Assembly: GCA_017501665.1 (NCBI GenBank)
Contig: JAFVWM010000038.1
Coordinates: forward strand, 69,252 to 133,251
Direction of reading: 5' to 3'
DNA length: 64,000 nucleotides
Source: Alphaproteobacteria bacterium
GTDB lineage: Bacteria; Pseudomonadota; Alphaproteobacteria; RF32; CAG-239
Both the position numbers and the translations under genes were made by a program. Below the pieces are notes generated by a model that saw only the letters and a list, made by a program, of their open reading frames with translations, did not search any database and was not told the DNA's origin. Numbering within the stretch: position 1 is the first letter of the stretch; every line of letters starts with the position of its first letter. This document shows positions 1-64,000 of the stretch, piece by piece.

Positions 1-509
1 GTGGTGTTATGACGGCTGCTTTGCGTACTGCATATTTTTATATCACAGGAAAAGAACTTGGTCAGCTTAATTTTGAGGTGATTGAAGGATTGGAAGCGGT
101 TAAAGTTGCCGAAGTAGATATCAATGGTGCCAAAGTAAGAATCGCTGTTGTAAACGGTGTGGGTAATGTTGAGGAAGTTATGGAAAACATTAAAACCGCT
201 CAAGAAGCCGGCGAGGAGCTTCCTTATCATTTTATCGAAGTTATGGCTTGCCCCGGTGGTTGTATCTCAGGTGGCGGTCAGCCAAAAGTGATGATGCAAT
301 GCATGGAAAAACCGTGGGGTATTACCGACGAAATAAGAAAACTTCGTTCAAAAGGTTTGAATGTAGAAGATGAGCAAGCAAAGAATCGCTTATCTCATCA
401 CAACGAATCAATTAAGAAGTTGTATGACGAATTTCTTGGTGAAGCAGGCGGTCACAAGTCGCACGAGTTGTTACATACTAAGTATCGTCAGCGTAACGTT
501 TACAAATAA
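1..509 (+). CDS. hydA: [FeFe]-hydrogenase catalytic subunit, C-terminal part (5' end lies outside the window): the end of the H-cluster domain followed by a C-terminal small-subunit-like domain.
   Basis: The translation contains 'HFIEVMACPGGCISGGGQP', the diagnostic L3/H-cluster cysteine motif of Fe-only hydrogenases. The preceding 'TAALRTAY...VDINGAKVRIAVVNGVGN' matches the CpI-type C-terminus. The tail 'SHHNESIKKLYDEFLGEAGGHKSHELLHTKY' resembles the Fe-hydrogenase small-subunit domain. The reading frame is open from base 3 with no start codon in the window. Confidence 0.85.
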   Translation, partial: GVMTAALRTAYFYITGKELGQLNFEVIEGLEAVKVAEVDINGAKVRIAVVNGVGNVEEVMENIKTAQEAGEELPYHFIEVMACPGGCISGGGQPKVMMQCMEKPWGITDEIRKLRSKGLNVEDEQAKNRLSHHNESIKKLYDEFLGEAGGHKSHELLHTKYRQRNVYK

Positions 510-546
510 AAAACTCGTATAATGGAATACTAATCGCAAAAAGGCG

Positions 547-607
547 AAAGGCTGAAAATTCACGTAGCTATTTGTACGGCTCAAAATTTTCAGCCTTCTT
601 TTTTTGC
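547..607 (+). terminator. Rho-independent terminator downstream of hydA.
   Basis: Inverted repeat 'aaaggctgaaaatt' ... 'aaaattttcagcctt' followed by the run 'cttttttttg'. Confidence 0.6.
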
Positions 608-760
608 TTCTATTATTCTCATTCTCCGAGTTTTTTGTATTGATTCTCGCCTTGAAAATAACTCTATAAATTCTTTTATTCGCCTTTTTTGTACGGCTCA
701 AAATTTTTGTCTCTCCTAGAAATCGCTCTATCTGTACTATTCTCCGAGTTTTTTTGTACA
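575..760. repeat. Direct repeats inside a ~700-bp non-coding region.
   Basis: 'ttgtacggctcaaaatttt' occurs at about 582 and 687, and 'ttctccgagtttttt(t)gta' at about 623 and 741. The small minus-strand ORF 471..791 is judged spurious. Confidence 0.5.
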
Positions 761-774
761 CTTTGCTTACGCTT

Positions 775-1086
775 CGTTTAGGGCATGACAATATTGATTA
801 AAACAAGGAAGATCCCTAGAATTTTTTGTTGCACAAAAAATAGGGATGACGTTTTAAATTTAAAATGTCATCGCCCAGCAAAGTCATTCCTCGCTCGGCG
901 CTTCAGCGTCCGTGCGTCTAGGAATCTCATCTTTGCGTCAGCGCTAATATAATAAAAACAAGGAAGATCCCTTGACCTCACTGCGTTCGGAGGGATGACA
1001 TTTCAGGTTAAAGAAGATCCCTTGACCTCACTGCGTTCGGAGGGATGACGTTATATATTCGTTTAGGGCATGATAATATTGATTTA
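775..1086. repeat. Cluster of GC-rich palindromic elements resembling Rickettsia palindromic elements (RPEs), with flanking direct repeats.
   Basis: Three hairpin units share the stem 'gatccct...agggatgac(g)': 810-850, then a ~51-bp tandem pair at 959-1000 and 1010-1051 ('aagatcccttgacctcactgcgttcggagggatgac'). The palindrome 'gatgacgttttaaatttaaaatgtcatc' lies at about 845-872. The flanking direct repeat 'cgtttagggcatga(c/t)aatattgatt' occurs at 775-800 and 1059-1086. These are GC-rich islands in AT-rich DNA. Confidence 0.6.
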
Positions 1087-1236
1087 TCTCGTTTGTCAGC
1101 TTGTTCAAGTGAAGACGCCAGAGATACAAAAACACCTATAAAATCTATTGCCAAATTTAAAAAAACATCATATAATAAAGTATAATTTGCAAATTTTTAC
1201 GATTTGCGAAACTTTTGTTATTGAGGAATGTGTCAG

Positions 1237-4200
1237 ATGAAGAGAATTATTGCTTTGATTGTACTTATCTGTTGCTGTTGTGTATATTCGGCATATTCTC
1301 TTGTGCAACCTCTTTCTTTGACACGAACCACCGGCTCGTCTTCGACAACTTCGTTGCCAATGTATGCTCCACCGCCTAGTGATACGGAGCAAACGTGTTA
1401 TTGTTCTTCGGATACAACTGATGGAACTAGTGATATTAACGGTGGCTGTTTTTTTTGTTTAAATTATGATGGTTATGAAGCCACTCTATTAACAGATTCG
1501 CATCCACCAGCTTTTACTAATGGTTATTATTGTTGGCAATCCGGAAAAATTAATTCGGAATGTGAAAATAATTATGTAGATGAACCACTTTGTGACCATG
1601 AACATAAGTTTTATGCTGAAATAGCTGGACATTACGGATATAAGACTCTTCAAGATGTAAAAGCAACAAACTTAAAGTGCTGTTATTATATGCATGAGGG
1701 AGATAATAGCTATGGAGATATAAATGCGATAAGCGTTGATGCTAATGGAATTACTATCAACGAAGGTTATTCTCCATGGCTTTATTTTTGTGAGGCTGAT
1801 CCGACACAATGTGAGTGGAAGATAAAGAATCCTAATAATCAATCGTTGCAGCTATATAATGATAACGCTATTAAAAGCTATTTGAATAAGATAAAAGATT
1901 TTGAAGGTGTTTTTCCAACGGAAGGTGAAGATATACTTTGTCGAATATCAGCACTTAATGGAGATGAAGAAACGATTATTGATGATGTTAGAATTTTTTA
2001 TGCTAATTCTAGTCTTCAGAGCTGTGATGATGATTATTCTCCATATGAAACAAGTGAATATAGTAGTCCTTGTAAAATAAGTATAGTTAGTTACAATAAT
2101 GATGAGGCGAGAGGTGAAATAGAGATTACCGAAGAGTATCTTTTAGGTTACCAAAAAGAACCTGAAGAGCCCGCTATTCCTGATTGTTCTGATATTTTTT
2201 CTGATGAGATTATAGATCTTTTGAGATCAGACGGAAAATGTAAACTAGATCATGAGACAAAGTCTTGTGTTCTTAACGGTGTAACCAAATACTACTGTAG
2301 TGCTATTGCAGCTGGAACTTTTTGTAAAGGTGATTTTAGCCTATATTACGACGATACTTACACAGAAACCTGTCCTATAAATAATTCACAAGTCGTAGGA
2401 TATAAAAAACCTGAGGAAGAAGCGGTTCCTTCTGAAGATTGTTCTGATATTTTTTCTGATGATATTATAGATCTTTTGAGATCAGACGGAAAATGTGCTC
2501 AAAATCATGAAACAAAGTCTTGTGTTTATAACAATGAAACCAAATACTACTGTAGTGCTTCTGTAGATGTAGCTAATTGTGCAGGTGATTTTAGCCTATA
2601 TTACTACGATACTTACACAGAAACCTGTTCTATAAATAATTCACAAGTCGTAGGATATAAAAAACCTGAGGTTACCTGTGATGAAGTTTTTGAAGACATA
2701 GATAGTATTATCGGCATATTACCTGAAAAATCAACCATAGAGTGTGGCTCTTACGTGTCAGGATCGTGTACATATGGTAGTAAGGCATACTCTTTCTGCT
2801 ATGGTGATGTCTTAAATGCCTGCCCTGATAACTCAGACGAATACAGTAGGGAATATACCTCATCATACACAGAACCATGTTCTTACACACTAGGCGAACC
2901 GGATGGTCATTATAACGGGATGGACATCAATATTTTAGGGTTTACTCAAAAAGATACAGATAGTTGTGAAAATAAAATACATGACTATTTTGAAAATGAT
3001 AATTGGTTATACGTAAGAGAATCAGATCTTAATGAAGAAGATCGTGAAATTAAAGATAATTTTATTACAGACACATGTATAGATAATGGCACAGAGACAT
3101 ATATATATCGTATATGTACTTTTGAAGAGGTCTGTAACAGGGAAGACGTTAACGGAAGCACCTCTTCCTGTAATTATTACGAAGGTTTACACACTTGCAA
3201 ATGTCCGAATGGTTGGATGACCATCGAAGAATATAGATCCCTTAATGGTTATACGGAGGATACAATAATCACGGGGATAGGTAATGCGTGCAAAGCTGAA
3301 AAAGTTGAAAAATTTAGCGAGTTTGAGGTGGTTTTAGGAACAGATGAGTATCCATCATGTCAAGACATCATAGAACATCAAAATGCCTCAGGTGATCCGA
3401 CTAAACCTAAAGACGGCTATTATGATTATTGCTCAGATGAAATTGATAGAATTGCTTGCCATAATAGTGATACAATGGCTGCTCTTTGCCGTTATTGCGG
3501 AGCAGAGAATAATGTTGAAAACGGATACAATTTTGAAAAATCCTTTAAAATAGACAGTGAAACAGTCCCTTGTCTACAAGGTTGTCATGAGGACTATGCT
3601 TGCAGTTATACGAAGACAGATGGCACCACAATAACCTATTGTTCACAATGTGATTGCAGCGGATATGCCTCCAAGTTGGAACTTTGTTCTGTCGGTTTTG
3701 AGGGAGAAGAAAACAATACCGAGATATTGGCTTCTCCATGTTATACGTCAGGAAAAGTAGATGAAAATGAAAGTTGTAAACTGAGCCCGATTGATAATAC
3801 TTTACCGACTACGTACAAAAAGATATTGTGTCCTGATGATTATGTGACACTGGAAGATTGGCTTGAAACATCTCAGACAATAATTGATGAAAACGAATTT
3901 TTAGGAAACAACTTGAATATTAGCAACGAAAATCAATGGATAAATTATTTTGTACCTCAGACTGATGAAGGATCAGTATGTGATTATGCTGTCGAAGTTG
4001 TTGAATCAGGTTCAAGCGGAACAGATGTAGATTCCGACATTGAAGAGACAAATGATCCCGAAAACCGTTTGTATGAAATAATATCACTTGAAACAAAATA
4101 TAAAGGATTTAACTTAAATTGCCAAGCCTTGGTTGAGACATTACCAAATCTTGAGTTTATCAATCAGGCCTATTTGCACAACTACAATGATTATACAACC

Positions 4201-5214
4201 TGTTGGGATATTGAAGGCAATCAGGAAAAATACCTTGCCACATGTGAGGAGGATTATCTTCTTCCCGAAGAAGGTTATGAAGTGATCGGCAACGAAGATG
4301 TTTGTAAATTTAACGGAAAAGATTATTATAAATATGGCGGATCTTGTCCGGTGATATTCAGCGGTAAAGAAGCTGTTGTTGCTGAGAGCATGAGTGATGA
4401 TGCTATAAGAAATTTGTATGGTAGCGTAAAAATAAGTTATTGCAATGATAAGGGTGTCAAAAAGAAAGTTACTTTATGTGACCCGAATATCTATAACCAA
4501 ATATGCGAATATCCATACACATATGCTGACGGTCTGCCACAAAAAGAATGGTGTTTTAGAAATATTCGAGGAAAAGCCGTTAATCCATACGATACAGCAA
4601 ATAATGTAAAATATTATACAAATACAGGATTGCCCATACAATGTGAGTATGTTCCAGAATCGTGTGATTCTATATTGCAACAAGATAGTAGCGCCAATAA
4701 TGTTTTCATAGAAGACAGCCCTAATGACTGTATAAAAAAATACGGAACGGCAGTCCAAACAAAATTGTGTAGCGGAGATAATAATATTCCGAAATACGCG
4801 TGCTATTATCCGAAAGATACCTATAAATATACTACCCAAAACTGTCCTATCGGAAGAGATTTGTCTCGCCCATACATCTTAATCAACGGTGTAAAACATT
4901 GGGACAGATGTGATTGTCCTCCGGCCTATAAATATCACGTAAATAACTGTCGTGTGTATGATCTTGGCGGTGATACTTGCGAACAACAAATCGACCCGCA
5001 GTTCATTGATGCGGCCAATGATCCGACATTGCCGACATCAGGAAGCATAAAGCTCTATACCAAGTGCAACGATCCTCAGATAAATCAACCGAACGGTTGT
5101 AAAACCCCTTTGGGTACTTGGGCAAAATGCTACTATTGTTGCCCCAAAGGTACCAGAGCTACCGGAAATCTGTCTATTGACAGTTGCGGAGCAAAAATTT
5201 ACGAGTGTAAATAA
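1237..5214 (+). CDS. Very large (~1320 aa) cysteine-rich, acidic, Tyr/Asn/Asp-rich secreted protein with an internal tandem ~82-aa repeat; function unknown.
   Basis: The ORF is long and uninterrupted. 'gagga' sits 8 nt upstream of the ATG at 1237 (an in-frame ATG also exists at 1228). The N-terminus 'MKRIIALIVLICCCCVYSAYS' looks like a signal peptide. Cysteines number in the dozens in patterns such as CxC and CxxC. No recognisable enzymatic motif was found. Confidence 0.7.
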   Translation: MKRIIALIVLICCCCVYSAYSLVQPLSLTRTTGSSSTTSLPMYAPPPSDTEQTCYCSSDTTDGTSDINGGCFFCLNYDGYEATLLTDSHPPAFTNGYYCWQSGKINSECENNYVDEPLCDHEHKFYAEIAGHYGYKTLQDVKATNLKCCYYMHEGDNSYGDINAISVDANGITINEGYSPWLYFCEADPTQCEWKIKNPNNQSLQLYNDNAIKSYLNKIKDFEGVFPTEGEDILCRISALNGDEETIIDDVRIFYANSSLQSCDDDYSPYETSEYSSPCKISIVSYNNDEARGEIEITEEYLLGYQKEPEEPAIPDCSDIFSDEIIDLLRSDGKCKLDHETKSCVLNGVTKYYCSAIAAGTFCKGDFSLYYDDTYTETCPINNSQVVGYKKPEEEAVPSEDCSDIFSDDIIDLLRSDGKCAQNHETKSCVYNNETKYYCSASVDVANCAGDFSLYYYDTYTETCSINNSQVVGYKKPEVTCDEVFEDIDSIIGILPEKSTIECGSYVSGSCTYGSKAYSFCYGDVLNACPDNSDEYSREYTSSYTEPCSYTLGEPDGHYNGMDINILGFTQKDTDSCENKIHDYFENDNWLYVRESDLNEEDREIKDNFITDTCIDNGTETYIYRICTFEEVCNREDVNGSTSSCNYYEGLHTCKCPNGWMTIEEYRSLNGYTEDTIITGIGNACKAEKVEKFSEFEVVLGTDEYPSCQDIIEHQNASGDPTKPKDGYYDYCSDEIDRIACHNSDTMAALCRYCGAENNVENGYNFEKSFKIDSETVPCLQGCHEDYACSYTKTDGTTITYCSQCDCSGYASKLELCSVGFEGEENNTEILASPCYTSGKVDENESCKLSPIDNTLPTTYKKILCPDDYVTLEDWLETSQTIIDENEFLGNNLNISNENQWINYFVPQTDEGSVCDYAVEVVESGSSGTDVDSDIEETNDPENRLYEIISLETKYKGFNLNCQALVETLPNLEFINQAYLHNYNDYTTCWDIEGNQEKYLATCEEDYLLPEEGYEVIGNEDVCKFNGKDYYKYGGSCPVIFSGKEAVVAESMSDDAIRNLYGSVKISYCNDKGVKKKVTLCDPNIYNQICEYPYTYADGLPQKEWCFRNIRGKAVNPYDTANNVKYYTNTGLPIQCEYVPESCDSILQQDSSANNVFIEDSPNDCIKKYGTAVQTKLCSGDNNIPKYACYYPKDTYKYTTQNCPIGRDLSRPYILINGVKHWDRCDCPPAYKYHVNNCRVYDLGGDTCEQQIDPQFIDAANDPTLPTSGSIKLYTKCNDPQINQPNGCKTPLGTWAKCYYCCPKGTRATGNLSIDSCGAKIYECK
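2175..2670 (+). repeat. Two tandem ~246-nt direct repeats inside the Cys-rich gene, encoding duplicated ~82-aa Cys-containing modules.
   Basis: 'tgattgttctgatattttttctgatga(g/t)attatagatcttttgagatcagacggaaaatgt...' recurs at about 2175 and 2424. The protein segments 'PDCSDIFSDEIIDLLRSDGKC...TETCPINNSQVVGYKKPE' and 'EDCSDIFSDDIIDLLRSDGKC...TETCSINNSQVVGYKKPE' are about 85% identical. Confidence 0.85.
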
Positions 5215-5295
5215 TTTTATATTCTTCTTAATTAAATATTATCCTTTGGCAGATAAAATGACAAAAATAAAAAAATCTGCTAAAGGAGCTTTATT

Positions 5296-6564
5296 TTGAA
5301 GAACTTAAAAAAATGGCTAAAATCCATGAAAATTTATGCCGACAAACGTATGCTCGTTATGTTGTTGTTGGGGTTTGTGTCCGGATTGCCTTTTTTGCTT
5401 GTTTCATCAACATTGTCTCTTTGGCTTAAAGATGTCGGCGTTTCATTAACCGCAATCGGTTTGTTTTCACTTGTAAAAGCTCCTTACAGTTTTAAATGGC
5501 TGATTTCGCCGATTATTGACCAATATTCTTTGCCGTTTTTTTCAAAATTGGGACGTCGCAGAAGTTGGGCGGTTTTTTTACAGATATTGTTGATCATATC
5601 TCTGATATATACTGCCTTTACCAATCCGACTTTATCACCGGTGATGTTTGTTGTTTTTGTTTTTATGGTCGCGCTGTTTTCATCTGCCCAAGACATTGTT
5701 CTTGATGCTTATCGTATCGAAAACTTCAATTCTAAAGAACAAGGCGCCGGTGTTGCCGTATTTGTCTTGGGTTACCGCATAGGTCTGTTGTTTTCCGGAG
5801 CAGGAGCTTTGTTTTTGGCCTCGATAATGTCGTGGTCTTATGTATATTTGATTATGGCCGGCGGTGTTTTAATCGGTCTTGTTACTATATTGCTGTCCAA
5901 AGAGCCTAAAAACAACCGCGCTTCAAAACCATATACTCTTCGCGCTACTATTGTTAATGCCGTAATAAAGCCTTTTTCAAATTTTATGAAACGTGATAAA
6001 TGGCTTCTTATTTTGCTGTTTATATTTTTCTATCGCATGAGCGATGCTTATGTCGCGCCAATGGCTTATCCGTTTTTTGATGACATTGGTTTTACCAAAG
6101 TTCAAATTGCCTCAATTATTAAAATATATGGTGTAATTGCTACCATTTTTGGCACTCTTGTCGGCGGTGTCGTGGTTAATCGTATAGGATTGGCTAAAGC
6201 ATTGTTTGTTTGCGGAATATTGCAAGGACTATCCAACCTTGTTTATGTCGGACAAGTTTATGCCGGTAATAACGCTCAAATATTAATGATAAATATTTTT
6301 ATCGAAAATGTTTCGGGCGGAATGGGTACAGCTGCTTTTGTGGCATATTTATCTGCACTTTGTAACAAAAAATATACCGCAACCCAATATGCTTTGTTAT
6401 CTTCATTTATGGGGGCGGCTCGCGACTTGTTTTCTGCGTCGTCCGGTTTTGTGGCGCATATATTATCGTGGCAAAATTTCTTTATTGCCACAACTTTAAT
6501 GTCACTCCCCGGAATGATAATTTTATATTATTTGATAAAAGTAAAAGCTATTCGTAATCGCTAA
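5296..6564 (+). CDS. ampG: AmpG-family muropeptide / MFS permease.
   Basis: TTG start at 5296 lies 7 nt after 'aaggag'. The 422-aa protein is polytopic. The N-terminus 'MLVMLLLGFVSGLPFLLVSSTLSLWLKDVGVSLTAIG' is typical of AmpG. Confidence 0.75.
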   Translation: MKNLKKWLKSMKIYADKRMLVMLLLGFVSGLPFLLVSSTLSLWLKDVGVSLTAIGLFSLVKAPYSFKWLISPIIDQYSLPFFSKLGRRRSWAVFLQILLIISLIYTAFTNPTLSPVMFVVFVFMVALFSSAQDIVLDAYRIENFNSKEQGAGVAVFVLGYRIGLLFSGAGALFLASIMSWSYVYLIMAGGVLIGLVTILLSKEPKNNRASKPYTLRATIVNAVIKPFSNFMKRDKWLLILLFIFFYRMSDAYVAPMAYPFFDDIGFTKVQIASIIKIYGVIATIFGTLVGGVVVNRIGLAKALFVCGILQGLSNLVYVGQVYAGNNAQILMINIFIENVSGGMGTAAFVAYLSALCNKKYTATQYALLSSFMGAARDLFSASSGFVAHILSWQNFFIATTLMSLPGMIILYYLIKVKAIRNR

Positions 6565-7322
6565 ACCTTATATGGTAATTTTGAATAGATAAAATCACTT
6601 ACTTTGTTGGGCAAAATTGAACCTAACCACGTGGCTAACCTCATCTGCCAAGGAAAAGCTATCAATCCGACATTTTTTTCTATGCGCTTGGCAATAATTT
6701 CTGCCGCTTTGTCTGCTTCCATAAAATAGGGCATCGGACAGGTGTTCTTATCGGTAATGCGCGAACGAATAAACCCCGGACAAATTGTCGAAACTCTTAT
6801 ACCCAGAGGTGCTAAAGACAATCTTAATCCCTCTCCCCAAGCTTTAACACAAGCTTTTGTCGCCGAATATGACGGACAAGTCGGCATCCCATGATATCCG
6901 GCAATCGACGAAGTAATTGCAATATGTTTCATTTGCTCTGCCGGAGCTTTCTTAAACAAATCTATCACCGGTAAAACCGTATTTATAACTCCCAAAACAT
7001 TAACAAAAAACGTTCTTCGTACATTATCGGTTGTTTCCTCCAAAGTTGCCACGCCGGCATTGGCAAATACCAAATTAAGAGGCATTTTTTTATTGGCTTC
7101 GTTTATCCATGCTTCAACATCTTTCTTCATTCTTACATCAACGATTCTTGCATCAACCTCAACACCGAACTTACGGCATTCTTCAGCCGTTTTATCCAAT
7201 CTTTCCTTGTTTCTTCCGCACAATGATAACAATTTCACACCTGACTTGGCATAATGAATTGCTAAAGCCTCACCAATTCCCGATGAAGCTCCGGTAATTA
7301 AAACATGATTAAATTTATTCAT
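6561..7322 (-). CDS. Short-chain dehydrogenase/reductase (SDR) family oxidoreductase.
   Basis: 'VLITGASSGIGEALA' is the TGxxxGxG Rossmann motif. The catalytic 'YSATKACVKAW' matches YxxxK. Confidence 0.8.
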   Translation of the reverse strand: MNKFNHVLITGASSGIGEALAIHYAKSGVKLLSLCGRNKERLDKTAEECRKFGVEVDARIVDVRMKKDVEAWINEANKKMPLNLVFANAGVATLEETTDNVRRTFFVNVLGVINTVLPVIDLFKKAPAEQMKHIAITSSIAGYHGMPTCPSYSATKACVKAWGEGLRLSLAPLGIRVSTICPGFIRSRITDKNTCPMPYFMEADKAAEIIAKRIEKNVGLIAFPWQMRLATWLGSILPNKVSDFIYSKLPYKV

Positions 7323-7399
7323 ATCGTTTCCTTAAAAACTTGTTAAGCTTTTTGGTTTATACTGCTCTCAAAATTTTTAATGTTTGAGGAGTTTGTGTT

Positions 7400-8299
7400 T
7401 TGAGTATAGCAAGTATGACCGGCTTTGCAAGGACTAACGGAAATATATCCTTAGGTCAAAATAATATCGCGTGGAGTTGGGAAATAAAAAGCGTTAACGG
7501 CAAAAGCTTGGATTTGAAACTAAGATTGCCCAGCGGTTTTGACGATATGTCACTAACGTTGAAAAATAAAGCATCAGAAATATTAAATCGCGGAAGTGTC
7601 AGCGCATTTTTAGAATTGACCACCGAAAATTTGAGCAAAAATATAAAAATAGATGAAAAACTACTCGAGGATCTGACATTGCAAGCTGTTGCATTGTGTC
7701 AAAAACACCCTGAGATTGCTATGGCTACGGCCGGAGAACTTTTGTCACAGCGTGGTGTGGTCGAGCAAGATGAAAATACATTAAGCGACGAAGATTTGTT
7801 AACCTTAAAAGAAAAAATTTTGGCTGATTTTATAAGTACTTGTCAAAAATTACAGTATGACCGCCAAAAAGAAGGTGAAAAAATAAAAAATGCTCTTGGC
7901 ACTATTTTAGAAAAAATAAACGAGATAACATTGAATATTGAAAAAATATTTGAAACATTACCCGAAAAGTTAAAAGAAAAATTACTTGCGCAAATTAAAA
8001 GTGTTTCCGATGATATAAGTATCTCGGAAGACCGTTTGGCCCAAGAAATTGTACTTATGGTTACCCGCGCAGATATAAAAGAAGAAATTGACCGCTTGAA
8101 AACTCATATAAAATCAGCTTATAATCTGTTAGAATCTGATGAGGCTGTCGGACGCAGACTTGATTTTTTGTGTCAGGAACTTAATCGTGAAGCAAACACC
8201 ACTTGCTCAAAAGCATCGGATATTGCTATTACCAACATGGGAATGGAGCTAAAAGCTCTTATTGAACAATTTAGAGAACAAGTACAAAATATTGAATAA
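7400..8299 (+). CDS. yicC: YicC-family stress-induced protein.
   Basis: N-terminal 'SMTGFAR' is characteristic of YicC. The conserved yicC-gmk adjacency is present. The start may be TTG at 7400 or ATG at 7415. Confidence 0.75.
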   Translation: MSIASMTGFARTNGNISLGQNNIAWSWEIKSVNGKSLDLKLRLPSGFDDMSLTLKNKASEILNRGSVSAFLELTTENLSKNIKIDEKLLEDLTLQAVALCQKHPEIAMATAGELLSQRGVVEQDENTLSDEDLLTLKEKILADFISTCQKLQYDRQKEGEKIKNALGTILEKINEITLNIEKIFETLPEKLKEKLLAQIKSVSDDISISEDRLAQEIVLMVTRADIKEEIDRLKTHIKSAYNLLESDEAVGRRLDFLCQELNREANTTCSKASDIAITNMGMELKALIEQFREQVQNIE

Positions 8300-8313
8300 A
8301 GGAGTTTTATATT

Positions 8314-8979
8314 ATGGATGAAATTATCGATCGTTTACGTAAGGTCCGCAAAGGCGCAATGTTTATAATTGAAGCTCCTTCCGGCACCGGCAAAGGAACA
8401 GTTATCAAAGAGTTGCTGAAAGCCGATGATAACATCAAATTTTCCGTTTCGGTAACAACTCGCCAACCGCGTGAAGGTGAAGTCGAAGGTGTCGACTATT
8501 ACTTCGTAACCGATGAACAATATAACGAATTTTTGGCGCAAGATGCTTTTTATGAATATGTAGATTCTCAATATGGCTCTCGTTACGGCACTTTGCGTTC
8601 CGAAGTGGATAGCTTTATTAATGTCGGTCAAGACGTTTTGTTTGATATGGACTGGGCCGGCGCCAGACAAATGCGCAAAAAGGCCGGTGATGACGTGGTG
8701 ACCATTTATCTTCTTCCGCCCTCAGTCAAAGAACTTCGCAAACGTTTGGAAGGTCGCGGAACCGACAGTAAAGAGGTTATTGAAAAACGAATGGGGATTA
8801 TCTTGGATAAAATAAGCCATTGGGACGAATTTGATTATGTAATCGTAAATGTAAGCTTGCAAGAAACAGTTGCAAAAATTCAAAGAATAATTTCGGGCGA
8901 ACGTATGAAACGTGTACGTCAAGTCGGCTTAAAAGGCTTTGTAAAAGAATTGGTAAAAGAGGCTAAAGAAGAAGCCTAA
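8314..8979 (+). CDS. gmk: Guanylate kinase.
   Basis: 'APSGTGKGT' P-loop; 'aaggag' RBS; follows yicC. Confidence 0.9.
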   Translation: MDEIIDRLRKVRKGAMFIIEAPSGTGKGTVIKELLKADDNIKFSVSVTTRQPREGEVEGVDYYFVTDEQYNEFLAQDAFYEYVDSQYGSRYGTLRSEVDSFINVGQDVLFDMDWAGARQMRKKAGDDVVTIYLLPPSVKELRKRLEGRGTDSKEVIEKRMGIILDKISHWDEFDYVIVNVSLQETVAKIQRIISGERMKRVRQVGLKGFVKELVKEAKEEA

Positions 8980-9545
8980 AGATTGTTTTTAATACGACGG
9001 CGTTGCTCTTCATTCATCGATTTGTAGACTATAATAGCATTTTTTTCGGCATTGGTTACGTTGAGTTGCGCCGCCCTTTTATATAAATTGAAGGCCTCAA
9101 CAAAATCTTTTGAAACACCGACTCCGTTGGTGTACATCCAAGCCAGAATTTCTATTGCCTTGGGGTCTTCGTCGCGAACTCTGTTTGTAATATCATCAAG
9201 CTCGACAGGAGTTACTTGATTTGATTTTATCGCCGCAATAGTTTTGCCCCATTGCAATTGTCTTTCTTGGGCTGTTTTGACTCTTTCACTGACATCGTTG
9301 GTAAGATTTAATATTTCACCTTTATATTCAACAGCTTTTTGTTTTTTAGGTTTTACCGGAATCAAATCTTCTTCTTCCAAGGACACCATCGGTGCTTTGC
9401 GATTTTTAACAAATAAAGGCAAATAACCGCTGTTATCGGCTCGAATAACATCTCGGTACAGCTCATCTAAACTTGTCGCCAAACTTTTTTGCGCAAAGCC
9501 CGATAAGCAACATATTATCAGTAATGTTCTAAAAATTTTTTTCAT
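8976..9545 (-). CDS. Secreted Sel1/TPR-like repeat protein.
   Basis: Signal peptide 'MKKIFRTLLIICCLSGFAQ'; C-terminal 'AIEILAWMYTNGVGVSKDFVEAFNLYKRAAQL' is Sel1-like. Confidence 0.6.
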   Translation of the reverse strand: MKKIFRTLLIICCLSGFAQKSLATSLDELYRDVIRADNSGYLPLFVKNRKAPMVSLEEEDLIPVKPKKQKAVEYKGEILNLTNDVSERVKTAQERQLQWGKTIAAIKSNQVTPVELDDITNRVRDEDPKAIEILAWMYTNGVGVSKDFVEAFNLYKRAAQLNVTNAEKNAIIVYKSMNEEQRRRIKNNL

Positions 9546-9644
9546 AAAACCATATCCGTTTAATTAACGTTTGCAATTATAGCATTTTGCTGTTATACAG
9601 GTCTATATATTTTTAATGTTTATAAACAATTTGGGGATATACAA

Positions 9645-10565
9645 ATGCACAAAATTTTTAATTCGGTAAGCGATATGATCGGCAATACTCCTATGCTTAA
9701 AATAAATAACCTTACCCAAAGATTGGGCTTAAAAGCAAATGTCTTTGCCAAATGTGAGTTTTATAATCCGTTTTTTTCCATTAAGGATCGGGCAGGACTA
9801 AAGATTATTGAAAATGCTCTTAACCGCCAAAAAGTCGATGAGGAAACAATTTTTGTAGAGGCAACCAGCGGAAATATCGGCGTTGCCATTGCCGGTATAT
9901 GTGCTTCAAAAAATCTCAAATCACTTTTGATAATGCCGGAAAACACCTCAAAAGAAAAAATAAAAATGATAAAACATTTCGGTGCCGACGTAATTTTGAC
10001 ACCTAAAGAAGACGGCATGGACGGAGCTATTGCCAAAGCCGAAATGTTGTCCAAAAAATCTGATAAAGTTATATTATTAAAACAATTTGTTAACCAAGGT
10101 TGTGTCGACGCTCACTTATTTGGTACCGCAACCGAAATCTTAAATGATATGAGCGGAAATATTGATGTAATAATTGCTTCTGTCGGCACTTCGGCAACAT
10201 TAACGGGTGTTGCTCAGGCATTAAAAACATCTAACCCCGAATTATACACCGTGGCCGTAGAACCCAAAGAAAGTAACGTATTGAATAATGGCACGAAGGG
10301 AAACCACAAAATACATGGTATTGGTGCCGGTTTTATTCCTCCTTTGTATAAAAAAGAATTGGTCGATGAAGTCTATGATGTCTTAAGTGAAGATGCGTGG
10401 GATATGGCCAAAGCCGTTGCTCAAACAGAAGGTTTGCCTATCGGCATATCTTCAGGTGCTGTTTTTGTGGCTTGCGTTGATATAGCCTCTCGCGAAAAGT
10501 TCAAAGATAAAAATATTGTTATTATTTTACCTGATGCAATTATCAATTACTTATCCGAAATCTAA
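9645..10565 (+). CDS. cysK: Cysteine synthase / O-acetylserine sulfhydrylase (PLP-dependent).
   Basis: 'IGNTPMLKI', 'KDRAGLKII' (PLP-binding Lys context) and 'SSGA' motifs. Confidence 0.85.
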   Translation: MHKIFNSVSDMIGNTPMLKINNLTQRLGLKANVFAKCEFYNPFFSIKDRAGLKIIENALNRQKVDEETIFVEATSGNIGVAIAGICASKNLKSLLIMPENTSKEKIKMIKHFGADVILTPKEDGMDGAIAKAEMLSKKSDKVILLKQFVNQGCVDAHLFGTATEILNDMSGNIDVIIASVGTSATLTGVAQALKTSNPELYTVAVEPKESNVLNNGTKGNHKIHGIGAGFIPPLYKKELVDEVYDVLSEDAWDMAKAVAQTEGLPIGISSGAVFVACVDIASREKFKDKNIVIILPDAIINYLSEI

Positions 10566-10643
10566 ACAACTTTTCCATATTTTACTTGCAAAATACAGCT
10601 TTTTTGCATAATCTTTGATAAACAAAATAAACAGAGATTTCTT

Positions 10644-11750
10644 ATGAAACCGAATTCAATACTGGGAAAATATCTTACAAAACAACTGATATTTAATTTT
10701 ATCGGTGTTTTGCTTATAATTTTGGCCATTATCTTTTTATTTGAAATGGTCGAAAGACTTCGTCGTATATCAGGTAATCCGGATTTCGGAATATGGTTTG
10801 CTTTTCAATTGGCGGTTACCAGACTTCCTAAAACGGCCGAACAAGTATTTCCCTTTGTGATGATGATCGCCGCAATGATAACTTTTTGGCACTTGAGCAA
10901 AACCAGTGAATTTGTTGTAATGCGCGCTGCCGGATTGTCTATTTGGGGTTTTTTAACGCCGGTGTGTATTGCCACATTAATAGTAGGTATCATAAATATA
11001 ACCATGATAAATCCATTGTCTGCAAATTTGTTCAGTATGTTTGAAACGCTGGAAAGACGCATGGATACAAAAAATATGCAAGCGTTGTCCTTTACGGATC
11101 ACGGTCTTTGGATAAGAGAGGCTCTTGATAATGAAAATGTTATGGTCTTAAATGCAAAATCGCTTCACCCCGAAAACAATGAGCTTTTGCTTCGAGGCAT
11201 AACTATTATCGAAACGGATAAAAAGAATCAGCCTATAAGAAGAATAGAGTCTTTTGCCGGTATGTTAAAAGACGGTTATTTTGATCTTAGAGATGTAAAA
11301 ATATATATTGGTGGCAAACCTACCGTTTACAAAAATAATTTACAATATTCCACAAATCTTGATATACATAAAATAGAAGAAAATTTTACCGATCCTGAAG
11401 CTATTTCTTTTTGGGAACTTCCCAGAGTCATAAGTTTTTATGATAAATCTGGATTTGCTGTTGAACGTCACCAAATGCGTTTATATTCGCTGGCAATATC
11501 ACCATTATTTTTGGTTGCCATGGTTTTGATGGCGGCAGTTTTTGCGCTTCGCCCCAATAATCGTCGAGGCGGTGTTATGTATTTGGTAGCCGGCGGTATT
11601 GTTACAGGTTTTGGGGCATATTTCTTAACACAAGTTGTTTATGCTATGGGAATTAGCGGTAATATTCCGGTATTTTTGTCGGTAATGGCACCGACAACTA
11701 TTACGATGCTTATAGCAATATCGTTGCTTCTTCACTTAGAAGATGGTTGA
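10644..11750 (+). CDS. lptG: LPS export permease of the LptF/LptG (YjgP/YjgQ) family.
   Basis: 368 aa with 6 TM helices and a periplasmic beta-jellyroll insert; N-terminal 'YLTKQLIFNFIGVLL' is typical of this family. Confidence 0.7.
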   Translation: MKPNSILGKYLTKQLIFNFIGVLLIILAIIFLFEMVERLRRISGNPDFGIWFAFQLAVTRLPKTAEQVFPFVMMIAAMITFWHLSKTSEFVVMRAAGLSIWGFLTPVCIATLIVGIINITMINPLSANLFSMFETLERRMDTKNMQALSFTDHGLWIREALDNENVMVLNAKSLHPENNELLLRGITIIETDKKNQPIRRIESFAGMLKDGYFDLRDVKIYIGGKPTVYKNNLQYSTNLDIHKIEENFTDPEAISFWELPRVISFYDKSGFAVERHQMRLYSLAISPLFLVAMVLMAAVFALRPNNRRGGVMYLVAGGIVTGFGAYFLTQVVYAMGISGNIPVFLSVMAPTTITMLIAISLLLHLEDG

Positions 11751-11890
11751 TAAATTGTAAAAATTTGAGATAAGCAAAAAAAACGCTGGATTTTTATTTT
11801 TTTTATGTTATATATGCTGATATATTAGATGTGAATTATGTGAAGTGGAGCCCAAAAGCTCCGCTTTTTATTTAGCGAAAGAGAAGCGAT

Positions 11891-12394
11891 ATGCAAGAAA
11901 AACATCCTTTATATGATATGGTTGCTCCGACTATAGAAAGCATGGGGTTTGAAGTTGTCAGAATACTTTTGACCGGTACACAAAAACCGACTTTGCAAAT
12001 TATGATAGAACGTCAAGACCGCAAAAATTTGGTTGTTGATGACTGCGTAGCCGTCAGTCGTGCAGTGTCAGCCATTTTGGATGAAAAAGATCCGATAGAA
12101 AGCGAATACTCTTTGGAGGTAAGTTCTCCGGGTATTGATCGTCCGCTTACAAAACCGGAACATTTTTCTCGCTTCAGCGGATATGAGGCAAAAATAGAAA
12201 CTTCTGATTCTATTGACGGACGTAAAAGATTTAAAGGTAAAATCATTACCCTTAAAGACGATGATACAATCGTATTTTTGATGGATGAAAAAGAATACTC
12301 AATTCCTTATCATTCTGTCAGTAAAGCTAAACTTGTTTTAACCGATGAGCTATGGGATGAATACGTTGCCAATGCTCAAGAAGACGAACAATAA
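11891..12394 (+). CDS. rimP: Ribosome maturation factor RimP.
   Basis: 167 aa immediately upstream of nusA in the conserved rimP-nusA-infB order; 'LEVSSPGIDRPL' motif. Confidence 0.85.
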   Translation: MQEKHPLYDMVAPTIESMGFEVVRILLTGTQKPTLQIMIERQDRKNLVVDDCVAVSRAVSAILDEKDPIESEYSLEVSSPGIDRPLTKPEHFSRFSGYEAKIETSDSIDGRKRFKGKIITLKDDDTIVFLMDEKEYSIPYHSVSKAKLVLTDELWDEYVANAQEDEQ

Positions 12395-12433
12395 ATTTTG
12401 TACTAACCTTAATTTGAATATTTAGAGGAAAAA

Positions 12434-13951
12434 ATGCAAACACAAGAAAATATGCCAAGACCTGAAATAATTTTGGTTGCAGACACCGTAGCCAGAGAAA
12501 AGAATATTGATAAAGAAGATGTTTTTGAAGCAATGGAAGTTGCCATTCAAAAATCAGCTCGTTCAAAATATGGTGCAGAACACGATATCAGAGCGCATAT
12601 TGACAGAAAGACAGGGGCAATTTCACTTGCACGTTATCGTGAAGTTATTGCAGATGATGCAACTAAAGAAAATGAAACAACTCAACTTTTCTTAGATGAA
12701 GCTCAAGCTTATGACGAAAATATAAAGGTAGGCGAATTTATTGTTGATGCTCTTCCGCCGATTGATTTCGGACGTATTGCCGCACAAACAGCAAAACAAG
12801 TTATTGTTCAAAAGGTTCGTGATGCCGAACGCAACAAACAATTTGAAGAATACAGAGAAAAAATAGGTACAATTATTAACGGAACAGTTAAACGTGTTGA
12901 ATTTAACAGTATTTCTGTTGATATCGGCAAAACGGAAGCAGTATTACGTCGTGAAGAAATAATACCTAAAGAAAAATTTAAGGTCGGTGACAGAATCAGA
13001 GCTTATGTTCTCGATGTAAGAAGAGAAAGCAAGGGGCCACAGATCTTCTTATCACGTACATGTCCCGAATTTTTAACTAAATTATTTACGTCAGAAGTTC
13101 CTGAAATTTATGACGGTATTATTCAAATTATGGGCGTTGCTCGTGATCCCGGTTCAAAAGCCAAGATATCTGTTAAAACAGACGATGTTACCGTAGATGC
13201 CGTAGGTTCTTGTGTGGGTTTAAGAGGAATTCGCGTTCAAGCAGTTACTAATGAATTGCAAGGTGAAAGAATTGACATTGTCCCTTATTCTGAAGACAAA
13301 GCTCAATACATGGTTTCAGCACTTTCTCCGGCCGAAGTTACTAAAGTTGTAATCGATGAAGAAAATAATCGTATTGAGGCAGTGGTTCCTCAAGAACAAT
13401 TCTCATTGGCTATCGGTCGTCGCGGTCAAAATGTCAGATTGGCTTCTTTATTGCTCGGTTGTGATATTGATGTTTTGACCGAAGAGCAAGAACAAGAGCG
13501 TCGTTCTAACGAAAATAAAGTTCGTTCACAGAGATTTATGGAAGCTTTGGACGTTGATGAAATGATTGCTCATTTGTTAATTGCCGAAGGCTTCTCCAAT
13601 GTTGATGAAGTGGCTATGGTTGATTTGAGCGAATTGGCCGAAATAGAAGGTTTTGATGATGATGTTGCTCAAGAGTTGCAAAAAAGAGCGAAAGAATATG
13701 TCGAAAACCGTAACAAAGAATTTGAAAAGAAGAGCAAATCGTTGGGCATTGATGAAAAGCTTCAGGCTATTGAAGGCTTAGACAAAGATATGCTTTTGGC
13801 TCTTGCCAATGCAAATATCCGCAATGTTGACGATTTAGGTGACTTGGCAACCGATGAGCTTATAGAAATATTAGGTGAAAACACTTTGTCTGTTAAAGAA
13901 GCAGAAAAAGTTATCATGGCTGCTCGTGCTCACTGGTTTGAAGAAGAGTAA
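12434..13951 (+). CDS. nusA: Transcription termination/antitermination factor NusA.
   Basis: S1 and KH domains ('IDIGKTEAVL', 'GSCVGLRGIRVQAVTNEL') and a C-terminal acidic repeat region. Confidence 0.95.
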   Translation: MQTQENMPRPEIILVADTVAREKNIDKEDVFEAMEVAIQKSARSKYGAEHDIRAHIDRKTGAISLARYREVIADDATKENETTQLFLDEAQAYDENIKVGEFIVDALPPIDFGRIAAQTAKQVIVQKVRDAERNKQFEEYREKIGTIINGTVKRVEFNSISVDIGKTEAVLRREEIIPKEKFKVGDRIRAYVLDVRRESKGPQIFLSRTCPEFLTKLFTSEVPEIYDGIIQIMGVARDPGSKAKISVKTDDVTVDAVGSCVGLRGIRVQAVTNELQGERIDIVPYSEDKAQYMVSALSPAEVTKVVIDEENNRIEAVVPQEQFSLAIGRRGQNVRLASLLLGCDIDVLTEEQEQERRSNENKVRSQRFMEALDVDEMIAHLLIAEGFSNVDEVAMVDLSELAEIEGFDDDVAQELQKRAKEYVENRNKEFEKKSKSLGIDEKLQAIEGLDKDMLLALANANIRNVDDLGDLATDELIEILGENTLSVKEAEKVIMAARAHWFEEE

Positions 13952-13960
13952 CAATCCTTT

Positions 13961-13997
13961 GATTAACCGGAAAGTATTGTTGCTTTCCGGTTAATCA
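13961..13997 (+). promoter_or_regulatory. Perfect 14-bp stem-loop between nusA and ylxR, followed by A8 rather than a T-tract; attenuator/processing-type hairpin.
   Basis: 'gattaaccggaaag' ... 'ctttccggttaatc'. Confidence 0.4.
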
Positions 13998-14016
13998 AAA
14001 AAAACGGAATAAACAA

Positions 14017-14586
14017 ATGAAAAGAGAAACGACCAGAAAATGTATTGTAACCGGAGAAATTCTCGAAAAAGAGAGTTTGTTGCGTTTTGTTGTGCTTCCT
14101 GACAATACAATCGTTCCCGATTTCAAAAAAAAGCTTAACGGTAAGGGTATTTATGTAAAAAACTCCAAAAGTTCTTTGGAAAAAGCCATAAAATCCAATC
14201 TGTTCGGCAAGGCTGTTAAAAAAAATGTAAAAGCAAACTTTGAGCTTATTGAACAAGTAGAGATCTTGCTTTTCAAACAAGCTCTAAGCTCCATTTCTCT
14301 GGCTCGTAAAGCCGGTGCAATGGTTTCCGGCATGGATAAAGTGAAAGAAGCTTTGAAAAAAAACAATGTTGCTTTTTTGCTCGAGGCTCAAGATGCCGGA
14401 GCTGACGGCCACAATAAAATTGTATCATTGGCCAAAAATATTGAAGTTTTTAATTTGTTTAAGATTGAGGAGTTAGACAAAGAATTAGCAAAAGAAAATA
14501 CTGTTCATTTAGCCTTTATCAAAGGCACCATGGCAAATTCGGTTAGAGAAACGTTCGTTCGACTAACCTCATACTTAAACAACTAA
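14017..14586 (+). CDS. ylxR: YlxR (DUF448) RNA-binding protein fused to an L7Ae-like domain.
   Basis: N-terminal 'RKCIVTGEILEKESLLRFVV...GKGIYV' is YlxR-like; C-terminal 'ISLARKAGAMVSG...VAFLLEAQDAG' is L7Ae-like. It sits between nusA and infB. Confidence 0.8.
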   Translation: MKRETTRKCIVTGEILEKESLLRFVVLPDNTIVPDFKKKLNGKGIYVKNSKSSLEKAIKSNLFGKAVKKNVKANFELIEQVEILLFKQALSSISLARKAGAMVSGMDKVKEALKKNNVAFLLEAQDAGADGHNKIVSLAKNIEVFNLFKIEELDKELAKENTVHLAFIKGTMANSVRETFVRLTSYLNN

Positions 14587-14610
14587 ATATAAAAAACGGA
14601 GTAATAATAT

Positions 14611-17103
14611 ATGACAGAAGATAATGCAAAAAAGAAATTAACATTATCAGGAAAATCTACCCTAACACTAAAATTAGGCAGTACACCTAAATCATCAAAT
14701 GACGGCAAAAAAATGATTCAGGTTGAAGTGAGAAAAAAGAGAATTATCGGCCAAAATGTTGAACAAAAGGTTCAAAAACCTCAAATCGACGAAGAAACGG
14801 CTGCAAAATTAAAACTTATTGCCGAAGCCAAAGAGTTTGACAACAAGCGTCGTCAAGAGGAAGAAGAACGTAATGTACAAAGACAAAAAATTAAAGAAGA
14901 AGAGCTAAAAAAACTTAGAGAAAAAGAAGAAGAGAAAAGAATTGCCGAAGAAAAAGCTCAAGAGGAAGCTTTGAAAGTTCAAGAAGAAGCAGAAAAAGCT
15001 CAACAAGAAGCTTTGATTGCTTCTCAAAACGAAGTTGAAAATAAAGCTCTAAATAAATTCAAAGAACGTCAAAAACGCTCTTTCGACGATGATGACGACG
15101 ATGATGATGTAATATCTCGTCACTCTAGTAACAAAAAGCCTGTTTCAAAAGAAGATGTGTTTGAACAGGAACGCAAAAAGCAAATAACCAAACGTTCTTT
15201 TGAACCGCAACGTCGCTCAGGAAAAGTCAGTATTCATAATATCGGAACCGATGATGACGACGATGATTACGGGTTTGGAGCTCCGAGGCGCAGGTTCAAG
15301 AAAAAGCAACCCAAACCTGTTGTTCAAGTTGCGCCGACCGAAAAAGTTATTAAAGAAGTTATTATCCCCGAGATTATAACTGTTCAAGAGCTGGCAAACC
15401 GTATGGCTGAAAAATCTGCCGAAGTTATTAAAAAACTGATGTCTTTAGGCGTTATGGCTACTATCAACCAACCGATTGACGCTGATACCGCTCAAATTAT
15501 TGTTGAAGAATTCGGTCACAAATTTAAACGTGTTGCCGACAGTGATGTTGAAGAAGGTTTGTATAAAGAAGACGACACGCCGGAGCAACTATTACCTCGC
15601 GCGCCGGTTGTTACCGTTATGGGACACGTTGATCATGGTAAAACATCATTACTTGATGCTCTTCGTGAAACCAATGTAGTAGCTCGTGAAGCCGGCGGTA
15701 TTACTCAGCATATAGGAGCTTATCAGATTACCGTTCCTTCCGGCGATAAAATTACCTTTATTGATACCCCAGGTCACGAAGCTTTTTCTGAAATGCGTGC
15801 TCGAGGTGCAAAAGTTACCGATATTGTGGTGTTGGTTGTTGCTGCCAATGATGGTATTATGCCTCAGACCATTGAAGCCATTCGTCATGCCCAAGCGGCT
15901 GAAGTGCCAATTGTTGTAGCAATTAACAAAATCGACTTACCGGCAGCTGATCCGATGAAAGTTAAAACATCGTTATTGCAACACGGTATCGGTGTCGAAG
16001 AAATGGGGGGCGAATGCTTATGTGCCGAAGTTTCTGCAAAAAAACGCATAAACATCGATAAATTGGTTGATGCTATTTTACTTCAAGCTGAAGTGCTTGA
16101 CCTAAAAGCTAATCCCGATCGCAAGGGCGAAGGAGTGGTTGTCGAAGCTAAAATGGAAAAAGGTCGCGGTACTGTCGTTACAGCCTTGGTTCAAAAAGGT
16201 ACATTAAAAGTCGGTGATGTTGTTATTGCCGGCAAAGAATGGGGACACGTTCGCGCTATGTTTAATGAACATGGTCAAAAAATGCCAGAAGCAGGACCTG
16301 CAACTCCTGTTGAGATTTTAGGTTTGCAAGGAACTCCGTCTGCCGGAGATGATATCATCGCTGTTGCGGATGAAAGCAAAGCTAAAGAAATCACAGGATA
16401 CCGTATCCGTAAAGAACGTGAAGCAAAATTGGTTAAATCAGCTAAATCAGCTATGGAACAAATGCTTGATAAAATTAAATCAGGCGAAGTTAAAAACCTG
16501 CCGATTATTATCAAAGCTGACGTTCAGGGTTCTATTGAGGCTATTGAAGGTACTGTTTCAAAACTTTCCAACGATGAAGTTAAGGTTCAAATATTACACT
16601 CTGCCGTTGGCGGTATATCGGAATCAGATGTTACCTTGGCTAAGGCATCAAATGCTTTGATTATAGGTTTTAACGTTCGTGCTAATGCCCAAGCCAGAGA
16701 TATGGCTCGCCGTGACGGTGTCGAAATTAAATATTACTCGATTATCTACGATGTATTAGACGACATTAAAAAAGGTTTGGAAGGTATGTTATCACCGGAA
16801 CTTCGTGAAAAATTACTCGGTTATGCCGAAATTCGTGAAGTTTATAACATTACAGGTGTCGGTAAAGTCGGCGGTTGTATGATTACCGAGGGCTTGGTAA
16901 AACGTGGTGCTAAAATCCGTTTGTTGCGTGATAACGTGGTTATTCATGACGGTGCTATCGGACAACTTAAGCGCTTCAAAGAAGATGTTAAAGAAGTAAA
17001 AGAAGGCTTTGAATGCGGTATTTCGTTTGAAAATTATAATGATATTCAAAAAGGCGACTTTATTGAATGTTATGAGATTGAAGAAATCGCCGCCAAATTG
17101 TAA
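14611..17103 (+). CDS. infB: Translation initiation factor IF-2.
   Basis: G-domain motifs 'GHVDHGKTSLLD', 'DTPGH' and 'NKID'. The N-terminal region is long and charged with poly-Asp tracts. Confidence 0.95.
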   Translation: MTEDNAKKKLTLSGKSTLTLKLGSTPKSSNDGKKMIQVEVRKKRIIGQNVEQKVQKPQIDEETAAKLKLIAEAKEFDNKRRQEEEERNVQRQKIKEEELKKLREKEEEKRIAEEKAQEEALKVQEEAEKAQQEALIASQNEVENKALNKFKERQKRSFDDDDDDDDVISRHSSNKKPVSKEDVFEQERKKQITKRSFEPQRRSGKVSIHNIGTDDDDDDYGFGAPRRRFKKKQPKPVVQVAPTEKVIKEVIIPEIITVQELANRMAEKSAEVIKKLMSLGVMATINQPIDADTAQIIVEEFGHKFKRVADSDVEEGLYKEDDTPEQLLPRAPVVTVMGHVDHGKTSLLDALRETNVVAREAGGITQHIGAYQITVPSGDKITFIDTPGHEAFSEMRARGAKVTDIVVLVVAANDGIMPQTIEAIRHAQAAEVPIVVAINKIDLPAADPMKVKTSLLQHGIGVEEMGGECLCAEVSAKKRINIDKLVDAILLQAEVLDLKANPDRKGEGVVVEAKMEKGRGTVVTALVQKGTLKVGDVVIAGKEWGHVRAMFNEHGQKMPEAGPATPVEILGLQGTPSAGDDIIAVADESKAKEITGYRIRKEREAKLVKSAKSAMEQMLDKIKSGEVKNLPIIIKADVQGSIEAIEGTVSKLSNDEVKVQILHSAVGGISESDVTLAKASNALIIGFNVRANAQARDMARRDGVEIKYYSIIYDVLDDIKKGLEGMLSPELREKLLGYAEIREVYNITGVGKVGGCMITEGLVKRGAKIRLLRDNVVIHDGAIGQLKRFKEDVKEVKEGFECGISFENYNDIQKGDFIECYEIEEIAAKL

Positions 17104-17147
17104 TAATAGCAAGCAAAATAATAAAATACTTTGCTATGAATGATAAA

Positions 17148-17182
17148 ATAAAAACACCTCTTTTTTTAAGAGGTGTTTTTAA
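17148..17182. terminator. Bidirectional intrinsic terminator between convergent infB and pnp.
   Basis: 'aaaaacacctct-tttttta-agaggtgttttt'. Confidence 0.6.
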
Positions 17183-17199
17183 TTGCAATATAGAAGATA

Positions 17200-19320
17200 T
17201 TATTGTTCTAAATCTTCGCCTGTTTCTTGGTTTACTCTTTTGGCAGAAAGTTTAATCTTGCCACGATTATCGGCGCCAAGACATTTAACCCAAATTTGAT
17301 CACCTTCTTTATAGAAATCAGAAACAGAGGCAATACGCTCATTTTTGACTTCGGAAATGTGAACCAAACCTTCGGTTGTGCCGAGGAAGCGTACAAATGC
17401 ACCAAAGTCCATAATTTTGGTAATGGTACCATGATAAATTTTGCCCATTTCCGGTTCGGCAACAATACCCATAATCCACTCTAATGCGGCATCGCCGTCT
17501 TCTTTTTTCATCGAAGCGATTTTTACAACGCCGTCATCGGTAATATCAATCTTGGTGTGAGTGGTTTCGACAATCTCACGAATTACCTTACCACCTGTTC
17601 CGATAACTTCACGAATTTTGTCAGTCGGAATTTTAATAGCAACAATGCGAGGAGCTTTGTCTGAAACAGTTGGTCTGGGTTCGGCAATAGCTTTAGCCAT
17701 TTCGCCAAGAATATGGATACGACCTTCGTGTGCTTGATGAAGAGCTTTTTCCATAATCTCCTTAGTAATAGATGTAATTTTGATATCCATTTGAAGTGCG
17801 GTTACACCGTCTTTTGTTCCGGCTACTTTGAAGTCCATGTCGCCGAGGTGGTCTTCGTCACCTAAGATATCGGTCAAAACAGCTACTCGGCCATCATCTT
17901 CTTTGATCAAGCCCATGGCAATACCGGCAACGGGTTTTATCATCGGAACACCGGCCGACATTAAGGACATGGTGGTACCGCAAACAGTGGCCATAGAAGA
18001 AGAACCGTTTGATTCCATAATTTCGGATACGACACGAATGGTGTATGGAAAGGCGTCTTTGTCCTTTGGCATCATAGGGTGAATAGCTCGCCAAGCTAAT
18101 TTTCCGTGACCGATTTCACGACGTCCGGGCGAACCTAAACGACCGCATTCGCCAACCGAAAACGGTGGAAAGTTATAGTTTAGCATAAAGTCTTGTTTTG
18201 CTTCATCAAATAAGCCGTCGATAATTTGTGCGTCTTCGCCGGTACCTAAAGTCGTAACCACCAGAGCTTGTGTTTCGCCACGGGTAAATAAGGCAGAGCC
18301 ATGAGCAGTGGGCAGAATATCTACTTGGCAAGAAATGGGACGAACGGTTTTAGTGTCACGTCCGTCGATGCGACGGCCGGTGGTCAAAACTTTTTCACGA
18401 ACTACCTTGTGCATCAATTTTTCAATAACATCAAGGATGTAGCGGTTTTCAAATTCGTTTTCGGGGTCAATAGTTGCTTTTACTTCTTCGGAAACTTGAC
18501 CAACCAAAGTGCCACGAGCAAGTTTGTTAGTTTCTTCAAAAGCTTTGGCATATTTTGCTTCAAACTCTTTTTCAACGCGGGCGTATAATTCGTCAAATTC
18601 GGCCGGAAATACAGGAGCTTCCCATTGTTCTTTGCCTGCTTCTTTTTTCAGCTCGTTAATCATATCAATAACCGGTTGGAAGCTTTCAAAACCGAACATT
18701 ACAGCACCGAGCATGGTTTCTTCAGATAATTCATTGGCCTCTGATTCCACCATTAAAACACCTTCTTTAGTGCCGGCAACAGCCAATTCCAATTCAGAAG
18801 AGGGTTGTTGATCCATAGTCGGATTTAAGATGTATTGACCGTCTTTGTAACCTACTTTAGCGGCACCGATAGGTCCTAAGAACGGAATGCCCGAAACAGC
18901 CAATGCGGCAGAAGCGGCAATCATTGATACAACATCAGAATCGGTTTGTTTGTCGTGAGCCAAAACGGTACATACAACTTGAACTTCGTTTTTGAAGGCA
19001 TCGGGGAAAAGAGGGCGAATTGGTCTGTCAATAAGACGAGAAATGAGAACTTCACGTTCGGAAGGCTTGCCTTCTCTTTTCATAAAACCACCGGGGATTT
19101 TTCCGGAAGCATAGTATTTTTCTTGATAGTTAACTGTCAAAGGAAAGAAATCTTGATCCGCCTTTACCTCTTTTGCGGCACAAACCGTACCATGAACTAT
19201 TGTTTCACCATATGTGACAATAACCGAACCGGCGGCTTGTCTTGAAATTTTACCTGTTTCGAGAATGAGTTTTCTTCCGCCCCATTCCATTTCTTTGCGG
19301 ATTTCATTAAATTCGATCAT
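17200..19320 (-). CDS. pnp: Polynucleotide phosphorylase.
   Basis: 706 aa with two RNase PH domains plus KH and S1 domains ('GKVIREI', '[35 protein letters not shown]'). Confidence 0.95.
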
Positions 19321-19388
19321 ATTTCTTTACCTTTCATTTTCCATATAACCTCTACCTGCCCATGCAGGATTTTGTTCTTTCTTTAACA

Positions 19389-19421
19389 GCTTGCGGAGCT
19401 TTTTATATAAGCTCCGCAAGC
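19389..19421 (-). promoter_or_regulatory. 11-bp perfect stem-loop in the rpsO-pnp intergenic region, a candidate pnp-leader processing hairpin or rpsO terminator.
   Basis: 'gcttgcggagc-tttttatataa-gctccgcaagc'. An RNase III site in the pnp leader is established for E. coli; here it is inference only. Confidence 0.4.
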
Positions 19422-19438
19422 TGAGGAATGTTCAAAAA

Positions 19439-19708
19439 TTATCTTCTGATATTTAATTTAGAGATAATATTTTGATATCTTGATTCGTCTTTTGACTTTA
19501 AGTAGTCAAGCAAGTGACGACGACGAGCAACTTTTTTCATCAAGCCGAGACGTGAGTGATTGTCTTTGGCGTGAATTTTGAAGTGTTCGATCAAATTGTT
19601 GATTTCGGCAGTCCAAATAGCAATTTGAACTTCCGGAGAACCTGTGTCATTAGCGCTTAGACCATAAGCTTTTACTAATTCTTGTTTTTTTTCATTAGAA
19701 ATCGACAT
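19439..19708 (-). CDS. rpsO: 30S ribosomal protein S15.
   Basis: '[16 protein letters not shown]...RRHLLDYL' is typical of S15. The start is taken at the MSIS methionine. Confidence 0.9.
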
Positions 19709-19729
19709 CTGTTTTTCCTTATACAAAAT

Positions 19730-20641
19730 TTATTTTAAGTTAAACACGCGAATCGGTGAAATTTTACTTTCCTCAATTCGTACCAAGGCAACCGCTTCGT
19801 TGTTGTATGTGGCTATCACGTCTTGACCGACAATGTTTGTAATGTCATAGGTCTTTGGTGATATCTTTTGCCCCATACGAAGTTTAGTTGCGTCTTCTTC
19901 CCGTACGGCAATCACCGTGATGTCGCACAGTGATGTCAAAAGAGGAAGTAGTTGACTTTGGCGCTCGCCAATATAACTCATATTTTTTAAATTTTCCAGC
20001 AAAATCGTATGTGAGAGGTCAAATTTTGCGCATTTTGTGCGTCTTAGAGCCGTTAAATGACCGAAAGTTGAGAGCTTTTTGGCAATATCGGCGCCAAGTG
20101 TGCGGACATAGGTGCCTTTGGAACACAAAACTTTGAACTTGTATTCTTCGGCAGAGAGAATCGATAAAAGTTCTAATTCATATATTTCGATTTGACGTTC
20201 GGGAATGCTTATATCTTGACCTTTTCTGGCTAAATCATAGGCGCGTTGGCCATTGATTTTTATGGCAGAATAAGCGGGCGGAATTTGAGTTATTTGGCCG
20301 ATAAATTGGGGTAATATATTTAAGATTTCGTCTTTGCTCGGAATTTTGCCGCCACTTTGGGTAATGTTTCCGGTTAAATCTAAGGTGTCGGTGCTTGAGC
20401 CAAACTTTAAGGTAAATTCATATTCTTTGGTTCCGTCGGTAACATAGGGAATTAGCTTGGTTGCTTCACCGAAAGCTATGGGTAAAACACCGGTGGCAAA
20501 CGGATCTAAAGTGCCGGTGTGCCCATTTTTATTTGCATTGAGTAAACGGCGAGTTTGATTGACAACATCGGTAGAACCAATGCCTTCTTGTTTGTCGATT
20601 ATCAACCAACCGTTAATAGAATCGCCTTTATGTTTTCCCAT
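19730..20641 (-). CDS. truB: tRNA pseudouridine(55) synthase.
   Basis: 'GHTGTLDPFATGVLPI' is the catalytic Asp motif. Confidence 0.9.
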   Translation of the reverse strand: MGKHKGDSINGWLIIDKQEGIGSTDVVNQTRRLLNANKNGHTGTLDPFATGVLPIAFGEATKLIPYVTDGTKEYEFTLKFGSSTDTLDLTGNITQSGGKIPSKDEILNILPQFIGQITQIPPAYSAIKINGQRAYDLARKGQDISIPERQIEIYELELLSILSAEEYKFKVLCSKGTYVRTLGADIAKKLSTFGHLTALRRTKCAKFDLSHTILLENLKNMSYIGERQSQLLPLLTSLCDITVIAVREEDATKLRMGQKISPKTYDITNIVGQDVIATYNNEAVALVRIEESKISPIRVFNLK

Positions 20642-20769
20642 ATTGTTTCCTTTGTAAATTTGATTATTTGATATGTGAATTTATCAAATAAGTCAAGATA
20701 GGTCGAAAATGCTTGCTAAATAGCCGTTTTGTGAATATAATCCGTTTATATGATATAAGGAGAAAAATT

Positions 20770-21144
20770 ATGGCTGATAAAGAACCGTCTCAAAGACAGC
20801 TTCGTGTTGCTCAAGAAATCAGAAAAATTATTGCCCAGTTTATTGATAGAGGTGAAGTCCGTAATCTGGAAGGATTGAACACGTTGGTTACGGTTACAAA
20901 AGTTACGGTTTCGCCGGATTTAAAATATTGTACGGTTTGGTTTATTGCTTCTAATAATGATATTGTACAAGAAGTTTTGGGCGGGTTGCAGTTGGCGGCA
21001 AACTATTTTAGAAAACAAGTTGCGCAAAAAACTTCTTTGCGTTATGTGCCGGAAATAAATTTCAGAGTCGACAAATCTTTTGAAGAAGTCGATAAAATTG
21101 AAAAGTTGCTTCATGATCCTCATGTTGCTCAAGATTTGAAATAA
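20770..21144 (+). CDS. rbfA: Ribosome-binding factor A.
   Basis: 'RQLRVAQEIRKIIAQFI' is typical of RbfA. The ATG at 20770 is preceded by 'aggag'. The ORF track starts earlier, at 20713. Confidence 0.85.
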   Translation: MADKEPSQRQLRVAQEIRKIIAQFIDRGEVRNLEGLNTLVTVTKVTVSPDLKYCTVWFIASNNDIVQEVLGGLQLAANYFRKQVAQKTSLRYVPEINFRVDKSFEEVDKIEKLLHDPHVAQDLK

Positions 21145-21145
21145 A

Positions 21146-21180
21146 AAATAAAGGCTTTGAAAAATCAAAGCCTTTTTTGT
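21146..21180. terminator. Bidirectional terminator between rbfA and fabG.
   Basis: 'aaaggctttg-aaaaat-caaagccttttttg'. Confidence 0.6.
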
Positions 21181-21195
21181 GATTGTTTGTCGTAA

Positions 21196-21933
21196 TTAAA
21201 TCATAGCCATTCCGCCGTTGATGTTGATTGTTTGACCGGTGATGTATTGTGATTCATCAGAGGCAAGGAAAGCAACAACGTTGGCAATATCTTGAGCTTC
21301 GCCAAGTTTACCTTCGGGAATTTTGGCTAAAAGAGCTGATTTTACATCTTCGGGCAAAACGTCGGTCATAGGAGTACGAATGAAGCCCGGTGCAATAGAA
21401 TTTACGGTAATACCGCGAGAAGCAACTTCTTGAGCTAAGCATTTGTTCATGGCAATCATACCACCTTTTGAGGCGGCATAGTTGGCTTGACCGGGGTTAC
21501 CCATAACACCTACAACGGAAGCAATACCGATAATGCGTCCGAAACGGCGTTTCATCATTCCTCTGATTACCCCGCGTGCTAATTTGAAGCCGGCGGTAAG
21601 GTTTACATCTAAGACCAATTGCCATTCATCATCGCTCATGCGCATAAACAAGTTGTCGCGGGTAAGACCGGCATTGTTTACCAAAATGTCGATTTGACCG
21701 AATTTTGCTTCAACATCGGAAACAAGTTGTTTAATAGCTTCGGCATCGGAAAGATTGGCTAAAAATACTTCAACATCGCCACCTAATTCGGCTTTTAATT
21801 TTTCCATTGGTTCGGCACGCATATCGGTTAGGGCAAGCTTTGCACCTTGAGCATGAAGAGTGCGAGCTATTTTGTCACCAAGTCCGCCGGCAGCTCCGGT
21901 AATTAAAGCAACTTTTCCATCTAATCTGAACAT
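21196..21933 (-). CDS. fabG: 3-oxoacyl-ACP reductase.
   Basis: SDR motifs 'ALITGAAGGLG', 'NNAG' and 'YAASKGG'. Confidence 0.85.
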   Translation of the reverse strand: MFRLDGKVALITGAAGGLGDKIARTLHAQGAKLALTDMRAEPMEKLKAELGGDVEVFLANLSDAEAIKQLVSDVEAKFGQIDILVNNAGLTRDNLFMRMSDDEWQLVLDVNLTAGFKLARGVIRGMMKRRFGRIIGIASVVGVMGNPGQANYAASKGGMIAMNKCLAQEVASRGITVNSIAPGFIRTPMTDVLPEDVKSALLAKIPEGKLGEAQDIANVVAFLASDESQYITGQTININGGMAMI

Positions 21934-22089
21934 ATGTTTTTCCTTTTTATAAGTTTTTGACTGAATTTAAATTGATTTATGTATTAAAAAAAGTCAAGTA
22001 TTTTGCTTTAGTTATAAAATAATTAAGGGATTTTTGATAATTTGGTTTTATAATTTGGACGAATTGAATTTTAATCAAAAGAGAAAAAA

Positions 22090-24363
22090 ATGGCAAAGAG
22101 AAAAAAACAAAAATCGCTGGTGGCAAAATTTGCAGTACTCGGTTTCGGGATGGCGTTTATTTGTGTCGGTATTGCAATGTTGTTGGCTTGTGTTTCTTAT
22201 AATCCCTACGATAGCGGGTATAACAATGCTAATTCGCGCGAAATAAGTAATTGGTTAGGTGCCTTTGGAGCTTATAATGCTTCGTGGATTTTAGGATGGT
22301 TCGGCTTAGCTTTGCCTATTTTTCTGGTTGCTCCGATTATTTGGGGGTATGAAATTGTCAGATATAAAATGTTTATGCAGTCTTGGGGCCGAATAACGGC
22401 TTTTGTTTGCGGTAGTGTTTTTTTTGCTATTTTTTTGAATTTGTGTTTCGGAAGGGTTGGAATATTTGATGTCGGTGGAGATATAGGCGTATTTTTTTCG
22501 CGCAACATTTTAACGGTTATGAATAAGATGATAAATTTTGCTTATAACTTATATCTCTTAATTTTTATGTGTTTTGTGCTGAGTTTTATTTCGTTTAACT
22601 ATGCTTGCGGAATTACTTTTGGCGCATGGGGAAAGCTGATTAAGAAAATAGTGATATCAGTTGTTTTTGTTTTGAATTTTTTGATTGCAAAAATAAAGGG
22701 TTTTTGGAAATTTTTAGGAAGCAAAAAAAACAATAAAAAAACTCAGCACCCGCAAAGAGTTAAAAAAGAACCCAAACTTAGGGACGATAAATCCGTAAAA
22801 GCACAACCAACTGCGGAAACTATTAAAATAACCAAACAGATAAAGAAAATTGATGATGGTTATGAACTTCCGGATATTGAGCTTTTGTCGGTCGCTAAAG
22901 ATAAAAATACTAATCATATAAGTCAAAAAGAATTGGATAAAATTGCTTCTAAATTGGAAGAGGTTTTGCAAGAGTTTGGTGTTATAGGTAAAATTGTACA
23001 AATCAGACCGGGACCGGTGGTTACTTTATACGAACTTGAACCGGCTCCGGGGACTAAGATGGCAAGAGTTATCGGATTGTCTGATGATATTGCTCGTTCG
23101 ATGAGTGCTGTTTCAGTGCGTATTGCTGTTGTTCCGGGGTCTAATACAATCGGTATTGAAATGCCGAATCCGACACGTGAAATTGTTTATTTGCGGGAGC
23201 TTTTGGAAAGCGAAGAGTTTAGAACATCTAAGGCTAATCTTACTATCAGTTTGGGTAAGGATATCGGAGGTAAAAATACATATGCCGACTTGGCTAAAAT
23301 GCCTCACTTGTTGGTTGCCGGTACTACCGGTTCGGGTAAGTCGGTGGGTGTAAACTCAATGATTATCTCGCTTCTTTATAAAATGCGTCCCGAAGAATGT
23401 AAGCTTATTATGATAGATCCGAAAATGCTTGAATTTACCATGTATAACGGAATTCCACATTTGTTGACACCGGTTATTACTGATCCGGCTAAGGCTGTTA
23501 TCGGGTTAAAATGGGCTGTTAAGGAAATGGAAGACAGGTATAGAGCTATGGCTCAGCTCAATGTCAGAAATATTATCGGATATAATCAAAGATTGGAAGA
23601 ATTGCGCGAAAGTGGTGAAAAGATATCGAGAAAAGTTCAAACAGGATTTGAGCCGGAAACCGGACGACCGATATATGAAGAACAAGAGTTGGATTTAACA
23701 CCGATGCCATATATTGTGATTGTTGTTGATGAAATGGCTGATCTGATGTTGGTAGCAGGTAAGGATGTAGAAGCCGCAATTCAGAGACTTGCGCAAATGG
23801 CTCGTGCTGCGGGTATTCACCTTATTATGTCAACGCAAAGACCATCGGTTGATGTTATTACCGGTACAATTAAAGCAAACTTTCCAACCAGAATTAGCTA
23901 TCAGGTTACTTCTAAAATTGATAGCCGAACTATTTTGGGCGAACAAGGCGCTGAGCAATTACTTGGTATGGGCGATATGTTGTATATGCCGGCAGGTCAA
24001 CGCCCGAGACGTGTTCATGCTCCGTTTGTAAAAGACAGTGAAGTAGAGAAAATTGTCGAGTTTTTGAAAAATCAAAGACAACCTGAATATGTTGAGGCAG
24101 TCACGGAAGGAGAACTAAGTGATGGAAAAGCTTCCGGCGGAGGTGCTGTTTTTGATAATACCTCTATGGGCGGTGGTTCAAGTGATGAAGATTTGTATAA
24201 TCAGGCCGTTGAAATTGTGCGAACCGATAAAAAGGCCTCTATTTCATATATCCAAAGACGCTTGCGTATTGGGTATAATCGAGCTGCTTCTATTATTGAG
24301 AGAATGGAAGATGAGGGTGTCGTTTCAAAAACCGATCATGTCGGAAGACGTGAAGTTTTATAG
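22090..24363 (+). CDS. ftsK: DNA translocase FtsK.
   Basis: N-terminal TM domain, Walker A 'GTTGSGKS', and a C-terminal gamma wHTH ('YNQAVEIV...ASISYIQRRLRIGYNRAASIIE'). Confidence 0.95.
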   Translation: MAKRKKQKSLVAKFAVLGFGMAFICVGIAMLLACVSYNPYDSGYNNANSREISNWLGAFGAYNASWILGWFGLALPIFLVAPIIWGYEIVRYKMFMQSWGRITAFVCGSVFFAIFLNLCFGRVGIFDVGGDIGVFFSRNILTVMNKMINFAYNLYLLIFMCFVLSFISFNYACGITFGAWGKLIKKIVISVVFVLNFLIAKIKGFWKFLGSKKNNKKTQHPQRVKKEPKLRDDKSVKAQPTAETIKITKQIKKIDDGYELPDIELLSVAKDKNTNHISQKELDKIASKLEEVLQEFGVIGKIVQIRPGPVVTLYELEPAPGTKMARVIGLSDDIARSMSAVSVRIAVVPGSNTIGIEMPNPTREIVYLRELLESEEFRTSKANLTISLGKDIGGKNTYADLAKMPHLLVAGTTGSGKSVGVNSMIISLLYKMRPEECKLIMIDPKMLEFTMYNGIPHLLTPVITDPAKAVIGLKWAVKEMEDRYRAMAQLNVRNIIGYNQRLEELRESGEKISRKVQTGFEPETGRPIYEEQELDLTPMPYIVIVVDEMADLMLVAGKDVEAAIQRLAQMARAAGIHLIMSTQRPSVDVITGTIKANFPTRISYQVTSKIDSRTILGEQGAEQLLGMGDMLYMPAGQRPRRVHAPFVKDSEVEKIVEFLKNQRQPEYVEAVTEGELSDGKASGGGAVFDNTSMGGGSSDEDLYNQAVEIVRTDKKASISYIQRRLRIGYNRAASIIERMEDEGVVSKTDHVGRREVL

Positions 24364-25068
24364 ATTGATAAATTCTTCTAAGCTGTTTGCTTGTAAGTAA
24401 GGGTTGCAAAGTTTTTCTTCACCTAGTGAAACAGGAAAAACATGATGTAGTGTTTCTAAGTTTGATTTGGCTTTGTTTAGATATTTTATGATATTTTCGT
24501 TGCCTTGATTGTGTCGGTAAGCAAAGTTGGCGGCAGAGAAAGTATATTCGTGTCCGGGGTAGAACAAAACATCATCAGGTAAAGATTTTATTTTTAAAAG
24601 AGCTTCAAACATTTGTTTCGGCGTTCCTTCAAAAATTCCTCCGATGCAGAGGTTAAAAAGTGTATCACCGGTAAAAAGAGTTTTGTCCTTTTCAAAATAG
24701 TATAGGATATGTCCTTGGGTGTGGGCAGAAACATCAATAATTCGGGCAACAGAATCGCCAAGGCTAAATGTTTGCCCGTCTTCGATAAATATTTCTGCTC
24801 CTTCAATGCGATGTTTGTCGGCTTTGTTGCAGACAATTTTGGCATTATATTTTTTTGCTAATTCAATGTTGCCGTCAGTATGATCAAAATGATGATGAGT
24901 ATTTAAGATATATTGAGGTTTTATGCCAAGTTTATTGCATTTTTCCATGATGGGCTGTGCTTCTGACGGGTCAATAACGGCTGAAATGTTCGTTTCGGTG
25001 TCGGTTATGATGTATGAGTAGTTATTCATAGATCCGGCGCGACAAAGAGTGTAGTCTATTTTTAGCAT
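24358..25068 (-). CDS. gloB: Hydroxyacylglutathione hydrolase (MBL fold, glyoxalase II).
   Basis: 'THHHFDHTDGN' is the metallo-beta-lactamase HxHxDH motif. Confidence 0.8.
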   Translation of the reverse strand: MLKIDYTLCRAGSMNNYSYIITDTETNISAVIDPSEAQPIMEKCNKLGIKPQYILNTHHHFDHTDGNIELAKKYNAKIVCNKADKHRIEGAEIFIEDGQTFSLGDSVARIIDVSAHTQGHILYYFEKDKTLFTGDTLFNLCIGGIFEGTPKQMFEALLKIKSLPDDVLFYPGHEYTFSAANFAYRHNQGNENIIKYLNKAKSNLETLHHVFPVSLGEEKLCNPYLQANSLEEFINL

Positions 25069-25231
25069 TTATAAAATCTCCTCAATATTTAACCCATCTG
25101 TTTGTTAAGCGTGAAGATATTCTTTGGCATAATTAATATATATGTTATTTTTTAATATGTCGGTCAAAACGAATTACCTGCTTGAAAAGTTGATAACAAT
25201 TGTTGTGTAAGATATATAAAAAAACAGATTG

Positions 25232-26338
25232 TTAGCTGATCTTTGATATCAAATAATTAATATCATCTTGGCTGAGATCTTCGTTGTCTTTTATATAGCT
25301 TAAAATTCGTTCTATAACCTTGTGAGCGAAAACTTTTCTGTTTGAACGTCCGCAGTCAAATCGGATTTCACGAATAATTTTCAGTGCAGAAAAAATTGCC
25401 GGAAACATAGATTTCGGTATAAATGCTTTGCGAAGAAGGTTTCGAACCATAAAGTCAGCCTGATTGTTGAATAATATTTTGCGGACCTCGGCTATCGGAG
25501 TTTCTGATAAATAAACAAGTGCATATTCAAAAAAACTGAGATCGCCGAGACAAATAGCTCTGGTTATAAGTCCCGATGTCAGGCGGTTGGCTTTATATAA
25601 TTGATGAACTAAGTCCTCTATTTGTTTATCTGTTGAAAGATCTTCAGAAAGATCCAAGGTTATTTTTTCTTTAATATCTTCTACCAAATTAGAAGCCATA
25701 TTTTTTGGCAGATGATGGTTTAGAATAAGGTGATTTTTTAATTTGTATGATATTTTGTCGATAATCTTTTCGATGACTGATATGGGAAGTTCGGAACGAT
25801 ATATCATATTAGTTTTTATGGTTTCATCTTGAGAATATTTATCGATAATTGTATTAAAGGTTTTTTCTTCTATGTCGGCACTTTCGTTTGATATCAGTGT
25901 GGCGACTATGTCAGAAGGGCAGGTGTTTGTTATATAATCGGATAAATCGGAAGAAACATTTTTTCGCAAAGCAACAGCCTTTTGGCGAGCTTTTTTTTGG
26001 GAATCTATTATTTCTATTAAATCTTCATCAGTTAACGACGAATAATATTGAATGAAGGGAATTGCAATAATATCTGCATCTTTTAATATTGCATCGACGA
26101 CATCTTTAGGTAGGTTGGAGCAATTTTTAAGACAGTTTGACAGTGTTTCACGAACTTTTATTTCTGTATCTCTTATCATAATTCTGAAGATATCTTCGGC
26201 TAATTTTGCAGAAGCCGGAGTGATAATACTACTATTGTATAAGGAGCTGATTTTTTGTGCAATCAGGTTTTTATTTTCAACGGATGGATCGTTTGCCAAG
26301 TTGATAACATCTTGAGCATTTAAACTGTCTTCAATCAT
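25232..26338 (-). CDS. Hypothetical protein, possibly DUF2336-like.
   Basis: 368-aa ORF in an operon with the next three minus-strand genes; no catalytic motif recognised. Confidence 0.45.
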   Translation of the reverse strand: MIEDSLNAQDVINLANDPSVENKNLIAQKISSLYNSSIITPASAKLAEDIFRIMIRDTEIKVRETLSNCLKNCSNLPKDVVDAILKDADIIAIPFIQYYSSLTDEDLIEIIDSQKKARQKAVALRKNVSSDLSDYITNTCPSDIVATLISNESADIEEKTFNTIIDKYSQDETIKTNMIYRSELPISVIEKIIDKISYKLKNHLILNHHLPKNMASNLVEDIKEKITLDLSEDLSTDKQIEDLVHQLYKANRLTSGLITRAICLGDLSFFEYALVYLSETPIAEVRKILFNNQADFMVRNLLRKAFIPKSMFPAIFSALKIIREIRFDCGRSNRKVFAHKVIERILSYIKDNEDLSQDDINYLISKIS

Positions 26339-27293
26339 GTTTTTTTTCCTGTTTTTTATTTTTTACCGTATAAGGCTGATATTTCTTTATAATACTATCC
26401 GAGATTATCTTATCAGTTAAGATTGATTTGTCAATCTCAAGGAGCTCGTAATATGCAAGGGTATAATCAAAAATACCGGGGTAATTGTGAAGGTTTGAGC
26501 TTCCGAAAGTGTAGGGAGCAAGGATATGTCCGACCATGTTGTTGTTTAATTCTCTATATTCACGTCGTAAGTTGCGCAATTTTTCAAAACTTGGTGCAGA
26601 GTTTACTTTTAGTGCATAATCTTTGATCGAACTGTAAAGATCGGGGTATATTTTTATTCGATAGCTGTTATCTTCGTTTTCACCGATAGGTTTTAGGCCT
26701 TCGGTAGTGTGCCATTCCAAAATTTTGTATAAAGAGTTTCCTTCTTTAACAATTCGTGATGCTCCCCAGTTGGTTTCAATAATAGCTGCAGTAACGATTA
26801 TTGAAGGAGGTATTCTGTCAACTCGATTTTGCAATTCGGCCAGAAAATAGTTGTGTCGGATGTCATCATTAAATGTTGTGAAAAGGTCGTATTCTTTAGC
26901 AAGCTTTTCTAAATAATCGATATCTTGTTTGGAAAAATTTTTACCTTCGTCTATTTTTTCTTGAAGTTTAAGCAGTTTTTTTCGCTCGATCATAATATCT
27001 TCGTTAAGTTTTAGAGCCAAAGGAATTAATATTTTTAAGAATAGATTATTGCGTTTGGTTTCGTCGGTAATTTTTTCAAAACCGAGAGGAATATTTTTTA
27101 AGAAAATACGAGGGTACTTCCTATCATCTAATAACAGGTGATCTTTAGGGTATCCTGCATAATTAACCTCTTTGTATAAGGCTTCCAATTTTGCTAAGGG
27201 GATGTTTTTAAGCCATAAATCCTGAGCTTTTGTCTTTGTGGGCAAAAGTATTAAAAGGGTGATAAAAATAAGTGTTTTAGTCAGAGCTTTCAT
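26331..27293 (-). CDS. Secreted glucosaminidase-domain protein (Bax / FlgJ-C-like).
   Basis: Signal peptide 'MKALTKTLIFITLLILLPTKTKA'. 'VTAAIIETNWGASRIVKEGNSLYKI' resembles the mannosyl-glycoprotein endo-beta-N-acetylglucosaminidase domain. Confidence 0.55.
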   Translation of the reverse strand: MKALTKTLIFITLLILLPTKTKAQDLWLKNIPLAKLEALYKEVNYAGYPKDHLLLDDRKYPRIFLKNIPLGFEKITDETKRNNLFLKILIPLALKLNEDIMIERKKLLKLQEKIDEGKNFSKQDIDYLEKLAKEYDLFTTFNDDIRHNYFLAELQNRVDRIPPSIIVTAAIIETNWGASRIVKEGNSLYKILEWHTTEGLKPIGENEDNSYRIKIYPDLYSSIKDYALKVNSAPSFEKLRNLRREYRELNNNMVGHILAPYTFGSSNLHNYPGIFDYTLAYYELLEIDKSILTDKIISDSIIKKYQPYTVKNKKQEKKHD

Positions 27294-27816
27294 CGATGTT
27301 TCTGACTTCCTTAACTTCTGAGATATAGGTTTTTAATATACGTTCCACGCCGTCTTTTAAGGTGCGCATAGCATAAGGGCAACCTTTACAAGCACCTTGC
27401 ATTTCAACCAAGACAATTCCGTTTTCAAAGCTAATGAATTTGATATCACCGCCGTCTTTTTTTACAGCGGGGCGAATACGAGCATTGAGCAGTGCTTTTA
27501 TTTGACTTTCGACGTTGTCGGGTTCGTTGTTATCGGTAATAATTTCTTCGCCGGTTGATAAGTAGTCCATAAGTTCTGCCATAATAAGAGGTTTTATTTC
27601 GTCCCATGAAGCTGTTTCTTGTTTGGTGACGGAAACCATATCGGCGGTTATGAATAATGAGACAATACCGCCAATATCAAAAATTTGTTCGGCCAAAGGA
27701 GATTTACGAATGGATTTGGCGTCCACAAATTCGGCTGAACCTTGCTTTAGCAGTGGTTGAGGCGGAAAAAAGTTGATTACGTCAGAATCGGGGGTTTCTT
27801 GAATCTCTATCATCAT
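27277..27816 (-). CDS. nfuA: Nfu/NifU-family Fe-S cluster biogenesis protein (Nfu_N plus NifU C-terminal domain).
   Basis: 'GACKGCPYAMRTLKDGVERIL' is the CxxC Nfu motif. Confidence 0.8.
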   Translation of the reverse strand: MMIEIQETPDSDVINFFPPQPLLKQGSAEFVDAKSIRKSPLAEQIFDIGGIVSLFITADMVSVTKQETASWDEIKPLIMAELMDYLSTGEEIITDNNEPDNVESQIKALLNARIRPAVKKDGGDIKFISFENGIVLVEMQGACKGCPYAMRTLKDGVERILKTYISEVKEVRNIDESSD

Positions 27817-28982
27817 TATTTTGTATCCGTTAAATTAGTGAGTTTAATTATTATGTTATTTATGTGGTCCAAAGATCGTGATGCCAAGCTGTTGAGTGTA
27901 ATAAGGTGGTTTGGCGCAAAAGACGAATCGGGTGAAGCGTTGCGAATAATCATAGGTTCATAAGTTCCGCCTTCGTTGAGGACACTAAGCATAGAAGTCC
28001 ATTGTTGATAAATGTCGTAGCGGATCATAGTGTCTTTAAAGTCCAAACCCAAATCACGAAAAATTTGTGAATATGCATATAGTTTGCCTTTTTCGAAATA
28101 AAATACCGTATCTGCCGAAAAATCTATGAAGGAAAGACTTTCTTCTCTGATATGATTTTCGGTTTTACCGATAGTATTTTCAAGATCTTTTTTTATAATC
28201 AACATCATCAGCAAAAGGTTTTGCGGTGTACGATCTAAAACCGCATTGCCCGAAGCTATTTCCTGATTGAAGATATTATAATTTTTGCGAGCCTTTTTAT
28301 ATTGGGTATTTGATGATGTAACCGGCAAAAGTTTATTTTGCGGTGAAAACAGCCAAATGTCAGGGGGGTATTGTAAAAGTTTTGTACCTTCAGTGCGGGA
28401 ATTGCGCGCTGTGTCCGATGCTTTGCTTAACGGCAATGTATCTATGGCTCTGGCCATTTGTGAAACAGCAGACATTATACCGGTTTGGAATGCAGGCATA
28501 TTATCCAAAACATATGAGGGGAATAAAAACGGCAGGTTCGGGGTCCATAATTTGTGATGAACTTCGCGATTTATAAGATGACTCATAGTATCGACCGAAG
28601 CCAATCTCCCATCAGATGTCTGAGGGTGAAAATCGCTAGATGTATCAATGTCATTGATAATTAAACTGCCGATAGGATAATAAAGAAAGATTATGCAAAA
28701 CAAGACAATGATAACAACCTGCCACCAAGAAGTAATTTTTGATTTTAGGAAGGATATAACGGGCGTATATAAATTCTTTATTGTTTCAGTGCATTTTTTT
28801 ATATAAGGCGATATTCTACCAAAAAAAGGTTGTGCTTTTTTTATATAAAAATGCATCTTTTTAGCGAAAAGCTTATGTTTTTTTAAGAAAAGATCACGTT
28901 TTTTTATCAGTTGTTCAAATTTTTTACTTTTGAATAAACTCTCACGTTTTTTTACCAGTTGTTCAAATTTTTCCAGTGGCAT
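27816..28982 (-). CDS. Hypothetical membrane-anchored protein, possibly DUF2333-like.
   Basis: Lys-rich N-terminus encoded by a ~45-nt internal tandem duplication (about 28890-28980), then one TM helix ('WWQVVIIVLFCIIFLYY'), then a large soluble domain. Confidence 0.45.
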   Translation of the reverse strand: MPLEKFEQLVKKRESLFKSKKFEQLIKKRDLFLKKHKLFAKKMHFYIKKAQPFFGRISPYIKKCTETIKNLYTPVISFLKSKITSWWQVVIIVLFCIIFLYYPIGSLIINDIDTSSDFHPQTSDGRLASVDTMSHLINREVHHKLWTPNLPFLFPSYVLDNMPAFQTGIMSAVSQMARAIDTLPLSKASDTARNSRTEGTKLLQYPPDIWLFSPQNKLLPVTSSNTQYKKARKNYNIFNQEIASGNAVLDRTPQNLLLMMLIIKKDLENTIGKTENHIREESLSFIDFSADTVFYFEKGKLYAYSQIFRDLGLDFKDTMIRYDIYQQWTSMLSVLNEGGTYEPMIIRNASPDSSFAPNHLITLNSLASRSLDHINNIIIKLTNLTDTK

Positions 28983-30558
28983 CAGATAATTCCTTTTTTA
29001 ACAAATGCGCCATGATTTCTTTTATATTTAGTACACCTGTAAGCTTAGCACATAAAACGAAGGTTACAAGAGCAAAAATACAAATAATTGCGAATATGGC
29101 GAGTTTTGGTAAAATAGTTAAATGTAACCAGTCGGTAAAATGTAAATTTAGGGCATATTGCATAAAATATATTACCAAACTCATAATAAGTGAACATATA
29201 CAAATTTTTATAACTTTTATGCTCAACTCTTTGGAACAAGACCAAAACTTGCGTTTTTTAAGACCGCGCATATATTGAAAAAGTGATACAAAAGCCGAAA
29301 CGGTTGTGGCTGTGGCAATTCCGACGTGTCCGAAAGGTTTCATTAAAAGGACTGCAAAGACAAGGTTTGTGGCTAAAACAACCATACTGTATTTTACCGG
29401 AGTTTTGGTGTCGCCACGTGCAAAAAAGTTTGGAGTTAGGGATTTTACCAAAACATATGCCGGTAAGCCGATGGCATAAACGACAACCGCTTTTGCGGTC
29501 ATAATTGTTTCTTGGTATCCGAATTTGCCGTGTTGGAACAAAATGTTGATTATCGGAGTGGCTAAAGTTATGAGGGCACAGGCGGCAGGAATTGATAAAA
29601 GCGCGCCATATTCAAAAGCTTTGTTTTGAACTTCGAAAGCTTCTTTGGTTTTGTTTGAGCTGATGTGGCGAGATAATATCGGTAATACGGCAACCGAAAT
29701 GGCGGCTCCGACCACTCCGAGAGGTAATTGTTGTAAGCGGTTGGCATAATAGAGCCAAGAAATTGCGCCGGTTCCGACTAAAGAGACCAAAATGGTGTCC
29801 ACGACCATATTGATTTGATAAATTCCGGCGCCTAATACTCCCGGAGCAATACGCTTGAACAGTGTCTTTATTTCAGCATCTTTAAGAATTTGAAAAATTT
29901 TGAATTGAGGTTTTATATATACTTGTTGGCGGTGTAAGAAGAACATAAGCCACAAAATTTCGATAAAACCAGCGGTAGTAATACCTATGGCGATACCGTG
30001 AGCAGGCGAAGGGGCAAAAGGTACAAAGATGACAATAGAAAGTATCATCATCAGGTTTAAAATTACCGGTGCTGCGGCAGGGGCGGCAAATTTGTTTAAC
30101 GAATTTAAGATGCCTGATTGGAACGAAACTATTGAGATAAACAGCAAAAACGGAAAAGTTATACGAGAAAGCTCTATTGCCAGAGATATTTTTTCGGGAT
30201 TGTCAGCGAATCCGGGTGCGAGAATAGCCACCACCCAAGGCATAAGATATTCGACCAAAACAACAAAGAGTCCTACAAAAAAAGCGAGTACCGAAATAGC
30301 TTTGGCAGCAAATAAGACCGCTTGTTTTTTATCTTCACAGACTAATTTTTGCGACAGCATGGGAACAAAAGCGGTGGTAAAAGCACCTTCGGCAAAAAGC
30401 GAGCGAAACAGATTGGGGAGTTTAAATGCTACAAAAAAGGCATCGGATACCAGACCGGCGCCTAAAAAGTTGGCCAAAATCATATCACGAAAGAAGCCGG
30501 TTATGCGTGACAAAAGGGTAAAACCACCAAAAGTGGCAATAGATTTGAATAAATTCAT
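28963..30558 (-). CDS. murJ: Lipid II flippase MurJ (MviN).
   Basis: 531 aa with about 14 TM helices; N-terminal 'GGFTLLSRITGFFRDMILANFLGAG' is characteristic of MurJ. Confidence 0.9.
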   Translation of the reverse strand: MNLFKSIATFGGFTLLSRITGFFRDMILANFLGAGLVSDAFFVAFKLPNLFRSLFAEGAFTTAFVPMLSQKLVCEDKKQAVLFAAKAISVLAFFVGLFVVLVEYLMPWVVAILAPGFADNPEKISLAIELSRITFPFLLFISIVSFQSGILNSLNKFAAPAAAPVILNLMMILSIVIFVPFAPSPAHGIAIGITTAGFIEILWLMFFLHRQQVYIKPQFKIFQILKDAEIKTLFKRIAPGVLGAGIYQINMVVDTILVSLVGTGAISWLYYANRLQQLPLGVVGAAISVAVLPILSRHISSNKTKEAFEVQNKAFEYGALLSIPAACALITLATPIINILFQHGKFGYQETIMTAKAVVVYAIGLPAYVLVKSLTPNFFARGDTKTPVKYSMVVLATNLVFAVLLMKPFGHVGIATATTVSAFVSLFQYMRGLKKRKFWSCSKELSIKVIKICICSLIMSLVIYFMQYALNLHFTDWLHLTILPKLAIFAIICIFALVTFVLCAKLTGVLNIKEIMAHLLKKELSDATGKI

Positions 30559-30699
30559 TTTTTAGACGTCTTTTAATTTGTTGATATATATGAAAAGAGA
30601 TTATATATCATATTTTTCAGATTGAAACAAAAAATATAAGATATTGCATAAAAAGATATTGCGTGTTATAATAAAGAAAAGCCTTGCAAGGAGGGAGTT

Positions 30700-30966
30700 A
30701 TGACAAAAACAGTTAGTGACTTAAAAAAAGAATATACCATAGATTTGTCTTCGGGACAAACAGAATCGCTTAGGGGGGTAAATAATCCGCGCAAGGATAT
30801 TAAGGAGTTGAGAGCCGAGTTTCCTCACCTTCTCGCTAAGGACGATGTAAAAGATATGCCTTCTTATGCTTTGAATAGGTTTAATAAAAATTTGGATAAA
30901 GCGCTTAATAATAAGCCGGTAAATCCTTCGAATATTGTTGCAAGACAATCTCGATATGACAGATAA
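30700..30966 (+). CDS. Small hypothetical protein.
   Basis: Strong RBS 'aaggagggag' 5 nt upstream; 88 aa; no recognised domain. Confidence 0.45.
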   Translation: MTKTVSDLKKEYTIDLSSGQTESLRGVNNPRKDIKELRAEFPHLLAKDDVKDMPSYALNRFNKNLDKALNNKPVNPSNIVARQSRYDR

Positions 30967-31093
30967 AGTGTTTTTTTATCGCACAAATTTTGTGCATTTT
31001 AGAAAATTACGTTAATTTTATTTTATACAGCTTAAAAAATTATCATCAAAAGCATATATAAAAAGTCTCACATAAAAAACGAAAGGATAAGAG

Positions 31094-31537
31094 ATGAAAT
31101 ATTTTGCTTTTGCCATAGGTTTATTTGCTATTTGTACCATTGCCGTAGCACAAGAAAACGATATGTTACAAACCGAGCTGGAGGAAGAATATTATCAAAG
31201 GCTTAATGCCTCACCGGACAAATCACGAATATACATTTTTTTTAATAACGAGCCATGTCCTAATTGTCCGCAAGCTATTGAAATGATTGAAGAAGCATAT
31301 AATCAAAACTATCTCAACAACTATGAACTTTTTTTGATAAACTATGATGAAGATGCCAATTCAGGCTTTATTGAGGAATATAATTTGACTAATCCTTTAG
31401 AGGTGGTGATGGTTGATATTGAAAATGCGACTCCGATAGGTTTTCAAAAAATTGAGGGTTTGCAAAATATGATTAATAATCCCGAAGCTTTTAATCAGTT
31501 TTTTACCACACAGGTCAACGGATATTTACAAAATTGA
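31094..31537 (+). CDS. Secreted thioredoxin-like protein.
   Basis: Signal peptide 'MKYFAFAIGLFAICTIAVA' and a 'CPNCP' redox-type motif. Confidence 0.5.
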   Translation: MKYFAFAIGLFAICTIAVAQENDMLQTELEEEYYQRLNASPDKSRIYIFFNNEPCPNCPQAIEMIEEAYNQNYLNNYELFLINYDEDANSGFIEEYNLTNPLEVVMVDIENATPIGFQKIEGLQNMINNPEAFNQFFTTQVNGYLQN

Positions 31538-31836
31538 TAATATTTTTGTGATTTTAATGAGTTAAAGCATGTTTTTTGTCAAAAAGTATTGCCAGTTGAT
31601 GAAAAACATGCTATTATTAAAATGCAAAATTATTTTTTATTGATCATTATTTGAACTATTATTAAAAATTAAGGGATTTTTATAAAGACGATAGCGTTTG
31701 TCTTTAGAAAGATATGCCTATTTGTTAAAAATTTTTTTAATTTTATTTTAGTTTTATGCGGTTAATAAAAAAATTGCCCTTACATTAGCGTATGTGAGGT
31801 AAGAAAAGAATGTTTAATTAAAAAAAATTAAAAAAA

Positions 31837-33675
31837 ATGAAAAAATTATTATTATTCATTGTTGCTATAACGATAGTTATGGCAACAGCTTGTCGCCACC
31901 CACTGAATGATCCATTTGGCGAGTGGACAAAATTGGAAGGCAACGAGGAGTTGCCAACAATAGTTGATACCGTATCAATTGTTGATACAGTGTCAATTGT
32001 TGATACAGTGTCAATTATTGATACTATCTTTATCGACAATGTTATAGTCATAGACAGTATCATATACATCACTGTTACAGACACTGTTACAGTGATTGAT
32101 ACAATTAACAATGAAATAATCATTGTTGATACGGTATTTGTCGAGACAGTCTTCGACTGTTTCGGAATCGATAGAAACGGCTATATTGTTGCCACGTCAA
32201 CCGACGGTGACGATTATACGATTTCGTATAATGTTACGGTCGACGTGACCGGTGACGTGTTCTTTGATCAGCCGAGCGAAGAGCCGTTTACGTTGGATAA
32301 ACAATCATCATTATTTGAGAATGATCACGCTTACTTCAAAGTAAGTAAGGGCGATCAAGAGTTTAATCTTCCTGTATATGTCAGGGGAGCGAACTCAGTT
32401 ATCATCAATGATGAATTGGTTAAGCCGTGTAATCCATTTTCTGTATCGGCAAATGTAAATCCAAAACCGGATACTGAAATTGACGGAGAATTGTACGAAA
32501 CTGCTGAGGTTACGTATGTATTCCGAAACGGAGAAAATGTGCCTATCGCCACGGCGTTACAGCGCGTTTATGCGCCAAAACCAGAGGGCGAAGAACCGGA
32601 AGATCCGGAAGAACCGGAAGAGCCGGAGAATGAAAGAATAGTTACAATTGAACACAGCACACAAGGAGGTGTGTTGGTTGTAACAGGCGTTATCGACAAC
32701 ACTATTTATGGTGACACCATTGCAGAGGTAATGATACCATTATCTTTGGCATTGGAATGCCAAAATAGAGTTGTTGTTGAAGGAAATTCTTTCAACTTCA
32801 GCTTGAACGGAAGTTGTTTCTCTGTCAACAAACAAGTTTTGAACTCACTCCAAAGTGAGAACAATGGAATGGTTGTTGAGTATGAGAATGTCGAAGAAAC
32901 ATTCCATCAAGATTACACTGCTTGCGGAAACATTGTGACTGCCGAGCAAAAAGTTTTTTATAATAACAACTTTAAAGTGAATTTTGGTGGAGAAACAAGA
33001 GATATAGTGATACCTCTTACAGTTTCTTCCGGAGCACCAACACTCGGTTCAACCGAAGTGATAGAAAATGAGGCACATAAATTAGCAACAGTGCCTTATA
33101 CTGCAACAATGGCAGAAATGACGGCATCAGCTTCGCAAGAAGTTGAGATGATTATTAGAGCGATAAGCTTTGATGGTCAAAGAGTCGTTGAAGCATATAG
33201 AACACTGTCAACAAACAGCCATACAAGTTGGTTCGTTTATGACTGCGTTTTAGCAGTAACGAATGATGGTGCCGACCATTACTATCACTATCGTGAGATA
33301 GTTAATGGTGTTGAAGGAGCATGGATTTCCGAGAAATTAACCGATGAAAATTATGCCTTTATTACCAATAAGGCATATTTCAACGGTCACGGGAAATATG
33401 GTTTAGCCATATACTATCATAAAAATTATAGTGGACCTTTCGTTGGTGTTGTAACCGACGACATCGGAGGTTCCTATAATGAGGTCGTCTATCACGCCTT
33501 CGGCAAGGAGCAGAAAACCGTTACGGCATCTCGTTTTGCAGTATTCGGTGAGTTAAATACGGCAATCGCAGGTTCATCGGTTGAGGAAAATGGCCTCATC
33601 AAGATGACCTGTCAGGAAGTAACATTAAATGAGACTCAGGTACTTTCGAATGCCGGAACAGTTTATTTTTATTAA
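31837..33675 (+). CDS. Putative lipoprotein with N-terminal (IVDTVS)n and Ile/Val/Asp/Thr-rich repeats and a (PEEPEE) acidic linker.
   Basis: Lipobox 'IVMATAC'; 612-aa ORF; no recognised homology. Confidence 0.55.
   Translation: MKKLLLFIVAITIVMATACRHPLNDPFGEWTKLEGNEELPTIVDTVSIVDTVSIVDTVSIIDTIFIDNVIVIDSIIYITVTDTVTVIDTINNEIIIVDTVFVETVFDCFGIDRNGYIVATSTDGDDYTISYNVTVDVTGDVFFDQPSEEPFTLDKQSSLFENDHAYFKVSKGDQEFNLPVYVRGANSVIINDELVKPCNPFSVSANVNPKPDTEIDGELYETAEVTYVFRNGENVPIATALQRVYAPKPEGEEPEDPEEPEEPENERIVTIEHSTQGGVLVVTGVIDNTIYGDTIAEVMIPLSLALECQNRVVVEGNSFNFSLNGSCFSVNKQVLNSLQSENNGMVVEYENVEETFHQDYTACGNIVTAEQKVFYNNNFKVNFGGETRDIVIPLTVSSGAPTLGSTEVIENEAHKLATVPYTATMAEMTASASQEVEMIIRAISFDGQRVVEAYRTLSTNSHTSWFVYDCVLAVTNDGADHYYHYREIVNGVEGAWISEKLTDENYAFITNKAYFNGHGKYGLAIYYHKNYSGPFVGVVTDDIGGSYNEVVYHAFGKEQKTVTASRFAVFGELNTAIAGSSVEENGLIKMTCQEVTLNETQVLSNAGTVYFY
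31969..32040 (+). repeat. 18-nt tandem repeat (3.5 units) inside the lipoprotein gene.
   Basis: 'gttgata c(c/a)gt(a/g)tcaatt' x3, then 'attgatactatc'. Confidence 0.8.
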
Positions 33676-33741
33676 TGTTTATTAACCAACCGACCGCTTG
33701 CAAATTTGTTTTGTGAGCAGGTCGGTATAAAACTAAAAAAA

Positions 33742-34863
33742 ATGAGTAAAAAATTTATAATAGCGCTGATTATAATTATCGGCGCAACAAATAATTTGTT
33801 TGCCCAAAGAGGTAGACAAGCAGGCAATGGCAATAGAAACTTACGTGAAAACAACGCCACAACACTCCTTGGAGTGAACGGCGTTTATAAACAAAACGGC
33901 GACAGCGCTTTTGGCGCCGGATTAAGTGTAACCAATCTTTATGATTGGTTCCACTTCGGAACATCTGTTGATTATTCAAAAGGATGTTTCGCCGGCAAAT
34001 TCCAAATCGGACCAGCTATCTGGTTTGGAAATTTCTACGGAGCTCTTTCCTTAGACATGGGCTTAGCTCAATGTCTAAGAATTGAAGAATACGTCAATGA
34101 GAATACTCTTGACGTATTCAAGACGAGAACTCCGGCGCCAAAAATGACGCTGGGCGGATCGGTTAGAATGGGATTCGTTTTTGAGCGCGTTGGTATCCAA
34201 GCAAGAGTATCTTATGACAATGCAAACGGATACAAACGCGGAACGATGTTGGGAGAGCCTTGGGTCTTAAGATCCAGCATCGAAAACGAAAATATTATCA
34301 CCGCAGAACTTGGCATAAGCCTTGTTTTGGGAAGTAACGAAATTCGATACTCCGGTGATAATTGTTATGAATTTAGTGGTTTCGGAGGAATATCGTCTTA
34401 TGGCGTATTTTTCGGTTCGGAACTGCTTAAGTTTGAAAGAACCGGATACTCGGTCGGTCAAAGCTATGGCGGTTTTGCCAGTTTCTATTTAGGAAACGGT
34501 AACGCCGAGCTTGGTGGCAAATATATGTTTAATTGGTACCCCGGCGGTTCCAATAGCATATATACCGGCTCTATTGGTGCTGAGTTGGCCATGGGTCAAT
34601 ATAAGCGTCAATGGAATGGTGCTGCCGACGATCCCGAGCGTTTTTCTGTCAAAGCACGTAATTATGCGTTTGGCGGACGCTTTGCCGGTGTTGTAGAACC
34701 TGTTGCGTTACAGCTGGGACAATTTAAGGTCTCGGCTTTCGGAAGCATCGGCTATGCCGTATGGATTCCTGTAAAAGCAACTGGAAACCTCGGCTATGAG
34801 ACATCATCCGAAAATTCCGGTTTATACTGGAATATGGGAGCAAAGCTGTCGATAGCCTTATAA
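33742..34863 (+). CDS. Secreted Gly/aromatic-rich protein, probably an outer-membrane beta-barrel.
   Basis: Signal peptide 'MSKKFIIALIIIIGATNNLFAQ'; alternating beta-strand-like segments with many G, Y and F residues. Confidence 0.5.
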   Translation: MSKKFIIALIIIIGATNNLFAQRGRQAGNGNRNLRENNATTLLGVNGVYKQNGDSAFGAGLSVTNLYDWFHFGTSVDYSKGCFAGKFQIGPAIWFGNFYGALSLDMGLAQCLRIEEYVNENTLDVFKTRTPAPKMTLGGSVRMGFVFERVGIQARVSYDNANGYKRGTMLGEPWVLRSSIENENIITAELGISLVLGSNEIRYSGDNCYEFSGFGGISSYGVFFGSELLKFERTGYSVGQSYGGFASFYLGNGNAELGGKYMFNWYPGGSNSIYTGSIGAELAMGQYKRQWNGAADDPERFSVKARNYAFGGRFAGVVEPVALQLGQFKVSAFGSIGYAVWIPVKATGNLGYETSSENSGLYWNMGAKLSIAL

Positions 34864-34945
34864 TACAATCCCTTAAAAAAAAGAGCTGACACGTTATGTT
34901 GTCGGCTCTTTTTTTTGTTTTTGTGATACAATATAGTAATATTTT

Positions 34946-37900
34946 TTACCATGCATCGTCGTAAGGCAAGCTTGGGTCGTTGACTTGCTTGGCCCAGCCT
35001 TCACCTTTACCGGCGTTTTCGAGGGTAGGGTCAACAGGTTCTCTATTCAAAGTATTAGGATCGCGAAAAGTGTTAGAATTCAGCTGGTTATAATTTAGGA
35101 CAGGGCTTTCAATGTTATTGGAATCCCATCTGTTACCTGCGGTGGGCGCAAAAGCGCAATAAGTGGTAACGATAGAAGCCATTTCGTGGGCGTATACAGG
35201 AAAGATGTTCCAGTGTAATGCATCAGGGTCGGCACCATAGAGTCCTGTATCATCGAGAAGATCTGTATAATCGTTCGGTTTATATAAGAAACCCATTAAA
35301 ATATGCCAGCCATCTGTGCTACCATCGGAGCTATCGTGAGGTAAAACAGAAGAATTTAGCCATGTATTTGTTTGAAAAGTTATTGGTGTTGCCGAAGTTT
35401 TATGTTTGTGCGGGGTTGTCGTGGCTAATTCCTCTTTAATACTGAAAAAAGCTTCTTTGGGGTTGTGATGTTTTTTGAAATAATAGGAGAATCTTTCATC
35501 AGCGGTAGGTGGTGTATCGCTTTCATCCATTTGAGATTTTAAGTCTTTGATAATTATGTTGTATTTTTTCTCGTCCAAAATATCCTCAAGATCGTTATCT
35601 TGATCGTCGTCGATGTCATGTAAATAGTAAACTTCGGACATACGCCATCTGATAGGGTTATTAGTGACAACTGCTAAATAATGTTCAGGGCATTGTGGTT
35701 TAGGGACAAATCCCAACCAAGGCGATGCCACGCAATCGGCATTTTGGCAAGAATATATTTCGCAATCAGGATTTGGTGTTCCTGTATTATCTATTGGTAC
35801 GCAAGATGTGTTACCAGTGACGTTATTTGCTTTAATGACGCCGGCCTTTACTGCGCCTTTTTCTATCGGTATTACATCCCAGATGAGAGCATCGCTATTT
35901 AGTCCGGATACCCACTCGTTCTGTATATTGAAACCTTCATTTTCAGAATAACCTGCATGATAAGTGTTATCCCCGACGTAGATGCCTTTTATGATATAAT
36001 CGGATAAAATATCACTAAGACGAGCACCGCCTCGTGAGGCCAGTTTTATATCATTCATAATAGAGGTATAGGCAGGGTTTACCTGATAGTAATCGTAAGG
36101 ATGCGCTACATCGTGTCCATCATATGTAGCTCCATCGAAGTGCGGATGATCATAATAAGGAATATCACTGACTAAACGTCGAGCGCGGATAAAGCCGGCT
36201 TTAGTACCGTCATTAGCTCCTGATGTTCCGTAGTCGGAAGGTGGGGCAAGTTCAATGTAGCCGTTGCGGGAAATGATAACTTTTTGATTACTTTGTGGGG
36301 TTAAAGGATTAGTGATCGGATTGTCTCTGTTTCCACCACTGTCTGTTAAATTTTCACCTATGGCAAGACCGCCATTGTCAAGGAAAAAATCTGCTGCACT
36401 AACCCTAAATTTATCAGTATTAAGCTCGAAGTTATCGCTATCAACTGTTAATTTGTTCGAAGCGTCCAAAAATAGCGATGCAGTGGTATCAGGACTATCA
36501 GTACTGTTTTTGCTAAAACCAAAAGTTTCAGGGCTAAGAAAGAGCTTAGTATACATATCATTGTTGTTGCCAGATTCAATGTAAGTATCTCCTGAATTAA
36601 TTGCCAATCTATCTTTTCCATTATGTTTTAACTGAGCGACCGGGGCTCCTGATTTTTTTATAATAAACTGGGTATCATCTGTTTTCATGCTAATAGAATT
36701 GTTTGTAGCATCAGAGATAAATTCTCCTGCATTAGATCCTAATCGGGCAAAGGTTTTGTTGTCAGGATCATTAGACAATTCCATAAAAACATTGCCAGTT
36801 GGATTTTTCAATAAAGTTTGATTTTCGGTCATAGAAAGTTGGGATCCTGCTGAATTTGCTATGTTAACGTTAAATTCGCTACCATTGAAAGAAGCTTTAT
36901 CACTGTTAACATTAAATGTGTTGCTGTCAACCTTCATTACTGATGGGCTATCGGGGGTGTTACCGACGGTTAGTTGGGTTTCGGCATGTAAGTTGTTGGA
37001 AATTAAAGTTCCCTCTATGGTTAGATCACCACCAACAGTTGCATCGTTAGTGACGGCTAAGGATGTAAGATCGGTTTCACCGGCAGACAGTTCGTTTAAT
37101 TTTGTGGCGCCGGTAACATCTAAGGTTGAGTCGAGAGTTGTGGCGCCGATTACCTTTAAGGTTGAGTCGAGAGTTGTTGCTCCGTCAACATCTAAGGTTG
37201 ATTTGAGAGTTGTTGCTCCGTCAACATCTAAGATTCCTTTAACAGATGCATCGGCCAAGGTTGTTAATCCGGTTACATTTAAGGTTGATCCGAGAGTTGT
37301 GGCGCCGCTTACCTTTAAGGCTGAGCTGAGAGTTGTATCGCCGCTTACCCCTAAGGTTGAGCTAATCTTGGCTGCACCCTTAACAACCAAATTATCACTA
37401 TCATCACTACCTATTGTAAGTTCTCCGCCTTGACCGAATAATGCATTGATGTCTTGGATGTCATGGCTTCCCATTATCAAATTGGTTTCCATAGTATTCT
37501 TTACTGGATCATCATCATTAACACGATAGAGTAATTTTGAAGTATTGGCGGTGGCTGATTCGGCAATCGCCTCATTAGAAATAGACATCAATGAACCGGT
37601 CTTCAAATCAGTCGAAGGGACCTCAAACCATTCTTGCGGATTAGCACGCCATGCACCTTGCGCACCCACAAACCTATCTTCTTTTATCGTACCGCCGTTA
37701 ATGCCTATCATTGAAGCAATTTTGGAAGCACGATTGAATGTTATCGGATTGAGTGACGGGGCTAAAACAGCTGTTGTGTATACACTGCGCGTTTTACCGG
37801 TCATATCTGTATCATCTTCACGCTTTATCGAAAATTTTAAATTATTGGCATCAAAATATTTTGACTGCGAAAGATTGAAACCCGCCGGCAAATAAGCATT

Positions 37901-38188
37901 TACCCCTTTCACAATATCATTGGAAGAGTCTGTTGCAGTTACGATTTCATACTCTCCATTATCAACCAAGGTCGGAAGATCGTTATAGTTGTTGCGTACA
38001 TAATTATCCAAAGCCTCATTTAGTGTACGCATTTGAGTTGCAATGTTAATATCTTGTAACTCGGTGGTACGCTCTGCGGCTTTTTTGTACATAACAGGTG
38101 TAACCATCGTAATAAGCCCGAGCAAAGCCAAAGCTTCAACCATTAAGCTACCTCTTTGCAAAACTTTATACATATCTTGTTTTTTCAT
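34946..38188 (-). CDS. Giant (1080 aa) protein with a type IV prepilin-like N-terminus, a beta-helix-like repeat region and a C-terminal Cys-containing globular domain; possible pilin-fused adhesin.
   Basis: N-terminal 'MKKQDMYKVLQRG|SLMVEALALLGLITMVTPV' has a short basic leader ending in Gly, Glu at +5 and a 20-aa hydrophobic helix. This is a class III (prepilin peptidase) signal. Repeats of the 'GATTLDSTLDVTG' type occur at about aa 280-370. Confidence 0.6.
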   Translation of the reverse strand: MKKQDMYKVLQRGSLMVEALALLGLITMVTPVMYKKAAERTTELQDINIATQMRTLNEALDNYVRNNYNDLPTLVDNGEYEIVTATDSSNDIVKGVNAYLPAGFNLSQSKYFDANNLKFSIKREDDTDMTGKTRSVYTTAVLAPSLNPITFNRASKIASMIGINGGTIKEDRFVGAQGAWRANPQEWFEVPSTDLKTGSLMSISNEAIAESATANTSKLLYRVNDDDPVKNTMETNLIMGSHDIQDINALFGQGGELTIGSDDSDNLVVKGAAKISSTLGVSGDTTLSSALKVSGATTLGSTLNVTGLTTLADASVKGILDVDGATTLKSTLDVDGATTLDSTLKVIGATTLDSTLDVTGATKLNELSAGETDLTSLAVTNDATVGGDLTIEGTLISNNLHAETQLTVGNTPDSPSVMKVDSNTFNVNSDKASFNGSEFNVNIANSAGSQLSMTENQTLLKNPTGNVFMELSNDPDNKTFARLGSNAGEFISDATNNSISMKTDDTQFIIKKSGAPVAQLKHNGKDRLAINSGDTYIESGNNNDMYTKLFLSPETFGFSKNSTDSPDTTASLFLDASNKLTVDSDNFELNTDKFRVSAADFFLDNGGLAIGENLTDSGGNRDNPITNPLTPQSNQKVIISRNGYIELAPPSDYGTSGANDGTKAGFIRARRLVSDIPYYDHPHFDGATYDGHDVAHPYDYYQVNPAYTSIMNDIKLASRGGARLSDILSDYIIKGIYVGDNTYHAGYSENEGFNIQNEWVSGLNSDALIWDVIPIEKGAVKAGVIKANNVTGNTSCVPIDNTGTPNPDCEIYSCQNADCVASPWLGFVPKPQCPEHYLAVVTNNPIRWRMSEVYYLHDIDDDQDNDLEDILDEKKYNIIIKDLKSQMDESDTPPTADERFSYYFKKHHNPKEAFFSIKEELATTTPHKHKTSATPITFQTNTWLNSSVLPHDSSDGSTDGWHILMGFLYKPNDYTDLLDDTGLYGADPDALHWNIFPVYAHEMASIVTTYCAFAPTAGNRWDSNNIESPVLNYNQLNSNTFRDPNTLNREPVDPTLENAGKGEGWAKQVNDPSLPYDDAW

Positions 38189-38200
38189 AACGCACCTACC

Positions 38201-38896
38201 TTACAGCTTGCTGACATATGCAATACATGAACCGTTGTAATTTGTATTACAATTAGCCGATATTTCATTCCACATATCATCAGGAATTGTATACACGGGT
38301 GTTCCCTGATAATTTATAATTTCTTTTTCTTCACCGTTTTCTCTTATATAACCGACCCATTCATCATACCCGAAGTGATTTCTGAAAGCCTTTATTACAT
38401 CATCGTTCGGCGTAACCACAGTTTTTTCGGTACCTCCAGCAGTAGCAATTTCTTGTGTGGCCAGCCACCTTATATGCAAATCGCCATATGTGATCAAAAG
38501 TCTTGTTTTTGGGTTATCAGTAACATCATGACACTCATCTGCATGAGATTCGTCCTTGTTGTAACAAAAAATTTGTGATGTATACTCCTCACTACGCACA
38601 AAACCGTTGGGAATATAATCATCCAATTCTTCAGGGTCTATAGAACCCGGAGTAAATCCAATTCGTTTATCTGGATCGCACTCTGTAACAGTGTCGCCTT
38701 CAGCAGTACCGGCGCAATAATACGGCCATTTCAATTTTCTGGCATATTTTAATGCAACTCGATGATTTATTACCATTTTAACCATATGTGCCGACGCCAC
38801 CGGAACATTAACTTTTTCCGGAGTGTCGGACCTCATCGGCAATGAATATCCCGCCAAAATAGCCAAAAACGTAGATAATACCAGCCACATATACAT
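38201..38896 (-). CDS. Hypothetical Cys-containing exported protein, co-directional with and immediately upstream of the giant prepilin-like gene.
   Basis: N-terminal hydrophobic segment 'MYMWLVLSTFLAILAGYSLPM'; 13-nt gap to the downstream gene. Confidence 0.45.
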   Translation of the reverse strand: MYMWLVLSTFLAILAGYSLPMRSDTPEKVNVPVASAHMVKMVINHRVALKYARKLKWPYYCAGTAEGDTVTECDPDKRIGFTPGSIDPEELDDYIPNGFVRSEEYTSQIFCYNKDESHADECHDVTDNPKTRLLITYGDLHIRWLATQEIATAGGTEKTVVTPNDDVIKAFRNHFGYDEWVGYIRENGEEKEIINYQGTPVYTIPDDMWNEISANCNTNYNGSCIAYVSKL

Positions 38897-39095
38897 GTTT
38901 TATGCCCTACAAATTAAACATTATACTTCATTATAACATAAAAATTATTTCAATAATGTTAAATTTTGCTTTTTTTTAATTTATTTCATTTTTTTTTGTT
39001 AAAATATTTAATAACTGACAAATTTACGTTTATTTATAAAAATAATGAGCTAAAATATGCAAAAATAATGTTGGGTGTTAATTTAGTCGGATGGT

Positions 39096-39611
39096 TTGTT
39101 TTCTATGATCAATGACGATTTGGATGATATTGAAGAGATTATAGCTCCACCATATGCAAAGCGCAAAAAACTAATGCTTTTGTTGCTTCCTGCCGTTGTG
39201 GTAATCGGTGTTTCGGTGGGTTTGTATTTTGCGTTTAATAAGAAAAATGATACACGTGGAGTCGGATTTAATGTTATTCAATATAGCAAAGATTCTAAAG
39301 ATGATGCTACGGTTTTTTATGATTTGCCCGAAATAAAGGTCGATGTTAAGGGTAAGGATAGAAGGCATGCATTAAGATTGAAGCTTAATATTGAACTTTC
39401 GAGCGTTGATGATATTGGTGTTGTTCAGGCAATGAGCGCTCGTTTGATTAATGCGGTGTTAAGCCATGTGGTTGAATTGTATGTCGAAGAAGTTGAGGGT
39501 TCGACAGGGTTGTATTGGCTTAAGGAGGAGTTGCTTTATAGGTTTAATTTGGTGGCTTCGCCCATAAAGATTAAGAATCTTAATTTTAGTGTGTTTGAGT
39601 TGGAAAAATAA
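39096..39611 (+). CDS. fliL: Flagellar basal-body-associated protein FliL.
   Basis: Single TM helix, then 'KVDVKGKDRRHALRLKLNIELSS...LKEELLYRFN', the typical FliL architecture; directly upstream of fliM. Confidence 0.7.
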   Translation: MFSMINDDLDDIEEIIAPPYAKRKKLMLLLLPAVVVIGVSVGLYFAFNKKNDTRGVGFNVIQYSKDSKDDATVFYDLPEIKVDVKGKDRRHALRLKLNIELSSVDDIGVVQAMSARLINAVLSHVVELYVEEVEGSTGLYWLKEELLYRFNLVASPIKIKNLNFSVFELEK

Positions 39612-39629
39612 ATAAAAGGACAATTTTAA

Positions 39630-40631
39630 GTGGCTGAAAATAACGATGATATATTAGAAAATGAGGCTCAAGATTTTAGGGCGTTGAATCAGGAAGAGAT
39701 TGACGCTTTGTTGGGTTATGGATATTCTGATGAATATGAGACACATCAAAAAAACGGTCTTCAGGCTATTTTGCGAAGCAATATGGTGTCGTATGAACGA
39801 TTGCCAATGTTGGAGATTGTTTTTGATCGCCTTATTCGACTTTTGGCAACATCATTACGTAATTATGCACAAGATAACGTTGAGGTTGCCTTAGATTCTA
39901 TAGAGTCTATGCGTTTCGGTGAATATATCGATTCACTTACTTTGCCTACCTTGATAAGCGTTTTTAAGGCAGAGGAGTGGGATAATTATGGCTTGATAAC
40001 CATGGATAGTGCAATGATATATTCTATGGTTGATGTTTTGCTCGGAGGTCGTCATGGTACGGCGGCTATGCGTATTGAAGGACGTCCGTATACTCCGATC
40101 GAGCTTAATATTATTAAAGAAATTGTCCATATTATTTTGAATGATCTGTCGTCGGCTTTTGATCCGGTTACATCTATCGGATTTGCTTTTGACAGATTGG
40201 AAACGAATCCTCGTTTTGCTACAATTACCAGAATGTCGAATGCCGTAATAGTCGCACGTCTTCGTGTTGATATGGAGGATCGTGGCGGTAAAATAGATCT
40301 TATAATCCCGTATGCTTCTTTAGAGCCTGTTCGTGATTTGTTGGTTCAAATGTTTATGGGAGAAAGATTTGGTCGAGATGTAATTTGGGAAAACCATTTG
40401 ATGTCACAGCTGTGGGATACCAGTGTTGAAGTTAAAGCTGTTATTAAGGAAACTAAAGTTTTTCTTAGTGAGGTGTCGTCTTGGAAAAAAGGATCGTTCT
40501 TTCCGTTGGATATTTCGCCTTGCGATGATATATCTGTTTTGTGTGGTGATGTGCCTTTGTTTAACGGCGTTATGGGTAGAAAAGAGGATAATGTTGTGGT
40601 GAAAATTAACGGAAGGGCAGATAAAAAATGA
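39630..40631 (+). CDS. fliM: Flagellar motor switch protein FliM.
   Basis: GTG start after 'aaagga'. N-terminal 'LNQEEIDALLG' is the CheY-P-binding-like motif. A middle CheC-like domain and a C-terminal SpoA-like domain are present. Confidence 0.8.
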   Translation: MAENNDDILENEAQDFRALNQEEIDALLGYGYSDEYETHQKNGLQAILRSNMVSYERLPMLEIVFDRLIRLLATSLRNYAQDNVEVALDSIESMRFGEYIDSLTLPTLISVFKAEEWDNYGLITMDSAMIYSMVDVLLGGRHGTAAMRIEGRPYTPIELNIIKEIVHIILNDLSSAFDPVTSIGFAFDRLETNPRFATITRMSNAVIVARLRVDMEDRGGKIDLIIPYASLEPVRDLLVQMFMGERFGRDVIWENHLMSQLWDTSVEVKAVIKETKVFLSEVSSWKKGSFFPLDISPCDDISVLCGDVPLFNGVMGRKEDNVVVKINGRADKK

Positions 40632-41056
40632 ATAATTTGGAGTTTATTGTTGATATTGTTATTATAGCTCTGCTTATTCCGACAATTATATACGCATATA
40701 ATTTGAACAAGAGTCTTAATATGCTTCGCCAAAACCAAAAAAGTATGGCTCAGCTTATAAGTGCTTTGAATGAGGCTACATTTAAAGCTGAAAATTCTAT
40801 ACCTAAACTTAAATCGGTAACCGAACATTCTTCAGAAGGGTTGAAAGAAGTTGTTGATAATGCTAAAGAACTTAAAAATGATTTGTTGTTTATAAATGAA
40901 AGAGCTGATAGCTTGGCTGACAGATTGGAAAATGTTATAAGCTCTTCACGTAATATCGAAAATCGATCTGCAAAAAATATTGAAAATGTGGCTGATTCGG
41001 ATGACAGAGCTTCTGCCGAACTTGAATTGTTAAAAGCATTGCGCGCTATAAAATAA
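40628..41056 (+). CDS. Hypothetical single-TM coiled-coil protein in the flagellar operon.
   Basis: Translationally coupled to fliM ('ATGA' overlap); N-terminal TM helix 'FIVDIVIIALLIPTIIYAY'. Confidence 0.45.
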   Translation: MNNLEFIVDIVIIALLIPTIIYAYNLNKSLNMLRQNQKSMAQLISALNEATFKAENSIPKLKSVTEHSSEGLKEVVDNAKELKNDLLFINERADSLADRLENVISSSRNIENRSAKNIENVADSDDRASAELELLKALRAIK

Positions 41057-41066
41057 GGGAATACAA

Positions 41067-41711
41067 ATGTTTGATAAAAAAATAAAATTGCGTCTTATTC
41101 CTGTTTTTATCTTTGTTGCCTTTTTGTCTTTAAGTCTTAAGGTTGTAAGTGTGTATGATTATTATACGGATTTTAATACAAAAAAAATTATTATCGCACC
41201 TTCCAGTGCCGTTGCTAAAGATAAGCAGACAAAAGACACAGAAGAGCTTACAAAAGTTTTGAATAATTCTTCAAACAATCAAAACAATACCTTACCAACG
41301 AAGTACTTTACTGATTCGGAAATTATAATATTGCAAGAATTGGCTGAAAGACGCGAAATGCTTGATGCCAGAGCAAAAGAAATTGATAAACGAGCATTAC
41401 AGTTGAAGGTTGCAGAAGATGAAATTGACAGAAAAATAGCTCAACTAAAAAAATATGAAGAACGTTTGATTGAGCTTACAAGTCAATATAATAAAAAAGA
41501 AAAAGAAAATATTGATTCTTTGGTTAAATTGTATACAGCCATGAAACCGAAAGATGCTGCGCGTATTTTTAATACTTTGGATTTGGAAATAACCGTTGCA
41601 ATATTAAAAGGTATGAAGCCGTCTACCACCTCAACGATAATATCGCAAATGAATTCCGAAAGAGCTCAGGAAATAACCGCGGTGTTGATAGGTAATAACT
41701 TTAATAATTAA
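41067..41711 (+). CDS. MotE/FlbB-like flagellar protein (MgtE_N-type domain).
   Basis: 'YTAMKPKDAARIFNTLDLEITVAILKGMKPSTTSTIISQMNSERAQEIT' resembles the MgtE_N/MotE domain; N-terminal TM helix. Confidence 0.55.
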   Translation: MFDKKIKLRLIPVFIFVAFLSLSLKVVSVYDYYTDFNTKKIIIAPSSAVAKDKQTKDTEELTKVLNNSSNNQNNTLPTKYFTDSEIIILQELAERREMLDARAKEIDKRALQLKVAEDEIDRKIAQLKKYEERLIELTSQYNKKEKENIDSLVKLYTAMKPKDAARIFNTLDLEITVAILKGMKPSTTSTIISQMNSERAQEITAVLIGNNFNN

Positions 41712-41728
41712 AACAAAGACTTAAAAAA

Positions 41729-44308
41729 TTGATAAAGGCAAAGTATATTTTAATTTCTTTTTTTACCGCCGGTGTTTTGACATTCGGTAGTTTGCCTGCG
41801 ATGTCTCAAGAAATAATAGGAGAAAATTCCTTTGGTATAAATGTTTCCGATATTGAAACAGACAGAAATTTTGTAGAAGCTTTTAATGACGGGGATGAAG
41901 CTGTTGATGATGTTGAAAAAGATGAAATTGTCAGCCTTAGGTTTGTTTGGAATACACCTGTAAATATGGCCAGTTTCGTTAGAAATGGAAAAATTTGGGT
42001 CGTTTTTGATCATCAAAATAAGTTTGATATAGACGTTTTGAAAGCAGAAGCCGGAGCCATGGCAAAAGAAATATATTATCTGTTTCATCCGGATGGCGCT
42101 ATTATTGTTATTGAACCGGAAGATGGTGTGAAATATGCTGTTCGTAAAGAAGGTTTGTTGTGGATATTGGATTTATATAAGGGAAAACCACCGGCGTTTA
42201 AGGTTAATAATTATACAATTTTTACTCAATTTGACAGTTTGAAAAATTCATATTTGTTTATTCCTATTCAAGATGCCGGAAAGGTTCTGTCCTTTATGGA
42301 TCCGGAATTGGGTGATATTATTACAGTATCGACGACTTCGGTTTTGGGGCAAGGTATTGATGCTACGTATAGATATGTTGATTTTGATGTTTTGCGCTCT
42401 TTACAAGGTGTGGCTTTTGTTTTTAACAATTCGGATATTGTCTTAAATCGCGGTAATTCCGGTATTACCTTAAAGGCAATAGGTAGAGGCCTTAATATTT
42501 CGGATGATTTGAGCAGTTTAAAACGTAGTAAGTTTTTTTCGGCAAGCTCAAAGCCTTCGGTGGATAAAGTTTTTGACCTGCAAATACCGTCGTCTTTGGC
42601 CAGACAGAGCTTTGAAAAAGTTACCGAAAAATATAAAAATCAAATTGTGGCGGCGAAACATAGTGAAAAAAACGATATAAGATTACAGTTAGCTAAGTAT
42701 CTTATATATAATGGTTTGGGTACGGATGCTTTGTTTATCTTAAATCAAATGAAAAAACTGAAAATTCCCGAATCTCAAACGGATACTTTTTACGCTCTTT
42801 CAGGAATTGCTAATTTTTTAGCTCGCAGGTATGACGAGGCTATAAGCGATTTTTCACAAGGAAATATACCTCTTAGTGATGAGGGAGCTTTTTGGAGGAC
42901 AATTGCTAAATCGGCTAAACAGTACAGTGAAGAAAATAATGCCATAATATTTGCTCATGTCTCGCTGATGAAAGACTATCCACAACCGATTAAAGATCAA
43001 ATATCTATAATTGCTGCTGAAAATGCCATTGAAACAGGTGATGATATTACTTCGCAAAACTTTATTGATATTTTAGATTCCGTGCAAGAAAGATTAAGAA
43101 ATTTGGATCCCCAAATAACATATTTGAATGCAAAAAAACTTGAAATGCAAGGATATGTGCGCAATGCCGTTAAAGAATATAAAAAACTGAAGGATATTGA
43201 TTCTGCAATGTTTTCGGCATATGCTCGCTTGCGATATACAGTGCTGAGTGAAAATCTTAAATATATGGAAACAAAGGAAGCCATTGCGGAATTGGAAAAA
43301 CTGCGATTTGCTTGGGGGGAGAAAGAATTTAAAATTAATGTTTTGAACCATTTGGCAAAACTTTATTTGAAAAACAATGATTATTATAATACGTTAAACG
43401 TCTTGAATGATCAAGGATTTTTAGTAGATGATGAGCAACGAAAAGGTGTTGCCGAACGCATGGTTAAAATCTTTGAGGATGTTTTTGTTTCTAATCATGC
43501 GGATAGCATTATATCTCCTGTAAAAGCGTTGGCTTTGTTTCAGGATTTTAAATGGTTGGCTCCGTTAAGTAAAATACACTATAAAATTGTTCAAAAATTG
43601 GCAGACAGATTAGTGGCGGTTGATTTGTTGCCTCGTGCACAATCATTGTTGTTGTCGTTACTATATAAACAAGATTTATCTCAAGAAGATCAAGCTAAGG
43701 TCGGGGCTCGTTTGGCGATAATTTACTTGTTCGAAGGGAAGGCTTCTGATGCTTTACTCGCTATTGAAGCAACAGATTTTTCAAATATTTCGGATACTCT
43801 CAAAAGTCAAAGAAATATAATAGCATCGCGTGCTTTGTCCGATATGGGGCGTGTTGATGAAGCATTGGCTCTTATTAAAGATGATTTCAGCGCACAGGCT
43901 ATTGTTCGTAAATTTGAAGTATACTGGAATGCAAAGGATTGGGATAGTGCTTCTGATACTATAAAGTATCTGATAGAAGAGCCTGTGCCGGGTAAACCTC
44001 TGTCAAACGAACAAATGAATTATATCTTAGACTGGGCAACTACATTAAAACAAGCAGGAAAAGAGACTGTTTTGGTTCGTTTAAGAAATAAATTTGCTCA
44101 ATATTTTGAAGGTACTGCACATCAGAGTGCATTTAACGTTCTTACAAAACATTTGGATGAAGATAAGATTGATGTCGGTGCGATAAAAACCGTAATTTCC
44201 GATATTAAGAATTTTAATGATTTTGCAAGTTTTTATATTGGGAAACTTGAGCATGAACCACAAAAAGAAAATTCTGAAAAACAACCTAAAAGTATAATCG
44301 GCAAGTAA
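41729..44308 (+). CDS. Large exported TPR-like / alpha-helical repeat protein of unknown function.
   Basis: Signal peptide 'MIKAKYILISFFTAGVLTFGSLPAMSQ'; 859 aa; it follows the flagellar genes and ends 1 nt before uvrB. Confidence 0.45.
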   Translation: MIKAKYILISFFTAGVLTFGSLPAMSQEIIGENSFGINVSDIETDRNFVEAFNDGDEAVDDVEKDEIVSLRFVWNTPVNMASFVRNGKIWVVFDHQNKFDIDVLKAEAGAMAKEIYYLFHPDGAIIVIEPEDGVKYAVRKEGLLWILDLYKGKPPAFKVNNYTIFTQFDSLKNSYLFIPIQDAGKVLSFMDPELGDIITVSTTSVLGQGIDATYRYVDFDVLRSLQGVAFVFNNSDIVLNRGNSGITLKAIGRGLNISDDLSSLKRSKFFSASSKPSVDKVFDLQIPSSLARQSFEKVTEKYKNQIVAAKHSEKNDIRLQLAKYLIYNGLGTDALFILNQMKKLKIPESQTDTFYALSGIANFLARRYDEAISDFSQGNIPLSDEGAFWRTIAKSAKQYSEENNAIIFAHVSLMKDYPQPIKDQISIIAAENAIETGDDITSQNFIDILDSVQERLRNLDPQITYLNAKKLEMQGYVRNAVKEYKKLKDIDSAMFSAYARLRYTVLSENLKYMETKEAIAELEKLRFAWGEKEFKINVLNHLAKLYLKNNDYYNTLNVLNDQGFLVDDEQRKGVAERMVKIFEDVFVSNHADSIISPVKALALFQDFKWLAPLSKIHYKIVQKLADRLVAVDLLPRAQSLLLSLLYKQDLSQEDQAKVGARLAIIYLFEGKASDALLAIEATDFSNISDTLKSQRNIIASRALSDMGRVDEALALIKDDFSAQAIVRKFEVYWNAKDWDSASDTIKYLIEEPVPGKPLSNEQMNYILDWATTLKQAGKETVLVRLRNKFAQYFEGTAHQSAFNVLTKHLDEDKIDVGAIKTVISDIKNFNDFASFYIGKLEHEPQKENSEKQPKSIIGK

Positions 44309-46279
44309 ATGAACAGCATTTTTAAGCTAAAAGCACCTTTTGAGCCTGCCGGAGATCAGCCTCAGGCTATATCTGAATTACTTGATGGGTTAAACAACGG
44401 AATCAAAGATCAAGTATTACTCGGTGTTACCGGCTCGGGCAAAACATTTACTATGGCAAAGATAATTGAACAAAGTTCAAGACCTGCCTTAATTATGGCT
44501 CCGAATAAGACTTTGGCAGCACAGCTATATGCGGAAATGAAAGATTTTTTTCCGGATAATCATGTTGAATATTTTGTTTCATATTATGATTATTTTCAAC
44601 CCGAAGCCTATGTTCCTAAAACCGATACCTATATCGAAAAAGATTCAGCCATAAATGAACAAATTGATCGTATGCGTAACTCGGCAACACGTTCGTTATT
44701 GGAGCATAGAGATGTTATTATTGTGGCATCTGTTTCGTGTATTTATGGACTTGGTGATGTAGAATCCTATTCTTCAATGACTTTGCCCTTAAGAGTGGGC
44801 GAAGAAATTCCACCAAAAGAAATTTATGCACGGTTAACCGAGTTACAATATGAGCGAAATCAACAAAATTTTGTTCGTTCGACTTTTAGAGTTAGAGGCG
44901 ATGTCTTAGATATTTTTCCGGCTCACTATGAAGATAGGGCTTGGCGTATTTCTTTTTTTGGCGATGAGATCGAAAAAATTGATGAATTTGACTCGCTTAC
45001 AGGCAAAAAGACTGCTTCATTACAAGACATTATTATCTATCCGGCTAATCATTATGTAACACCTCGTCCGGCAATTTCACAGGCAATTGTCAATATAAGA
45101 AAAGAACTGAAAGCACGTATTGAAGAATATAACGAGCAAAACAAATTGCTTGAAGCTCAACGTATAGAACAGCGCACACGTTTCGATTTAGAAATGTTAG
45201 AAACCACCGGACACTGCAAAGGGATTGAAAACTATTCTCGTTATTTAACCGGACGTCCGGCAGGTGCTCCTCCACCGACGTTGTTTGAATATCTGCCTCA
45301 AGATACTATTTTATTTATTGATGAAAGTCACGTTTCCGTTCCGCAAATCGGCGGTATGTATCGTGGCGATTTTAACCGCAAATCAACCCTGGCTCAATAT
45401 GGTTTCAGATTGCCGTCATGTTTGGATAATCGTCCGTTGAAGTTTGACGAATGGAATGCTATGCGCCAACAAACAATCTATGTCTCTGCCACTCCCGGCG
45501 ATTGGGAACTTGAGCAAAGTCAAGGTGTTTTTGCTGAGCAAATCATTCGCCCCACAGGCCTTACCGACCCGATTTGTATAGTTCGTCCGGTTGAAAATCA
45601 GATTGATGATTTGATGTACGAATGTCAAAAAGTAATTGCGCAAGGGAATCGTGTGTTGGTTACAACCCTAACCAAAAAAATGGCCGAAGATTTGACCGAA
45701 TATCTTAATGAAAATGGTATAAAAGTTCGCTATCTACACTCTGATATAGATACTTTGGAACGTGTGGAAATTATCAGAGATTTGCGACTTGGAACATTTG
45801 ATGTTTTAGTGGGAATTAATTTGTTGCGCGAAGGTTTGGATATTCCCGAATGCTCACTGGTAGCAATCTTAGATGCTGACAAAGAAGGTTTTTTACGTTC
45901 AACACGTTCTTTAATACAAACAATAGGCCGAGCCGCACGTAATGTTGACGGAAAAGTTATTTTATACGCTGATAAAATTACCGGCTCAATTCAAACAGCG
46001 TTAGACGAAACAGAACGCCGTCGCAAAAAACAAATTGAGTATAATATCAAAAATGGTATTACACCTCAGACCATTAAGAAAAAAATATCAGATAATTTGC
46101 AAGAAACCGTTGAAAATGAAACAAATAAAATTTCTTCTGATGAGATTAAAAATATTGATAAGAAATTGCGTGAATATAATAAATTGATGCAACAGGCCGC
46201 ATCTGATTTAGATTTTGAAACGGCTATTATGTATCGCGACAAAATAAAACAATTGGAAGAAATTTATATAAAGGCTTAA
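44309..46279 (+). CDS. uvrB: Excinuclease ABC subunit B.
   Basis: Starts '[17 protein letters not shown]'; Walker A 'GVTGSGKT'; C-terminal UVR domain '[21 protein letters not shown]'. Confidence 0.95.
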
Positions 46280-46280
46280 A

Positions 46281-46333
46281 AAAAGCCCTTAACTTTTTGA
46301 ATGATTCGATTTTTATTAAGGGCTTTTTTATTA
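46281..46333. terminator. Bidirectional terminator between uvrB and pssA.
   Basis: 'aaaaagcccttaa...ttaagggctttttta'. Confidence 0.55.
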
Positions 46334-47116
46334 TTTATTTTCAAATTTTTGTTTTTCTCTAACAAAAACGAGTATACCCACCGGAATTGACAAAATATAA
46401 GTCAAGGTCATAATTCCTAATGTCAACCAAGGTTGTGAAATAATAAATGATGCAAATAGCACTACACACAACATTATCGGTAACACCAAATAAGTAGGAA
46501 CTTTTAATTTCTTTGTTGAGAAAGTCGGAATTCGACTAACCATCAAAAACGAAACAACACACAACAAAGTTGCACAAAATACGTGTGATTTGATGATATA
46601 ATTTATTTCCGGAAAATCAAAAGAAATCATTACCGGCATCATGGCAATTGCTGCTGCAGCAGGGGCTGGTACTCCAACGAAGAAGTGTTGCCAATATTCC
46701 GGTTGAGGGTCTTCGTCTAACATTGTATTAAATCTGGCTAAACGCAAGGCCATACCGATGGACATCAATAGACAGAAAAACCAACCAAATTTCGGCAAAT
46801 CAAACAATGACCACTGAAACAACAAAATTGCCGGAGCTACACCAAAACTTACAAAATCAGACAAAGAGTCTAATTCAGCACCAAATTTTGTAGAACCTTT
46901 GAGCATTCTGGCAACCCGACCATCAAGTCCGTCAAAAAATGCCGCAGCAAAAATGCAAAGTACAGCTTTCATCCATTCAGCTGATATCGAATAGCGAATA
47001 GAAGTTACACCTGCACACAAAGCCAACATAGTAACGATATTAGGAGCAATTTTTCTAAAAGAAATACTTTTAAGTTTTTCTTTTGAAAGTTGCAATTGTT
47101 TGTTAATTCTTTCCAT
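46331..47116 (-). CDS. pssA: CDP-diacylglycerol--serine O-phosphatidyltransferase.
   Basis: CDP-alcohol phosphotransferase motif 'DGLDGRVAR...GAELDSLSD'. Confidence 0.85.
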   Translation of the reverse strand: MERINKQLQLSKEKLKSISFRKIAPNIVTMLALCAGVTSIRYSISAEWMKAVLCIFAAAFFDGLDGRVARMLKGSTKFGAELDSLSDFVSFGVAPAILLFQWSLFDLPKFGWFFCLLMSIGMALRLARFNTMLDEDPQPEYWQHFFVGVPAPAAAAIAMMPVMISFDFPEINYIIKSHVFCATLLCVVSFLMVSRIPTFSTKKLKVPTYLVLPIMLCVVLFASFIISQPWLTLGIMTLTYILSIPVGILVFVREKQKFENK

Positions 47117-47826
47117 TATCTCATAACTCCGTCCATAGCTTTAGCATCAGAAGTTAAATTAGCAATAACGGTTTCACCGGCAACCATTGTTTGACCAAGA
47201 ACAACCTGAGGTTCAACACCTTCAGGCAAATATACATCCAAGCGTGATCCGAAACGTATCATACCAAAGCGTTCGCCCACTTTATAATCTTGACCGATTT
47301 GAGCATCACAAACAATACGACGAGCAATAAGTCCGGCAATTTGAACAAAACAAATTTCCTTACCTGATGTAGTTTTCATAGCCAAAAGTTGACGCTCATT
47401 GTCCTTACTGGCTTTATCTAAAGTAGCATTAAGAAATTTTCCCGGAACATAAACAGCGTTGGTAATACGTCCGCTTGCAGGAGCTCTGTTAACATGAACA
47501 TTGAATACGCTCATAAAAATGCTGACACGAGTAAATTTTTTCTTACCCATGTTGAGTTCTTCAGGAGCTTCGACTTTGGCAATCATTTGAACGGTGCCAT
47601 CTGCCGGTGAAACAACAACATCTTTAATTTCAGGTGTAACTCTTTGGGGGTCTCTAAAGAAATAATAGCACCAAACAGTTAATACTAAGCCAATCCAACC
47701 CAAAGGTTCCCAAATCATTGCCAATAACGCTGTTATTGCCGCAAAGATTCCTACAAAACGCCATCCTTCACTATGGATGGAGGGAAACAAATAGGTTTTC
47801 CATGAAATATCAAAAGTTTTAATCAT
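47116..47826 (-). CDS. psd: Phosphatidylserine decarboxylase proenzyme.
   Basis: Small-type Psd with self-cleavage motif context 'FGSRLDVY'; translationally coupled to pssA. Confidence 0.85.
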
Positions 47827-48049
47827 TTTATTTTCCTTTAATATGTAGTATATTTTTTTGAAAAAGCCGTGACGCTGTCAACTGTCGCTTAATGACAAAA
47901 AATAAATACCAAATGTTATAACAGCTTTACAAAACCACAGATAAAATAAAAAAACAACCCTAAAATATGTTTATGCAAAAATCTCTAATAAAAATAAAAA
48001 ATATTCTTGCATTTAACAAAAAAGATATGTATAAGAATTTTTAGATTAT

Positions 48050-48136
48050 GCGCTTGTGGCGGAACAGGTAGACGCTGCAGACTTAAAATCTGTTGGCCGC
48101 AAGGCCGTGCCGGTTCGATTCCGGCCTAGCGCACCA
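48050..48136 (+). tRNA. tRNA-Leu (anticodon UAA), class II with long variable arm and encoded CCA.
   Basis: D-arm 'ggcggaacaggtagacgc', anticodon loop 'cuUAAaa', long variable arm 'gttggccgcaaggccgtgcc', T-arm 'ccggttcgattccgg', 3' 'gcacca'. There is one mismatch in the acceptor stem. Confidence 0.85.
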
Positions 48137-48283
48137 TTTAAAAAAGTCCTCTTTATGAGGGCTTTTTTAATTGGTATGATATATCAGAGTATCGAAGCGG
48201 CACGGTGCCGGTTTGAACCGCAGTTCGCAGGCGAACGGAGTGCGCCGGTCAAATTTTTGAGCGAACAAGGTCGGCGAAGCCAT

Positions 48284-48338
48284 TCCGGCCTAGCGCACCA
48301 ATTTGGAGAGGGTTGGCAAAATTTTTTGCTAACCCTTG
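48284..48338 (+). repeat. Direct repeat of the last 18 nt of tRNA-Leu, fused to att-like repeat A; the left boundary of the island stack.
   Basis: 'ttccggcctagcgcacca' is identical to tRNA positions 48119-48136. It is followed by 'atttggagagggttggcaaaattttttgctaaccct', an imperfect hairpin. Confidence 0.8.
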
Positions 48339-48627
48339 ATTTTTAAGGCTTTGCGTCGGTTCGATTGATTTCAAACGGTTACAAATTGTAACGGTTTGTT
48401 ATTTTAGAACGTTTTGCTAGTGTCAGCAAAACGATATTCCTTCCTTTTAATTATGGCGAATTTTCTACAATTAACTCAAACATATCGAATTCGACACCTT
48501 TAAGATTAGAAAAAATCCCCATACAAAATCAAACAAATTTTAATTTTTGGTTGAATTTCAAAACGTTTTACTTTAGCCTCAAGGTATTGTTATCTCCTAA
48601 ATTTAGAGCTAAAATATAAAAGATATA

Positions 48628-49734
48628 ATGAGGACACAAATGGCTAAAAGTAAAATTATGAAAAAAAATAAAAAAGAAGTTATTTATGAAGATAAATTAA
48701 ATTTATTTAAATTAAAACTTCAAGAACTAACAACTGTAGTACAAATTTATAATCCAACAAGTTCCATACTAGACATAAAGTTAGTTGATATCATAGATGA
48801 GTTAGATTTAGATAATACTGAATACTTTACTATTTCCTACTTTTATAATGGGTTAAATAAAATTTCTAGAATATTAGAAGGAAACCCCAACGACATTCAC
48901 TATACATTATGGGTTATAGTTTGCGCAACTTATGAAAGATTCTTAAAATTTAATGATTCAAAAATTTTTACCTATTTTGAAAAACTTTATTCCGGAAAAT
49001 ATTATTATAAAATATTTTCAAAAGGGAGTGGTACGACACAAAAAATGCTAGAATTACAAGCGGAGGAAAAGCGCTTTATTACAGAGAAATTAGCATTTTT
49101 GATAAATTCTAAAAAAATAAACGATATCATAGAACGCATAACAAATCCTGATGATAAGTTTATAACAATGTGCGATAAGTTAGATTCAAAAGAAAAAAGT
49201 ATTGATTCTAAGTTAGAAAAATATCAAAACCGAGCAAATGAAATTGTTAAATTCATAAAAGAACAACAAACAAAATTAAATTTTGTAGGGTTAGGTAGTG
49301 CCTTTAAACAAATAACAAAAGAAAAAAATACTGTTAAAAATAATTTAGAAAGTTACTTATTTATTACTTTCATAATATTAATAGTTATTCCTTTATCTAC
49401 AGCTATTGCAATTTTCTGTTGTGGCAAACCCAATTACTATATTTATATTCCTCTTGTAACGATAGAGCTTCTTCTGTTGTATGCGTTTAGATTGTTCTAT
49501 CAACAATATATGTTTATAAAATCAGAACTACTTCAAGTTAATTTAAGACACAGCTTATGCGCCTTTATTGAGTCATATATGGAGTTTAAGAAAAATAATA
49601 AAGATAACACAGTTGATTTATTTGAACAACTTATCTTTAGCAATATTATATCTGATGAAAAGAAAGTTCCTGCAACGGTTGATGGTTTAGATAGTATTGC
49701 AAATATAATACAATCAATTAAAGGTAGAACATAG
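48628..49734 (+). CDS. Hypothetical protein with an N-terminal soluble coiled-coil-like domain and two C-terminal TM helices; first gene of the island.
   Basis: Extremely AT-rich and Lys/Ile/Asn-rich. TM helices 'YLFITFIILIVIPLSTAIAIF' and 'IYIPLVTIELLLLYAFRLF'. No recognised motif. Confidence 0.5.
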   Translation: MRTQMAKSKIMKKNKKEVIYEDKLNLFKLKLQELTTVVQIYNPTSSILDIKLVDIIDELDLDNTEYFTISYFYNGLNKISRILEGNPNDIHYTLWVIVCATYERFLKFNDSKIFTYFEKLYSGKYYYKIFSKGSGTTQKMLELQAEEKRFITEKLAFLINSKKINDIIERITNPDDKFITMCDKLDSKEKSIDSKLEKYQNRANEIVKFIKEQQTKLNFVGLGSAFKQITKEKNTVKNNLESYLFITFIILIVIPLSTAIAIFCCGKPNYYIYIPLVTIELLLLYAFRLFYQQYMFIKSELLQVNLRHSLCAFIESYMEFKKNNKDNTVDLFEQLIFSNIISDEKKVPATVDGLDSIANIIQSIKGRT

Positions 49735-49857
49735 AACTATTGCAAAAAATTTATTGGAATAAATTATATTTCTTATAAAATTGATGAAAAACTTGATTCT
49801 TTCATAATAAGTCAGTAAATTGACGTAATCTATAACACAAGTTTGTGGGCCTAAAGT

Positions 49858-51153
49858 ATGACAAAAATAAAAAAAGAAATTACTGAAGATAATGAAAAAA
49901 TAAAGAAGGCAAGAGTGGCTGTCCAAAAAAAGGGTCTTAAACTTTCCAATGGGGAAATTATTGAAGAAAAAATATCATCACAGACATGGAAAGAAAAAGA
50001 ATTTAAATATCCTACTAAAACAATTCGAATTGGAACATGTTTTAGTGGTATTGGTGCAATTGAACACGCTTTTCAACGATTGAGATTAAACCATAAAATA
50101 ATATTTGCTGGTGACATTGATGAAAACTGCCGCAAAAGTTACTTAGCAAATTATAAGATATCTGAAGATGATTGGTTTTCTGATATCAGAGATTTCGATG
50201 CAAAAAGATATAAAAATAAAATAGATTTTTTAATAGGAGGAGCTCCATGCCAAGCATTTTCAATGGTCGGTAAAAGATTGGGGTTTGAAGATGCAAGGGG
50301 AACTTTATTTTATGAATTTGCAAGAATCATAAAAGAGACTCAACCAAAAGTTTTTCTGTTTGAAAATGTTAAAGGAATGCTAAATCATGATAACGGGAGA
50401 ACATGGAAAATAATTCACAGTATTTTTGAAGAGCTCGGATATGACATACATTTTCGTGTCTTAAATAGTAAAGATTATGGAATTCCTCAGCACAGAGAAC
50501 GTTTGTATTGTTTGGGGTTTAAGAAAAAAAGAAAATTTTTATTTCCAGCCCCTATAAAACTAGAATATACAATGTTTGATTTTTTAGAAGATTATGCAGA
50601 TTCAAAATATTTTCTAAAAGAGAAAGGCATAAAATTTGTAACTAGTCATAAAAATAAAACAAAATGCTACACTCAAATAAATGGAGACATAGCACTTTGT
50701 CAAAAAAGAAATCAAGAATTTAATTGGCACGGAGATTTTATCTTTCACCCTATTGATGAAAGTATTGATAATGAACAATATGATGAGTTTGTTTTTAACG
50801 TAAAAGATGTTGAAGAAAAATATTATCTATCTGAAAAAGTTGCAAAATATGTTTTAGCAGGAGGAACAAAAAACTTCAAGACATCTACTAAAACTGATTT
50901 AGAAATAGCTCGCCCATTATTACAAACAATGCATAAAATGCATAGGGCAGGTGTTGATAATTATGTAACTCATAACAAAGGAAGAATTAGAAAGTTAACA
51001 CCAAGAGAATGTCTAAGGTTAATGGGATTTAAAGATAGTTTTAATATTGTAGTTTCAGATACTGCGACATATCAACAAGCTGGAAATAGTATAGTTGTTG
51101 ATGTTCTTATAGCTTTGTTAAGACAGTTAGATATAACGGAATATGGTGTGTAA
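49858..51153 (+). CDS. DNA (cytosine-5)-methyltransferase.
   Basis: Motif I 'FSGIGA', motif IV 'GGAPCQAFS', motif VI 'ENVKGM', motif X 'QAGNSI'. Confidence 0.9.
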   Translation: MTKIKKEITEDNEKIKKARVAVQKKGLKLSNGEIIEEKISSQTWKEKEFKYPTKTIRIGTCFSGIGAIEHAFQRLRLNHKIIFAGDIDENCRKSYLANYKISEDDWFSDIRDFDAKRYKNKIDFLIGGAPCQAFSMVGKRLGFEDARGTLFYEFARIIKETQPKVFLFENVKGMLNHDNGRTWKIIHSIFEELGYDIHFRVLNSKDYGIPQHRERLYCLGFKKKRKFLFPAPIKLEYTMFDFLEDYADSKYFLKEKGIKFVTSHKNKTKCYTQINGDIALCQKRNQEFNWHGDFIFHPIDESIDNEQYDEFVFNVKDVEEKYYLSEKVAKYVLAGGTKNFKTSTKTDLEIARPLLQTMHKMHRAGVDNYVTHNKGRIRKLTPRECLRLMGFKDSFNIVVSDTATYQQAGNSIVVDVLIALLRQLDITEYGV

Positions 51154-52174
51154 TATGATTATAAATGATACTAAATTCAAGATAGTAGATACATTTGATA
51201 ATTTTATGACTGTTCCTGATTGTTTTGTAAAAAATCCAAACAAAATAGGAAGTGGTAATGGAGAAGCAAAATTTTACATTTCAAATAAAGATGAAATGAG
51301 AAGATTTTATGGAGGGGAAGGCTTTACAAAAAAATGTTTTTTATTAAAACAGGATTTAATAAACTATATGATAGCCGTAAAAAATGAGTATATTACACCG
51401 TCCCAAGATTATAGAAACAAAGAAGAATTTCCTACTTTATGGGATAAACGGATGTCTTTAATCAATTCCCAACCTGATGTTATAATGTTTGATATTATTG
51501 ACCAAACTCAGATTGAAGGACCTAGAGGATACGTTAACTCTAGGGATTTTGGATATGAACTCATACGAACAATAGCACTTCCTTTAATCTCATATTTGTC
51601 TGCAATGGAACTAAAGGATAAGAAAGGGGCAACATTGTATTATTGGAAATTATTTGCTGATTTTGAAGCTATTGCACAAAAAAAATGTGAACCTCTTGTT
51701 TTTAGTTACGGTAAGAAGAAAAGAGAAAACGATGAAGAAGACAAAGATAGTGAAATAATTTTACCACTAGAAACCCCGCAACAAAAAGAGATAAGATATG
51801 CAAGAAATGGACAAGGCAAATATAGGGAAACACTATTAGAAGAATGTCCCTTTTGCCCTATTACAATGATAAATGATGAACGTATACTAATTGCTAGCCA
51901 CATAAAACCATGGGCTGCGTCAAATGATAAAGAAAAAATTGACCCTCAAAATGGCTTCATGCTTTCACCATTATATGACAAACTATTTGATAGAGGTTTT
52001 ATAACATTTACAAACGATAGAATCTTACATATTTCAAAATGGATATCACCTAAGAATATTCAGCGAATGGGACTAAAAGATAAGATGTTTATACAGCAGC
52101 TGCCTTTAACTAAAGAACGTTGTTGTTACTTAGATTTTCATATATCATCGGTCTTTCATGGAATAATTGAATAA
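51143..52174 (+). CDS. HNH-family endonuclease, the candidate type II restriction enzyme partner of the MTase.
   Basis: 'CPFCPI...HIKPWAASNDKEKIDPQNGFMLSPLYDKLFDRGFITF' is an HNH-type motif. The gene overlaps the MTase by 11 nt. Confidence 0.65.
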   Translation: MVCNMIINDTKFKIVDTFDNFMTVPDCFVKNPNKIGSGNGEAKFYISNKDEMRRFYGGEGFTKKCFLLKQDLINYMIAVKNEYITPSQDYRNKEEFPTLWDKRMSLINSQPDVIMFDIIDQTQIEGPRGYVNSRDFGYELIRTIALPLISYLSAMELKDKKGATLYYWKLFADFEAIAQKKCEPLVFSYGKKKRENDEEDKDSEIILPLETPQQKEIRYARNGQGKYRETLLEECPFCPITMINDERILIASHIKPWAASNDKEKIDPQNGFMLSPLYDKLFDRGFITFTNDRILHISKWISPKNIQRMGLKDKMFIQQLPLTKERCCYLDFHISSVFHGIIE

Positions 52175-52564
52175 CAAACAAATACAACAGATAAAAGAGC
52201 GGCATTTTATGATGTCGCTCTTTCTAGTTATGTATATGCATAACTTCACCCTTTCAAGCAATCTTTACCTTAAATAGTATTGATTACGAATGTTTTGTTT
52301 TGCTTGATATATCAAGCATTCTGTTAAAAAGCAATTTGCTGCAATATAGCATACATCTGCAGGTGTCCTAGCTTGAGTAAAATCATAGCACGTTTTTGCT
52401 CTTGACACCCAAGATAGTACAGTTAACAATTCTAACACATTTCTCAACCTCCAATCAGAACCCTAGACTTGATATAACACAACAACATATTGTGTTTTAT
52501 CGGATTCGTAATACATTATATTGAAATAAATTTAGATTGTCAAATTAGCGAAGTCTAATATTTC

Positions 52565-53095
52565 TTAGGCATTGGTCACATCTCCCATCATCCTCTCCAC
52601 ATCCTCCAAATCAATACCTTTTGATGATAAAACAGACATCAAGGTTTCTAGTGCGTTTTTGTAGCTATCTCGCTCATTTTCTAATGATTTGATACGGATT
52701 TGAGCCTCGTTTAGCTCATTTTTATAGTAGTTTGCCCATTGCTCTTGGTCTTGGGCATCGTGTTTTAGCATATTCTTTTCAATGTTGCCCATATTAACAC
52801 CGTCTAGAGGCATAAATTCGCGTCCGGAGAGCGATAATTGTCTTCTGCCCTTATCATCACAGTTTTTTATCAAATAACCCTCTCTGACGAGTTTATTAAC
52901 CATAACTTTGGTTGATGAAGTTTTACAACAAATCGCCTTTGCCAATGTCTCGTTATTCATGAAAAATTTGAAGTTGCGATTGGTTTTATAACCGATATAT
53001 GTTAAAATTAAACGCTCTGTAATAGTGAGCTTTCTTTGTCTTTCACTCATTTTAATTCCTTTAATATGTATTTTAACATGAGTATTTATCGGCAA
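52565..53095 (-). CDS. Winged-helix DNA-binding protein, a putative iteron-binding autoregulator or replication-initiator-like protein.
   Basis: 'LTITERLILTYIGYKTNRNFKFFMNNETLAKAICCKTSSTKVMVNKLVREGYL' looks wHTH-like. A C-terminal coiled coil is present. The iteron array lies immediately upstream. The start may be at 53050 (MSERQRK). Confidence 0.5.
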   Translation of the reverse strand: MPINTHVKIHIKGIKMSERQRKLTITERLILTYIGYKTNRNFKFFMNNETLAKAICCKTSSTKVMVNKLVREGYLIKNCDDKGRRQLSLSGREFMPLDGVNMGNIEKNMLKHDAQDQEQWANYYKNELNEAQIRIKSLENERDSYKNALETLMSVLSSKGIDLEDVERMMGDVTNA

Positions 53096-53130
53096 ATTTT
53101 ACGCTTTGTAATTTTAACAAAAAATGCTGC

Positions 53131-53274
53131 GGAAATGAATATTTCCACCTAAAATCGCAGCGGAAATGGATATTTCCACTAAAACGCCAAATGGAAATGA
53201 ATATTTCCGCTATCGGAAACGGTTATTTCCGTAGGTGGAAATGGATATTTCCGTAAGCGGAAACAGATATTTCC
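53131..53274. promoter_or_regulatory. Array of six 16-bp imperfect palindromes 'GGAAA(T/C)NNNTATTTCC' (iterons or operators).
   Basis: Units start at 53131, 53162, 53193, 53215, 53237 and 53259 (see finding at 52565-53290 for spacing and sequences). Confidence 0.75.
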
Positions 53275-53632
53275 GCCGCACTTTGCTGAAACTGTTGATA
53301 CACAAGGAATTGAGAGCTGTTTTTTGCTCCTATAATATAATTATAATAGAAATAAAATAGCTATTATAATAGCAAAATTTGTTTTGATTAAAATACAAAA
53401 CCAAAGGAAATCAAAGGGATTTAACTCACTTAAAATAAAAAAAGTGCAATAGGAATACCCATCGCACTTATTTGTTAAAAAACATATTAATGAAGTAAAA
53501 GGCAATATTTAACTTCACATGTATTTATCGGTTAATTAAGCGAATTTGTTAAAATAAAAAATTACAAGTTGTAATGATAAATACATTTGTAATGAAGAAA
53601 AAGGAGCAAATATATTCGGCTACAATGCGATA

Positions 53633-53827
53633 ATGTCAGTGATTTTGAACGAAAATATGACTGATGAGCAAAAACTGGATGTGATTCAAATGTTGATTGA
53701 TAAGGGATGTGATGTAAATTGGCTCAATTACCAACGCGAAACAGCACTTCTTATCGCTTTGGAACGAATAGAAATAGATATTGCTAATTTGCTTTTAGAC
53801 AATGGTGCAGTGATTTATAAGGAATAA
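53633..53827 (+). pseudogene. Short ankyrin-repeat-like ORF, likely a gene remnant.
   Basis: 'ETALLIALERIEIDIANLLLDNGAVIYKE' resembles an ankyrin repeat consensus; only 64 aa. Confidence 0.35.
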
Positions 53828-53888
53828 GCCCATTAAATCATAAATTCTCCTACAAAATCGCTACTTTTAATGAAGTGGCGGTTTTGTT

Positions 53889-54449
53889 TTACAAATTAGA
53901 ATTATCTATATCAATCCAATATCTTTTATACTTCTGCCCATTATTTTGCCATGGTAACGTAATTATATTTTCTAAAACACCACCATTTTTTTCAATGGCT
54001 TTCCAAGAGCCTATATTTTCTTCTTTAGCAGCTATAAGCAATTTATTCATTCCTAATTCACGAGCTTTTATTATTAGCAATGATAAACCTTTGGTTGCAT
54101 ATCCCTTTCTTCTGTACTTAGGCGTAACGCCGTATCCGACATTTCCGCCGATATACATTAAAAAATCATTCAACTCCGTTCGCAAATTAAATGCACCAAT
54201 AAATTTTCCTTCATCTATAAGCCAATATGGTATTTGCGGGGCATTGGGATAATATTTGCCATCATCCCGCAATCTTGGTGTAGGGTCATAAGGCTTTAGT
54301 ACTTTATTCATTAAAAAAGCTTCAAAATCTTTTTCAATATCAGCAATTGCATCATCACTCATCGGCGATTGTGAGCCTAAATAAAATCCATCTTTTAATG
54401 CTTCAACAAAACTATCTTTGTATTTTACATCCGGTTTGACTAGTTCCAT
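53889..54449 (-). CDS. GNAT-family N-acetyltransferase.
   Basis: 'KYRRKGYATKGLSLLI' is GNAT motif A. Confidence 0.65.
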   Translation of the reverse strand: MELVKPDVKYKDSFVEALKDGFYLGSQSPMSDDAIADIEKDFEAFLMNKVLKPYDPTPRLRDDGKYYPNAPQIPYWLIDEGKFIGAFNLRTELNDFLMYIGGNVGYGVTPKYRRKGYATKGLSLLIIKARELGMNKLLIAAKEENIGSWKAIEKNGGVLENIITLPWQNNGQKYKRYWIDIDNSNL

Positions 54450-54482
54450 ATCATAATCCTTTCTTTAATCACATCTTGTGAT

Positions 54483-54575
54483 ACCTAGTGAATTTGTTCG
54501 GCATTTGGTTTTCTTGCCGTTTTGGTCGGTGTAGGTTGTAACGCCTAATGAATTTGTGCGAGCTTTTATAGTGTT
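54483..54575. repeat. ~93-nt exact duplicate of the 3' end of the repeat-protein gene (55383-55475), displaced into an intergenic position.
   Basis: 'acctagtgaatttgttcggcatttggttttcttgccgttttggtcggtgtaggttgtaacgcctaatgaatttgtgcgagcttttatagtgtt' is present at both sites. Confidence 0.85.
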
Positions 54576-54591
54576 ATTTACTTGCTGAAAC

Positions 54592-55278
54592 TTATTTTAA
54601 TTTTTTCTTTAGTTCTACTGAATCTACATTAATTTTTTTTCTTATTATTTCCAATGCTTGTTTTATATTATCTGCTGCAACTTTTCTTCGTAGTGTAGGC
54701 CAACCATCATATCCTCGCCACATAGCCATGAGATTAGAATTTGAAACATTTTCGACATATCTCTTTATTATTTCTTTTTTATTATTCATTATTTGTACTT
54801 CAACTTCCAGCGTTTCTTTTAATTTATTGTACGGAAACCCCATAAAATTAATAGTAAATAACGAAACAATTGAAACTAAGGGATAAACATATGATTGTTC
54901 ACTTCCTCTATATCCTAATCTTAGTGAAATATATCCTTTTTTAACACCATAAGGATTAGATATATTTTCTAAGACTTCTTTATTAAAAATATTTATAGCA
55001 TCATTAACTCGAGCATCTTTATAATGTTGCCCTTGTGTGTTAGCTATCTGAGCCCATCCTCCGAAAGCATGATTATTCATATATGCAGTTCCAAAATTAT
55101 TCGCTATACTGCTAAATGAACCACTTGAATATGTAGCTTCTAAATTATTAATATCAACCAATATATCTATAGCCGGTAATAAATTATTATTAGGTTCAAT
55201 TATTGGATTAACATCTTGATATGTTATCGATTTACATGAACATAATAAAAAACAGGCTACGTAAAATATCTTTTTCAT
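54592..55278 (-). CDS. Putative lipoprotein, unknown function.
   Basis: 'MKKIFYVACFLLCSCKS' is a lipobox-like signal. Confidence 0.5.
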   Translation of the reverse strand: MKKIFYVACFLLCSCKSITYQDVNPIIEPNNNLLPAIDILVDINNLEATYSSGSFSSIANNFGTAYMNNHAFGGWAQIANTQGQHYKDARVNDAINIFNKEVLENISNPYGVKKGYISLRLGYRGSEQSYVYPLVSIVSLFTINFMGFPYNKLKETLEVEVQIMNNKKEIIKRYVENVSNSNLMAMWRGYDGWPTLRRKVAADNIKQALEIIRKKINVDSVELKKKLK

Positions 55279-55367
55279 ATTCTAGTCCTTTTAGCTATAT
55301 AACTCATGTGACTAGTCTAAACATAAGAAACAAAAAGATTCAACAATTTTATTGTATTAGTAGCGAT

Positions 55368-55769
55368 TTAATCGCACCTCGTAACACCTAGTGAATTTGT
55401 TCGGCATTTGGTTTTCTTGCCGTTTTGGTCGGTGTAGGTTGTAACGCCTAATGAATTTGTGCGAGCTTTTATAGTGTTGCCTTTATTATCTTTATAAGTG
55501 GTCGTCCCAAGCGAATTTGTTTTTGCTGTGCCTCTTGTGCCATCGCTACCGGTATAGGTTGTTGTACCCAAAGAGTTGGTTCTTGCTTTTACTTTATTTC
55601 CTTTGTTATCGGTATAAGTCGTTACACCGAGTGAATTTGTGCGAGATTTGATAATCCGACCGTCATTATCCTTACAAGTTGTAACCCCCAAAGAATTGGT
55701 AGAGCAACGCATATCAGCCCAAGCCGAGCCGACACAAAACATACAAATCAAAGCAATTACATACCGCAT
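55368..55769 (-). CDS. Small secreted protein made of six 21-aa tandem repeats.
   Basis: Signal peptide 'MRYVIALICMFCVGSAWA'. Repeats are of the form 'RTNSLGVTTYTDNKGNKVKA' (63-nt DNA repeats). Confidence 0.6.
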   Translation of the reverse strand: MRYVIALICMFCVGSAWADMRCSTNSLGVTTCKDNDGRIIKSRTNSLGVTTYTDNKGNKVKARTNSLGTTTYTGSDGTRGTAKTNSLGTTTYKDNKGNTIKARTNSLGVTTYTDQNGKKTKCRTNSLGVTRCD

Positions 55770-55773
55770 CCAA

Positions 55774-56505
55774 TCATTCCTTTTTTCCAAAAATATAACA
55801 AATAGGATTTGCCATACCGTATTTCTTAAATGAATTATGCTTGTTTACATATTGTGGGTATTGAGACGAGACATCAACACCTTCAAATAACCAACGTTTT
55901 CTTCCTCTTTCATCAGTCTCATTACTCCACTGAAGCGGTTTATATACAGCTCTAAATATTCCATGGTATTCACTAATTACTAATTCAATATCTTTTATCT
56001 TATTAGAATTTAACAACCAGCTTTTTCGTGTCGCCTCATAAACATCTTTGGCTGTTTCATAAGTTTTGTTTATATTAACAATCAAACAATTATGAAAAAT
56101 ATCTTCTTTTGCTATGTCATCAACACAATAAAAGGCTTCAATTTCAGATATTGATTTCATACCGTTATCAAGAGAATGATATCCACCCATAATATTTAAT
56201 AAATTTCTATCATTCCAAGATTTTGAAGAGAAAATATCAATCAATGCGGCTTCTAAATGAAATGCTTCAATTTCTGTTAGACCATGTCTAATGATAAATT
56301 TTTGAACATTTGCTCCCGATGATTTTATGTCCGCAATTCGTTTGTTTTTCTCTTTTTCCGCAACTTCTTGTTCGTGAGCAAATACTCTATTACCACAACC
56401 TTTGCCAATATAGAATATTTGTTTATTGCGAGAATCAATTAAACAGTATACATAATAACCAATACTTTCTATTGTAGCTTTAGAAAATTCAATAACATCA
56501 GACAT
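55774..56505 (-). CDS. GIY-YIG nuclease-domain protein with a C-terminal domain of unknown function.
   Basis: 'YYVYCLIDSRNKQIFYIGKGCGNRVFAH' is the GIY-YIG motif. The start is taken at 'MSDVIEF', which is preceded by 'aggag'; the ORF track begins earlier, at 56556. Confidence 0.65.
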   Translation of the reverse strand: MSDVIEFSKATIESIGYYVYCLIDSRNKQIFYIGKGCGNRVFAHEQEVAEKEKNKRIADIKSSGANVQKFIIRHGLTEIEAFHLEAALIDIFSSKSWNDRNLLNIMGGYHSLDNGMKSISEIEAFYCVDDIAKEDIFHNCLIVNINKTYETAKDVYEATRKSWLLNSNKIKDIELVISEYHGIFRAVYKPLQWSNETDERGRKRWLFEGVDVSSQYPQYVNKHNSFKKYGMANPICYIFGKKE

Positions 56506-56638
56506 CAAAACATCTCCTAACATCATTATCTTACAAGCTATATAACGAAAAAACAAAGAAAAAAGTTCAGTTTATGCTATAATTTATAGCTTTTTTAACA
56601 AACTGTGCTTTATCATTTTTATAAAGAGTGAGGTTTAG

Positions 56639-57199
56639 ATGAACTACAAATTTGGTGTTTATGGCGATAGTATTGCATTTGGTTATGGCAACAATAACCA
56701 AAGTTGGTTTGATGAGCTTTATTTAGGAAATGAAGCTTTGAAACTCGCGCAAAACGGTGAGAAGATTGAAGATGTTTTACGCAAAATCAAACAAGACGAC
56801 AATCATTATGACACTTTGTTTTTAGCAGTAGGCATTAACAATTTGCTGTCCGGAGCTCCTAAACCCAACCGAATAGACATTTCCAGTCTTATCAATCAGT
56901 ATGAAGAAGTCTTAAAAGTAGCCAAAACAAAGGCTTCTAACATTATTGTTCAGTCAGTTTTACCTGTCAGGGAAGAGCTTTTTCCAAATCAAGCTTGGCT
57001 TGATGAGGATAAATGGGGTTTTAATGCAGATGTTGAAACATTTAATCAAAAACTGGCAAAACTGTGTGAAACGCATCAAATCAAGTATTTAGATGCTTAT
57101 ATGAGCTTTTGCTCACTGGATTTATCAAAGATTTATATGGATGCTGTCCACTTAAATAAAGAAGGACAACAAGAACTTGCGATGGTTTATAAGAAATAA
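56639..57199 (+). CDS. SGNH/GDSL hydrolase.
   Basis: 'FGVYGDSIAFGYG' is the GDS(L) block I; C-terminal 'DAVHLNKEG' is the DxxH block V. Confidence 0.7.
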   Translation: MNYKFGVYGDSIAFGYGNNNQSWFDELYLGNEALKLAQNGEKIEDVLRKIKQDDNHYDTLFLAVGINNLLSGAPKPNRIDISSLINQYEEVLKVAKTKASNIIVQSVLPVREELFPNQAWLDEDKWGFNADVETFNQKLAKLCETHQIKYLDAYMSFCSLDLSKIYMDAVHLNKEGQQELAMVYKK

Positions 57200-57368
57200 G
57201 AATTTTGTCATTTTATAAAAGATATAACCAAACCTTGGATTTCTTTCGAAAAGACCCATTGCTCGAAGCAATTTGTTGTATTTGTCGCTTTTATCGGTCA
57301 TTTCAAAAAATGCGTACAAATAGACTTCTTTAAAAGGTGTTATTCTTCTATAAATTGATTATATAAAA

Positions 57369-58013
57369 CTATCTTTCTTTATCTTGTTTTAGTTGCTCAT
57401 TATAGCTGTTTTGTAGTAAACTATATATCTCGCAACCGGCTTTTATATCAAAGTATGATTTCAATTTATATCTTGGTTCTATTACTTCTTGAGGTAATTC
57501 TACTCCATGGCGTTCAGAATATTCTTTTGCTCTTTGCTCCAACGTAACAATACCATCTTTATTTGCCAAACTATCAGCTAATTGTATTAATAAATCCTCA
57601 TCTGTTGTTTCATGTTTTTTAATAAAATCTGCAACAAAATCATAATCCTCTTGTTTATAAAAAAACATTTTTGAACATTTTTCATATTCAGGTAACTTAT
57701 TCCAAGGAAACATATGAAGCAATGCAGAACGAGCTGACTTTTCATCAATATCCTTCAGTTTTTCATACCCTAATATTCCATGAAATCTTTGTTTTCTATC
57801 TTCTTCTGTACGGCATATATCATGCAACATTGCAGAAACATATACTTCTCCAATATTCATACCATCTATTTTAGAAGCTATTTTTTTTGCAACGTTGGCA
57901 ACCCCCATAATATGATTTTCATAAGTAAACCATGTTTCTGGCTTTCTTCCTAAAATTATTTCTCTTTCTTTTAGTTCTTCTATTAATTTTTTTGCATTTT
58001 CAATTGATAGCAT
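57369..58013 (-). CDS. HD-domain phosphohydrolase.
   Basis: 'HIMGVANVA...SAMLHDICR' is the H...HD motif. Confidence 0.65.
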   Translation of the reverse strand: MLSIENAKKLIEELKEREIILGRKPETWFTYENHIMGVANVAKKIASKIDGMNIGEVYVSAMLHDICRTEEDRKQRFHGILGYEKLKDIDEKSARSALLHMFPWNKLPEYEKCSKMFFYKQEDYDFVADFIKKHETTDEDLLIQLADSLANKDGIVTLEQRAKEYSERHGVELPQEVIEPRYKLKSYFDIKAGCEIYSLLQNSYNEQLKQDKER

Positions 58014-58069
58014 ATATTTGCTCCTATATTTTTTACCGATTTTATATTATCAAGACAAAAAGTAAATAT

Positions 58070-58312
58070 CTATTTCAAATATCCTCTAACCAAACCTTGG
58101 ATTTTGCTTGTATATCTGGAAGCTTTGAGAAGGTTTTTATATCTATCTCTTTGGTCTGTCATTCCAAAGAAAGCACAAAGCAACATTTGTCCTAAATCAT
58201 CAGCTCGTTTCATAACATCTTGAAGCAATTCTTCAAAAGTACCGTTATAGGCTTCTTTTAAGATTTTGTAGCTTTTAATCTTCTTACGATTTTCGTTCAA
58301 AAACTTGCCCAA
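58070..58312 (-). CDS. Small hypothetical protein.
   Basis: 80-aa ORF; no motif. Confidence 0.3.
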   Translation of the reverse strand: MGKFLNENRKKIKSYKILKEAYNGTFEELLQDVMKRADDLGQMLLCAFFGMTDQRDRYKNLLKASRYTSKIQGLVRGYLK

Positions 58313-58552
58313 ACTATCAATATCATTAAAATTCTTATACCCTTTACGGTTTGTAATAACTCAATTAACATTTCTTATATTAAGAAGGGAAAACTAATCA
58401 ATCATCGATTTGAATACGATGATACGGAAAAATATACTCCGACCGATGAGGTGAAACGGATTTTGAGGAATTTGAGATAATAATAAAAATTATCCTTTTC
58501 TACTTGATTTTATTTCTTATAGATAATATAATATCTATAAGATTGTTAAATA

Positions 58553-58870
58553 TTGATTAAGGATAATATAATGTCTTTTATACTAAAGTCCCCATTAGAA
58601 GTTATGCAAGATATTGCTTATAAAGCGAAATCCAAACGTTTAGAGCAGAATTTAACACAACAAGGGTTGTCTGTTCGTTCAGGTGTGAGTTTGGGTACAA
58701 TTAAGCGTTTTGAGCGTTTTGGCGAAATATCTCTTAAATCTTTAATTGATATTGCTTTAACTTTAGGCTGTATGAATGATTTTGAAGAACTTTTTAAGGA
58801 TAATCAAAAACCACAAAGCCTTTTTGAAAAAAAATCTGACCAAACACGCAAAAGAGGAACAATAAAATGA
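58553..58870 (+). CDS. hipB: HipB-like XRE-family HTH antitoxin.
   Basis: 'LTQQGLSVRSGVSLGTIKRFERF' is an HTH; 4-nt overlap with hipA. Confidence 0.75.
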   Translation: MIKDNIMSFILKSPLEVMQDIAYKAKSKRLEQNLTQQGLSVRSGVSLGTIKRFERFGEISLKSLIDIALTLGCMNDFEELFKDNQKPQSLFEKKSDQTRKRGTIK

Positions 58871-60039
58871 GGTTAAATGTATTTTTGAATACTTATGGAA
58901 ACCGTCTTTTTGTAGGTGTTTTGGAAGAACAGAAGCAACGTATATTTTTTGAATATGCGCCGGAGTTTATTCAATCAAACATTCCTTTATCACCTTTTAT
59001 GCTTCCTTTAAAACAACAAGTTTATGAAGATGAAAAATACACTTTTGATGGTTTATTCGGTGTATTTAATGATAGTTTACCGGATGGTTGGGGGTGCTTA
59101 TTATTAGATAGAAAACTACAAAAAAAAGGTTTGAGTTATAATTCAATCACTCCTTTGCAACGATTATCTCTTATCGGCTTAAATGCTATGGGTGCTTTAG
59201 AATATGAACCCATAACCGAAATTGATAAAGAATTTGTCGGAGATATAGTGTTGGATGCTTTATCAATGGAAGCCGGCAAAATTTTACAAGGCAACAGTTC
59301 AGATGTTTTAGATGAACTTTTAAGCCTTAATGGGTCTTCAGGGGGAGCAAGACCCAAAATCGTAGCACTTGTTTCAAAAGATAAACAAACATTGATTCAC
59401 GGAAACCTTACACAAGAAAATTATGAGCCTTGGTTAATAAAATTTAACTCATCTCTTGATGACAAAGATATCGGAGCAAAAGAATACATTTATTCATTGA
59501 TGGCTAAGGATGCAGGAATTGAAATGCCTGATACCTTTTTGTTCCCTTCAAAAGATAGTAGTGGACATTTTGGTGTAAAACGCTTTGATAGAACAACAGA
59601 AAGTAAAATTCATGTTCATACAGCATGTGGATTGTTGCATGCAAGCCACCGTTTTGCTTCTTTAGACTATACATCTCTCTTAAAATTAACAGCAATTTTA
59701 ACCAAAGATGTCCGTGAAGTTGAAAAAATGGTCAGATTAATGATATTCAACATCAAATCCAATAATAAAGATGACCACAGCAAAAACTTTTCATTTATGC
59801 TAACAAAAGATAATGTCTGGAAAATGACACCGGCATACGATTTAACTCCATCTCAAGGTTTAAATGGTGAACAAACAGCAATGGTAAATGGTAAAGGAAA
59901 AAATATCACAAAAGAAGACTTTATAAAAGTTGCAGAACCTTTTGGTTTTGATGCTAAAAAAGTAGAAGAAATTGTAGAACAAGTTGATGATGCTTTATTC
60001 TGTTACAAAAAATATGCAAGCAATGTTGGGATTAAGTAA
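58867..60039 (+). CDS. hipA: HipA-family Ser/Thr kinase toxin.
   Basis: HipA N-terminal region 'LSPFMLPL', 'FGVFNDSLPDGWGCLLL'. Catalytic 'NNKDDHSKNFSF' matches the D-x-H-x-KN-S motif. Confidence 0.85.
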   Translation: MRLNVFLNTYGNRLFVGVLEEQKQRIFFEYAPEFIQSNIPLSPFMLPLKQQVYEDEKYTFDGLFGVFNDSLPDGWGCLLLDRKLQKKGLSYNSITPLQRLSLIGLNAMGALEYEPITEIDKEFVGDIVLDALSMEAGKILQGNSSDVLDELLSLNGSSGGARPKIVALVSKDKQTLIHGNLTQENYEPWLIKFNSSLDDKDIGAKEYIYSLMAKDAGIEMPDTFLFPSKDSSGHFGVKRFDRTTESKIHVHTACGLLHASHRFASLDYTSLLKLTAILTKDVREVEKMVRLMIFNIKSNNKDDHSKNFSFMLTKDNVWKMTPAYDLTPSQGLNGEQTAMVNGKGKNITKEDFIKVAEPFGFDAKKVEEIVEQVDDALFCYKKYASNVGIK

Positions 60040-60165
60040 TTAGTTATAAATGTTAAACAATATGCACAAACTAATCTGTTCTTTCATTTCTAAAATTTCC
60101 TCTCTGTGCTCTATAAAAAAGTTGATATTAATACTCAATTTTATAGTATTTTCACTATAACGTGG

Positions 60166-60251
60166 CGCACCAATTTGGAGAGGGTTATCAAAGAATTTTG
60201 CTAACCCTGTACAGTCTGGCTGGAGACGACTTGCAATCTGCGAGTAAATTG
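60166..60251 (+). repeat. att-like composite repeat: repeat A (a copy of 48294-48338) immediately followed by repeat B (a copy recurs at 62016-62051).
   Basis: 'gcgcaccaatttggagagggttatcaaagaattttgctaaccct' + 'gtacagtctggctggagacgacttgcaatctgcgagtaaattg'. Confidence 0.8.
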
Positions 60252-60328
60252 CATATAAAAAGCATTGAAAATATAATTTATTTCTGTAATAATTTATCTG
60301 AGTTAAACAAAGACCTAATGGGGATAAT

Positions 60329-61147
60329 ATGTTCAAACTAATTGATTTTGATGATAAAATTTTCACTTCTCAACAATTTAAGAAAGACGAAATTTCGTTT
60401 AATATAATTCTTACTTTGATACAAAAACGGGAATATTATCCTCAAATCAAGTGTTATTCTGACCAAAAAGATGTCATAATTTTAAATACAGATGCTAATC
60501 ATCCAGTCGTTGTTTGGACAAGTGAAAATTTTAATGATTTTGAATTAATTTATAATTTTGTAAGTAAAGTTTTTTCTAAAAACGAACCTTTAAGCCTTAT
60601 TGCTAAACAATCTTGTTATCAATTTTTTCAGAAAAGAAACTGGGTTTCAGATGATGAAAATACAAAAATTCTTGGTGTTTATAAATTAGATAAACTGATA
60701 GATATTGAAAAACAAGGATATCTTGATTGTGTAAAATCAACAGATGTTGAAATAGTTGCCAATATGATAAAAGCTTTTGAGGAAGAAGCACTACCTGAAG
60801 AAAAACATCCTTTTTCTTATTATTTAGAGCAAGCAAATAAATATACCACACTTGCTTATACTCACAAAGTATGGAAAAATGAAAATGGAAATATTGTTAG
60901 TATTGGACATATAAATAACTCTGAAAACACAGGAAGAATAAGCCAAATATATACTGTTCCAACAGAAAGAGGTAAATCTTATGCCAAAATGTTGGTTGTA
61001 GAATTAGCAGAAATTACGTTAAAAAATAATTTAATGCCAGTTTTATATACTAATTTTCAATATGAACCATCAAATAAATGTTATCAAGCAGTTGGATTTG
61101 AATTATTGAATACAATATATACTTACTCAGTAAAAAAGATTGCATAA
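60329..61147 (+). CDS. Hypothetical protein with a probable C-terminal GNAT-like fold.
   Basis: C-terminal 'ISQIYTVPTERGKSYAKMLVVELAE' resembles acetyltransferase motif A. Confidence 0.4.
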   Translation: MFKLIDFDDKIFTSQQFKKDEISFNIILTLIQKREYYPQIKCYSDQKDVIILNTDANHPVVVWTSENFNDFELIYNFVSKVFSKNEPLSLIAKQSCYQFFQKRNWVSDDENTKILGVYKLDKLIDIEKQGYLDCVKSTDVEIVANMIKAFEEEALPEEKHPFSYYLEQANKYTTLAYTHKVWKNENGNIVSIGHINNSENTGRISQIYTVPTERGKSYAKMLVVELAEITLKNNLMPVLYTNFQYEPSNKCYQAVGFELLNTIYTYSVKKIA

Positions 61148-61449
61148 ACATTTTTTAATTAAATATTTTTTATTTAACCTTTGCAAAAATTTGCATAGGT
61201 TCCTTTTTTGCTCAAAAAAGGCTAAAATTAGCTAAGTTATTGAAAAATATAGAACAGAGTTCGAAGATGTTGTAAAACAAGCTATCAAAACATATTCATC
61301 TTCGAACCAGTTTAAGTGCTTGGAAATACAAGTTATTTTGTTAATAGATGTCTTGCTATGAGTAAATAGGTATAGATAGAGTTTATTATTGCATTAAGAT
61401 ATATTTTGTGGTATATGTTTATAAGTGTAATTTATAATCAGTATTAAAA

Positions 61450-61947
61450 ATGTTAAGGTTTCAAAATTTAGTTATTAGAAAAGCGCAAATAACAGATGTT
61501 CCTCAATTGGTTTCTTGGTGGAATGATGGAAAAGTTATGGCGCATGCTGGCTTTCCAAACGGATTAGGTACAACTTCGGAAAAAGTAATATCTCTTCTAC
61601 AAAAAGATACAGAGGATAGATGTCATTTTATAATTGAAATAGATAATGCTTCTGTAGGAGAAATGCATTATAAAAAAATAAAAGACTTTTATGTGGAAAT
61701 TGGTATTAAGATTTGTGAACAAGATTTTCAAAATAAAGGATTTGGAAAAAAGATTTTATCTCTTTTTATTCAAGAGTTATTTCATAATAAATGTTATAAA
61801 ATAATTCAGATTAATGTCTCAAATGCAAACAATATTGCAAAACATGTGTATACACAGTTAGGGTTTAAAGAAAAATTTAAAGCCGCAGATTTATCTTATG
61901 TACAATATGAACTTGCTTTAGCTGATTTTGTTAGTTATTTAAGGTAA
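61450..61947 (+). CDS. GNAT-family N-acetyltransferase (aminoglycoside / ribosomal-protein acetyltransferase-like).
   Basis: 'FQNKGFGKKILSLFIQELF' is motif A. Confidence 0.7.
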   Translation: MLRFQNLVIRKAQITDVPQLVSWWNDGKVMAHAGFPNGLGTTSEKVISLLQKDTEDRCHFIIEIDNASVGEMHYKKIKDFYVEIGIKICEQDFQNKGFGKKILSLFIQELFHNKCYKIIQINVSNANNIAKHVYTQLGFKEKFKAADLSYVQYELALADFVSYLR

Positions 61948-62015
61948 ATGTTTTATACAAGTAAAACTTATGTTAATTTTAGCAGAAAATACTTTTTAAA
62001 TATGGCTTTTTAACT

Positions 62016-62051
62016 CTGACTGAAGACGACTTGCAATCTGCGAGTAAATTG
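62016..62051 (+). repeat. Repeat B copy, the right boundary of the second small island unit.
   Basis: 'ctgactgaagacgacttgcaatctgcgagtaaattg' matches 60216-60251 at 33 of 36 positions. Confidence 0.8.
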
Positions 62052-62132
62052 GTGATATTTAAATAAAGTTATTGAAAAACAGAATACAAACAATAGTATT
62101 AAATAAAACAAGATATACGAAAAGGGAATAGC

Positions 62133-62693
62133 ATGAAAGTACTTTACATTAATTCTTGTATAAGAGAAAACTCTCGAACAAAAACATTAGCTGATTATTT
62201 AGTTAATAAAATCGGTGGTAATGTTAAAGAAATAGTGTTGAGTAAAGAAAAAATATCACCGGTTGATAGTGCTTTTTTGCAAAAAAGAGATAAGCTAATA
62301 TCTGAAGGCAATTTTAATGATGAAATGTTTTCATATGCTAAAGATTTTGCAGAAGCTGATGTTATTGTTGTTGCTGCGCCTTACTGGGATTTGTCTTTTC
62401 CATCAATATTAAAAGTATTTTTTGAACATATTAACGTATTAAAATTGGTTTTTGATTATTCTGATAAGGGCGAAATAGTTTCCTTGTGCAAAGCAAAAAA
62501 ACTTTATTATATAACGACCAAAGGCGGATATGGTCCTGATGATTTTGGTTTTAGGTATATTGAAGCTTTAAGTAAAACATTTTATGGTATAAGAGATGTT
62601 GTTTTAATTAATGCTGAAGGTCTGGATATATATGGTAATAATGTTGAAGATATTTTAGCTAAAGCAAAAGAAGATATAGATAAAGTAGTATAA
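62133..62693 (+). CDS. Flavodoxin-like fold NAD(P)H-dependent oxidoreductase (FMN reductase / azoreductase-like).
   Basis: 'MKVLYINSCIRENSRTKTLADYL...ADVIVVAAPYWDLSFPSILKVFFEHI' is typical of the Flavodoxin_2 family. Confidence 0.65.
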   Translation: MKVLYINSCIRENSRTKTLADYLVNKIGGNVKEIVLSKEKISPVDSAFLQKRDKLISEGNFNDEMFSYAKDFAEADVIVVAAPYWDLSFPSILKVFFEHINVLKLVFDYSDKGEIVSLCKAKKLYYITTKGGYGPDDFGFRYIEALSKTFYGIRDVVLINAEGLDIYGNNVEDILAKAKEDIDKVV

Positions 62694-62697
62694 ATCA

Positions 62698-62949
62698 CTA
62701 TTTTATAAAGTCATAAATAGCTTTATACAGATCATCTTGATTTTGTTTTTTTACAAAATTGTGTGTACTTTGCGAAATTTTTGCAATTTTTGCTTTCATC
62801 AAGTCGGCAACCTTATGAACATCTTTTTCTTCAATTACCCTATCTTTTTCTGCAGTTGCTTCTAATTCTTGACGCTGTTTCGCAATTTGCTCTTGTTTTG
62901 CTTCATATGTTGCTTGAGGAAGTTTTCCTTCTAAATAAAAATCAAGCAA
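62698..62949 (-). pseudogene. Possible C-terminal fragment of a (serine) recombinase-type gene.
   Basis: 83-aa coiled-coil-like 'DFYLEGKLPQATYEAKQEQIAKQRQELE...' with no upstream continuation. Weak resemblance only. Confidence 0.25.
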
Positions 62950-63308
62950 AGCATAGTCTTTTGTTTTTTATTCAATAGAGGCTTAAATTTGTCTGCTAAT
63001 TGACTTTGTATTTAATAATCATTGGGCTTGAATTGTCGTATTCCAAGCCCTTAATAAAAGAAACTTCGCTATTGTGAAGTATTATAATAATCAATATTCG
63101 GTGATTGAGATGTAGAAACCAACTGCTTCACTTCTTTGTTCTGATATAACGCAATGTCTGTTGGTTGAATATATAATCATCTGCTAATTTATATAAAATT
63201 AGTTATTGTTTTATCAAAAAGGTACTAAATATTAATACTTTACAAAAGTGGATATTTGTAGTAATATTATATATATATGATAAATAAAATTTAACGAAGG
63301 AAAAAGAT

Positions 63309-64000
63309 ATGACTAAAAATGTTAATGATGATCGTCTTGCCGAAATGGATAGGATTTTCAAAATTAATAATCCTGATTACCAAGATATTCATTTTACTTC
63401 CTTAAAAGAAGTTAATGGTTTCTATGTTGCTTCAGTTACTGATAAAAAAACTATAGAAGAAACATATCCTTATACTGATTCTCAAGAGGAGTGCGGAAGT
63501 GCTCTTTATTTCATATTACCTAAAGATAATAAGCAATCAAAAGGTGCTGTTATTAAAATGAATAGTCATCCTACGTTTGATTGGGATGCTGGAAAGCATG
63601 ATGGAATTTCTTTAGCACATACATCTATAAAATTGGACGTAGAAGGTAAGGAGGTAGAGAAGGTGTATGGAGATAGATTTCTAGATGTAGCAGATATGTT
63701 ATCAGTAAGACAATTTCTTAAAGAACATAAAAAAGGTAGAGGTATAATAAAATTTTTAGATAAATTTATTATTGATAAAGAAGACTTAAGACAAAAAAGA
63801 AGAGAAGAACTAAAGGATAAAGCTTCAGCTATAAAGAACGATTTTGAAGGAATGTTTGGGTTTGGTGTCGGTGCGATTAAAAATAAAATTGAACATCTAA
63901 AAAATAGGTGCCGAGATACATATGATAGAACAACAGAAAACGTAAAACAAGCAAGGGAAAATCAAAAAGTTAAAAAAACAATAAACTATTATACTAAACG
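63309..64000 (+). CDS. Hypothetical protein, 3' end outside the window.
   Basis: ATG preceded by 'aaggaaaaag'; open for 230 codons to the window end. Confidence 0.4.
   Translation, partial: MTKNVNDDRLAEMDRIFKINNPDYQDIHFTSLKEVNGFYVASVTDKKTIEETYPYTDSQEECGSALYFILPKDNKQSKGAVIKMNSHPTFDWDAGKHDGISLAHTSIKLDVEGKEVEKVYGDRFLDVADMLSVRQFLKEHKKGRGIIKFLDKFIIDKEDLRQKRREELKDKASAIKNDFEGMFGFGVGAIKNKIEHLKNRCRDTYDRTTENVKQARENQKVKKTINYYTK

What the first reader, a model, noticed from the sequence alone, without database searches (positions are those of the whole stretch)
1..509. [FeFe]-hydrogenase in a genome that otherwise looks like an AT-rich intracellular alphaproteobacterium
The H-cluster motif 'MACPGGCISGGGQP' and a C-terminal small-subunit-like domain identify a monomeric HydA with a fused SSU domain. 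Fe-only hydrogenases mark anaerobic fermentative metabolism. They are rare in Rickettsiales-like bacteria, yet the rest of the window carries Rickettsiales-like features: RPE-type repeats, Sel1 and ankyrin genes, the YlxR-L7Ae fusion and the rearranged infB cluster. Together these point to a symbiont of an anaerobic host, or to a laterally acquired hydrogenase.
Basis: partly seen in the sequence, partly recalled or inferred. Interest (0 to 1): 0.55.

Follow-up and report, generated by a model that had tools for sequence, protein, structure and literature searches.

The report
Hydrogenase operon end, rumen alphaproteobacterium
The window starts inside the last gene of a three-gene NADH-linked [FeFe]-hydrogenase operon of an uncultured rumen alphaproteobacterium, and this hydrogenase is normal for that gut lineage and was reported there in 2016, so the finding is largely ordinary.

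Summary
Window 1-509 encodes the C-terminal 168 residues of a group A [FeFe]-hydrogenase catalytic subunit, with the H-cluster motif at 243-284 and the small-subunit-like domain at 327-494.

The interpretation needs correcting in three ways.
- The enzyme is not monomeric. Contigs identical to the window show a hydC-hydB-hydA operon (NuoE-like, NuoF-like, 587-aa M3-type HydA).
- The organism is a rumen and gut alphaproteobacterium close to family CAG-239, order RF32. It has flagellar, LPS-export and cell-wall genes, so nothing marks it as an intracellular Rickettsiales.
- The hydrogenase is routine in this lineage. About 45 species-level genomes carry HydA at 74-94% identity, relatives carry HydG on the same contig, and Degli Esposti et al. 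2016 already described this cluster with HydEFG and PFO in Azospirillum sp. CAG:239.

One extra point emerged. HydB in all these alphaproteobacteria lacks the C-terminal 2x[4Fe-4S] ferredoxin-docking domain, yet keeps the residue signatures of bifurcating enzymes. I infer, without a test, NADH-driven H2 production that does not use ferredoxin and depends on H2 scavengers.

Verdict: a new member of a known kind, of low to moderate interest.

The parts
1..509 (+). 3' end of hydA: the last 168 codons plus the stop at 507-509. HydA is the catalytic subunit of a group A, M3-type [FeFe]-hydrogenase, 587 aa in full. The rest of the gene, and hydB and hydC, lie upstream of the window start.
   Evidence: The full-length gene was recovered on L001 16832-18595(-) and on L002 and L004, which are 100% identical to the window. 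Full-length HydA scores 797.9 bits on NF040763 against a cut-off of 765.
243..284 (+). H-cluster signature L3: (E)VMACPGGCISGGGQP. It supplies one of the Cys ligands of the H-cluster.
   Evidence: Read directly from the translation. It aligns to the same motif in T. kivui HydA1 and in HDCR HydA2.
327..494 (+). Fused small-subunit-like domain (Fe_hyd_SSU), the normal C-terminal wrap of single-chain group A HydA proteins.
   Evidence: Pfam PF02256, E 4.8e-21, aa 109-164, model positions 1-56 of 56. It also aligns to the separate small subunit of the Desulfovibrio enzyme (1hfe_S, 1e08_D).
536..607 (+). Long hairpin followed by a run of T, 27 nt after the hydA stop codon. Probably the intrinsic terminator that ends the hydCBA operon.
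   Evidence: RNA fold -27 kcal/mol, z = -4.97 against 200 shuffles, none folding as well. Function is inferred.
509..1227 (.). Repeat-rich intergenic region between hydA and the next gene. It holds 43-nt, 27-nt and 20-nt direct repeats and short palindromes of the form GATCCCT...AGGGATGAC.
   Evidence: Searches show the copies occur only here within the window. Parts are 89-98% identical to several copies at the equivalent place in L008, whereas the flanking genes are about 82% identical. Not part of the hydrogenase. Function unknown.

Best explanation
Window 1-509 is the 3' end of hydA. hydA is the last gene of a hydC-hydB-hydA operon encoding a cytoplasmic, trimeric, NAD(H)-linked group A3-type [FeFe]-hydrogenase.
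- HydC is NuoE-like and carries a [2Fe-2S] cluster.
- HydB is NuoF-like and carries FMN, the N3-type [4Fe-4S] cluster and an N-terminal [2Fe-2S] cluster.
- HydA is the M3-type catalytic subunit with the H-cluster.

The host is an uncultured, flagellated rumen and gut alphaproteobacterium with a reduced genome, in or near family CAG-239 (order RF32). The operon sits among core genes and has the host's base composition. It is conserved across dozens of species of the lineage, so it was acquired long ago and then inherited vertically.

Mechanism, inferred. NADH from fermentation reduces the FMN in HydB, and electrons pass through the HydB and HydA iron-sulfur chain to the H-cluster, which releases H2. 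In this whole alphaproteobacterial clade HydB ends just after the NuoF fold and lacks the C-terminal 2x[4Fe-4S] domain (clusters B3 and B4) where ferredoxin docks in bifurcating HydABC. The enzyme therefore most likely works without ferredoxin coupling. NADH-driven H2 formation would then be feasible only at low H2 pressure, that is, when methanogens or other H2 consumers are present.

Shown: gene identity, operon structure, cofactor motifs, the truncation, the taxonomic distribution. Inferred: direction of catalysis, independence from ferredoxin, dependence on H2 scavengers.
For: **Identity of the fragment.**

**Operon.** The hydC (157 aa), hydB (557 aa) and hydA (587 aa) genes lie 2-3 nt apart on L001, L002, L004 and L005. 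L002, L004 and L006 are 100% identical to the window where they overlap it. NCBIfam gives HydA 797.9 bits on NF040763 'NADH-dependent [FeFe] hydrogenase' (cut-off 765), HydB on nuoF_fam (E 4e-142) and HydC on the NuoE/HoxE families.

**Lineage-wide conservation.** 65 genome loci were found. About 45 are 'Alphaproteobacteria bacterium' MAGs from rumen and human gut with HydA at 74-94% identity, and a second alphaproteobacterial group sits at about 60%. The top 120 database clusters are all 587-593 aa and 77-95% identical.

**Core-genome setting.** lptF, lptD, surA and ksgA lie upstream in L008. lptG, rimP, nusA and infB lie downstream in the window. GC and GC3 of hydCBA (0.41 / 0.34-0.35) fall within the range of the neighbouring genes.

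**Maturation.** HydG (TIGR03955, 898 bits) lies 4.3 kb upstream of hydC in L018. In UBA1254 it lies about 9.5 kb upstream of hydC on contig DBVW01000018.1.

**Taxonomy.** UBA1254 is a genus of family CAG-239, order RF32 (PMC13508870, PMC12509527). Ruminant RF32 genomes average 1.59 Mb (PMC8199421).

**Prior report.** M3 hydrogenase with NuoE/NuoF neighbours, HydEFG and PFO in Azospirillum sp. CAG:239 and CAG:260 and Acetobacter sp. CAG:977 (PMC4967309).

**HydB truncation.**
- PDB HydB chains extend about 70 residues beyond the end of this HydB.
- All alphaproteobacterial loci have no CxxCxxCxxxC motif in HydB, whereas the Fibrobacter, Omnitrophota, Spirochaetes and Clostridia relatives have two.
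- No split ferredoxin-like gene is conserved next to the operon.
- Deleting the same domain in T. kivui HydB (P565-G630) gave low bifurcation activity, and ferredoxin is modelled to dock there (PMC10021017).
- HydB homologues without B3/B4 are treated as non-bifurcating in PMC9304861 and PMC11406978. S. wolfei Hyd1ABC is the tested example (PMC5626996, PMC7311640).
Against: - HydB carries all three residue-level signatures that Losey et al. 2020 use to recognise bifurcating beta subunits: GDPG-A-Y-M-D, Phe in GTKVFALTG, and GGPSG (criteria from PMC7311640). It also retains the N-terminal [2Fe-2S] cluster. In my NJ tree it sits inside the clade of full-length, presumably bifurcating enzymes. 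Ferredoxin coupling by another route is therefore not excluded.
- No biochemical data exist for any member of this alphaproteobacterial clade.
- HydE and HydF, PFOR and ferredoxin were not seen for the window's own genome. Only 64 kb plus flanks were available.
- The order-level placement rests on one classified relative and on MAG labels. The window's PNPase is at most 57% identical to any 50%-cluster representative, and its best named hit is Ehrlichia.
- The NJ tree has no support values, and its sampling was shaped by the search patterns.
Confidence: 0.75

Rival explanations
1. It is a canonical electron-bifurcating (confurcating) HydABC. It oxidises NADH and reduced ferredoxin together to make H2, as in Thermotoga, Acetobacterium and Thermoanaerobacter. 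Ferredoxin would dock somewhere other than the missing HydB C-terminal domain, for example near the HydC [2Fe-2S] cluster or the HydB N-terminal cluster.
For: - HydB has the bifurcating-type signatures A/M, F and GGPSG (criteria in PMC7311640).
- The best PDB matches of HydB are bifurcating enzymes: 7t2r_B at E 3e-201 and 7q4v_B at E 3e-192.
- The gut relatives described in PMC4967309 also carry PFO and small ferredoxins, which would supply reduced ferredoxin.
- The T. kivui C-terminal deletion variant kept low, not zero, bifurcating activity (PMC10021017).
Against: - The B3/B4 domain and the preceding DKKCxxGKC motif are absent in every alphaproteobacterial HydB examined, and no split domain is encoded nearby.
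- Schut et al. 2022 state that all true Bfu enzymes keep the full set of BfuB clusters (PMC9304861).
- HydA passes NCBI's cut-off for the 'NADH-dependent' model NF040763.
Confidence: 0.3
2. One reading: a monomeric HydA in an obligately intracellular, Rickettsiales-like symbiont of an anaerobic eukaryote such as a rumen ciliate, or a recent lateral acquisition by such a symbiont.
For: - The lineage has small genomes with lost amino-acid biosynthesis (1.59 Mb, PMC8199421) and this window's GC is low.
- The window encodes a secreted Sel1-like protein and a very large Cys-rich secreted protein.
- The best named PNPase hits are Ehrlichia at 53% and 'Rickettsiaceae bacterium H1' at 49%.
- The rumen is rich in anaerobic protists.
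Against: - The enzyme is not monomeric: hydC and hydB lie immediately upstream.
- The acquisition is not recent. GC and GC3 equal those of the neighbours, and the operon is conserved in about 45 species plus a second alphaproteobacterial group.
- The window has flagellar genes, LptG, MurJ and an AmpG-like transporter.
- Relatives are also found in human stool, where Azospirillum sp. CAG:239 reached 11.6% of reads in one sample (PMC4967309).
- No ankyrin genes were detected, and the repeats are not dispersed.
- None of this strictly excludes an epibiotic or facultative association with protists.
Confidence: 0.07
3. Assembly or binning artefact: a hydrogenase gene from a Firmicute or Spirochaete joined to an alphaproteobacterial contig.
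For: MAG collections do contain chimeric contigs. One close homologue locus is labelled 'Lactobacillales' (L036), and one HydG hit is labelled 'Roseburia hominis'.
Against: - The same hydA-to-neighbour junction is present in at least six independent assemblies from different samples and assemblers, three of them at 100% identity.
- The operon is flanked on both sides by proteobacterial core genes: lptF, lptD and surA upstream, and lptG, rimP, nusA and infB downstream.
- Composition matches the neighbours.
Confidence: 0.01

Closest known systems
M3 [FeFe]-hydrogenase with NuoE/NuoF neighbours in the gut metagenomic species Azospirillum sp. CAG:239 and CAG:260 and Acetobacter sp. CAG:977 (Degli Esposti et al. 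2016, Biol Direct, PMC4967309)
   Same: - The same kind of organism: uncultured gut alphaproteobacteria. I infer from the matching name that GTDB family CAG-239 is named after one of them.
- The same hymABC-like gene cluster with a long M3-type HydA.
- Maturases are present in those genomes, and HydG is confirmed here in relatives.
   Different: - The window comes from a different, ruminant-associated species. I did not compare its sequences directly with the CAG:239 accessions because they could not be fetched.
- That paper does not discuss the missing HydB C-terminal Fe-S domain. It frames the genes in terms of eukaryote origins, not enzyme mechanism.
Electron-bifurcating HydABC of Thermoanaerobacter kivui, Acetobacterium woodii and Thermotoga maritima (PDB 8a6t, 7q4v/8a5e, 7p5h; PMC10021017, PMC9499530)
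   Same: - Subunit composition and gene content.
- HydA architecture. The window fragment aligns to T. kivui HydA1 residues 417-567 at E 2e-38.
- HydB core with FMN, the B1 cluster and the N-terminal [2Fe-2S] cluster, plus the bifurcating-type residue signatures.
   Different: - HydB stops about 70 residues early. There are no B3/B4 [4Fe-4S] clusters, no DKKCxxGKC motif and no Lys-rich ferredoxin-docking loop.
- It lacks the extra C-terminal [2Fe-2S] domain of T. maritima HydA.
- HydA has a 9-residue insertion after the L3 motif relative to T. kivui.
[quoted passage not shown]
   Same: - A trimeric or fused NuoE/NuoF/HydA design.
- The beta subunit lacks the B3/B4 clusters (as summarised in PMC11406978).
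- The predicted consequence: H2 from NADH without ferredoxin, feasible only at low H2 pressure, which fits a methanogen-rich habitat.
   Different: The residue signatures are the opposite of those reported for this group: A/M instead of T,S / K,S,A, Phe instead of Tyr, and GGPSG present. The window enzyme groups with full-length enzymes of Planctomycetota, Omnitrophota and Fibrobacterota. The truncation therefore looks like a separate, secondary loss.
Monomeric ferredoxin-dependent CpI-type hydrogenase of Clostridium pasteurianum (PDB 1feh, 4xdc; NCBIfam NF040762)
   Different: Full-length HydA scores 612.9 bits on NF040762, below its cut-off of 900, while passing NF040763. It is also encoded directly after NuoE- and NuoF-like genes.

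Membership tests
[FeFe]-hydrogenase, group A (catalytic subunit HydA) | The three H-cluster signatures: L1 TSCCPxW, L2 MPCxxKxxE and L3 ExMACxxGCxxGGGQP | tested here: met
   L3 is in the window at nt 243-284. L1 (FTSCCPAWV) and L2 (IMPCTAKKWE) are in the full-length protein from L001. TIGR02512 scores 519 bits against a cut-off of 406.
[FeFe]-hydrogenase, group A (catalytic subunit HydA) | M3 architecture: N-terminal [2Fe-2S], His-ligated [4Fe-4S] and 2x[4Fe-4S] F-domain, then the H-domain and a small-subunit-like C-terminus | tested here: met
   Precomputed Pfam domains Fer2/Fer2_4, NADH-G_4Fe-4S_3, Fer4, Fe_hyd_lg_C and Fe_hyd_SSU on the 587-aa product. The small-subunit domain is in the window.
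Multimeric NAD(H)-linked HydABC (HydDB group A3 / NCBIfam NF040763) | hydA adjacent to genes for NuoE-like (HydC) and NuoF-like (HydB) subunits | tested here: met
   The hydC, hydB and hydA genes are contiguous on L001, L002, L004 and L005 and in all alphaproteobacterial genome loci. HydA scores 797.9 bits on NF040763 against a cut-off of 765.
Bfu family of electron-bifurcating enzymes (Schut et al. 2022) | Invariant BfuBC core with the full set of BfuB iron-sulfur clusters, including the C-terminal B3 and B4 [4Fe-4S] clusters | tested here: not met
   HydB ends ...KLVDAEEK about 10 residues after the NuoF fold. It has no CxxCxxCxxxC motif, whereas non-alphaproteobacterial relatives have two. 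No split domain is encoded nearby. The criterion is taken from PMC9304861.
Bfu family of electron-bifurcating enzymes (Losey et al. 2020 residue criteria) | Beta subunit with Ala/Glu and Met at T. maritima HydB positions 232 and 234, Phe at 367, and GGPSG at 427-431 | tested here: met
   GDPGAYMD, GTKVFALTG and GGPSG are present in the window-species HydB and in all relatives checked. I assigned the positions by motif homology, not by a numbered alignment to T. maritima.
[quoted passage not shown] | Beta subunit lacking the extra Fe-S domains and carrying Thr/Ser, Lys/Ser/Ala, Tyr and no GGPSG. Activity with NADH alone. | tested here: inconclusive
   Cluster content fits, because B3 and B4 are absent. 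The residue signatures do not fit. Activity cannot be tested here.
Functional [FeFe]-hydrogenase system | HydE, HydF and HydG maturases in the same genome | not testable with these tools
   Only the window and about 10 kb of flanks of its species were reachable, and they hold none. In relatives, HydG is on the hydCBA contig (L018; UBA1254) or among core genes. HydE, HydF and HydG are reported for CAG:239, CAG:260 and CAG:977 in PMC4967309. I did not search for HydE or HydF.
Rickettsiales / obligate intracellular alphaproteobacteria | Phylogenetic placement in Rickettsiales, loss of motility and envelope functions, dispersed RPE-type repeats, ankyrin-type effector genes | tested here: inconclusive
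   - Against: flagellar genes, lptG, murJ and an AmpG-like transporter are present. The repeats are local only. No ankyrin was found. The relative UBA1254 is classified in CAG-239/RF32 (PMC13508870, PMC12509527).
- For: the best named PNPase hit is Ehrlichia at 53%.
- No marker-gene tree could be built.

The most novel reading that the evidence does not exclude
The gut alphaproteobacterial orders (RF32/CAG-239 and a second group that may be Rs-D84), together with some Planctomycetota, carry a HydABC that descends from bifurcating enzymes. It still has their FMN-site signatures but has naturally lost the whole ferredoxin branch (B3, B4 and the preceding Cys motif). If so, it is a natural counterpart of the engineered T. 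kivui HydB C-terminal deletion. It would show that NADH-only hydrogenases arose more than once, and that the residue signatures now used to call 'bifurcating' hydrogenases in metagenomes are not sufficient. Ecologically, these abundant reduced-genome rumen bacteria would be obligate partners of H2 consumers.
Probability: 0.4. Interest if true: 0.45.

Novelty: new member of a known kind. Interest (0 to 1): 0.3.

Why it matters
For the question as posed, it matters little. An [FeFe]-hydrogenase is expected in this gut alphaproteobacterial lineage, and it has been in the literature since 2016 in the debate on the origin of hydrogenosomal enzymes.

Two modest points remain.
- Rumen H2 budgets and hydrogenase surveys usually class every HydABC as 'bifurcating A3'. 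The consistent loss of the ferredoxin-docking domain in a whole, fairly abundant rumen clade suggests these bacteria release H2 from NADH alone. That would tie their fermentation to methanogen activity and is relevant to models of methane mitigation.
- The conflict between cluster content and residue signatures makes this enzyme a cheap test case for the criteria used to predict bifurcation from sequence.

Tried and rejected
- **Looking up HydC of L001 to walk further upstream.** The 7.7 kb (L001) to 66 kb (L004) further upstream on the window species' contigs stayed unread.
- **GTDB taxonomy of the RGIG MAGs.** I searched the supplements of Xie et al. 2021 and found nothing in the held files.
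- **Placing the organism by PNPase.** I searched the 50%-identity representatives and read the cluster names. Few representatives carry names and the best identity is only 57%, so the result is weak: Ehrlichia 53%, Rickettsiaceae H1 49%, a 'Chlorobi' MAG 48%.
- **HydG acquired from Clostridia.** I kept this only as a lead.
- **Split ferredoxin-like gene replacing the missing HydB domain.** Absent next to the operon, except for an unrelated small 2x[4Fe-4S] ORF in L010 and L011 and one in L028.
- **Literature link between RF32 and rumen protozoa.** No informative statement found.
- **Rfam at gathering threshold.** It found only one tRNA in the window, so the intergenic repeats match no described RNA family.
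- **Rejected readings.** Monomeric HydA, recent lateral transfer, and assembly chimera. Reasons are given under the rival explanations.

Full report
**1. The observation**

Window 3-509 on the plus strand translates without a stop into 168 residues that end ...HTKYRQRNVYK*. The sequence MACPGGCISGGGQP occupies residues 81-94, nt 243-284.
- Pfam finds the end of the large-subunit H-domain (PF02906, E 7e-16) followed by a complete small-subunit domain (PF02256, E 5e-21).
- NCBIfam aligns the fragment to the last ~150 positions of two full-length HydA models.
- The best solved relative is HydA1 of the Thermoanaerobacter kivui HydABC complex, residues 417-567 of 571, E 2e-38.

The ORF is cut by the window edge.

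**2. What lies upstream**

A look-up of the neighbouring short-chain dehydrogenase (6561-7322, minus strand) returned metagenome contigs that cover the window start. Three of them (L002, L004, L006) are 100% identical to the window over 8-13 kb, and L001 is 98.8% identical.

On these contigs hydA is 587 aa. Directly before it come a 557-aa NuoF-like gene and a 157-aa NuoE-like gene, 2-3 nt apart.
- Full-length HydA passes NCBI's cut-off for NF040763, 'NADH-dependent [FeFe] hydrogenase' (797.9 against 765). It fails the cut-off of the monomeric clostridial model NF040762 (612.9 against 900).
- It has all three H-cluster signatures and the M3 set of N-terminal Fe-S domains.

The enzyme is thus a trimeric HydABC, not a monomer.

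A strong hairpin with a T-run 27 nt after the stop codon (-27 kcal/mol, z about -5) probably terminates the operon.

**3. Whose genome this is**

The identical contigs come from ruminant gastrointestinal metagenomes. I infer this from the XIEF21 sample labels; several related MAGs are named Roe_deer_Rumen, Sheep_Rumen and Yak_Rumen.

A scan of one genome per species found 65 loci.
- About 45 'Alphaproteobacteria bacterium', 'uncultured Azospirillum sp.' or 'Rhodospirillaceae' MAGs from rumen and human gut have HydA at 74-94% identity.
- A second alphaproteobacterial group sits at about 60%.
- Only then come Fibrobacter, Omnitrophota, Planctomycetota, Treponema and Sphaerochaeta at 52-57%.

One of the first group, UBA1254 (78% identity), is a GTDB genus in family CAG-239 (PMC13508870), which belongs to order RF32 (PMC12509527). 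Xie et al. 2021 describe ruminant RF32 genomes as reduced, 1.59 Mb, with lost amino-acid biosynthesis (PMC8199421).

The window itself encodes FliL, FliM, DUF6468 and a MotE-like protein, DUF2336, LptG, MurJ, an AmpG-like transporter, FtsK and UvrB. In the nearest species genome, hydCBA is preceded by lptF, lptD, surA and ksgA. That is the gene content of a motile Gram-negative cell, and nothing in it marks an obligate intracellular bacterium.

I could not build a marker tree. A PNPase search gave at most 57% identity to any cluster representative, and the best named hit was Ehrlichia at 53%. A deep relationship to Rickettsiales, or attraction caused by AT bias, remains open.

**4. Is the hydrogenase unusual here?**

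No.
- It is conserved across the lineage.
- Its GC and GC3 match the neighbouring genes.
- It lies among core genes in several independent assemblies.
- HydG (TIGR03955, 898 bits) lies 4.3 kb upstream of hydC in L018. In UBA1254 it lies about 9.5 kb upstream of hydC on the same contig, behind a small TM1266-like gene. In other relatives it sits among ribosomal-protein genes or beside thyA, folA and dnaN.

Degli Esposti et al. 2016 already reported a long M3 hydrogenase next to NuoE and NuoF homologues, all three maturases and PFO. They found these in the gut metagenomic species Azospirillum sp. CAG:239 and CAG:260 and Acetobacter sp. CAG:977 (PMC4967309).

An old lateral origin is still plausible, because the nearest outgroups belong to other phyla.

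**5. How it probably works**

Solved bifurcating HydB chains (7t2r_B, 7q4v_B, 8a6t_B, 7p5h_B) align to this HydB up to its last residues and then continue for about 70 more.
- Every alphaproteobacterial HydB stops shortly after the NuoF-type [4Fe-4S] motif. Group 1 ends ...KLVDAEEK, and group 2 has short Cys-poor tails.
- The two Planctomycetota HydB stop at the same place.
- Fibrobacter, Omnitrophota, Spirochaetes and Clostridia relatives keep DKKCxxGKC plus two CxxCxxCxxxC motifs.
- No conserved split ferredoxin-like gene sits beside the operon.

That missing domain carries clusters B3 and B4. It is the modelled ferredoxin-docking site, and deleting it in T. kivui (P565-G630) gave low bifurcation activity (PMC10021017). 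Schut et al. 2022 and Zheng and Huang 2024 treat HydB homologues without B3/B4 as non-bifurcating, with S. wolfei Hyd1ABC as the tested case (PMC9304861, PMC11406978, PMC5626996).

Against this, the HydB here has all three residue signatures that Losey et al. 2020 assign to bifurcating beta subunits, and it keeps the N-terminal [2Fe-2S] cluster (PMC7311640). In an NJ tree it nests among full-length enzymes, with the truncated forms grouped together (no support values).

My reading is that a formerly bifurcating enzyme secondarily lost its ferredoxin branch. It would now pass electrons from NADH to protons, which works only at low H2 pressure. That condition fits a methanogen-rich rumen. This step is inference. 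I give it about even odds, and about 0.3 to canonical bifurcation by another docking route.

**6. Verdict**

The finding is a correct gene identification attached to a partly wrong story. The enzyme is a new member of a known kind, in a lineage where it was already described. The lineage-wide HydB truncation is a small, testable addition.

Noticed in passing
window 509-1227; L008 11827-12464: The intergenic repeats after hydA (43-, 27- and 20-nt direct repeats, and GATCCCT...AGGGATGAC palindromes) occur only here in the 64 kb. Segments are 89-98% identical to several copies at the same position in a different species (L008), whose genes are only about 82% identical to the window's. They are better conserved than coding sequence, which would fit a young mobile element or a functional RNA/DNA site. 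They have no Rfam match.
   Followed up: partly
window 1228-5214 (+): A 1328-aa protein with a signal-peptide-like N-terminus, very rich in Cys, with no Pfam match. It has an internal ~235-nt repeat (2182-2416 and 2437-2671). Its length differs between otherwise near-identical strains: 1325 aa, 1331 aa, or split into 997 + 418 aa. It looks like a variable surface or secreted protein.
   Followed up: partly
window 48050-64000: tRNA-Leu(TAA) lies at 48050-48136. After it GC falls from about 0.36 to 0.27-0.33. This stretch carries a Dcm-type methylase with an HNH endonuclease (49858-52174), a GIY-YIG protein, HipA (58867-60039), GNAT acetyltransferases and an HTH protein. It is probably an integrated island with restriction-modification and toxin genes.
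   Followed up: partly
window 31837-38896 and 41729-44308: Five ORFs (230-1080 aa) have no Pfam match at E <= 0.001: 612, 385, 1080 and 231 aa in 31837-38896, and 859 aa at 41729-44308. The 34-38 kb part of the first stretch has slightly raised GC (0.41-0.42). The 859-aa ORF directly follows the flagellar genes fliL, fliM, DUF6468 and the MotE-like gene.
   Followed up: no
window 11891-21144: rimP, nusA, ylxR and infB are on the plus strand, but pnp, rpsO and truB follow on the minus strand and rbfA is again on the plus strand. The usual single-strand cluster has therefore suffered an inversion. In L008 infB lies inverted directly downstream of hydA.
   Followed up: partly
P0197 and P0127; L018 2130-3545: HydG of these alphaproteobacteria is 79% identical to a protein named Clostridium sp. 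CAG:1013. One near-identical hit (bit score in the range of the 92-96%-identity hits) is labelled Roseburia hominis MAG. This points either to lateral exchange of the maturase with gut Clostridia or to mis-binned contigs.
   Followed up: partly
L074 9698-9943 (UBA1254): A small TM1266-like gene (PF21699, 81 aa) sits immediately upstream of hydG. It may be a maturation accessory gene.
   Followed up: no
window 17200-19320 (-): The PNPase is at most 57% identical to any 50%-identity cluster representative in a 1.8-billion-protein library. This shows how divergent the lineage is. The best named hits are Ehrlichia and a Rickettsiaceae MAG.
   Followed up: partly
L041-L043, L048, L051, L054-L060: The non-alphaproteobacterial relatives have an extra 115-134-aa gene between hydC and hydB, possibly a HydD/BfuD-like subunit. 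All alphaproteobacterial operons lack it.
   Followed up: no

Follow-up and report, generated by a model that had tools for sequence, protein, structure and literature searches.

The gene under study lies near the start of a 64,000-nucleotide stretch of alphaproteobacterial DNA (the window), between the 3' end of an [FeFe] hydrogenase gene and a gene for an AmpG-family transporter (Table 1). Its plus-strand coding sequence (1237..5214, in an ORF open from 1228/1237) is intact. A Shine-Dalgarno sequence, GAGGA at 1223-1227, stands 9 nt before ATG 1237, and MKRIIAL opens every homologue; the product is therefore 1325 residues long and not the 1320 given by an earlier, sequence-only reading of this DNA, whose intact frame at 1237-5214 otherwise stands. 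The core of that reading, a giant, acidic, cysteine-rich protein with a signal peptide, is borne out (86 Cys, pI 4.3): the ORF is real, unbroken by frameshift and under selection. Counted from ATG 1237, cysteine makes up 6.5% of residues; the mature protein has 82 of these cysteines and the signal peptide the other 4. Composition was computed on the 1328-aa ORF from ATG 1228 (87 Cys, pI 4.28), which contains D 8.4, E 8.3, Y 8.1, S 7.9, N 7.3, T 7.1 and C 6.6%; for comparison, mean contents in the window's 45 other ORFs are 0.97% for Cys, which nowhere exceeds 2.6%, and 3.6% for Tyr. The many CxC and CxxC spacings first reported were an overstatement, as the 86 spacings include 6 CxC, 5 CxxC and 5 CC, three of the five CC motifs coming from the signal peptide.

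Table 1. Features of the cysteine-rich gene and its surroundings, in window coordinates
Feature	Position	Strand	Basis or remark
[FeFe] hydrogenase group A6 gene, 3' end, upstream neighbour	9..509	+	NCBIfam NF040763, 172 bits, 166-aa fragment
Intrinsic terminator, hydrogenase operon	548..606	+	13-bp stem + T-run, -18.9 kcal/mol, z = -4.3
REP/MITE-like palindromic unit array	773..1084	.	43-nt unit twice (960-1002, 1010-1052)
Promoter-like site TTGCCA-17-TATAAT (11/12)	1148..1176	+	within strain-conserved proximal 180 bp
CDS, 1325-aa cysteine-rich protein	1237..5214	+	GenBank MBR2922840.1, annotated 'hypothetical protein'
Sec-type signal peptide (aa 1-23)	1237..1305	+	sole hydrophobic segment; aligns with relatives' canonical signal peptides
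Conserved mature N-terminus LVQPLSLT	1306..1329	+	AITPI..T.Y in distant relatives
Hypervariable region (aa 32-780): head (aa ~45-300) + 6-Cys modules	1330..3576	+	
Tandem DNA repeat, period 255 nt (85 aa)	2182..2671	+	1.9 copies, 89-90% nt identity
6-Cys module 1 (aa 317-390)	2185..2406	+	module HMM, i-E 7.5e-26
6-Cys module 2 (aa 402-475)	2440..2661	+	module HMM
6-Cys module 3, diverged/degenerate (aa 481-570)	2677..2946	+	module HMM
Conserved C-terminal region (aa 781-1325)	3577..5211	+	36/36 Cys columns invariant in 5 alleles
Module-like copy (aa 1037-1113) within conserved region	4345..4575	+	module HMM
Family core domain (aa 1073-1283), contains CPIGRDLSRPYILINGVKHWDRCDCPPAYKYHVNNC	4453..5085	+	common to P0005, P0007-P0009, P0012, P0013 and the L011 protein
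Cys-rich tail WAKCYYCCPKGTRATGNLSIDSCGAKIYECK	5116..5211	+	conserved in relatives, after 0-100 aa acidic spacer
AmpG-family muropeptide MFS transporter, downstream	5296..6564	+	TIGR00901, 473 bits

The 727 bp upstream of the gene (510-1236) had been described as a repeat-rich non-coding region of ~700 bp, and rightly so: blastx returned nothing significant, and the region holds the hydrogenase terminator and the REP-like palindromic units. The palindromic array includes a double hairpin at 800-872 (fold z = -4.8), its unit copy number differs between same-species loci, and copies 90-95% identical flank the orthologue in L007/L010. Positions 1056-1236 are nearly invariant in loci L001, L003 and L005. 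A blastx search of the upstream 730 bp against the family found no remnant of a lost paralogue, and Rfam gave sub-threshold noise only in this region.

The conserved neighbour of the cysteine-rich gene is the downstream AmpG permease gene, not the hydrogenase. An AmpG-family gene follows in L001, L002, L005-L010 and L012, and the whole downstream block (AmpG, SDR, YicC, Gmk, Sel1, CysK-like) is syntenic; no plus-strand terminator was found in the 81-bp gap before ampG, and the two genes are possibly co-transcribed. On the upstream side, the hydrogenase is directly adjacent in the window, L001, L003 and L005 (with a full HydABC-like set in L001 and L003), PNPase takes its place in L007, L009 and L012 (read from translated fragments in the latter two), and a second family member does so in L006. 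The cysteine-rich gene is single-copy or a tandem pair, not part of a large switching gene family.

The protein carries a Sec-type signal peptide without a twin-arginine motif, MKRIIALIVLICCCCVYSAYS followed by LVQ, with cleavage predicted between AYS and LVQ. Residues 1-40 lack the lipobox [LVI][ASTVI][GAS]C of a bacterial lipoprotein, and no outer-membrane anchor, beta-barrel or sorting motif was recognised anywhere in the protein, which ends ...IYECK with a lysine as its last residue. As to a type V autotransporter, there is no Pfam autotransporter match, and the AlphaFold model of residues 960-1325 (pTM 0.40) shows hairpins and short helices in a row, with no barrel. A role of the Cys-rich tail as a C-terminal sorting signal was rejected because the tail is internal, not terminal, in the L011 protein. 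No secretion genes adjoin the gene at any examined locus.

A tandem repeat lies where two ~246-nt copies had been proposed, though with the longer period of Table 1, and each module has the six conserved cysteines ascribed to it. The window protein holds 4-5 copies of the module, and allele P0004 up to 8. With an AlphaFold model of good confidence (pLDDT 88.7, pTM 0.74), each module of 80-95 residues is predicted to consist of two short helices and two beta-hairpins. Between the cores of modules 1 and 2 there are 25 nonsynonymous changes as against 2 synonymous ones, a contrast that is borderline in the module-pair test (p = 0.057).

Comparison of strains reveals how unevenly the gene evolves. 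Between loci of the same species whose flanks are 95-98% identical, the N-terminal two-thirds of the protein (residues 32-780) is replaced, reshuffled, mosaic or unalignable, and the signal peptide and the last 545 residues remain conserved; in L002, with flanks 96-97% identical, the nucleotide alignment stops at 1328 and picks up again at 3568. Against the closest allele, residues 32-600 show 160.5 nonsynonymous and 19.5 synonymous differences (pN 0.119 > pS 0.058, Fisher p = 0.0007), although mosaic ancestry can inflate such an excess across recombining alleles. Residues 601-1325 give pN 0.020 and pS 0.048, and omega for ampG is 0.05-0.15. The protein P0016 combines parts of modules 1 and 2 in one mosaic, a sign of gene conversion. 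Through all this the cysteines persist: in the variable part 65% of Cys columns are invariant as against 9% of others, and in the conserved part 100% as against 79% (5 alleles). The mature Cys count is even in 11/11 full-length members (range 64-208), and cysteines are lost pairwise (1288+1317 and 1298+1301). Judging from these alignments, the cysteines are the conserved scaffold of the family. Intact ORFs of 1272-1462 aa occur in five independent assemblies, and more distant lineages, several of them with the orthologue at the same locus between flanking genes ~80% identical in DNA, have intact orthologues of 987-2524 aa. In one member of the cluster the protein comes as two pieces, of 418 and 997 aa, divided at the tandem repeat.

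An exhaustive HMMER search of 1.84 billion representatives returned 10 proteins at E <= 0.001, all assigned to uncultured gut Alphaproteobacteria, the named records being Alphaproteobacteria MAGs. The window protein itself comes from host-associated (animal gut) bacteria; all relatives found are long, Cys-rich and acidic and carry the same bacterial-type signal peptide. Of the contig scans, that of genomes with two exact peptides gave no match, a second one of genomes found the SIG43 MAG only, one of metagenomes confirmed only L011 among the matches listed, and one of viral contigs (IMG/VR) found nothing of the family. Literature searches turned up no account of the family. On sequence criteria we define a new family of gut-alphaproteobacterial Cys-rich giant proteins by a signal peptide followed by the conserved start of the mature protein, a Cys content above 5% with an even number of cysteines after cleavage, the C-terminal core CP[IV][GR]..L....I...G.K....C.C...Y.YH..NC and the Cys-rich tail W...YY.CP.G, all of which the window protein possesses. 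The eukaryote-like character first suggested finds no support: a eukaryotic origin was rejected, given the bacterial-type signal peptides, the bacterial genes around every examined locus and the Alphaproteobacteria MAGs.

Known families and folds gave little resemblance. Pfam (down to E <= 1), NCBIfam, PHROGs and PADLOC scans of the window protein found no match, and sequence and profile searches of the PDB nothing significant; the module profile reached only the HAI-1 Kunitz domain there, at E = 0.18. Six relatives compared with Pfam gave as sole match above cut-off DUF2799 (29 bits, in P0008). Foldseek found no match at E <= 0.001 for the module model in PDB and BFVD, or for the C-terminal model in PDB. 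The EGF/TNFR/chitin-binding-like folds named for checking find no support: EGF has no Pfam match and no PROSITE EGF_1/EGF_2 pattern, and its best structures for the module (Spitz) score E 4.7-6.7 and TMq 0.27-0.29 over 34 columns; TNFR and chitin-binding domains (hevein, CBM14) have no Pfam or NCBIfam match in the window protein and none in the six relatives. Kunitz and Kazal PROSITE cysteine signatures are likewise absent. With no CxxCH motif (one CxxxCH), the protein does not resemble a multihaem cytochrome c, and with no PHROGs match, no IMG/VR relative and housekeeping neighbours it does not resemble a phage tail fibre or receptor-binding protein.

We suggest, at a probability of about one half, that the gene encodes an exported, disulfide-scaffolded modular protein that serves as a surface adhesin or an antigenic coat under diversifying selection. 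The protein would be exported by Sec and fully paired in disulfides, with a short conserved mature N-terminus leading into ~750 hypervariable residues that make up the head and the 6-Cys modules, and these into the conserved C-terminal region of ~545 residues with its small Cys-rich tail. The conserved part might hold the protein on the cell envelope or serve its assembly, and the variable part would be displayed outside, where it could bind ligands or be the target of host antibodies, phages or competitors; strains would diversify it through duplicated modules, gene conversion and replaced alleles, with the cysteine scaffold retained throughout. The sequence-only reading had itself pointed to adhesins of host-associated bacteria, a role that would fit the within-species hypervariability and pN > pS. 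Since neither an anchor nor a sorting motif could be recognised and the gene has no secretion genes beside it, surface exposure is read from the variability only. The habitat counts against this explanation: the gut is reducing, this bacterium has an [FeFe] hydrogenase, and disulfides outside the cell may have lower stability there.

A different placement, which we consider unlikely, is in the periplasm or at the outer membrane, as a structural protein whose disulfide cross-links stiffen the envelope in the manner of chlamydial OmcB, with a possible link to AmpG and peptidoglycan turnover. The signal peptide leads only to the periplasm, and nothing recognisable in the protein would take it on across the outer membrane. 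In at least 8 loci the next gene downstream is of the AmpG family (mostly at ~80 bp, and with no terminator found between the two in the window), and the CC motifs of the tail could make intermolecular bonds. However, allele replacement and pN > pS over 570 codons are unexpected for a buried protein, and, with an even number of cysteines in every member, pairing is more likely to be intramolecular. Because the whole downstream block is syntenic, the AmpG adjacency may be inherited gene order, and the L011 and L013 relatives have no adjoining AmpG. OmcB is a Gram-negative protein with a signal peptide and many cysteines thought to be disulfide-bonded in the envelope, and has a variable, surface-exposed adhesin N-terminal part and a conserved C-terminal part. 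The signal peptide, the many cysteines and the division into a variable N-terminal and a conserved C-terminal part recur here, but there is no Pfam match to Chlam_OMP6/DUF11, the present protein is 2-3 times larger, strongly acidic and denser in Cys, with a different 6-Cys module, and the organism that encodes it has peptidoglycan genes (AmpG, MurJ).

It is improbable that the protein is released as an extracellular effector or toxin against host cells, protists or competing bacteria. The signal peptide, disulfide-type Cys richness, acidity, lineage restriction, fast evolution and gut-associated organism would suit such a role, and a toxin-like nature had been proposed, but Pfam, NCBIfam and PADLOC revealed no catalytic or toxin domain, the PDB no sequence or fold match, and no immunity-like or secretion-system gene adjoins. 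Polymorphic toxins vary at the C-terminus and conserve the N-terminus, whereas here it is the N-terminus that varies; the gene that follows encodes AmpG, and beads-on-a-string repeats are more typical of fibrillar surface proteins.

A metal-binding or redox protein tied to the neighbouring hydrogenase is very unlikely. The high Cys content and the fact that the gene immediately follows that of the hydrogenase in the window and three other loci invite the idea, and the adjacency had been noted at the outset, but a strong terminator and a separate promoter-like site part the two genes and the upstream neighbour varies (PNPase or a second family member), and a functional link was rejected. Cofactor-loaded exported proteins are expected to carry a Tat signal, whereas the signal here is of the Sec type; there are zero CxxCH and only 5 CxxC, Cys is lost pairwise and not by fours, and the hypervariability would be surprising in a redox partner. 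That the gene is non-functional (a spurious ORF, a decaying pseudogene or a repeat assembly artefact), as the divided cluster member and the mere hypothetical-protein annotation might hint, is refuted by the conservation pattern, with intact ORFs across assemblies and lineages, pN < pS in the C-terminal half, 36 completely conserved Cys columns and a conserved promoter region.

Giant proteins rich in disulfides are seldom met in Gram-negative bacteria, and more seldom yet in anaerobes of reducing habitats. The family joins a confident module model that has no structural match to strain-level diversification among the clearest that one locus can display, which makes it a good candidate for the molecule with which these poorly known uncultured gut Alphaproteobacteria chiefly face host, phage or partner. 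More tentatively, we posit an undescribed class of bacterial surface protein, in which a disulfide-knotted 6-Cys fold without PDB or BFVD match would serve anaerobic gut Alphaproteobacteria as a hypervariable display scaffold, delivered by a novel export and anchoring route in which the conserved N-terminus of the mature protein would take part along with the Cys-rich core and tail at its C-terminal end. If so, bacteria would have their own equivalent of the variant surface proteins that eukaryotic parasites build on cysteine scaffolds. The gene is also a possible strain-typing marker and would give Pfam a new domain family, and, if the disulfides are real, one must ask by what means such organisms oxidise 41-104 cystine pairs in each molecule and export the product.

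Several known systems share parts of this design. The Helicobacter pylori Hop adhesins BabA and SabA have a variable N-terminal ectodomain with disulfide-clasped loops and a conserved C-terminus, an outer-membrane beta-barrel, and their alleles diversify by recombination between strains. The variable N-terminal part, allele recombination and conserved C-terminus are alike here, but the model of the C-terminal region has beads of hairpins in place of a barrel, the protein ends in Lys and cysteines are far denser. Giardia variant-specific surface proteins and apicomplexan 6-Cys (s48/45) proteins, from host-associated organisms as here, also keep a cysteine scaffold while surface residues vary, the latter with 6-Cys modules in tandem; however, they are eukaryotic and no homology was found, the sole s48/45-type structure among the fold matches has TM 0.10, and the VSP hallmarks of frequent CxxC, a C-terminal TM helix and a CRGKA tail are absent here. 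Bap, RTX and Ig-like repeat adhesins are likewise giant, acidic and modular with strain-variable tandem repeat number, but their repeats are of the Ig-like, cadherin-like or RTX kind and nearly free of cysteine, and they carry signals for T1SS or sortase; no such repeat or signal was detected here. CysRRep repeats of Neocallimastix and prokaryotes have the spacing Cx6-9Cx5-7Cx8-11Cx7-8CC and flank enzyme domains (bioRxiv 10.64898/2026.06.07.730663); neither this spacing nor enzyme domains occur here, but both are cysteine-rich repeats in secreted proteins, and Neocallimastix, a gut fungus, has a broadly similar habitat.

The cysteine-rich protein at the start of the window is read from a single long plus-strand ORF that ends at 5214 and could start at 1228 or 1237; since a Shine-Dalgarno sequence lies 9 nt ahead of ATG 1237 and all homologues begin with MKRIIAL, we take the product to be 1325 aa long, where a sequence-only reading, accurate in its overall description, had recognized the long ORF but given it 1320 aa. 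Counted from ATG 1237, the protein holds 86 Cys (6.5%); the 1328-aa ORF counted from ATG 1228 has 87 (6.6%), a pI of 4.28 and a composition rich in D/E/Y/S/N/T. Since the mean over the other 45 ORFs in the window is 0.97% for Cys (maximum 2.6%) and 3.6% for Tyr, this composition, rightly described as acidic and Cys-rich, is a real outlier. The signal peptide proposed earlier corresponds to residues 1-23, the sole hydrophobic stretch, with predicted cleavage at AYS|LVQ; neither a lipobox nor a second hydrophobic segment was found in the protein.

The tandem repeat within the gene is likewise real (89-90% identity), with a period of 255 nt (85 aa) in place of the reported ~246 nt. An HMM seeded with its two copies converged on an 80-95-aa module, C-x17-20-C-x8-C-x9-C-x8-C-x15-C, ending in VVG[YF], which bears out the six Cys claimed per module; the many CxC and CxxC spacings also claimed do not stand out in number (6 and 5 of 86). 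The window protein carries three full copies, one partial copy and one copy in its conserved C-terminal region, and the alleles P0003 and P0004 carry five plus one and seven plus one. The AlphaFold model of the module (21 copies; pLDDT 88.7, pTM 0.74) has two short helices and two beta-hairpins, and that of the C-terminal 366 residues (10 sequences; pLDDT 76.7, pTM 0.40) is a string of small hairpin/helix beads. The family-wide core, aa 1073-1283, contains CPIGRDLSRPYILINGVKHWDRCDCPPAYKYHVNNC and leads into a Cys-rich tail of 31 aa, WAxCYYCCPxG…YECK, set off in three relatives by an acidic Gly/Asp/Glu/Ser/Thr spacer of 50-100 aa. Because a tail-like element is internal in the L011 relative, the tail is a small domain, and an obligatory C-terminal sorting signal is ruled out. 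The mature N-terminus is also conserved family-wide (AITPI..T.Y; LVQPLSLT in the window clade).

The protein founds an undescribed, narrowly distributed family. A word-indexed search of 5.8 billion clusters returned four relatives at 59-88% identity, exhaustive HMMER over 1.84 billion representatives gave 10 proteins at E <= 0.001, and translated scans added, among the matches listed, the 2524-aa L011 protein, naming 'Alphaproteobacteria bacterium SIG43' as one host. All relatives are long and acidic, with 5-8% Cys and a signal peptide. Neither HMMER nor a scan of viral contigs produced a eukaryotic or viral relative, which argues against the earlier label of eukaryote-like. Two loci of more distant lineages hold family members in tandem (L006, 3-812 and 822-3785; L013, 6001-9201 and 9280-13170, the second L013 gene encoding 1296 aa with 8.2% Cys), so the family has undergone local duplication in some genomes; the window has one copy. 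Labels like TONG22 and XIEF21 on the records suggest metagenomes from the ruminant gastrointestinal tract. Genes for FliL/FliM, MurJ, AmpG and an [FeFe] hydrogenase also lie in the window, and the syntenic L001 locus has Lpt genes; together these indicate a motile, Gram-negative and probably anaerobic organism, the FliL and FliM genes implying that this uncultured gut alphaproteobacterium is flagellated.

The flanking genes of four loci (L001, L002, L003 and L005) are 95-98% identical in nucleotides to the window, so these are probably the same species, and it is within the gene that they diverge. The L002 alignment breaks at nt 1328 (residue 31) and restarts at nt 3568 (residue about 778), those of L003 and L001 have other in-gene gaps, and alleles differ in head, module number and module order. 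Against the closest allele, L005, aa 32-600 show 160.5 nonsynonymous and 19.5 synonymous changes (pN 0.119, pS 0.058; Fisher p = 0.0007) and aa 601-1325 show 35.3 and 20.7 (pN 0.020, pS 0.048); for comparison, omega for ampG is 0.05-0.15. Between the two tandem modules, 25 nonsynonymous changes stand against 2 synonymous ones (omega 3.4, p = 0.057), and one module of allele P0016 is a mosaic of the pair. Scaffold kept, loops altered and cassettes swapped: this pattern bears the signature of what would be an exposed molecule under diversifying selection, with the proviso that mosaic ancestry can inflate pN/pS. One 80-kb ENA contig carries the gene in two parts of 418 aa and 997 aa (P0017 and P0018); the break falls precisely within the tandem module repeat, with an out-of-frame duplicate of earlier sequence after it, reflecting either misassembly or rearrangement at the repeat.

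The cysteines are what this variation spares. Invariant columns make up 65% for Cys vs 9% for other residues in the variable region and 100% vs 79% in the conserved region. Relatives at 28-46% identity still have Cys at 20 of the 26 C-terminal Cys columns wherever they cover them, the exceptions being mostly gaps in fragment P0012 or paired losses: Cys 1288 and 1317 are missing together in P0007, P0008 and P0009, and Cys 1298 and 1301 in P0011 and the L011 protein; Cys 1302 and 1324 form a third co-loss pair. All 11 full-length proteins have an even mature Cys count (range 64-208). The cysteines are thus putative disulfide partners.

We consider it about an even bet (probability about 0.5) that this is an exported, modular protein stabilized by disulfides, which would display and diversify its N-terminal two-thirds as an adhesin or antigenic coat while the conserved C-terminal third would mediate attachment or assembly. 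Pfam, NCBIfam, PHROGs and PADLOC gave no match for the protein, PDB sequence and profile searches nothing significant, and Foldseek at E <= 0.001 no match for the module (PDB, BFVD) or the C-terminal model (PDB). The EGF-, TNFR- or chitin-binding-like fold suggested for checking is not borne out: the protein falls outside the definitions of these domains and of Kunitz and Kazal domains, as of autotransporters, lipoproteins, cytochromes and OmcB. Its nearest functional analogues would be cysteine-scaffolded variable surface proteins, among which we count chlamydial OmcB along with H. pylori BabA-type adhesins; the likeness to Giardia VSPs and apicomplexan 6-Cys proteins is by analogy only.

A structural role in the envelope linked to AmpG is an unlikely alternative to such a surface protein. 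At all loci of the clade an AmpG-family permease (TIGR00901, 473 bits) lies downstream, in most cases ~80 bp away, and no terminator was detected before it in the window; since the entire downstream block is syntenic and AmpG is absent beside two distant relatives, a functional link is no more than possible. The same block includes a cysteine synthase gene, whose nearness to a Cys-rich gene is probably coincidence. We think it quite improbable that the protein is a released effector; secretion genes are found next to the gene in no locus, and the earlier toxin-like label finds no support, the protein falling outside the polymorphic-toxin definition. A metal protein linked to the hydrogenase has very little to recommend it: the adjacency pointed out earlier is incidental and an association is not supported, because a terminator and a separate promoter-like site lie between the genes and the upstream neighbour differs among loci (PNPase in L007 by Pfam, PNPase-like in translated fragments of L009 and L012, a second family member in L006), and the protein has no CxxCH motif and few CxxC. 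The chance of an artefact is negligible: the feature is real and the gene is functional. The exact protein stands in GenBank as MBR2922840.1, 'MAG: hypothetical protein [Alphaproteobacteria bacterium]'.

Features of the window, in order of position
Feature	Coordinates	Strand	Remark
Hydrogenase terminator	548-606		z = -4.3
Array of REP/MITE-like palindromic units	773-1084		copy number differs between strains of same species
Promoter-like site TTGCCA-17-TATAAT	1148-1176		within strain-conserved proximal 180 bp
Shine-Dalgarno GAGGA	1223-1227		
Cys-rich protein	1237-5214	+	
Tandem DNA repeat	2182-2671		
Cysteine synthase (CysK/CysM-like)	9645-10565	+	334 bits; 4.4 kb downstream of Cys-rich gene
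612-aa protein	31837-33675	+	no family match
1080-aa protein	34946-38188	-	no Pfam or NCBIfam match
231-aa ORF	38201-38896	-	adjoins 1080-aa protein
FliL/FliM	39096-40631		
859-aa protein	41729-44308	+	signal peptide; no family match
tRNA-Leu(TAA)	48050-48136		
tRNA-Leu(TAA) plus ensuing low-GC stretch	48050-64000		to window end
Dcm-type cytosine methylase	49858-51153		
ORF with HNH-like motif	51143-52174		
HipA-like ORF	58867-60039		

The repeat-rich non-coding region described upstream as ~700 bp measures 727 bp and encloses the hydrogenase terminator, the REP-like array and the promoter-like site. Copies of the unit, 90-95% identical, also flank the L007 orthologue (7166-7248, 12971-13034, 13060-13108 and 13599-13648 of that locus), whose housekeeping flanks are only ~81% identical, which suggests an element that is mobile or selectively maintained.

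Elsewhere in the window, the 1080-aa protein begins with a type IV pilin/pseudopilin-like signal, QRG|SLMVEALALLGLITMV, with Glu at +5, followed by many 'GATTL.STL.V' repeats, and may be a giant pilin-like protein. The 612-aa protein contains VDTVSI repeats, and its signal peptide (…MATAC) resembles that of a lipoprotein. Past the tRNA-Leu(TAA), GC falls from ~37% to 27-33%; this stretch, which carries the methylase, HNH-like and HipA-like ORFs, probably represents a genomic island that inserted at the tRNA.

Follow-up and report, generated by a model that had tools for sequence, protein, structure and literature searches.

Some type IV pilins are modular, and PilC and Thermus ComZ follow the same principle as PilB of Streptococcus sanguinis. 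PilB, at least in the outline given in PMC8179133, joins a pilin module to a functional one that the filament displays. The large minor pilins CofB and TcpB are type IVb initiators of the ETEC CFA/III and Vibrio cholerae TCP systems, respectively; in CofB, beta-rich domains follow the pilin domain towards the C-terminus, and the protein is a homotrimeric initiator at the pilus tip (PMC6048534). The Kil/Tad pili of Myxococcus carry multi-pilin tip clusters, some of which are encoded away from the machinery genes (PMC12075869).

The 64-kb window (64,000 nt, the whole stretch of DNA analysed) encodes a pair of proteins that invites comparison with these systems, a giant protein and a small partner. 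Like CofB and TcpB, the giant protein has a pilin-like domain, as predicted, followed by beta-rich C-terminal domains. It differs in being two to three times larger (1080 aa, with family members of up to ~1300 aa) and in lacking sequence similarity to either protein; moreover, its stalk is made of tail-fibre-like 12-residue repeats, and it is paired with a leaderless pilin-like protein. Its gene also lies outside a pilus operon, with no major pilin or assembly gene adjacent in any locus, and in gut Alphaproteobacteria, whereas CofB and TcpB belong to enteric Gammaproteobacteria. The modular pilins PilB, PilC and ComZ differ from it in that their modules are vWA, lectin or beta-solenoid inserts, they are encoded in pilus loci and they are much smaller.

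Organisation of the gene pair

34946-38188, minus strand: giant gene, an ORF of 1080 aa
38201..38896, minus strand: partner gene, an ORF of 231 aa, encoding a leaderless pilin-like paralogue
38930..38963, minus strand: conserved promoter-like element upstream of the partner gene
34874-34917, no strand assigned: hairpin terminator with an 18-bp stem and T/A runs on both sides

The ORF list bears out both genes as the sequence-only reading described them. The two ORFs lie on the same strand with 12 nt between them, and a Shine-Dalgarno-like element, GGTAGGTG, precedes the second start. Downstream, the terminator separates the giant gene from a convergent gene of 385 aa. Of 86 loci, 84 have the partner gene immediately upstream of the giant gene and in the same orientation, and the two genes stay paired in every context examined, distant lineages included.

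Alignment of the upstream regions of many loci on the start codon revealed the promoter-like element, TTTAAyAnAwTwGAAA followed by an extended -10 motif, TGTGyTAyAAT; the version in the window reads TATGTTATAAT. Among 61 intergenic regions between fliL and the partner gene, 31 contained the extended -10-like motif and 28 the upstream motif; nearly all occurrences of either lay on the strand of the partner gene. This element is unlike the conserved fliL promoter motif. A promoter of the flagellar regulon was considered for the pair and rejected, as sigma-54, sigma-28 and CtrA consensus patterns each matched only 0-3 of 78 upstream regions.

The prepilin-type N-terminus and the partner protein

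38150..38188, minus strand: leader peptide, residues 1-13 of the giant protein (MKKQDMYKVLQRG); its last residue is the invariant Gly-1
37991..38149, minus strand: predicted alpha1 helix (residues 14-66), SLMVE(+5)ALALLGLITMVTPVMY and then the invariant KKAAERTTELQDIN
37424..37990, minus strand: globular portion of the pilin-like domain, residues 67-255; YLPxGF, RASKIASMIGANGG and GVQGxW are its conserved motifs

The giant protein begins with a basic leader of 13 residues that ends in Gly13, places Glu18 at +5 and has a single hydrophobic segment, residues 14-34. This motif was present in 179 of 185 family sequences, and among the motif-bearing members Gly-1 and Glu+5 were each found in 179/179 and Ser+1 in 177/179. 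Distant members vary at +1 (S, T or G) and keep Gly-1 and Glu+5. The family leaders are ~11-13 residues long, basic (K/R) and variable (34% identity), with a pre-cleavage consensus of [Q/E][K/R]G. Because Gly-1 and Glu+5 are kept across the motif-bearing family, the N-terminal motif is not a product of chance, and the class III prepilin-type signal proposed from the window alone holds family-wide in its features. Within the window, G-x4-E followed by a hydrophobic run occurs at the N-terminus of one ORF only. By inspection, Ser+1, Leu+2 and Met+3 of the giant protein depart from the classical N-methylation pattern, PROSITE PS00409.

The alpha1 helix is the most conserved part of the protein, with a mean pairwise identity of 81% compared with 82% for UvrB and 78% for FliM from the same loci; the remainder stands at 23-49%. 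Strong conservation of alpha1 in an otherwise fast-evolving protein is the usual pattern of type IV pilins. An alternative is that the N-terminus is an uncleaved signal anchor, which would make the giant a bitopic protein of the inner membrane that carries a large beta-rich domain in the periplasm or at the surface, its likeness to pilins being superficial or very ancient. No Pfam or NCBIfam pilin model matched the window protein, nor did any match at E<=1 in 38 family members, and no pilin was found among PDB sequences with the N-domain profile. The conservation of alpha1 reaches well past the membrane segment, into KKAAERTTELQDIN, which would be unusual for a mere anchor, and the buried Glu5 after an invariant Gly, preceded by a short, basic and variable leader, is the defining prepilin pattern. 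We therefore regard the anchor as quite improbable. An ordinary Sec signal peptide was rejected by inspection, given the conserved Glu in the hydrophobic core, the lack of a small-x-small site and the highly conserved charged helix that follows.

Structure prediction points the same way as the motif. In the AlphaFold model, residues 5-66 form one continuous helix, and residues 1 to ~210 adopt a predicted pilin fold, with the long N-terminal helix packed on an antiparallel beta-sheet. TcpB and CofB were among the best structural neighbours of this predicted N-domain, which bears out the likeness to large minor pilins that had been suggested earlier. A Foldseek search of the PDB with the full-length model returned no significant match. 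Overall, the giant protein resembles a type IV pilin over its first ~250 residues and, beyond them, a fibre with a conserved end domain.

The partner begins directly with a hydrophobic helix (MYMWLVLSTFLAILAGYSLP), without Gly-1 and without Glu5. Its family alignment has invariant M1, Y2, W4, L7, R22 and D24, together with four invariant cysteines (C111, C122, C216 and C224, the last two in a C-terminal C-x7-C loop); the MY[IL]W start recurs in partners of distant lineages. Profile alignment by hhalign related the partner to the N-domain of the giant protein with a probability of 88% and an E-value of 2.7e-6, pairing partner residues 38-103 with giant residues 50-108, and the YLPxGF motif is common to both. 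The two are offset by 12 positions in this alignment, one fewer than the 13 residues of the leader, which sets partner Met1 opposite Gly-1 of the giant. On this profile evidence, the partner is a leaderless, Glu5-less paralogue of the giant's pilin-like domain. Its gene does lie directly upstream on the same strand, as had been described, but the earlier view of it as just an exported protein gives way to that of a leaderless pilin-like paralogue. Pfam, NCBIfam and PDB sequence searches with the partner gave no match, and we know of no minor pilin that, like the partner, lacks a leader and cleavage site.

The stalk and the C-terminal region

36287..37423, minus strand: beta-rich, hypervariable stalk (residues 256-634)
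37046..37363, minus strand: tandem 12-residue repeats GATTLxSTLxVx, ~8 copies, with a 36-bp DNA period
34949..36286, minus strand: C-terminal region, residues 635-1080, containing islands of strongly conserved motifs

Across the family the length of the stalk is held within 340-414 aa, and its sequence is unconserved. In the giant protein, 8 copies of the repeat occupy residues 283-381, with an autocorrelation of 0.41 at lag 12, and 36-bp tandem repeats are found in the DNA at 37102-37232 and 37260-37363. The repeats described in the sequence-only reading are thus present, with these protein and DNA periods. Their likening to autotransporter passengers did not hold up, as they match phage tail-fibre, VgrG or bactofilin-type beta-helix repeats instead. 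The family profile matched the phage tail-fibre protein 9cuy_g (E 4e-6) and PHROG families 36281 (E 5e-8), 697 ('structural protein') and 11338 ('tail fiber'). Bactofilin identity was rejected, because the weak Pfam matches, seen in 9 of 38 members, reflect the beta-helix repeats only.

These matches liken the stalk to phage tail fibres and central spikes, which are trimeric beta-helices, and raise the question of whether the giant derives from a phage tail fibre or is an autotransporter-like, beta-helical adhesin secreted through Sec, with an N-terminus that is hydrophobic by chance. The likeness to phage proteins is limited to ~150 repeat residues. No relative of the family was found in 2.9 million IMG/VR viral contigs, and phage genes flanked the pair in no locus examined; a phage origin was rejected on these two grounds. 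As for secretion, no autotransporter, TPS or other secretion Pfam domain was found, and by inspection no signal-peptidase I site follows the hydrophobic segment, which carries the conserved Glu. Either form of this explanation is very hard to credit.

In the monomer model, the stalk looks like single sheets, and monomer models of trimeric fibres tend to come out in this form. The tail-fibre-like repeats would be compatible with, and do not specifically indicate, a homotrimer of the CofB/TcpB type.

The C-terminal region, at 49% identity, is better conserved than the stalk and the globular pilin part. Its conservation is concentrated in the islands YDYYQVNPAYTSxMNDIKLxxRGGARLSDIL, CxxxxCxASPWLGFVPxPQCP, PIRWRMSE, TFQTNTWLN, GWHxxMGFLY and WNxFPVY, and in an invariant C-terminal NDPxLxYxxxW. 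To describe this domain as Cys-rich, as was first done, overstates the case, since the whole 1080-aa protein has 6 Cys, 4 of them conserved (C814, C819, C833 and C1011). Conserved Cys pairs together with a fast-evolving, repeat-bearing middle would fit an extracytoplasmic, exposed protein. An internal duplication was rejected, the C-terminal region being unrelated to the N-domain or the partner.

Genomic neighbourhood and possible functions

The two genes form a constant unit across at least 156 species and ~405 clusters at 50% identity, and every named source of the family is a metagenome-assembled genome of an uncultured gut alphaproteobacterium from an animal (human, ruminant, rodent or bird). 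This large family is wholly unannotated, and searches of the literature on RF32 lineage genomics and pili returned nothing usable. In the window, Pfam or precomputed annotation, which covered most ORFs of at least 120 aa, revealed no T4P, T2SS or Tad gene. None of 86 loci had, within 10 kb of the pair, a prepilin peptidase motif (GxGD[VI]K), a Walker A motif of the PilB/TadA type or a further G-x4-E N-terminus. As regards pilus machinery, the label 'orphan' is therefore apt over both of these ranges, the second of which takes in about 80 related genomes.

Tad pili are the common type IV filament in Alphaproteobacteria, and the cleavage-site sequence of the giant, G|S-x-x-V-E, resembles that of TadE-type pseudopilins; Pfam TadE (PF07811) gave no match at E<=1 in 38 members. 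The TadE/TadF/TadG and KilL/KilM/KilN 'Tip' complexes of Tad pili are small clusters of pilin-like proteins, one of them large with a disulfide-bearing distal domain of unknown fold (PMC12075869). The pair likewise comprises pilin-like genes of which one is large; it differs in having two genes rather than three, and in that the small partner lacks a leader, Gly-1 and Glu5.

On balance, we lean towards the explanation that the two type IV pilin-like proteins jointly form the complex that initiates or tips a type IVb or Tad-class filament, with the assembly machinery encoded at another site. The class III signal would insert the giant protein into the inner membrane, where prepilin peptidase would cleave it after Gly13, and Glu5 of the mature protein would then pair with the N-terminal amine of the subunit above. 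The partner starts where a mature pilin starts and has no Glu5, and may for these reasons be the topmost cap subunit, comparable to GspK or PilX-type minor pilins. With its pilin domain buried in the filament end, the giant would hold its C-terminal domain off the cell on a beta-helical stalk that resembles a tail fibre and may be trimeric, as TcpB and CofB are; this disulfide-stabilised domain may bind a ligand. We infer that the giant is probably a TcpB/CofB/TadG-like modular minor pilin that forms the tip fibre and acts as a pilus-tip adhesin.

We count in favour of a tip complex that the class III features are invariant while the leader and the +1 residue vary, that alpha1 is so well conserved, that the domain layout is that of CofB, that the partner is a paralogue in register with the mature N-terminus, and that the giant and partner remain paired in all contexts, including those without flagellar neighbours. 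Against it we count the lack of pilus machinery nearby, the lack of a match to any pilin model and a partner with no leader or cleavage site. The conserved C-terminal islands, moreover, would fit a conserved ligand better than the variable ligand usually expected of an exposed receptor-binding tip. If the pair is displayed on a filament, it is an obvious candidate for attachment to mucus, host cells or other microbes. If the tip complex is real, the 'modular minor pilin' idea would take in proteins as long as 1000-1300 residues whose stalk resembles a tail fibre, and a partner that lacks both leader and Glu5 would be an unusual kind of cap.

The pair adjoins fliL-fliM-DUF6468-motE and the gene of an 859-aa protein in 65 of the 76 loci with enough flank, with fliO-fliP on the opposite side in a subset. 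In most lineages its place is between fliP and fliL, and inversion of the pair has occurred at that site. This conserved position beside flagellar genes did not figure in the sequence-only reading. It suggests another explanation: a pilin-fold pair co-opted for a structure other than a pilus, which might be a short stub anchored in the inner membrane or a fibre that spans the envelope, linked in function to the flagellar pole or motor and perhaps independent of a full type IV machine. None of the loci has a type IV filament gene next to the pair, a stalk that keeps its length despite sequence turnover behaves as a fixed-length spacer would, the C-terminal islands could fit a conserved self ligand, and a leaderless partner would need no peptidase. 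There is also a precedent, in that Helicobacter flagellar motors are described, in the outline provided by PMC10823254, as having recruited type IV pilus proteins.

The flagellar linkage itself can be read in another way. The uvrB and ATP-synthase genes are as syntenic with the pair as the flagellar genes are, and the linkage may thus be mere inherited gene order. The remaining 11 of the 76 loci, like the distant lineages examined, have the pair among housekeeping genes with no flagellar neighbour, and the pair has its own conserved promoter-like element, unlike that of fliL. To our knowledge, the motor operon occurs in other Alphaproteobacteria without such a pair. The neighbouring operon is an ordinary alphaproteobacterial motor set, including MotE, which forms the E-ring (PMC13023049), and neither the sequence nor the fold of the pair matched flagellar motor accessory proteins (MotE/FlbB of the E-ring and the MotC/MotK/PflA spokes). 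An invariant Gly-1 and Glu5 are, in addition, difficult to account for unless a peptidase processes the protein and it packs as in a filament. Co-option for a structure other than a pilus thus strikes us as unlikely, if somewhat less so than an uncleaved anchor.

We give similarly low credence to a reading in which the pair works without a conventional pilus: the lineage would have no type IV machinery, and the pair would form a new pilin-anchored envelope or surface fibre, perhaps at the flagellar pole; or else the pair would cap a pilus that contacts other gut microbes rather than host tissue. If the lineage indeed has no pilus machinery, the pair represents a new use of the pilin fold.

Rates of divergence also separate the pair from most of its flagellar neighbours, which counts against a shared function with the motor. 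Identity across the family is 35-39% for the pair, compared with 62-78% for FliM, MotE and DUF6468, 45% for FliL and 50% for the 859-aa protein. Judged by these identities, the pair evolves faster than FliM, MotE and DUF6468, and only modestly faster than FliL and the 859-aa protein.

The gene pair and its N-terminal signal

The giant pilin-like protein and its smaller partner are encoded by two genes separated by 12 nt, with a ribosome-binding-like element (GGTAGGTG) preceding the second start.

Features of the gene pair
38201-38896 (-), partner ORF, 231 aa, co-directional with the giant
34946-38188 (-), giant ORF, 1080 aa
34874-34917, strong hairpin terminator 3' of the pair

The sequence-only reading had described a class III prepilin signal on the giant, and every element of it was present. 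The N-terminus, MKKQDMYKVLQRG before the cleavage site and SLMVEALALLGLITMVTPVMYKK after it, has a basic leader, Gly at -1 and Glu at +5, and the hydrophobic segment that follows is the sole one in the whole protein. A scan of all ORFs in the window returned the giant as the single case of G-x4-E with a hydrophobic run near the N-terminus. In a census of 185 family sequences, 179 carried the motif [Q/E][K/R]G, then S[M/L]M[V/I]EALA across the cleavage site, and Gly-1 and Glu+5 were found in all 179; distant members of 1200-1300 aa have Thr or Gly at +1 and retain both residues. This pattern is as would be expected of a peptidase site and a filament-packing Glu. An uncleaved anchor with a superficial likeness to pilins would not be expected to hold Gly-1 and Glu+5 fixed while +1 varies, and we regard that explanation as quite improbable.

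Neither protein matched Pfam, NCBIfam or a PADLOC-independent curated model. Word-indexed searching recovered at least 838 relatives 950-1110 aa long, all unnamed or 'hypothetical', the named ones from 'Alphaproteobacteria bacterium' MAGs. When 1.84 billion representatives were searched exhaustively with a profile, 405 clusters passed E<=1e-30. Most of the best 150 approach full length (about 830-1300 aa), and some are shorter fragments; scanning one genome per species placed the family in 156 species. All 80 kept loci came from animal-gut Alphaproteobacteria or unclassified proteobacteria (human, Hadza, Nepali, rumen, deer, mouse, rabbit and chicken hosts or cohorts), including Proteobacteria bacterium CAG:495, Candidatus Scatocola (Rhodospirillales incertae sedis per NCBI) and 'Azospirillum sp.' UMGS63, and the pair is known only from this uncultured gut lineage. 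At one locus (L063, CAG:495 scaffold HF995322, 10013-13040) the assembly shows the giant ORF in two parts, of 353 aa and 734 aa, which reflects either an assembly error or a frameshift pseudogene.

Fold, conservation and a leaderless paralogue

Although the full-length AlphaFold model of the giant was mediocre (pLDDT 62.8), residues 40-210 scored 76-90, and a separate model of residues 1-262 (106 sequences) agreed with it in topology: residues 6-66 form a helix, after which come a small antiparallel sheet and short helices. The domain is predicted to have a pilin fold, and the large minor pilins TcpB and CofB are among its best structural neighbours.

Fold matches of the giant's pilin-like domain
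CofA, 6.3
TcpB, 6.1
CofB, 5.7
XcpV, 5.3
TcpA, 5.2
plasmid PilM, 5.1
EpsI, 5.0
GspI, 5.0

Sequence comparison gave no tie between this domain and known pilins, so membership of the giant in the pilin superfamily rests on motif and fold. What the sequence-only reading observed is confirmed, and its proposal of a tip-located giant minor pilin is supported in part.

Conservation along the giant was uneven.

Mean pairwise identity by region, alignment of 38 diverse members
Residues 1-12, leader, 34%
Residues 13-66, alpha1 (predicted N-terminal helix), 81%
Residues 67-255, globular N-domain, 42%
Residues 256-634, middle, 23%
Residues 635-1080, C-terminal region, 49%

At the same loci UvrB reached 82%, FliM 78%, FliL 45% and the partner 35%; alpha1 is therefore constrained like housekeeping proteins while the remainder evolves fast, the usual pattern of type IV pilins. 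The middle keeps a length of 340-414 aa despite its low identity. Motif islands in the C-terminal region are nearly invariant; the region also contains four conserved Cys, and NDPxLxYxxxW at its C-terminus is invariant. To call this end 'Cys-rich' was an overstatement, since the giant has six Cys, four of them conserved.

The partner begins directly in a hydrophobic helix (MY[I/L/M]W..L.TF, with M1, Y2 and W4 invariant), without leader, Gly-1 or Glu5, and has four invariant Cys, including a C-x7-C loop immediately before the C-terminus. Profile-profile comparison matched it to the N-domain of the giant (88% probability, E 2.7e-6); the 53-63 aligned columns lie outside the membrane segment, and a YLPxGF motif is common to both proteins. 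The register is offset by 12, such that partner Met1 aligns with Gly13 (-1) of the giant, one residue before the mature N-terminus. On the match, the register and the leaderless start, the partner is a paralogue of the pilin-like domain that comes 'pre-trimmed'. In minor-pilin tip complexes (GspK, PilX-type) the subunit at the very top typically lacks Glu5, and by this analogy we infer that the partner caps the giant.

The giant gene often has a DsbA-like thiol-disulfide oxidoreductase (FFDYSCGYCH) in its neighbourhood, about 5 kb downstream at 38 related loci, and a weak thioredoxin-like 147-aa ORF lies close by in the window (31094-31537). Their products may matter for the conserved Cys pairs that both pilin-like proteins carry.

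The repeat-bearing stalk

The GATTLxSTLxVxG-type repeats noted earlier were confirmed: residues 283-381 contain eight copies with a period of 12 residues, which appear as 36-bp tandem repeats in the DNA. The region matched phage tail-fibre protein 9cuy_g (E 4e-6) and PHROGs annotated as structural or tail-fibre proteins; 9 of 38 members touched Pfam Bactofilin, and 2 of 38 DUF2345. All of these matches point to putative beta-helix repeats. Relatives were absent from IMG/VR viral contigs, which argues against a phage origin, and a phage-derived or Sec-secreted adhesin is a very remote prospect.

In the monomer model, the middle of the giant forms single-layer sheets matching OspA, phage spikes and VgrG, an appearance that trimeric fibres tend to take when modelled as monomers. 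CofB is a homotrimer (PMC6048534), and this and the model together suggest that the stalk could be a trimer.

On balance, we lean towards the giant being a modular minor pilin like TcpB, CofB or TadG. The giant and its leaderless cap paralogue would make up the tip of a filament of type IVb or Tad class, with the conserved end domain presented on the giant's tail-fibre-like stalk. Compared with known modular minor pilins, the giant is unusually large, the partner is unusual, and machinery was never adjacent in 86 loci.

Gene neighbourhood and pilus machinery

The absence of pilus machinery near the giant was borne out: in the annotated parts of the window all genes are of housekeeping, flagellar or mobile-element type, and scans of the 86 loci found no second class III-like N-terminus, GxGD[VI]K peptidase motif or PilB/TadA-type Walker A. 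In Myxococcus, minor-pilin 'Tip' clusters are separate and far from the machinery (PMC12075869), so this absence is compatible with a pilus.

We called and clustered ORFs across the 86 loci (1.7 Mb). In 84 of them the partner immediately precedes the giant gene. Among 76 loci with enough flank, fliL was divergent within 1.5 kb in 57, fliL or fliM was nearby in 8 more, and the pair was located elsewhere in 11. In most of the linked loci the pair is co-directional between fliP and fliL, indicating an in-place inversion. The adjoining operon, fliL-fliM-DUF6468-MgtE_N protein-859-aa protein, is the motor operon usual in Alphaproteobacteria, which includes the E-ring protein MotE/FlbB (PMC13023049).

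Last gene of the fliL operon
41729-44308 (+), 859-aa protein, signal-peptide-like N-terminus, kept in 66 related loci

A Pfam search of the 859-aa protein gave no match, including no TPR; by position it is probably a TPR partner of MotE of the MotC/MotK/PflA type.

That the pilin fold serves a structure independent of any pilus, possibly at the flagellar pole, is an unlikely reading. Both uvrB and an ATP-synthase operon were as syntenic with the pair as the flagellar genes. Three distant members (1253-1303 aa) have no flagellar gene near the pair, whose neighbours there are housekeeping genes (ligA, truB, pnp, zapA, BatD). Upstream of the pair is a conserved promoter-like element of its own, with an extended -10 and distinct from the conserved fliL promoter, and sigma-54, sigma-28 and CtrA consensus sequences were essentially absent upstream (0-3 of 78 regions each). 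We conclude that the two-gene cassette is a conserved functional unit for which a flagellar neighbourhood is frequent, not obligatory.

The fliL promoter motif (window ~39000-39050 (+) and related loci) is strongly conserved, TTTAATAAsTrACAAATTTrCGTTTATTTATAAAAATAATnnGCTAAAATA; the partner gene is preceded by a different motif, which likewise starts TTTAATA. On the side away from fliL, the cassette adjoins at 45 loci a gene for a conserved secreted 248-aa protein that matches nothing in Pfam (for example, L055, 13206-13952). In the window, 31837-34863 (+) encodes a 612-aa lipoprotein (MKKLLLFIVAITIVMATAC), with 18-bp (VDTVSI, 31958-32024) and 9-bp (32590-32627) tandem repeats in its gene, and then a 385-aa protein rich in Gly and Tyr, with the look of an outer-membrane protein; the two genes are convergent with the giant gene and are confined to the closest relatives (L001, L002). 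A 1328-aa ORF at 1228-5214 (+) belongs to no Pfam family, and the contig collection holds no identical protein. The stretch from 48000 to 64000 is low in GC (27-33% versus about 36-42% elsewhere) and looks like a mobile or defence island, encoding a DNA methylase and HNH endonuclease (49858-52174), a GIY-YIG protein, several GNAT acetyltransferases and a HipA toxin with an HTH partner (58867-60039).
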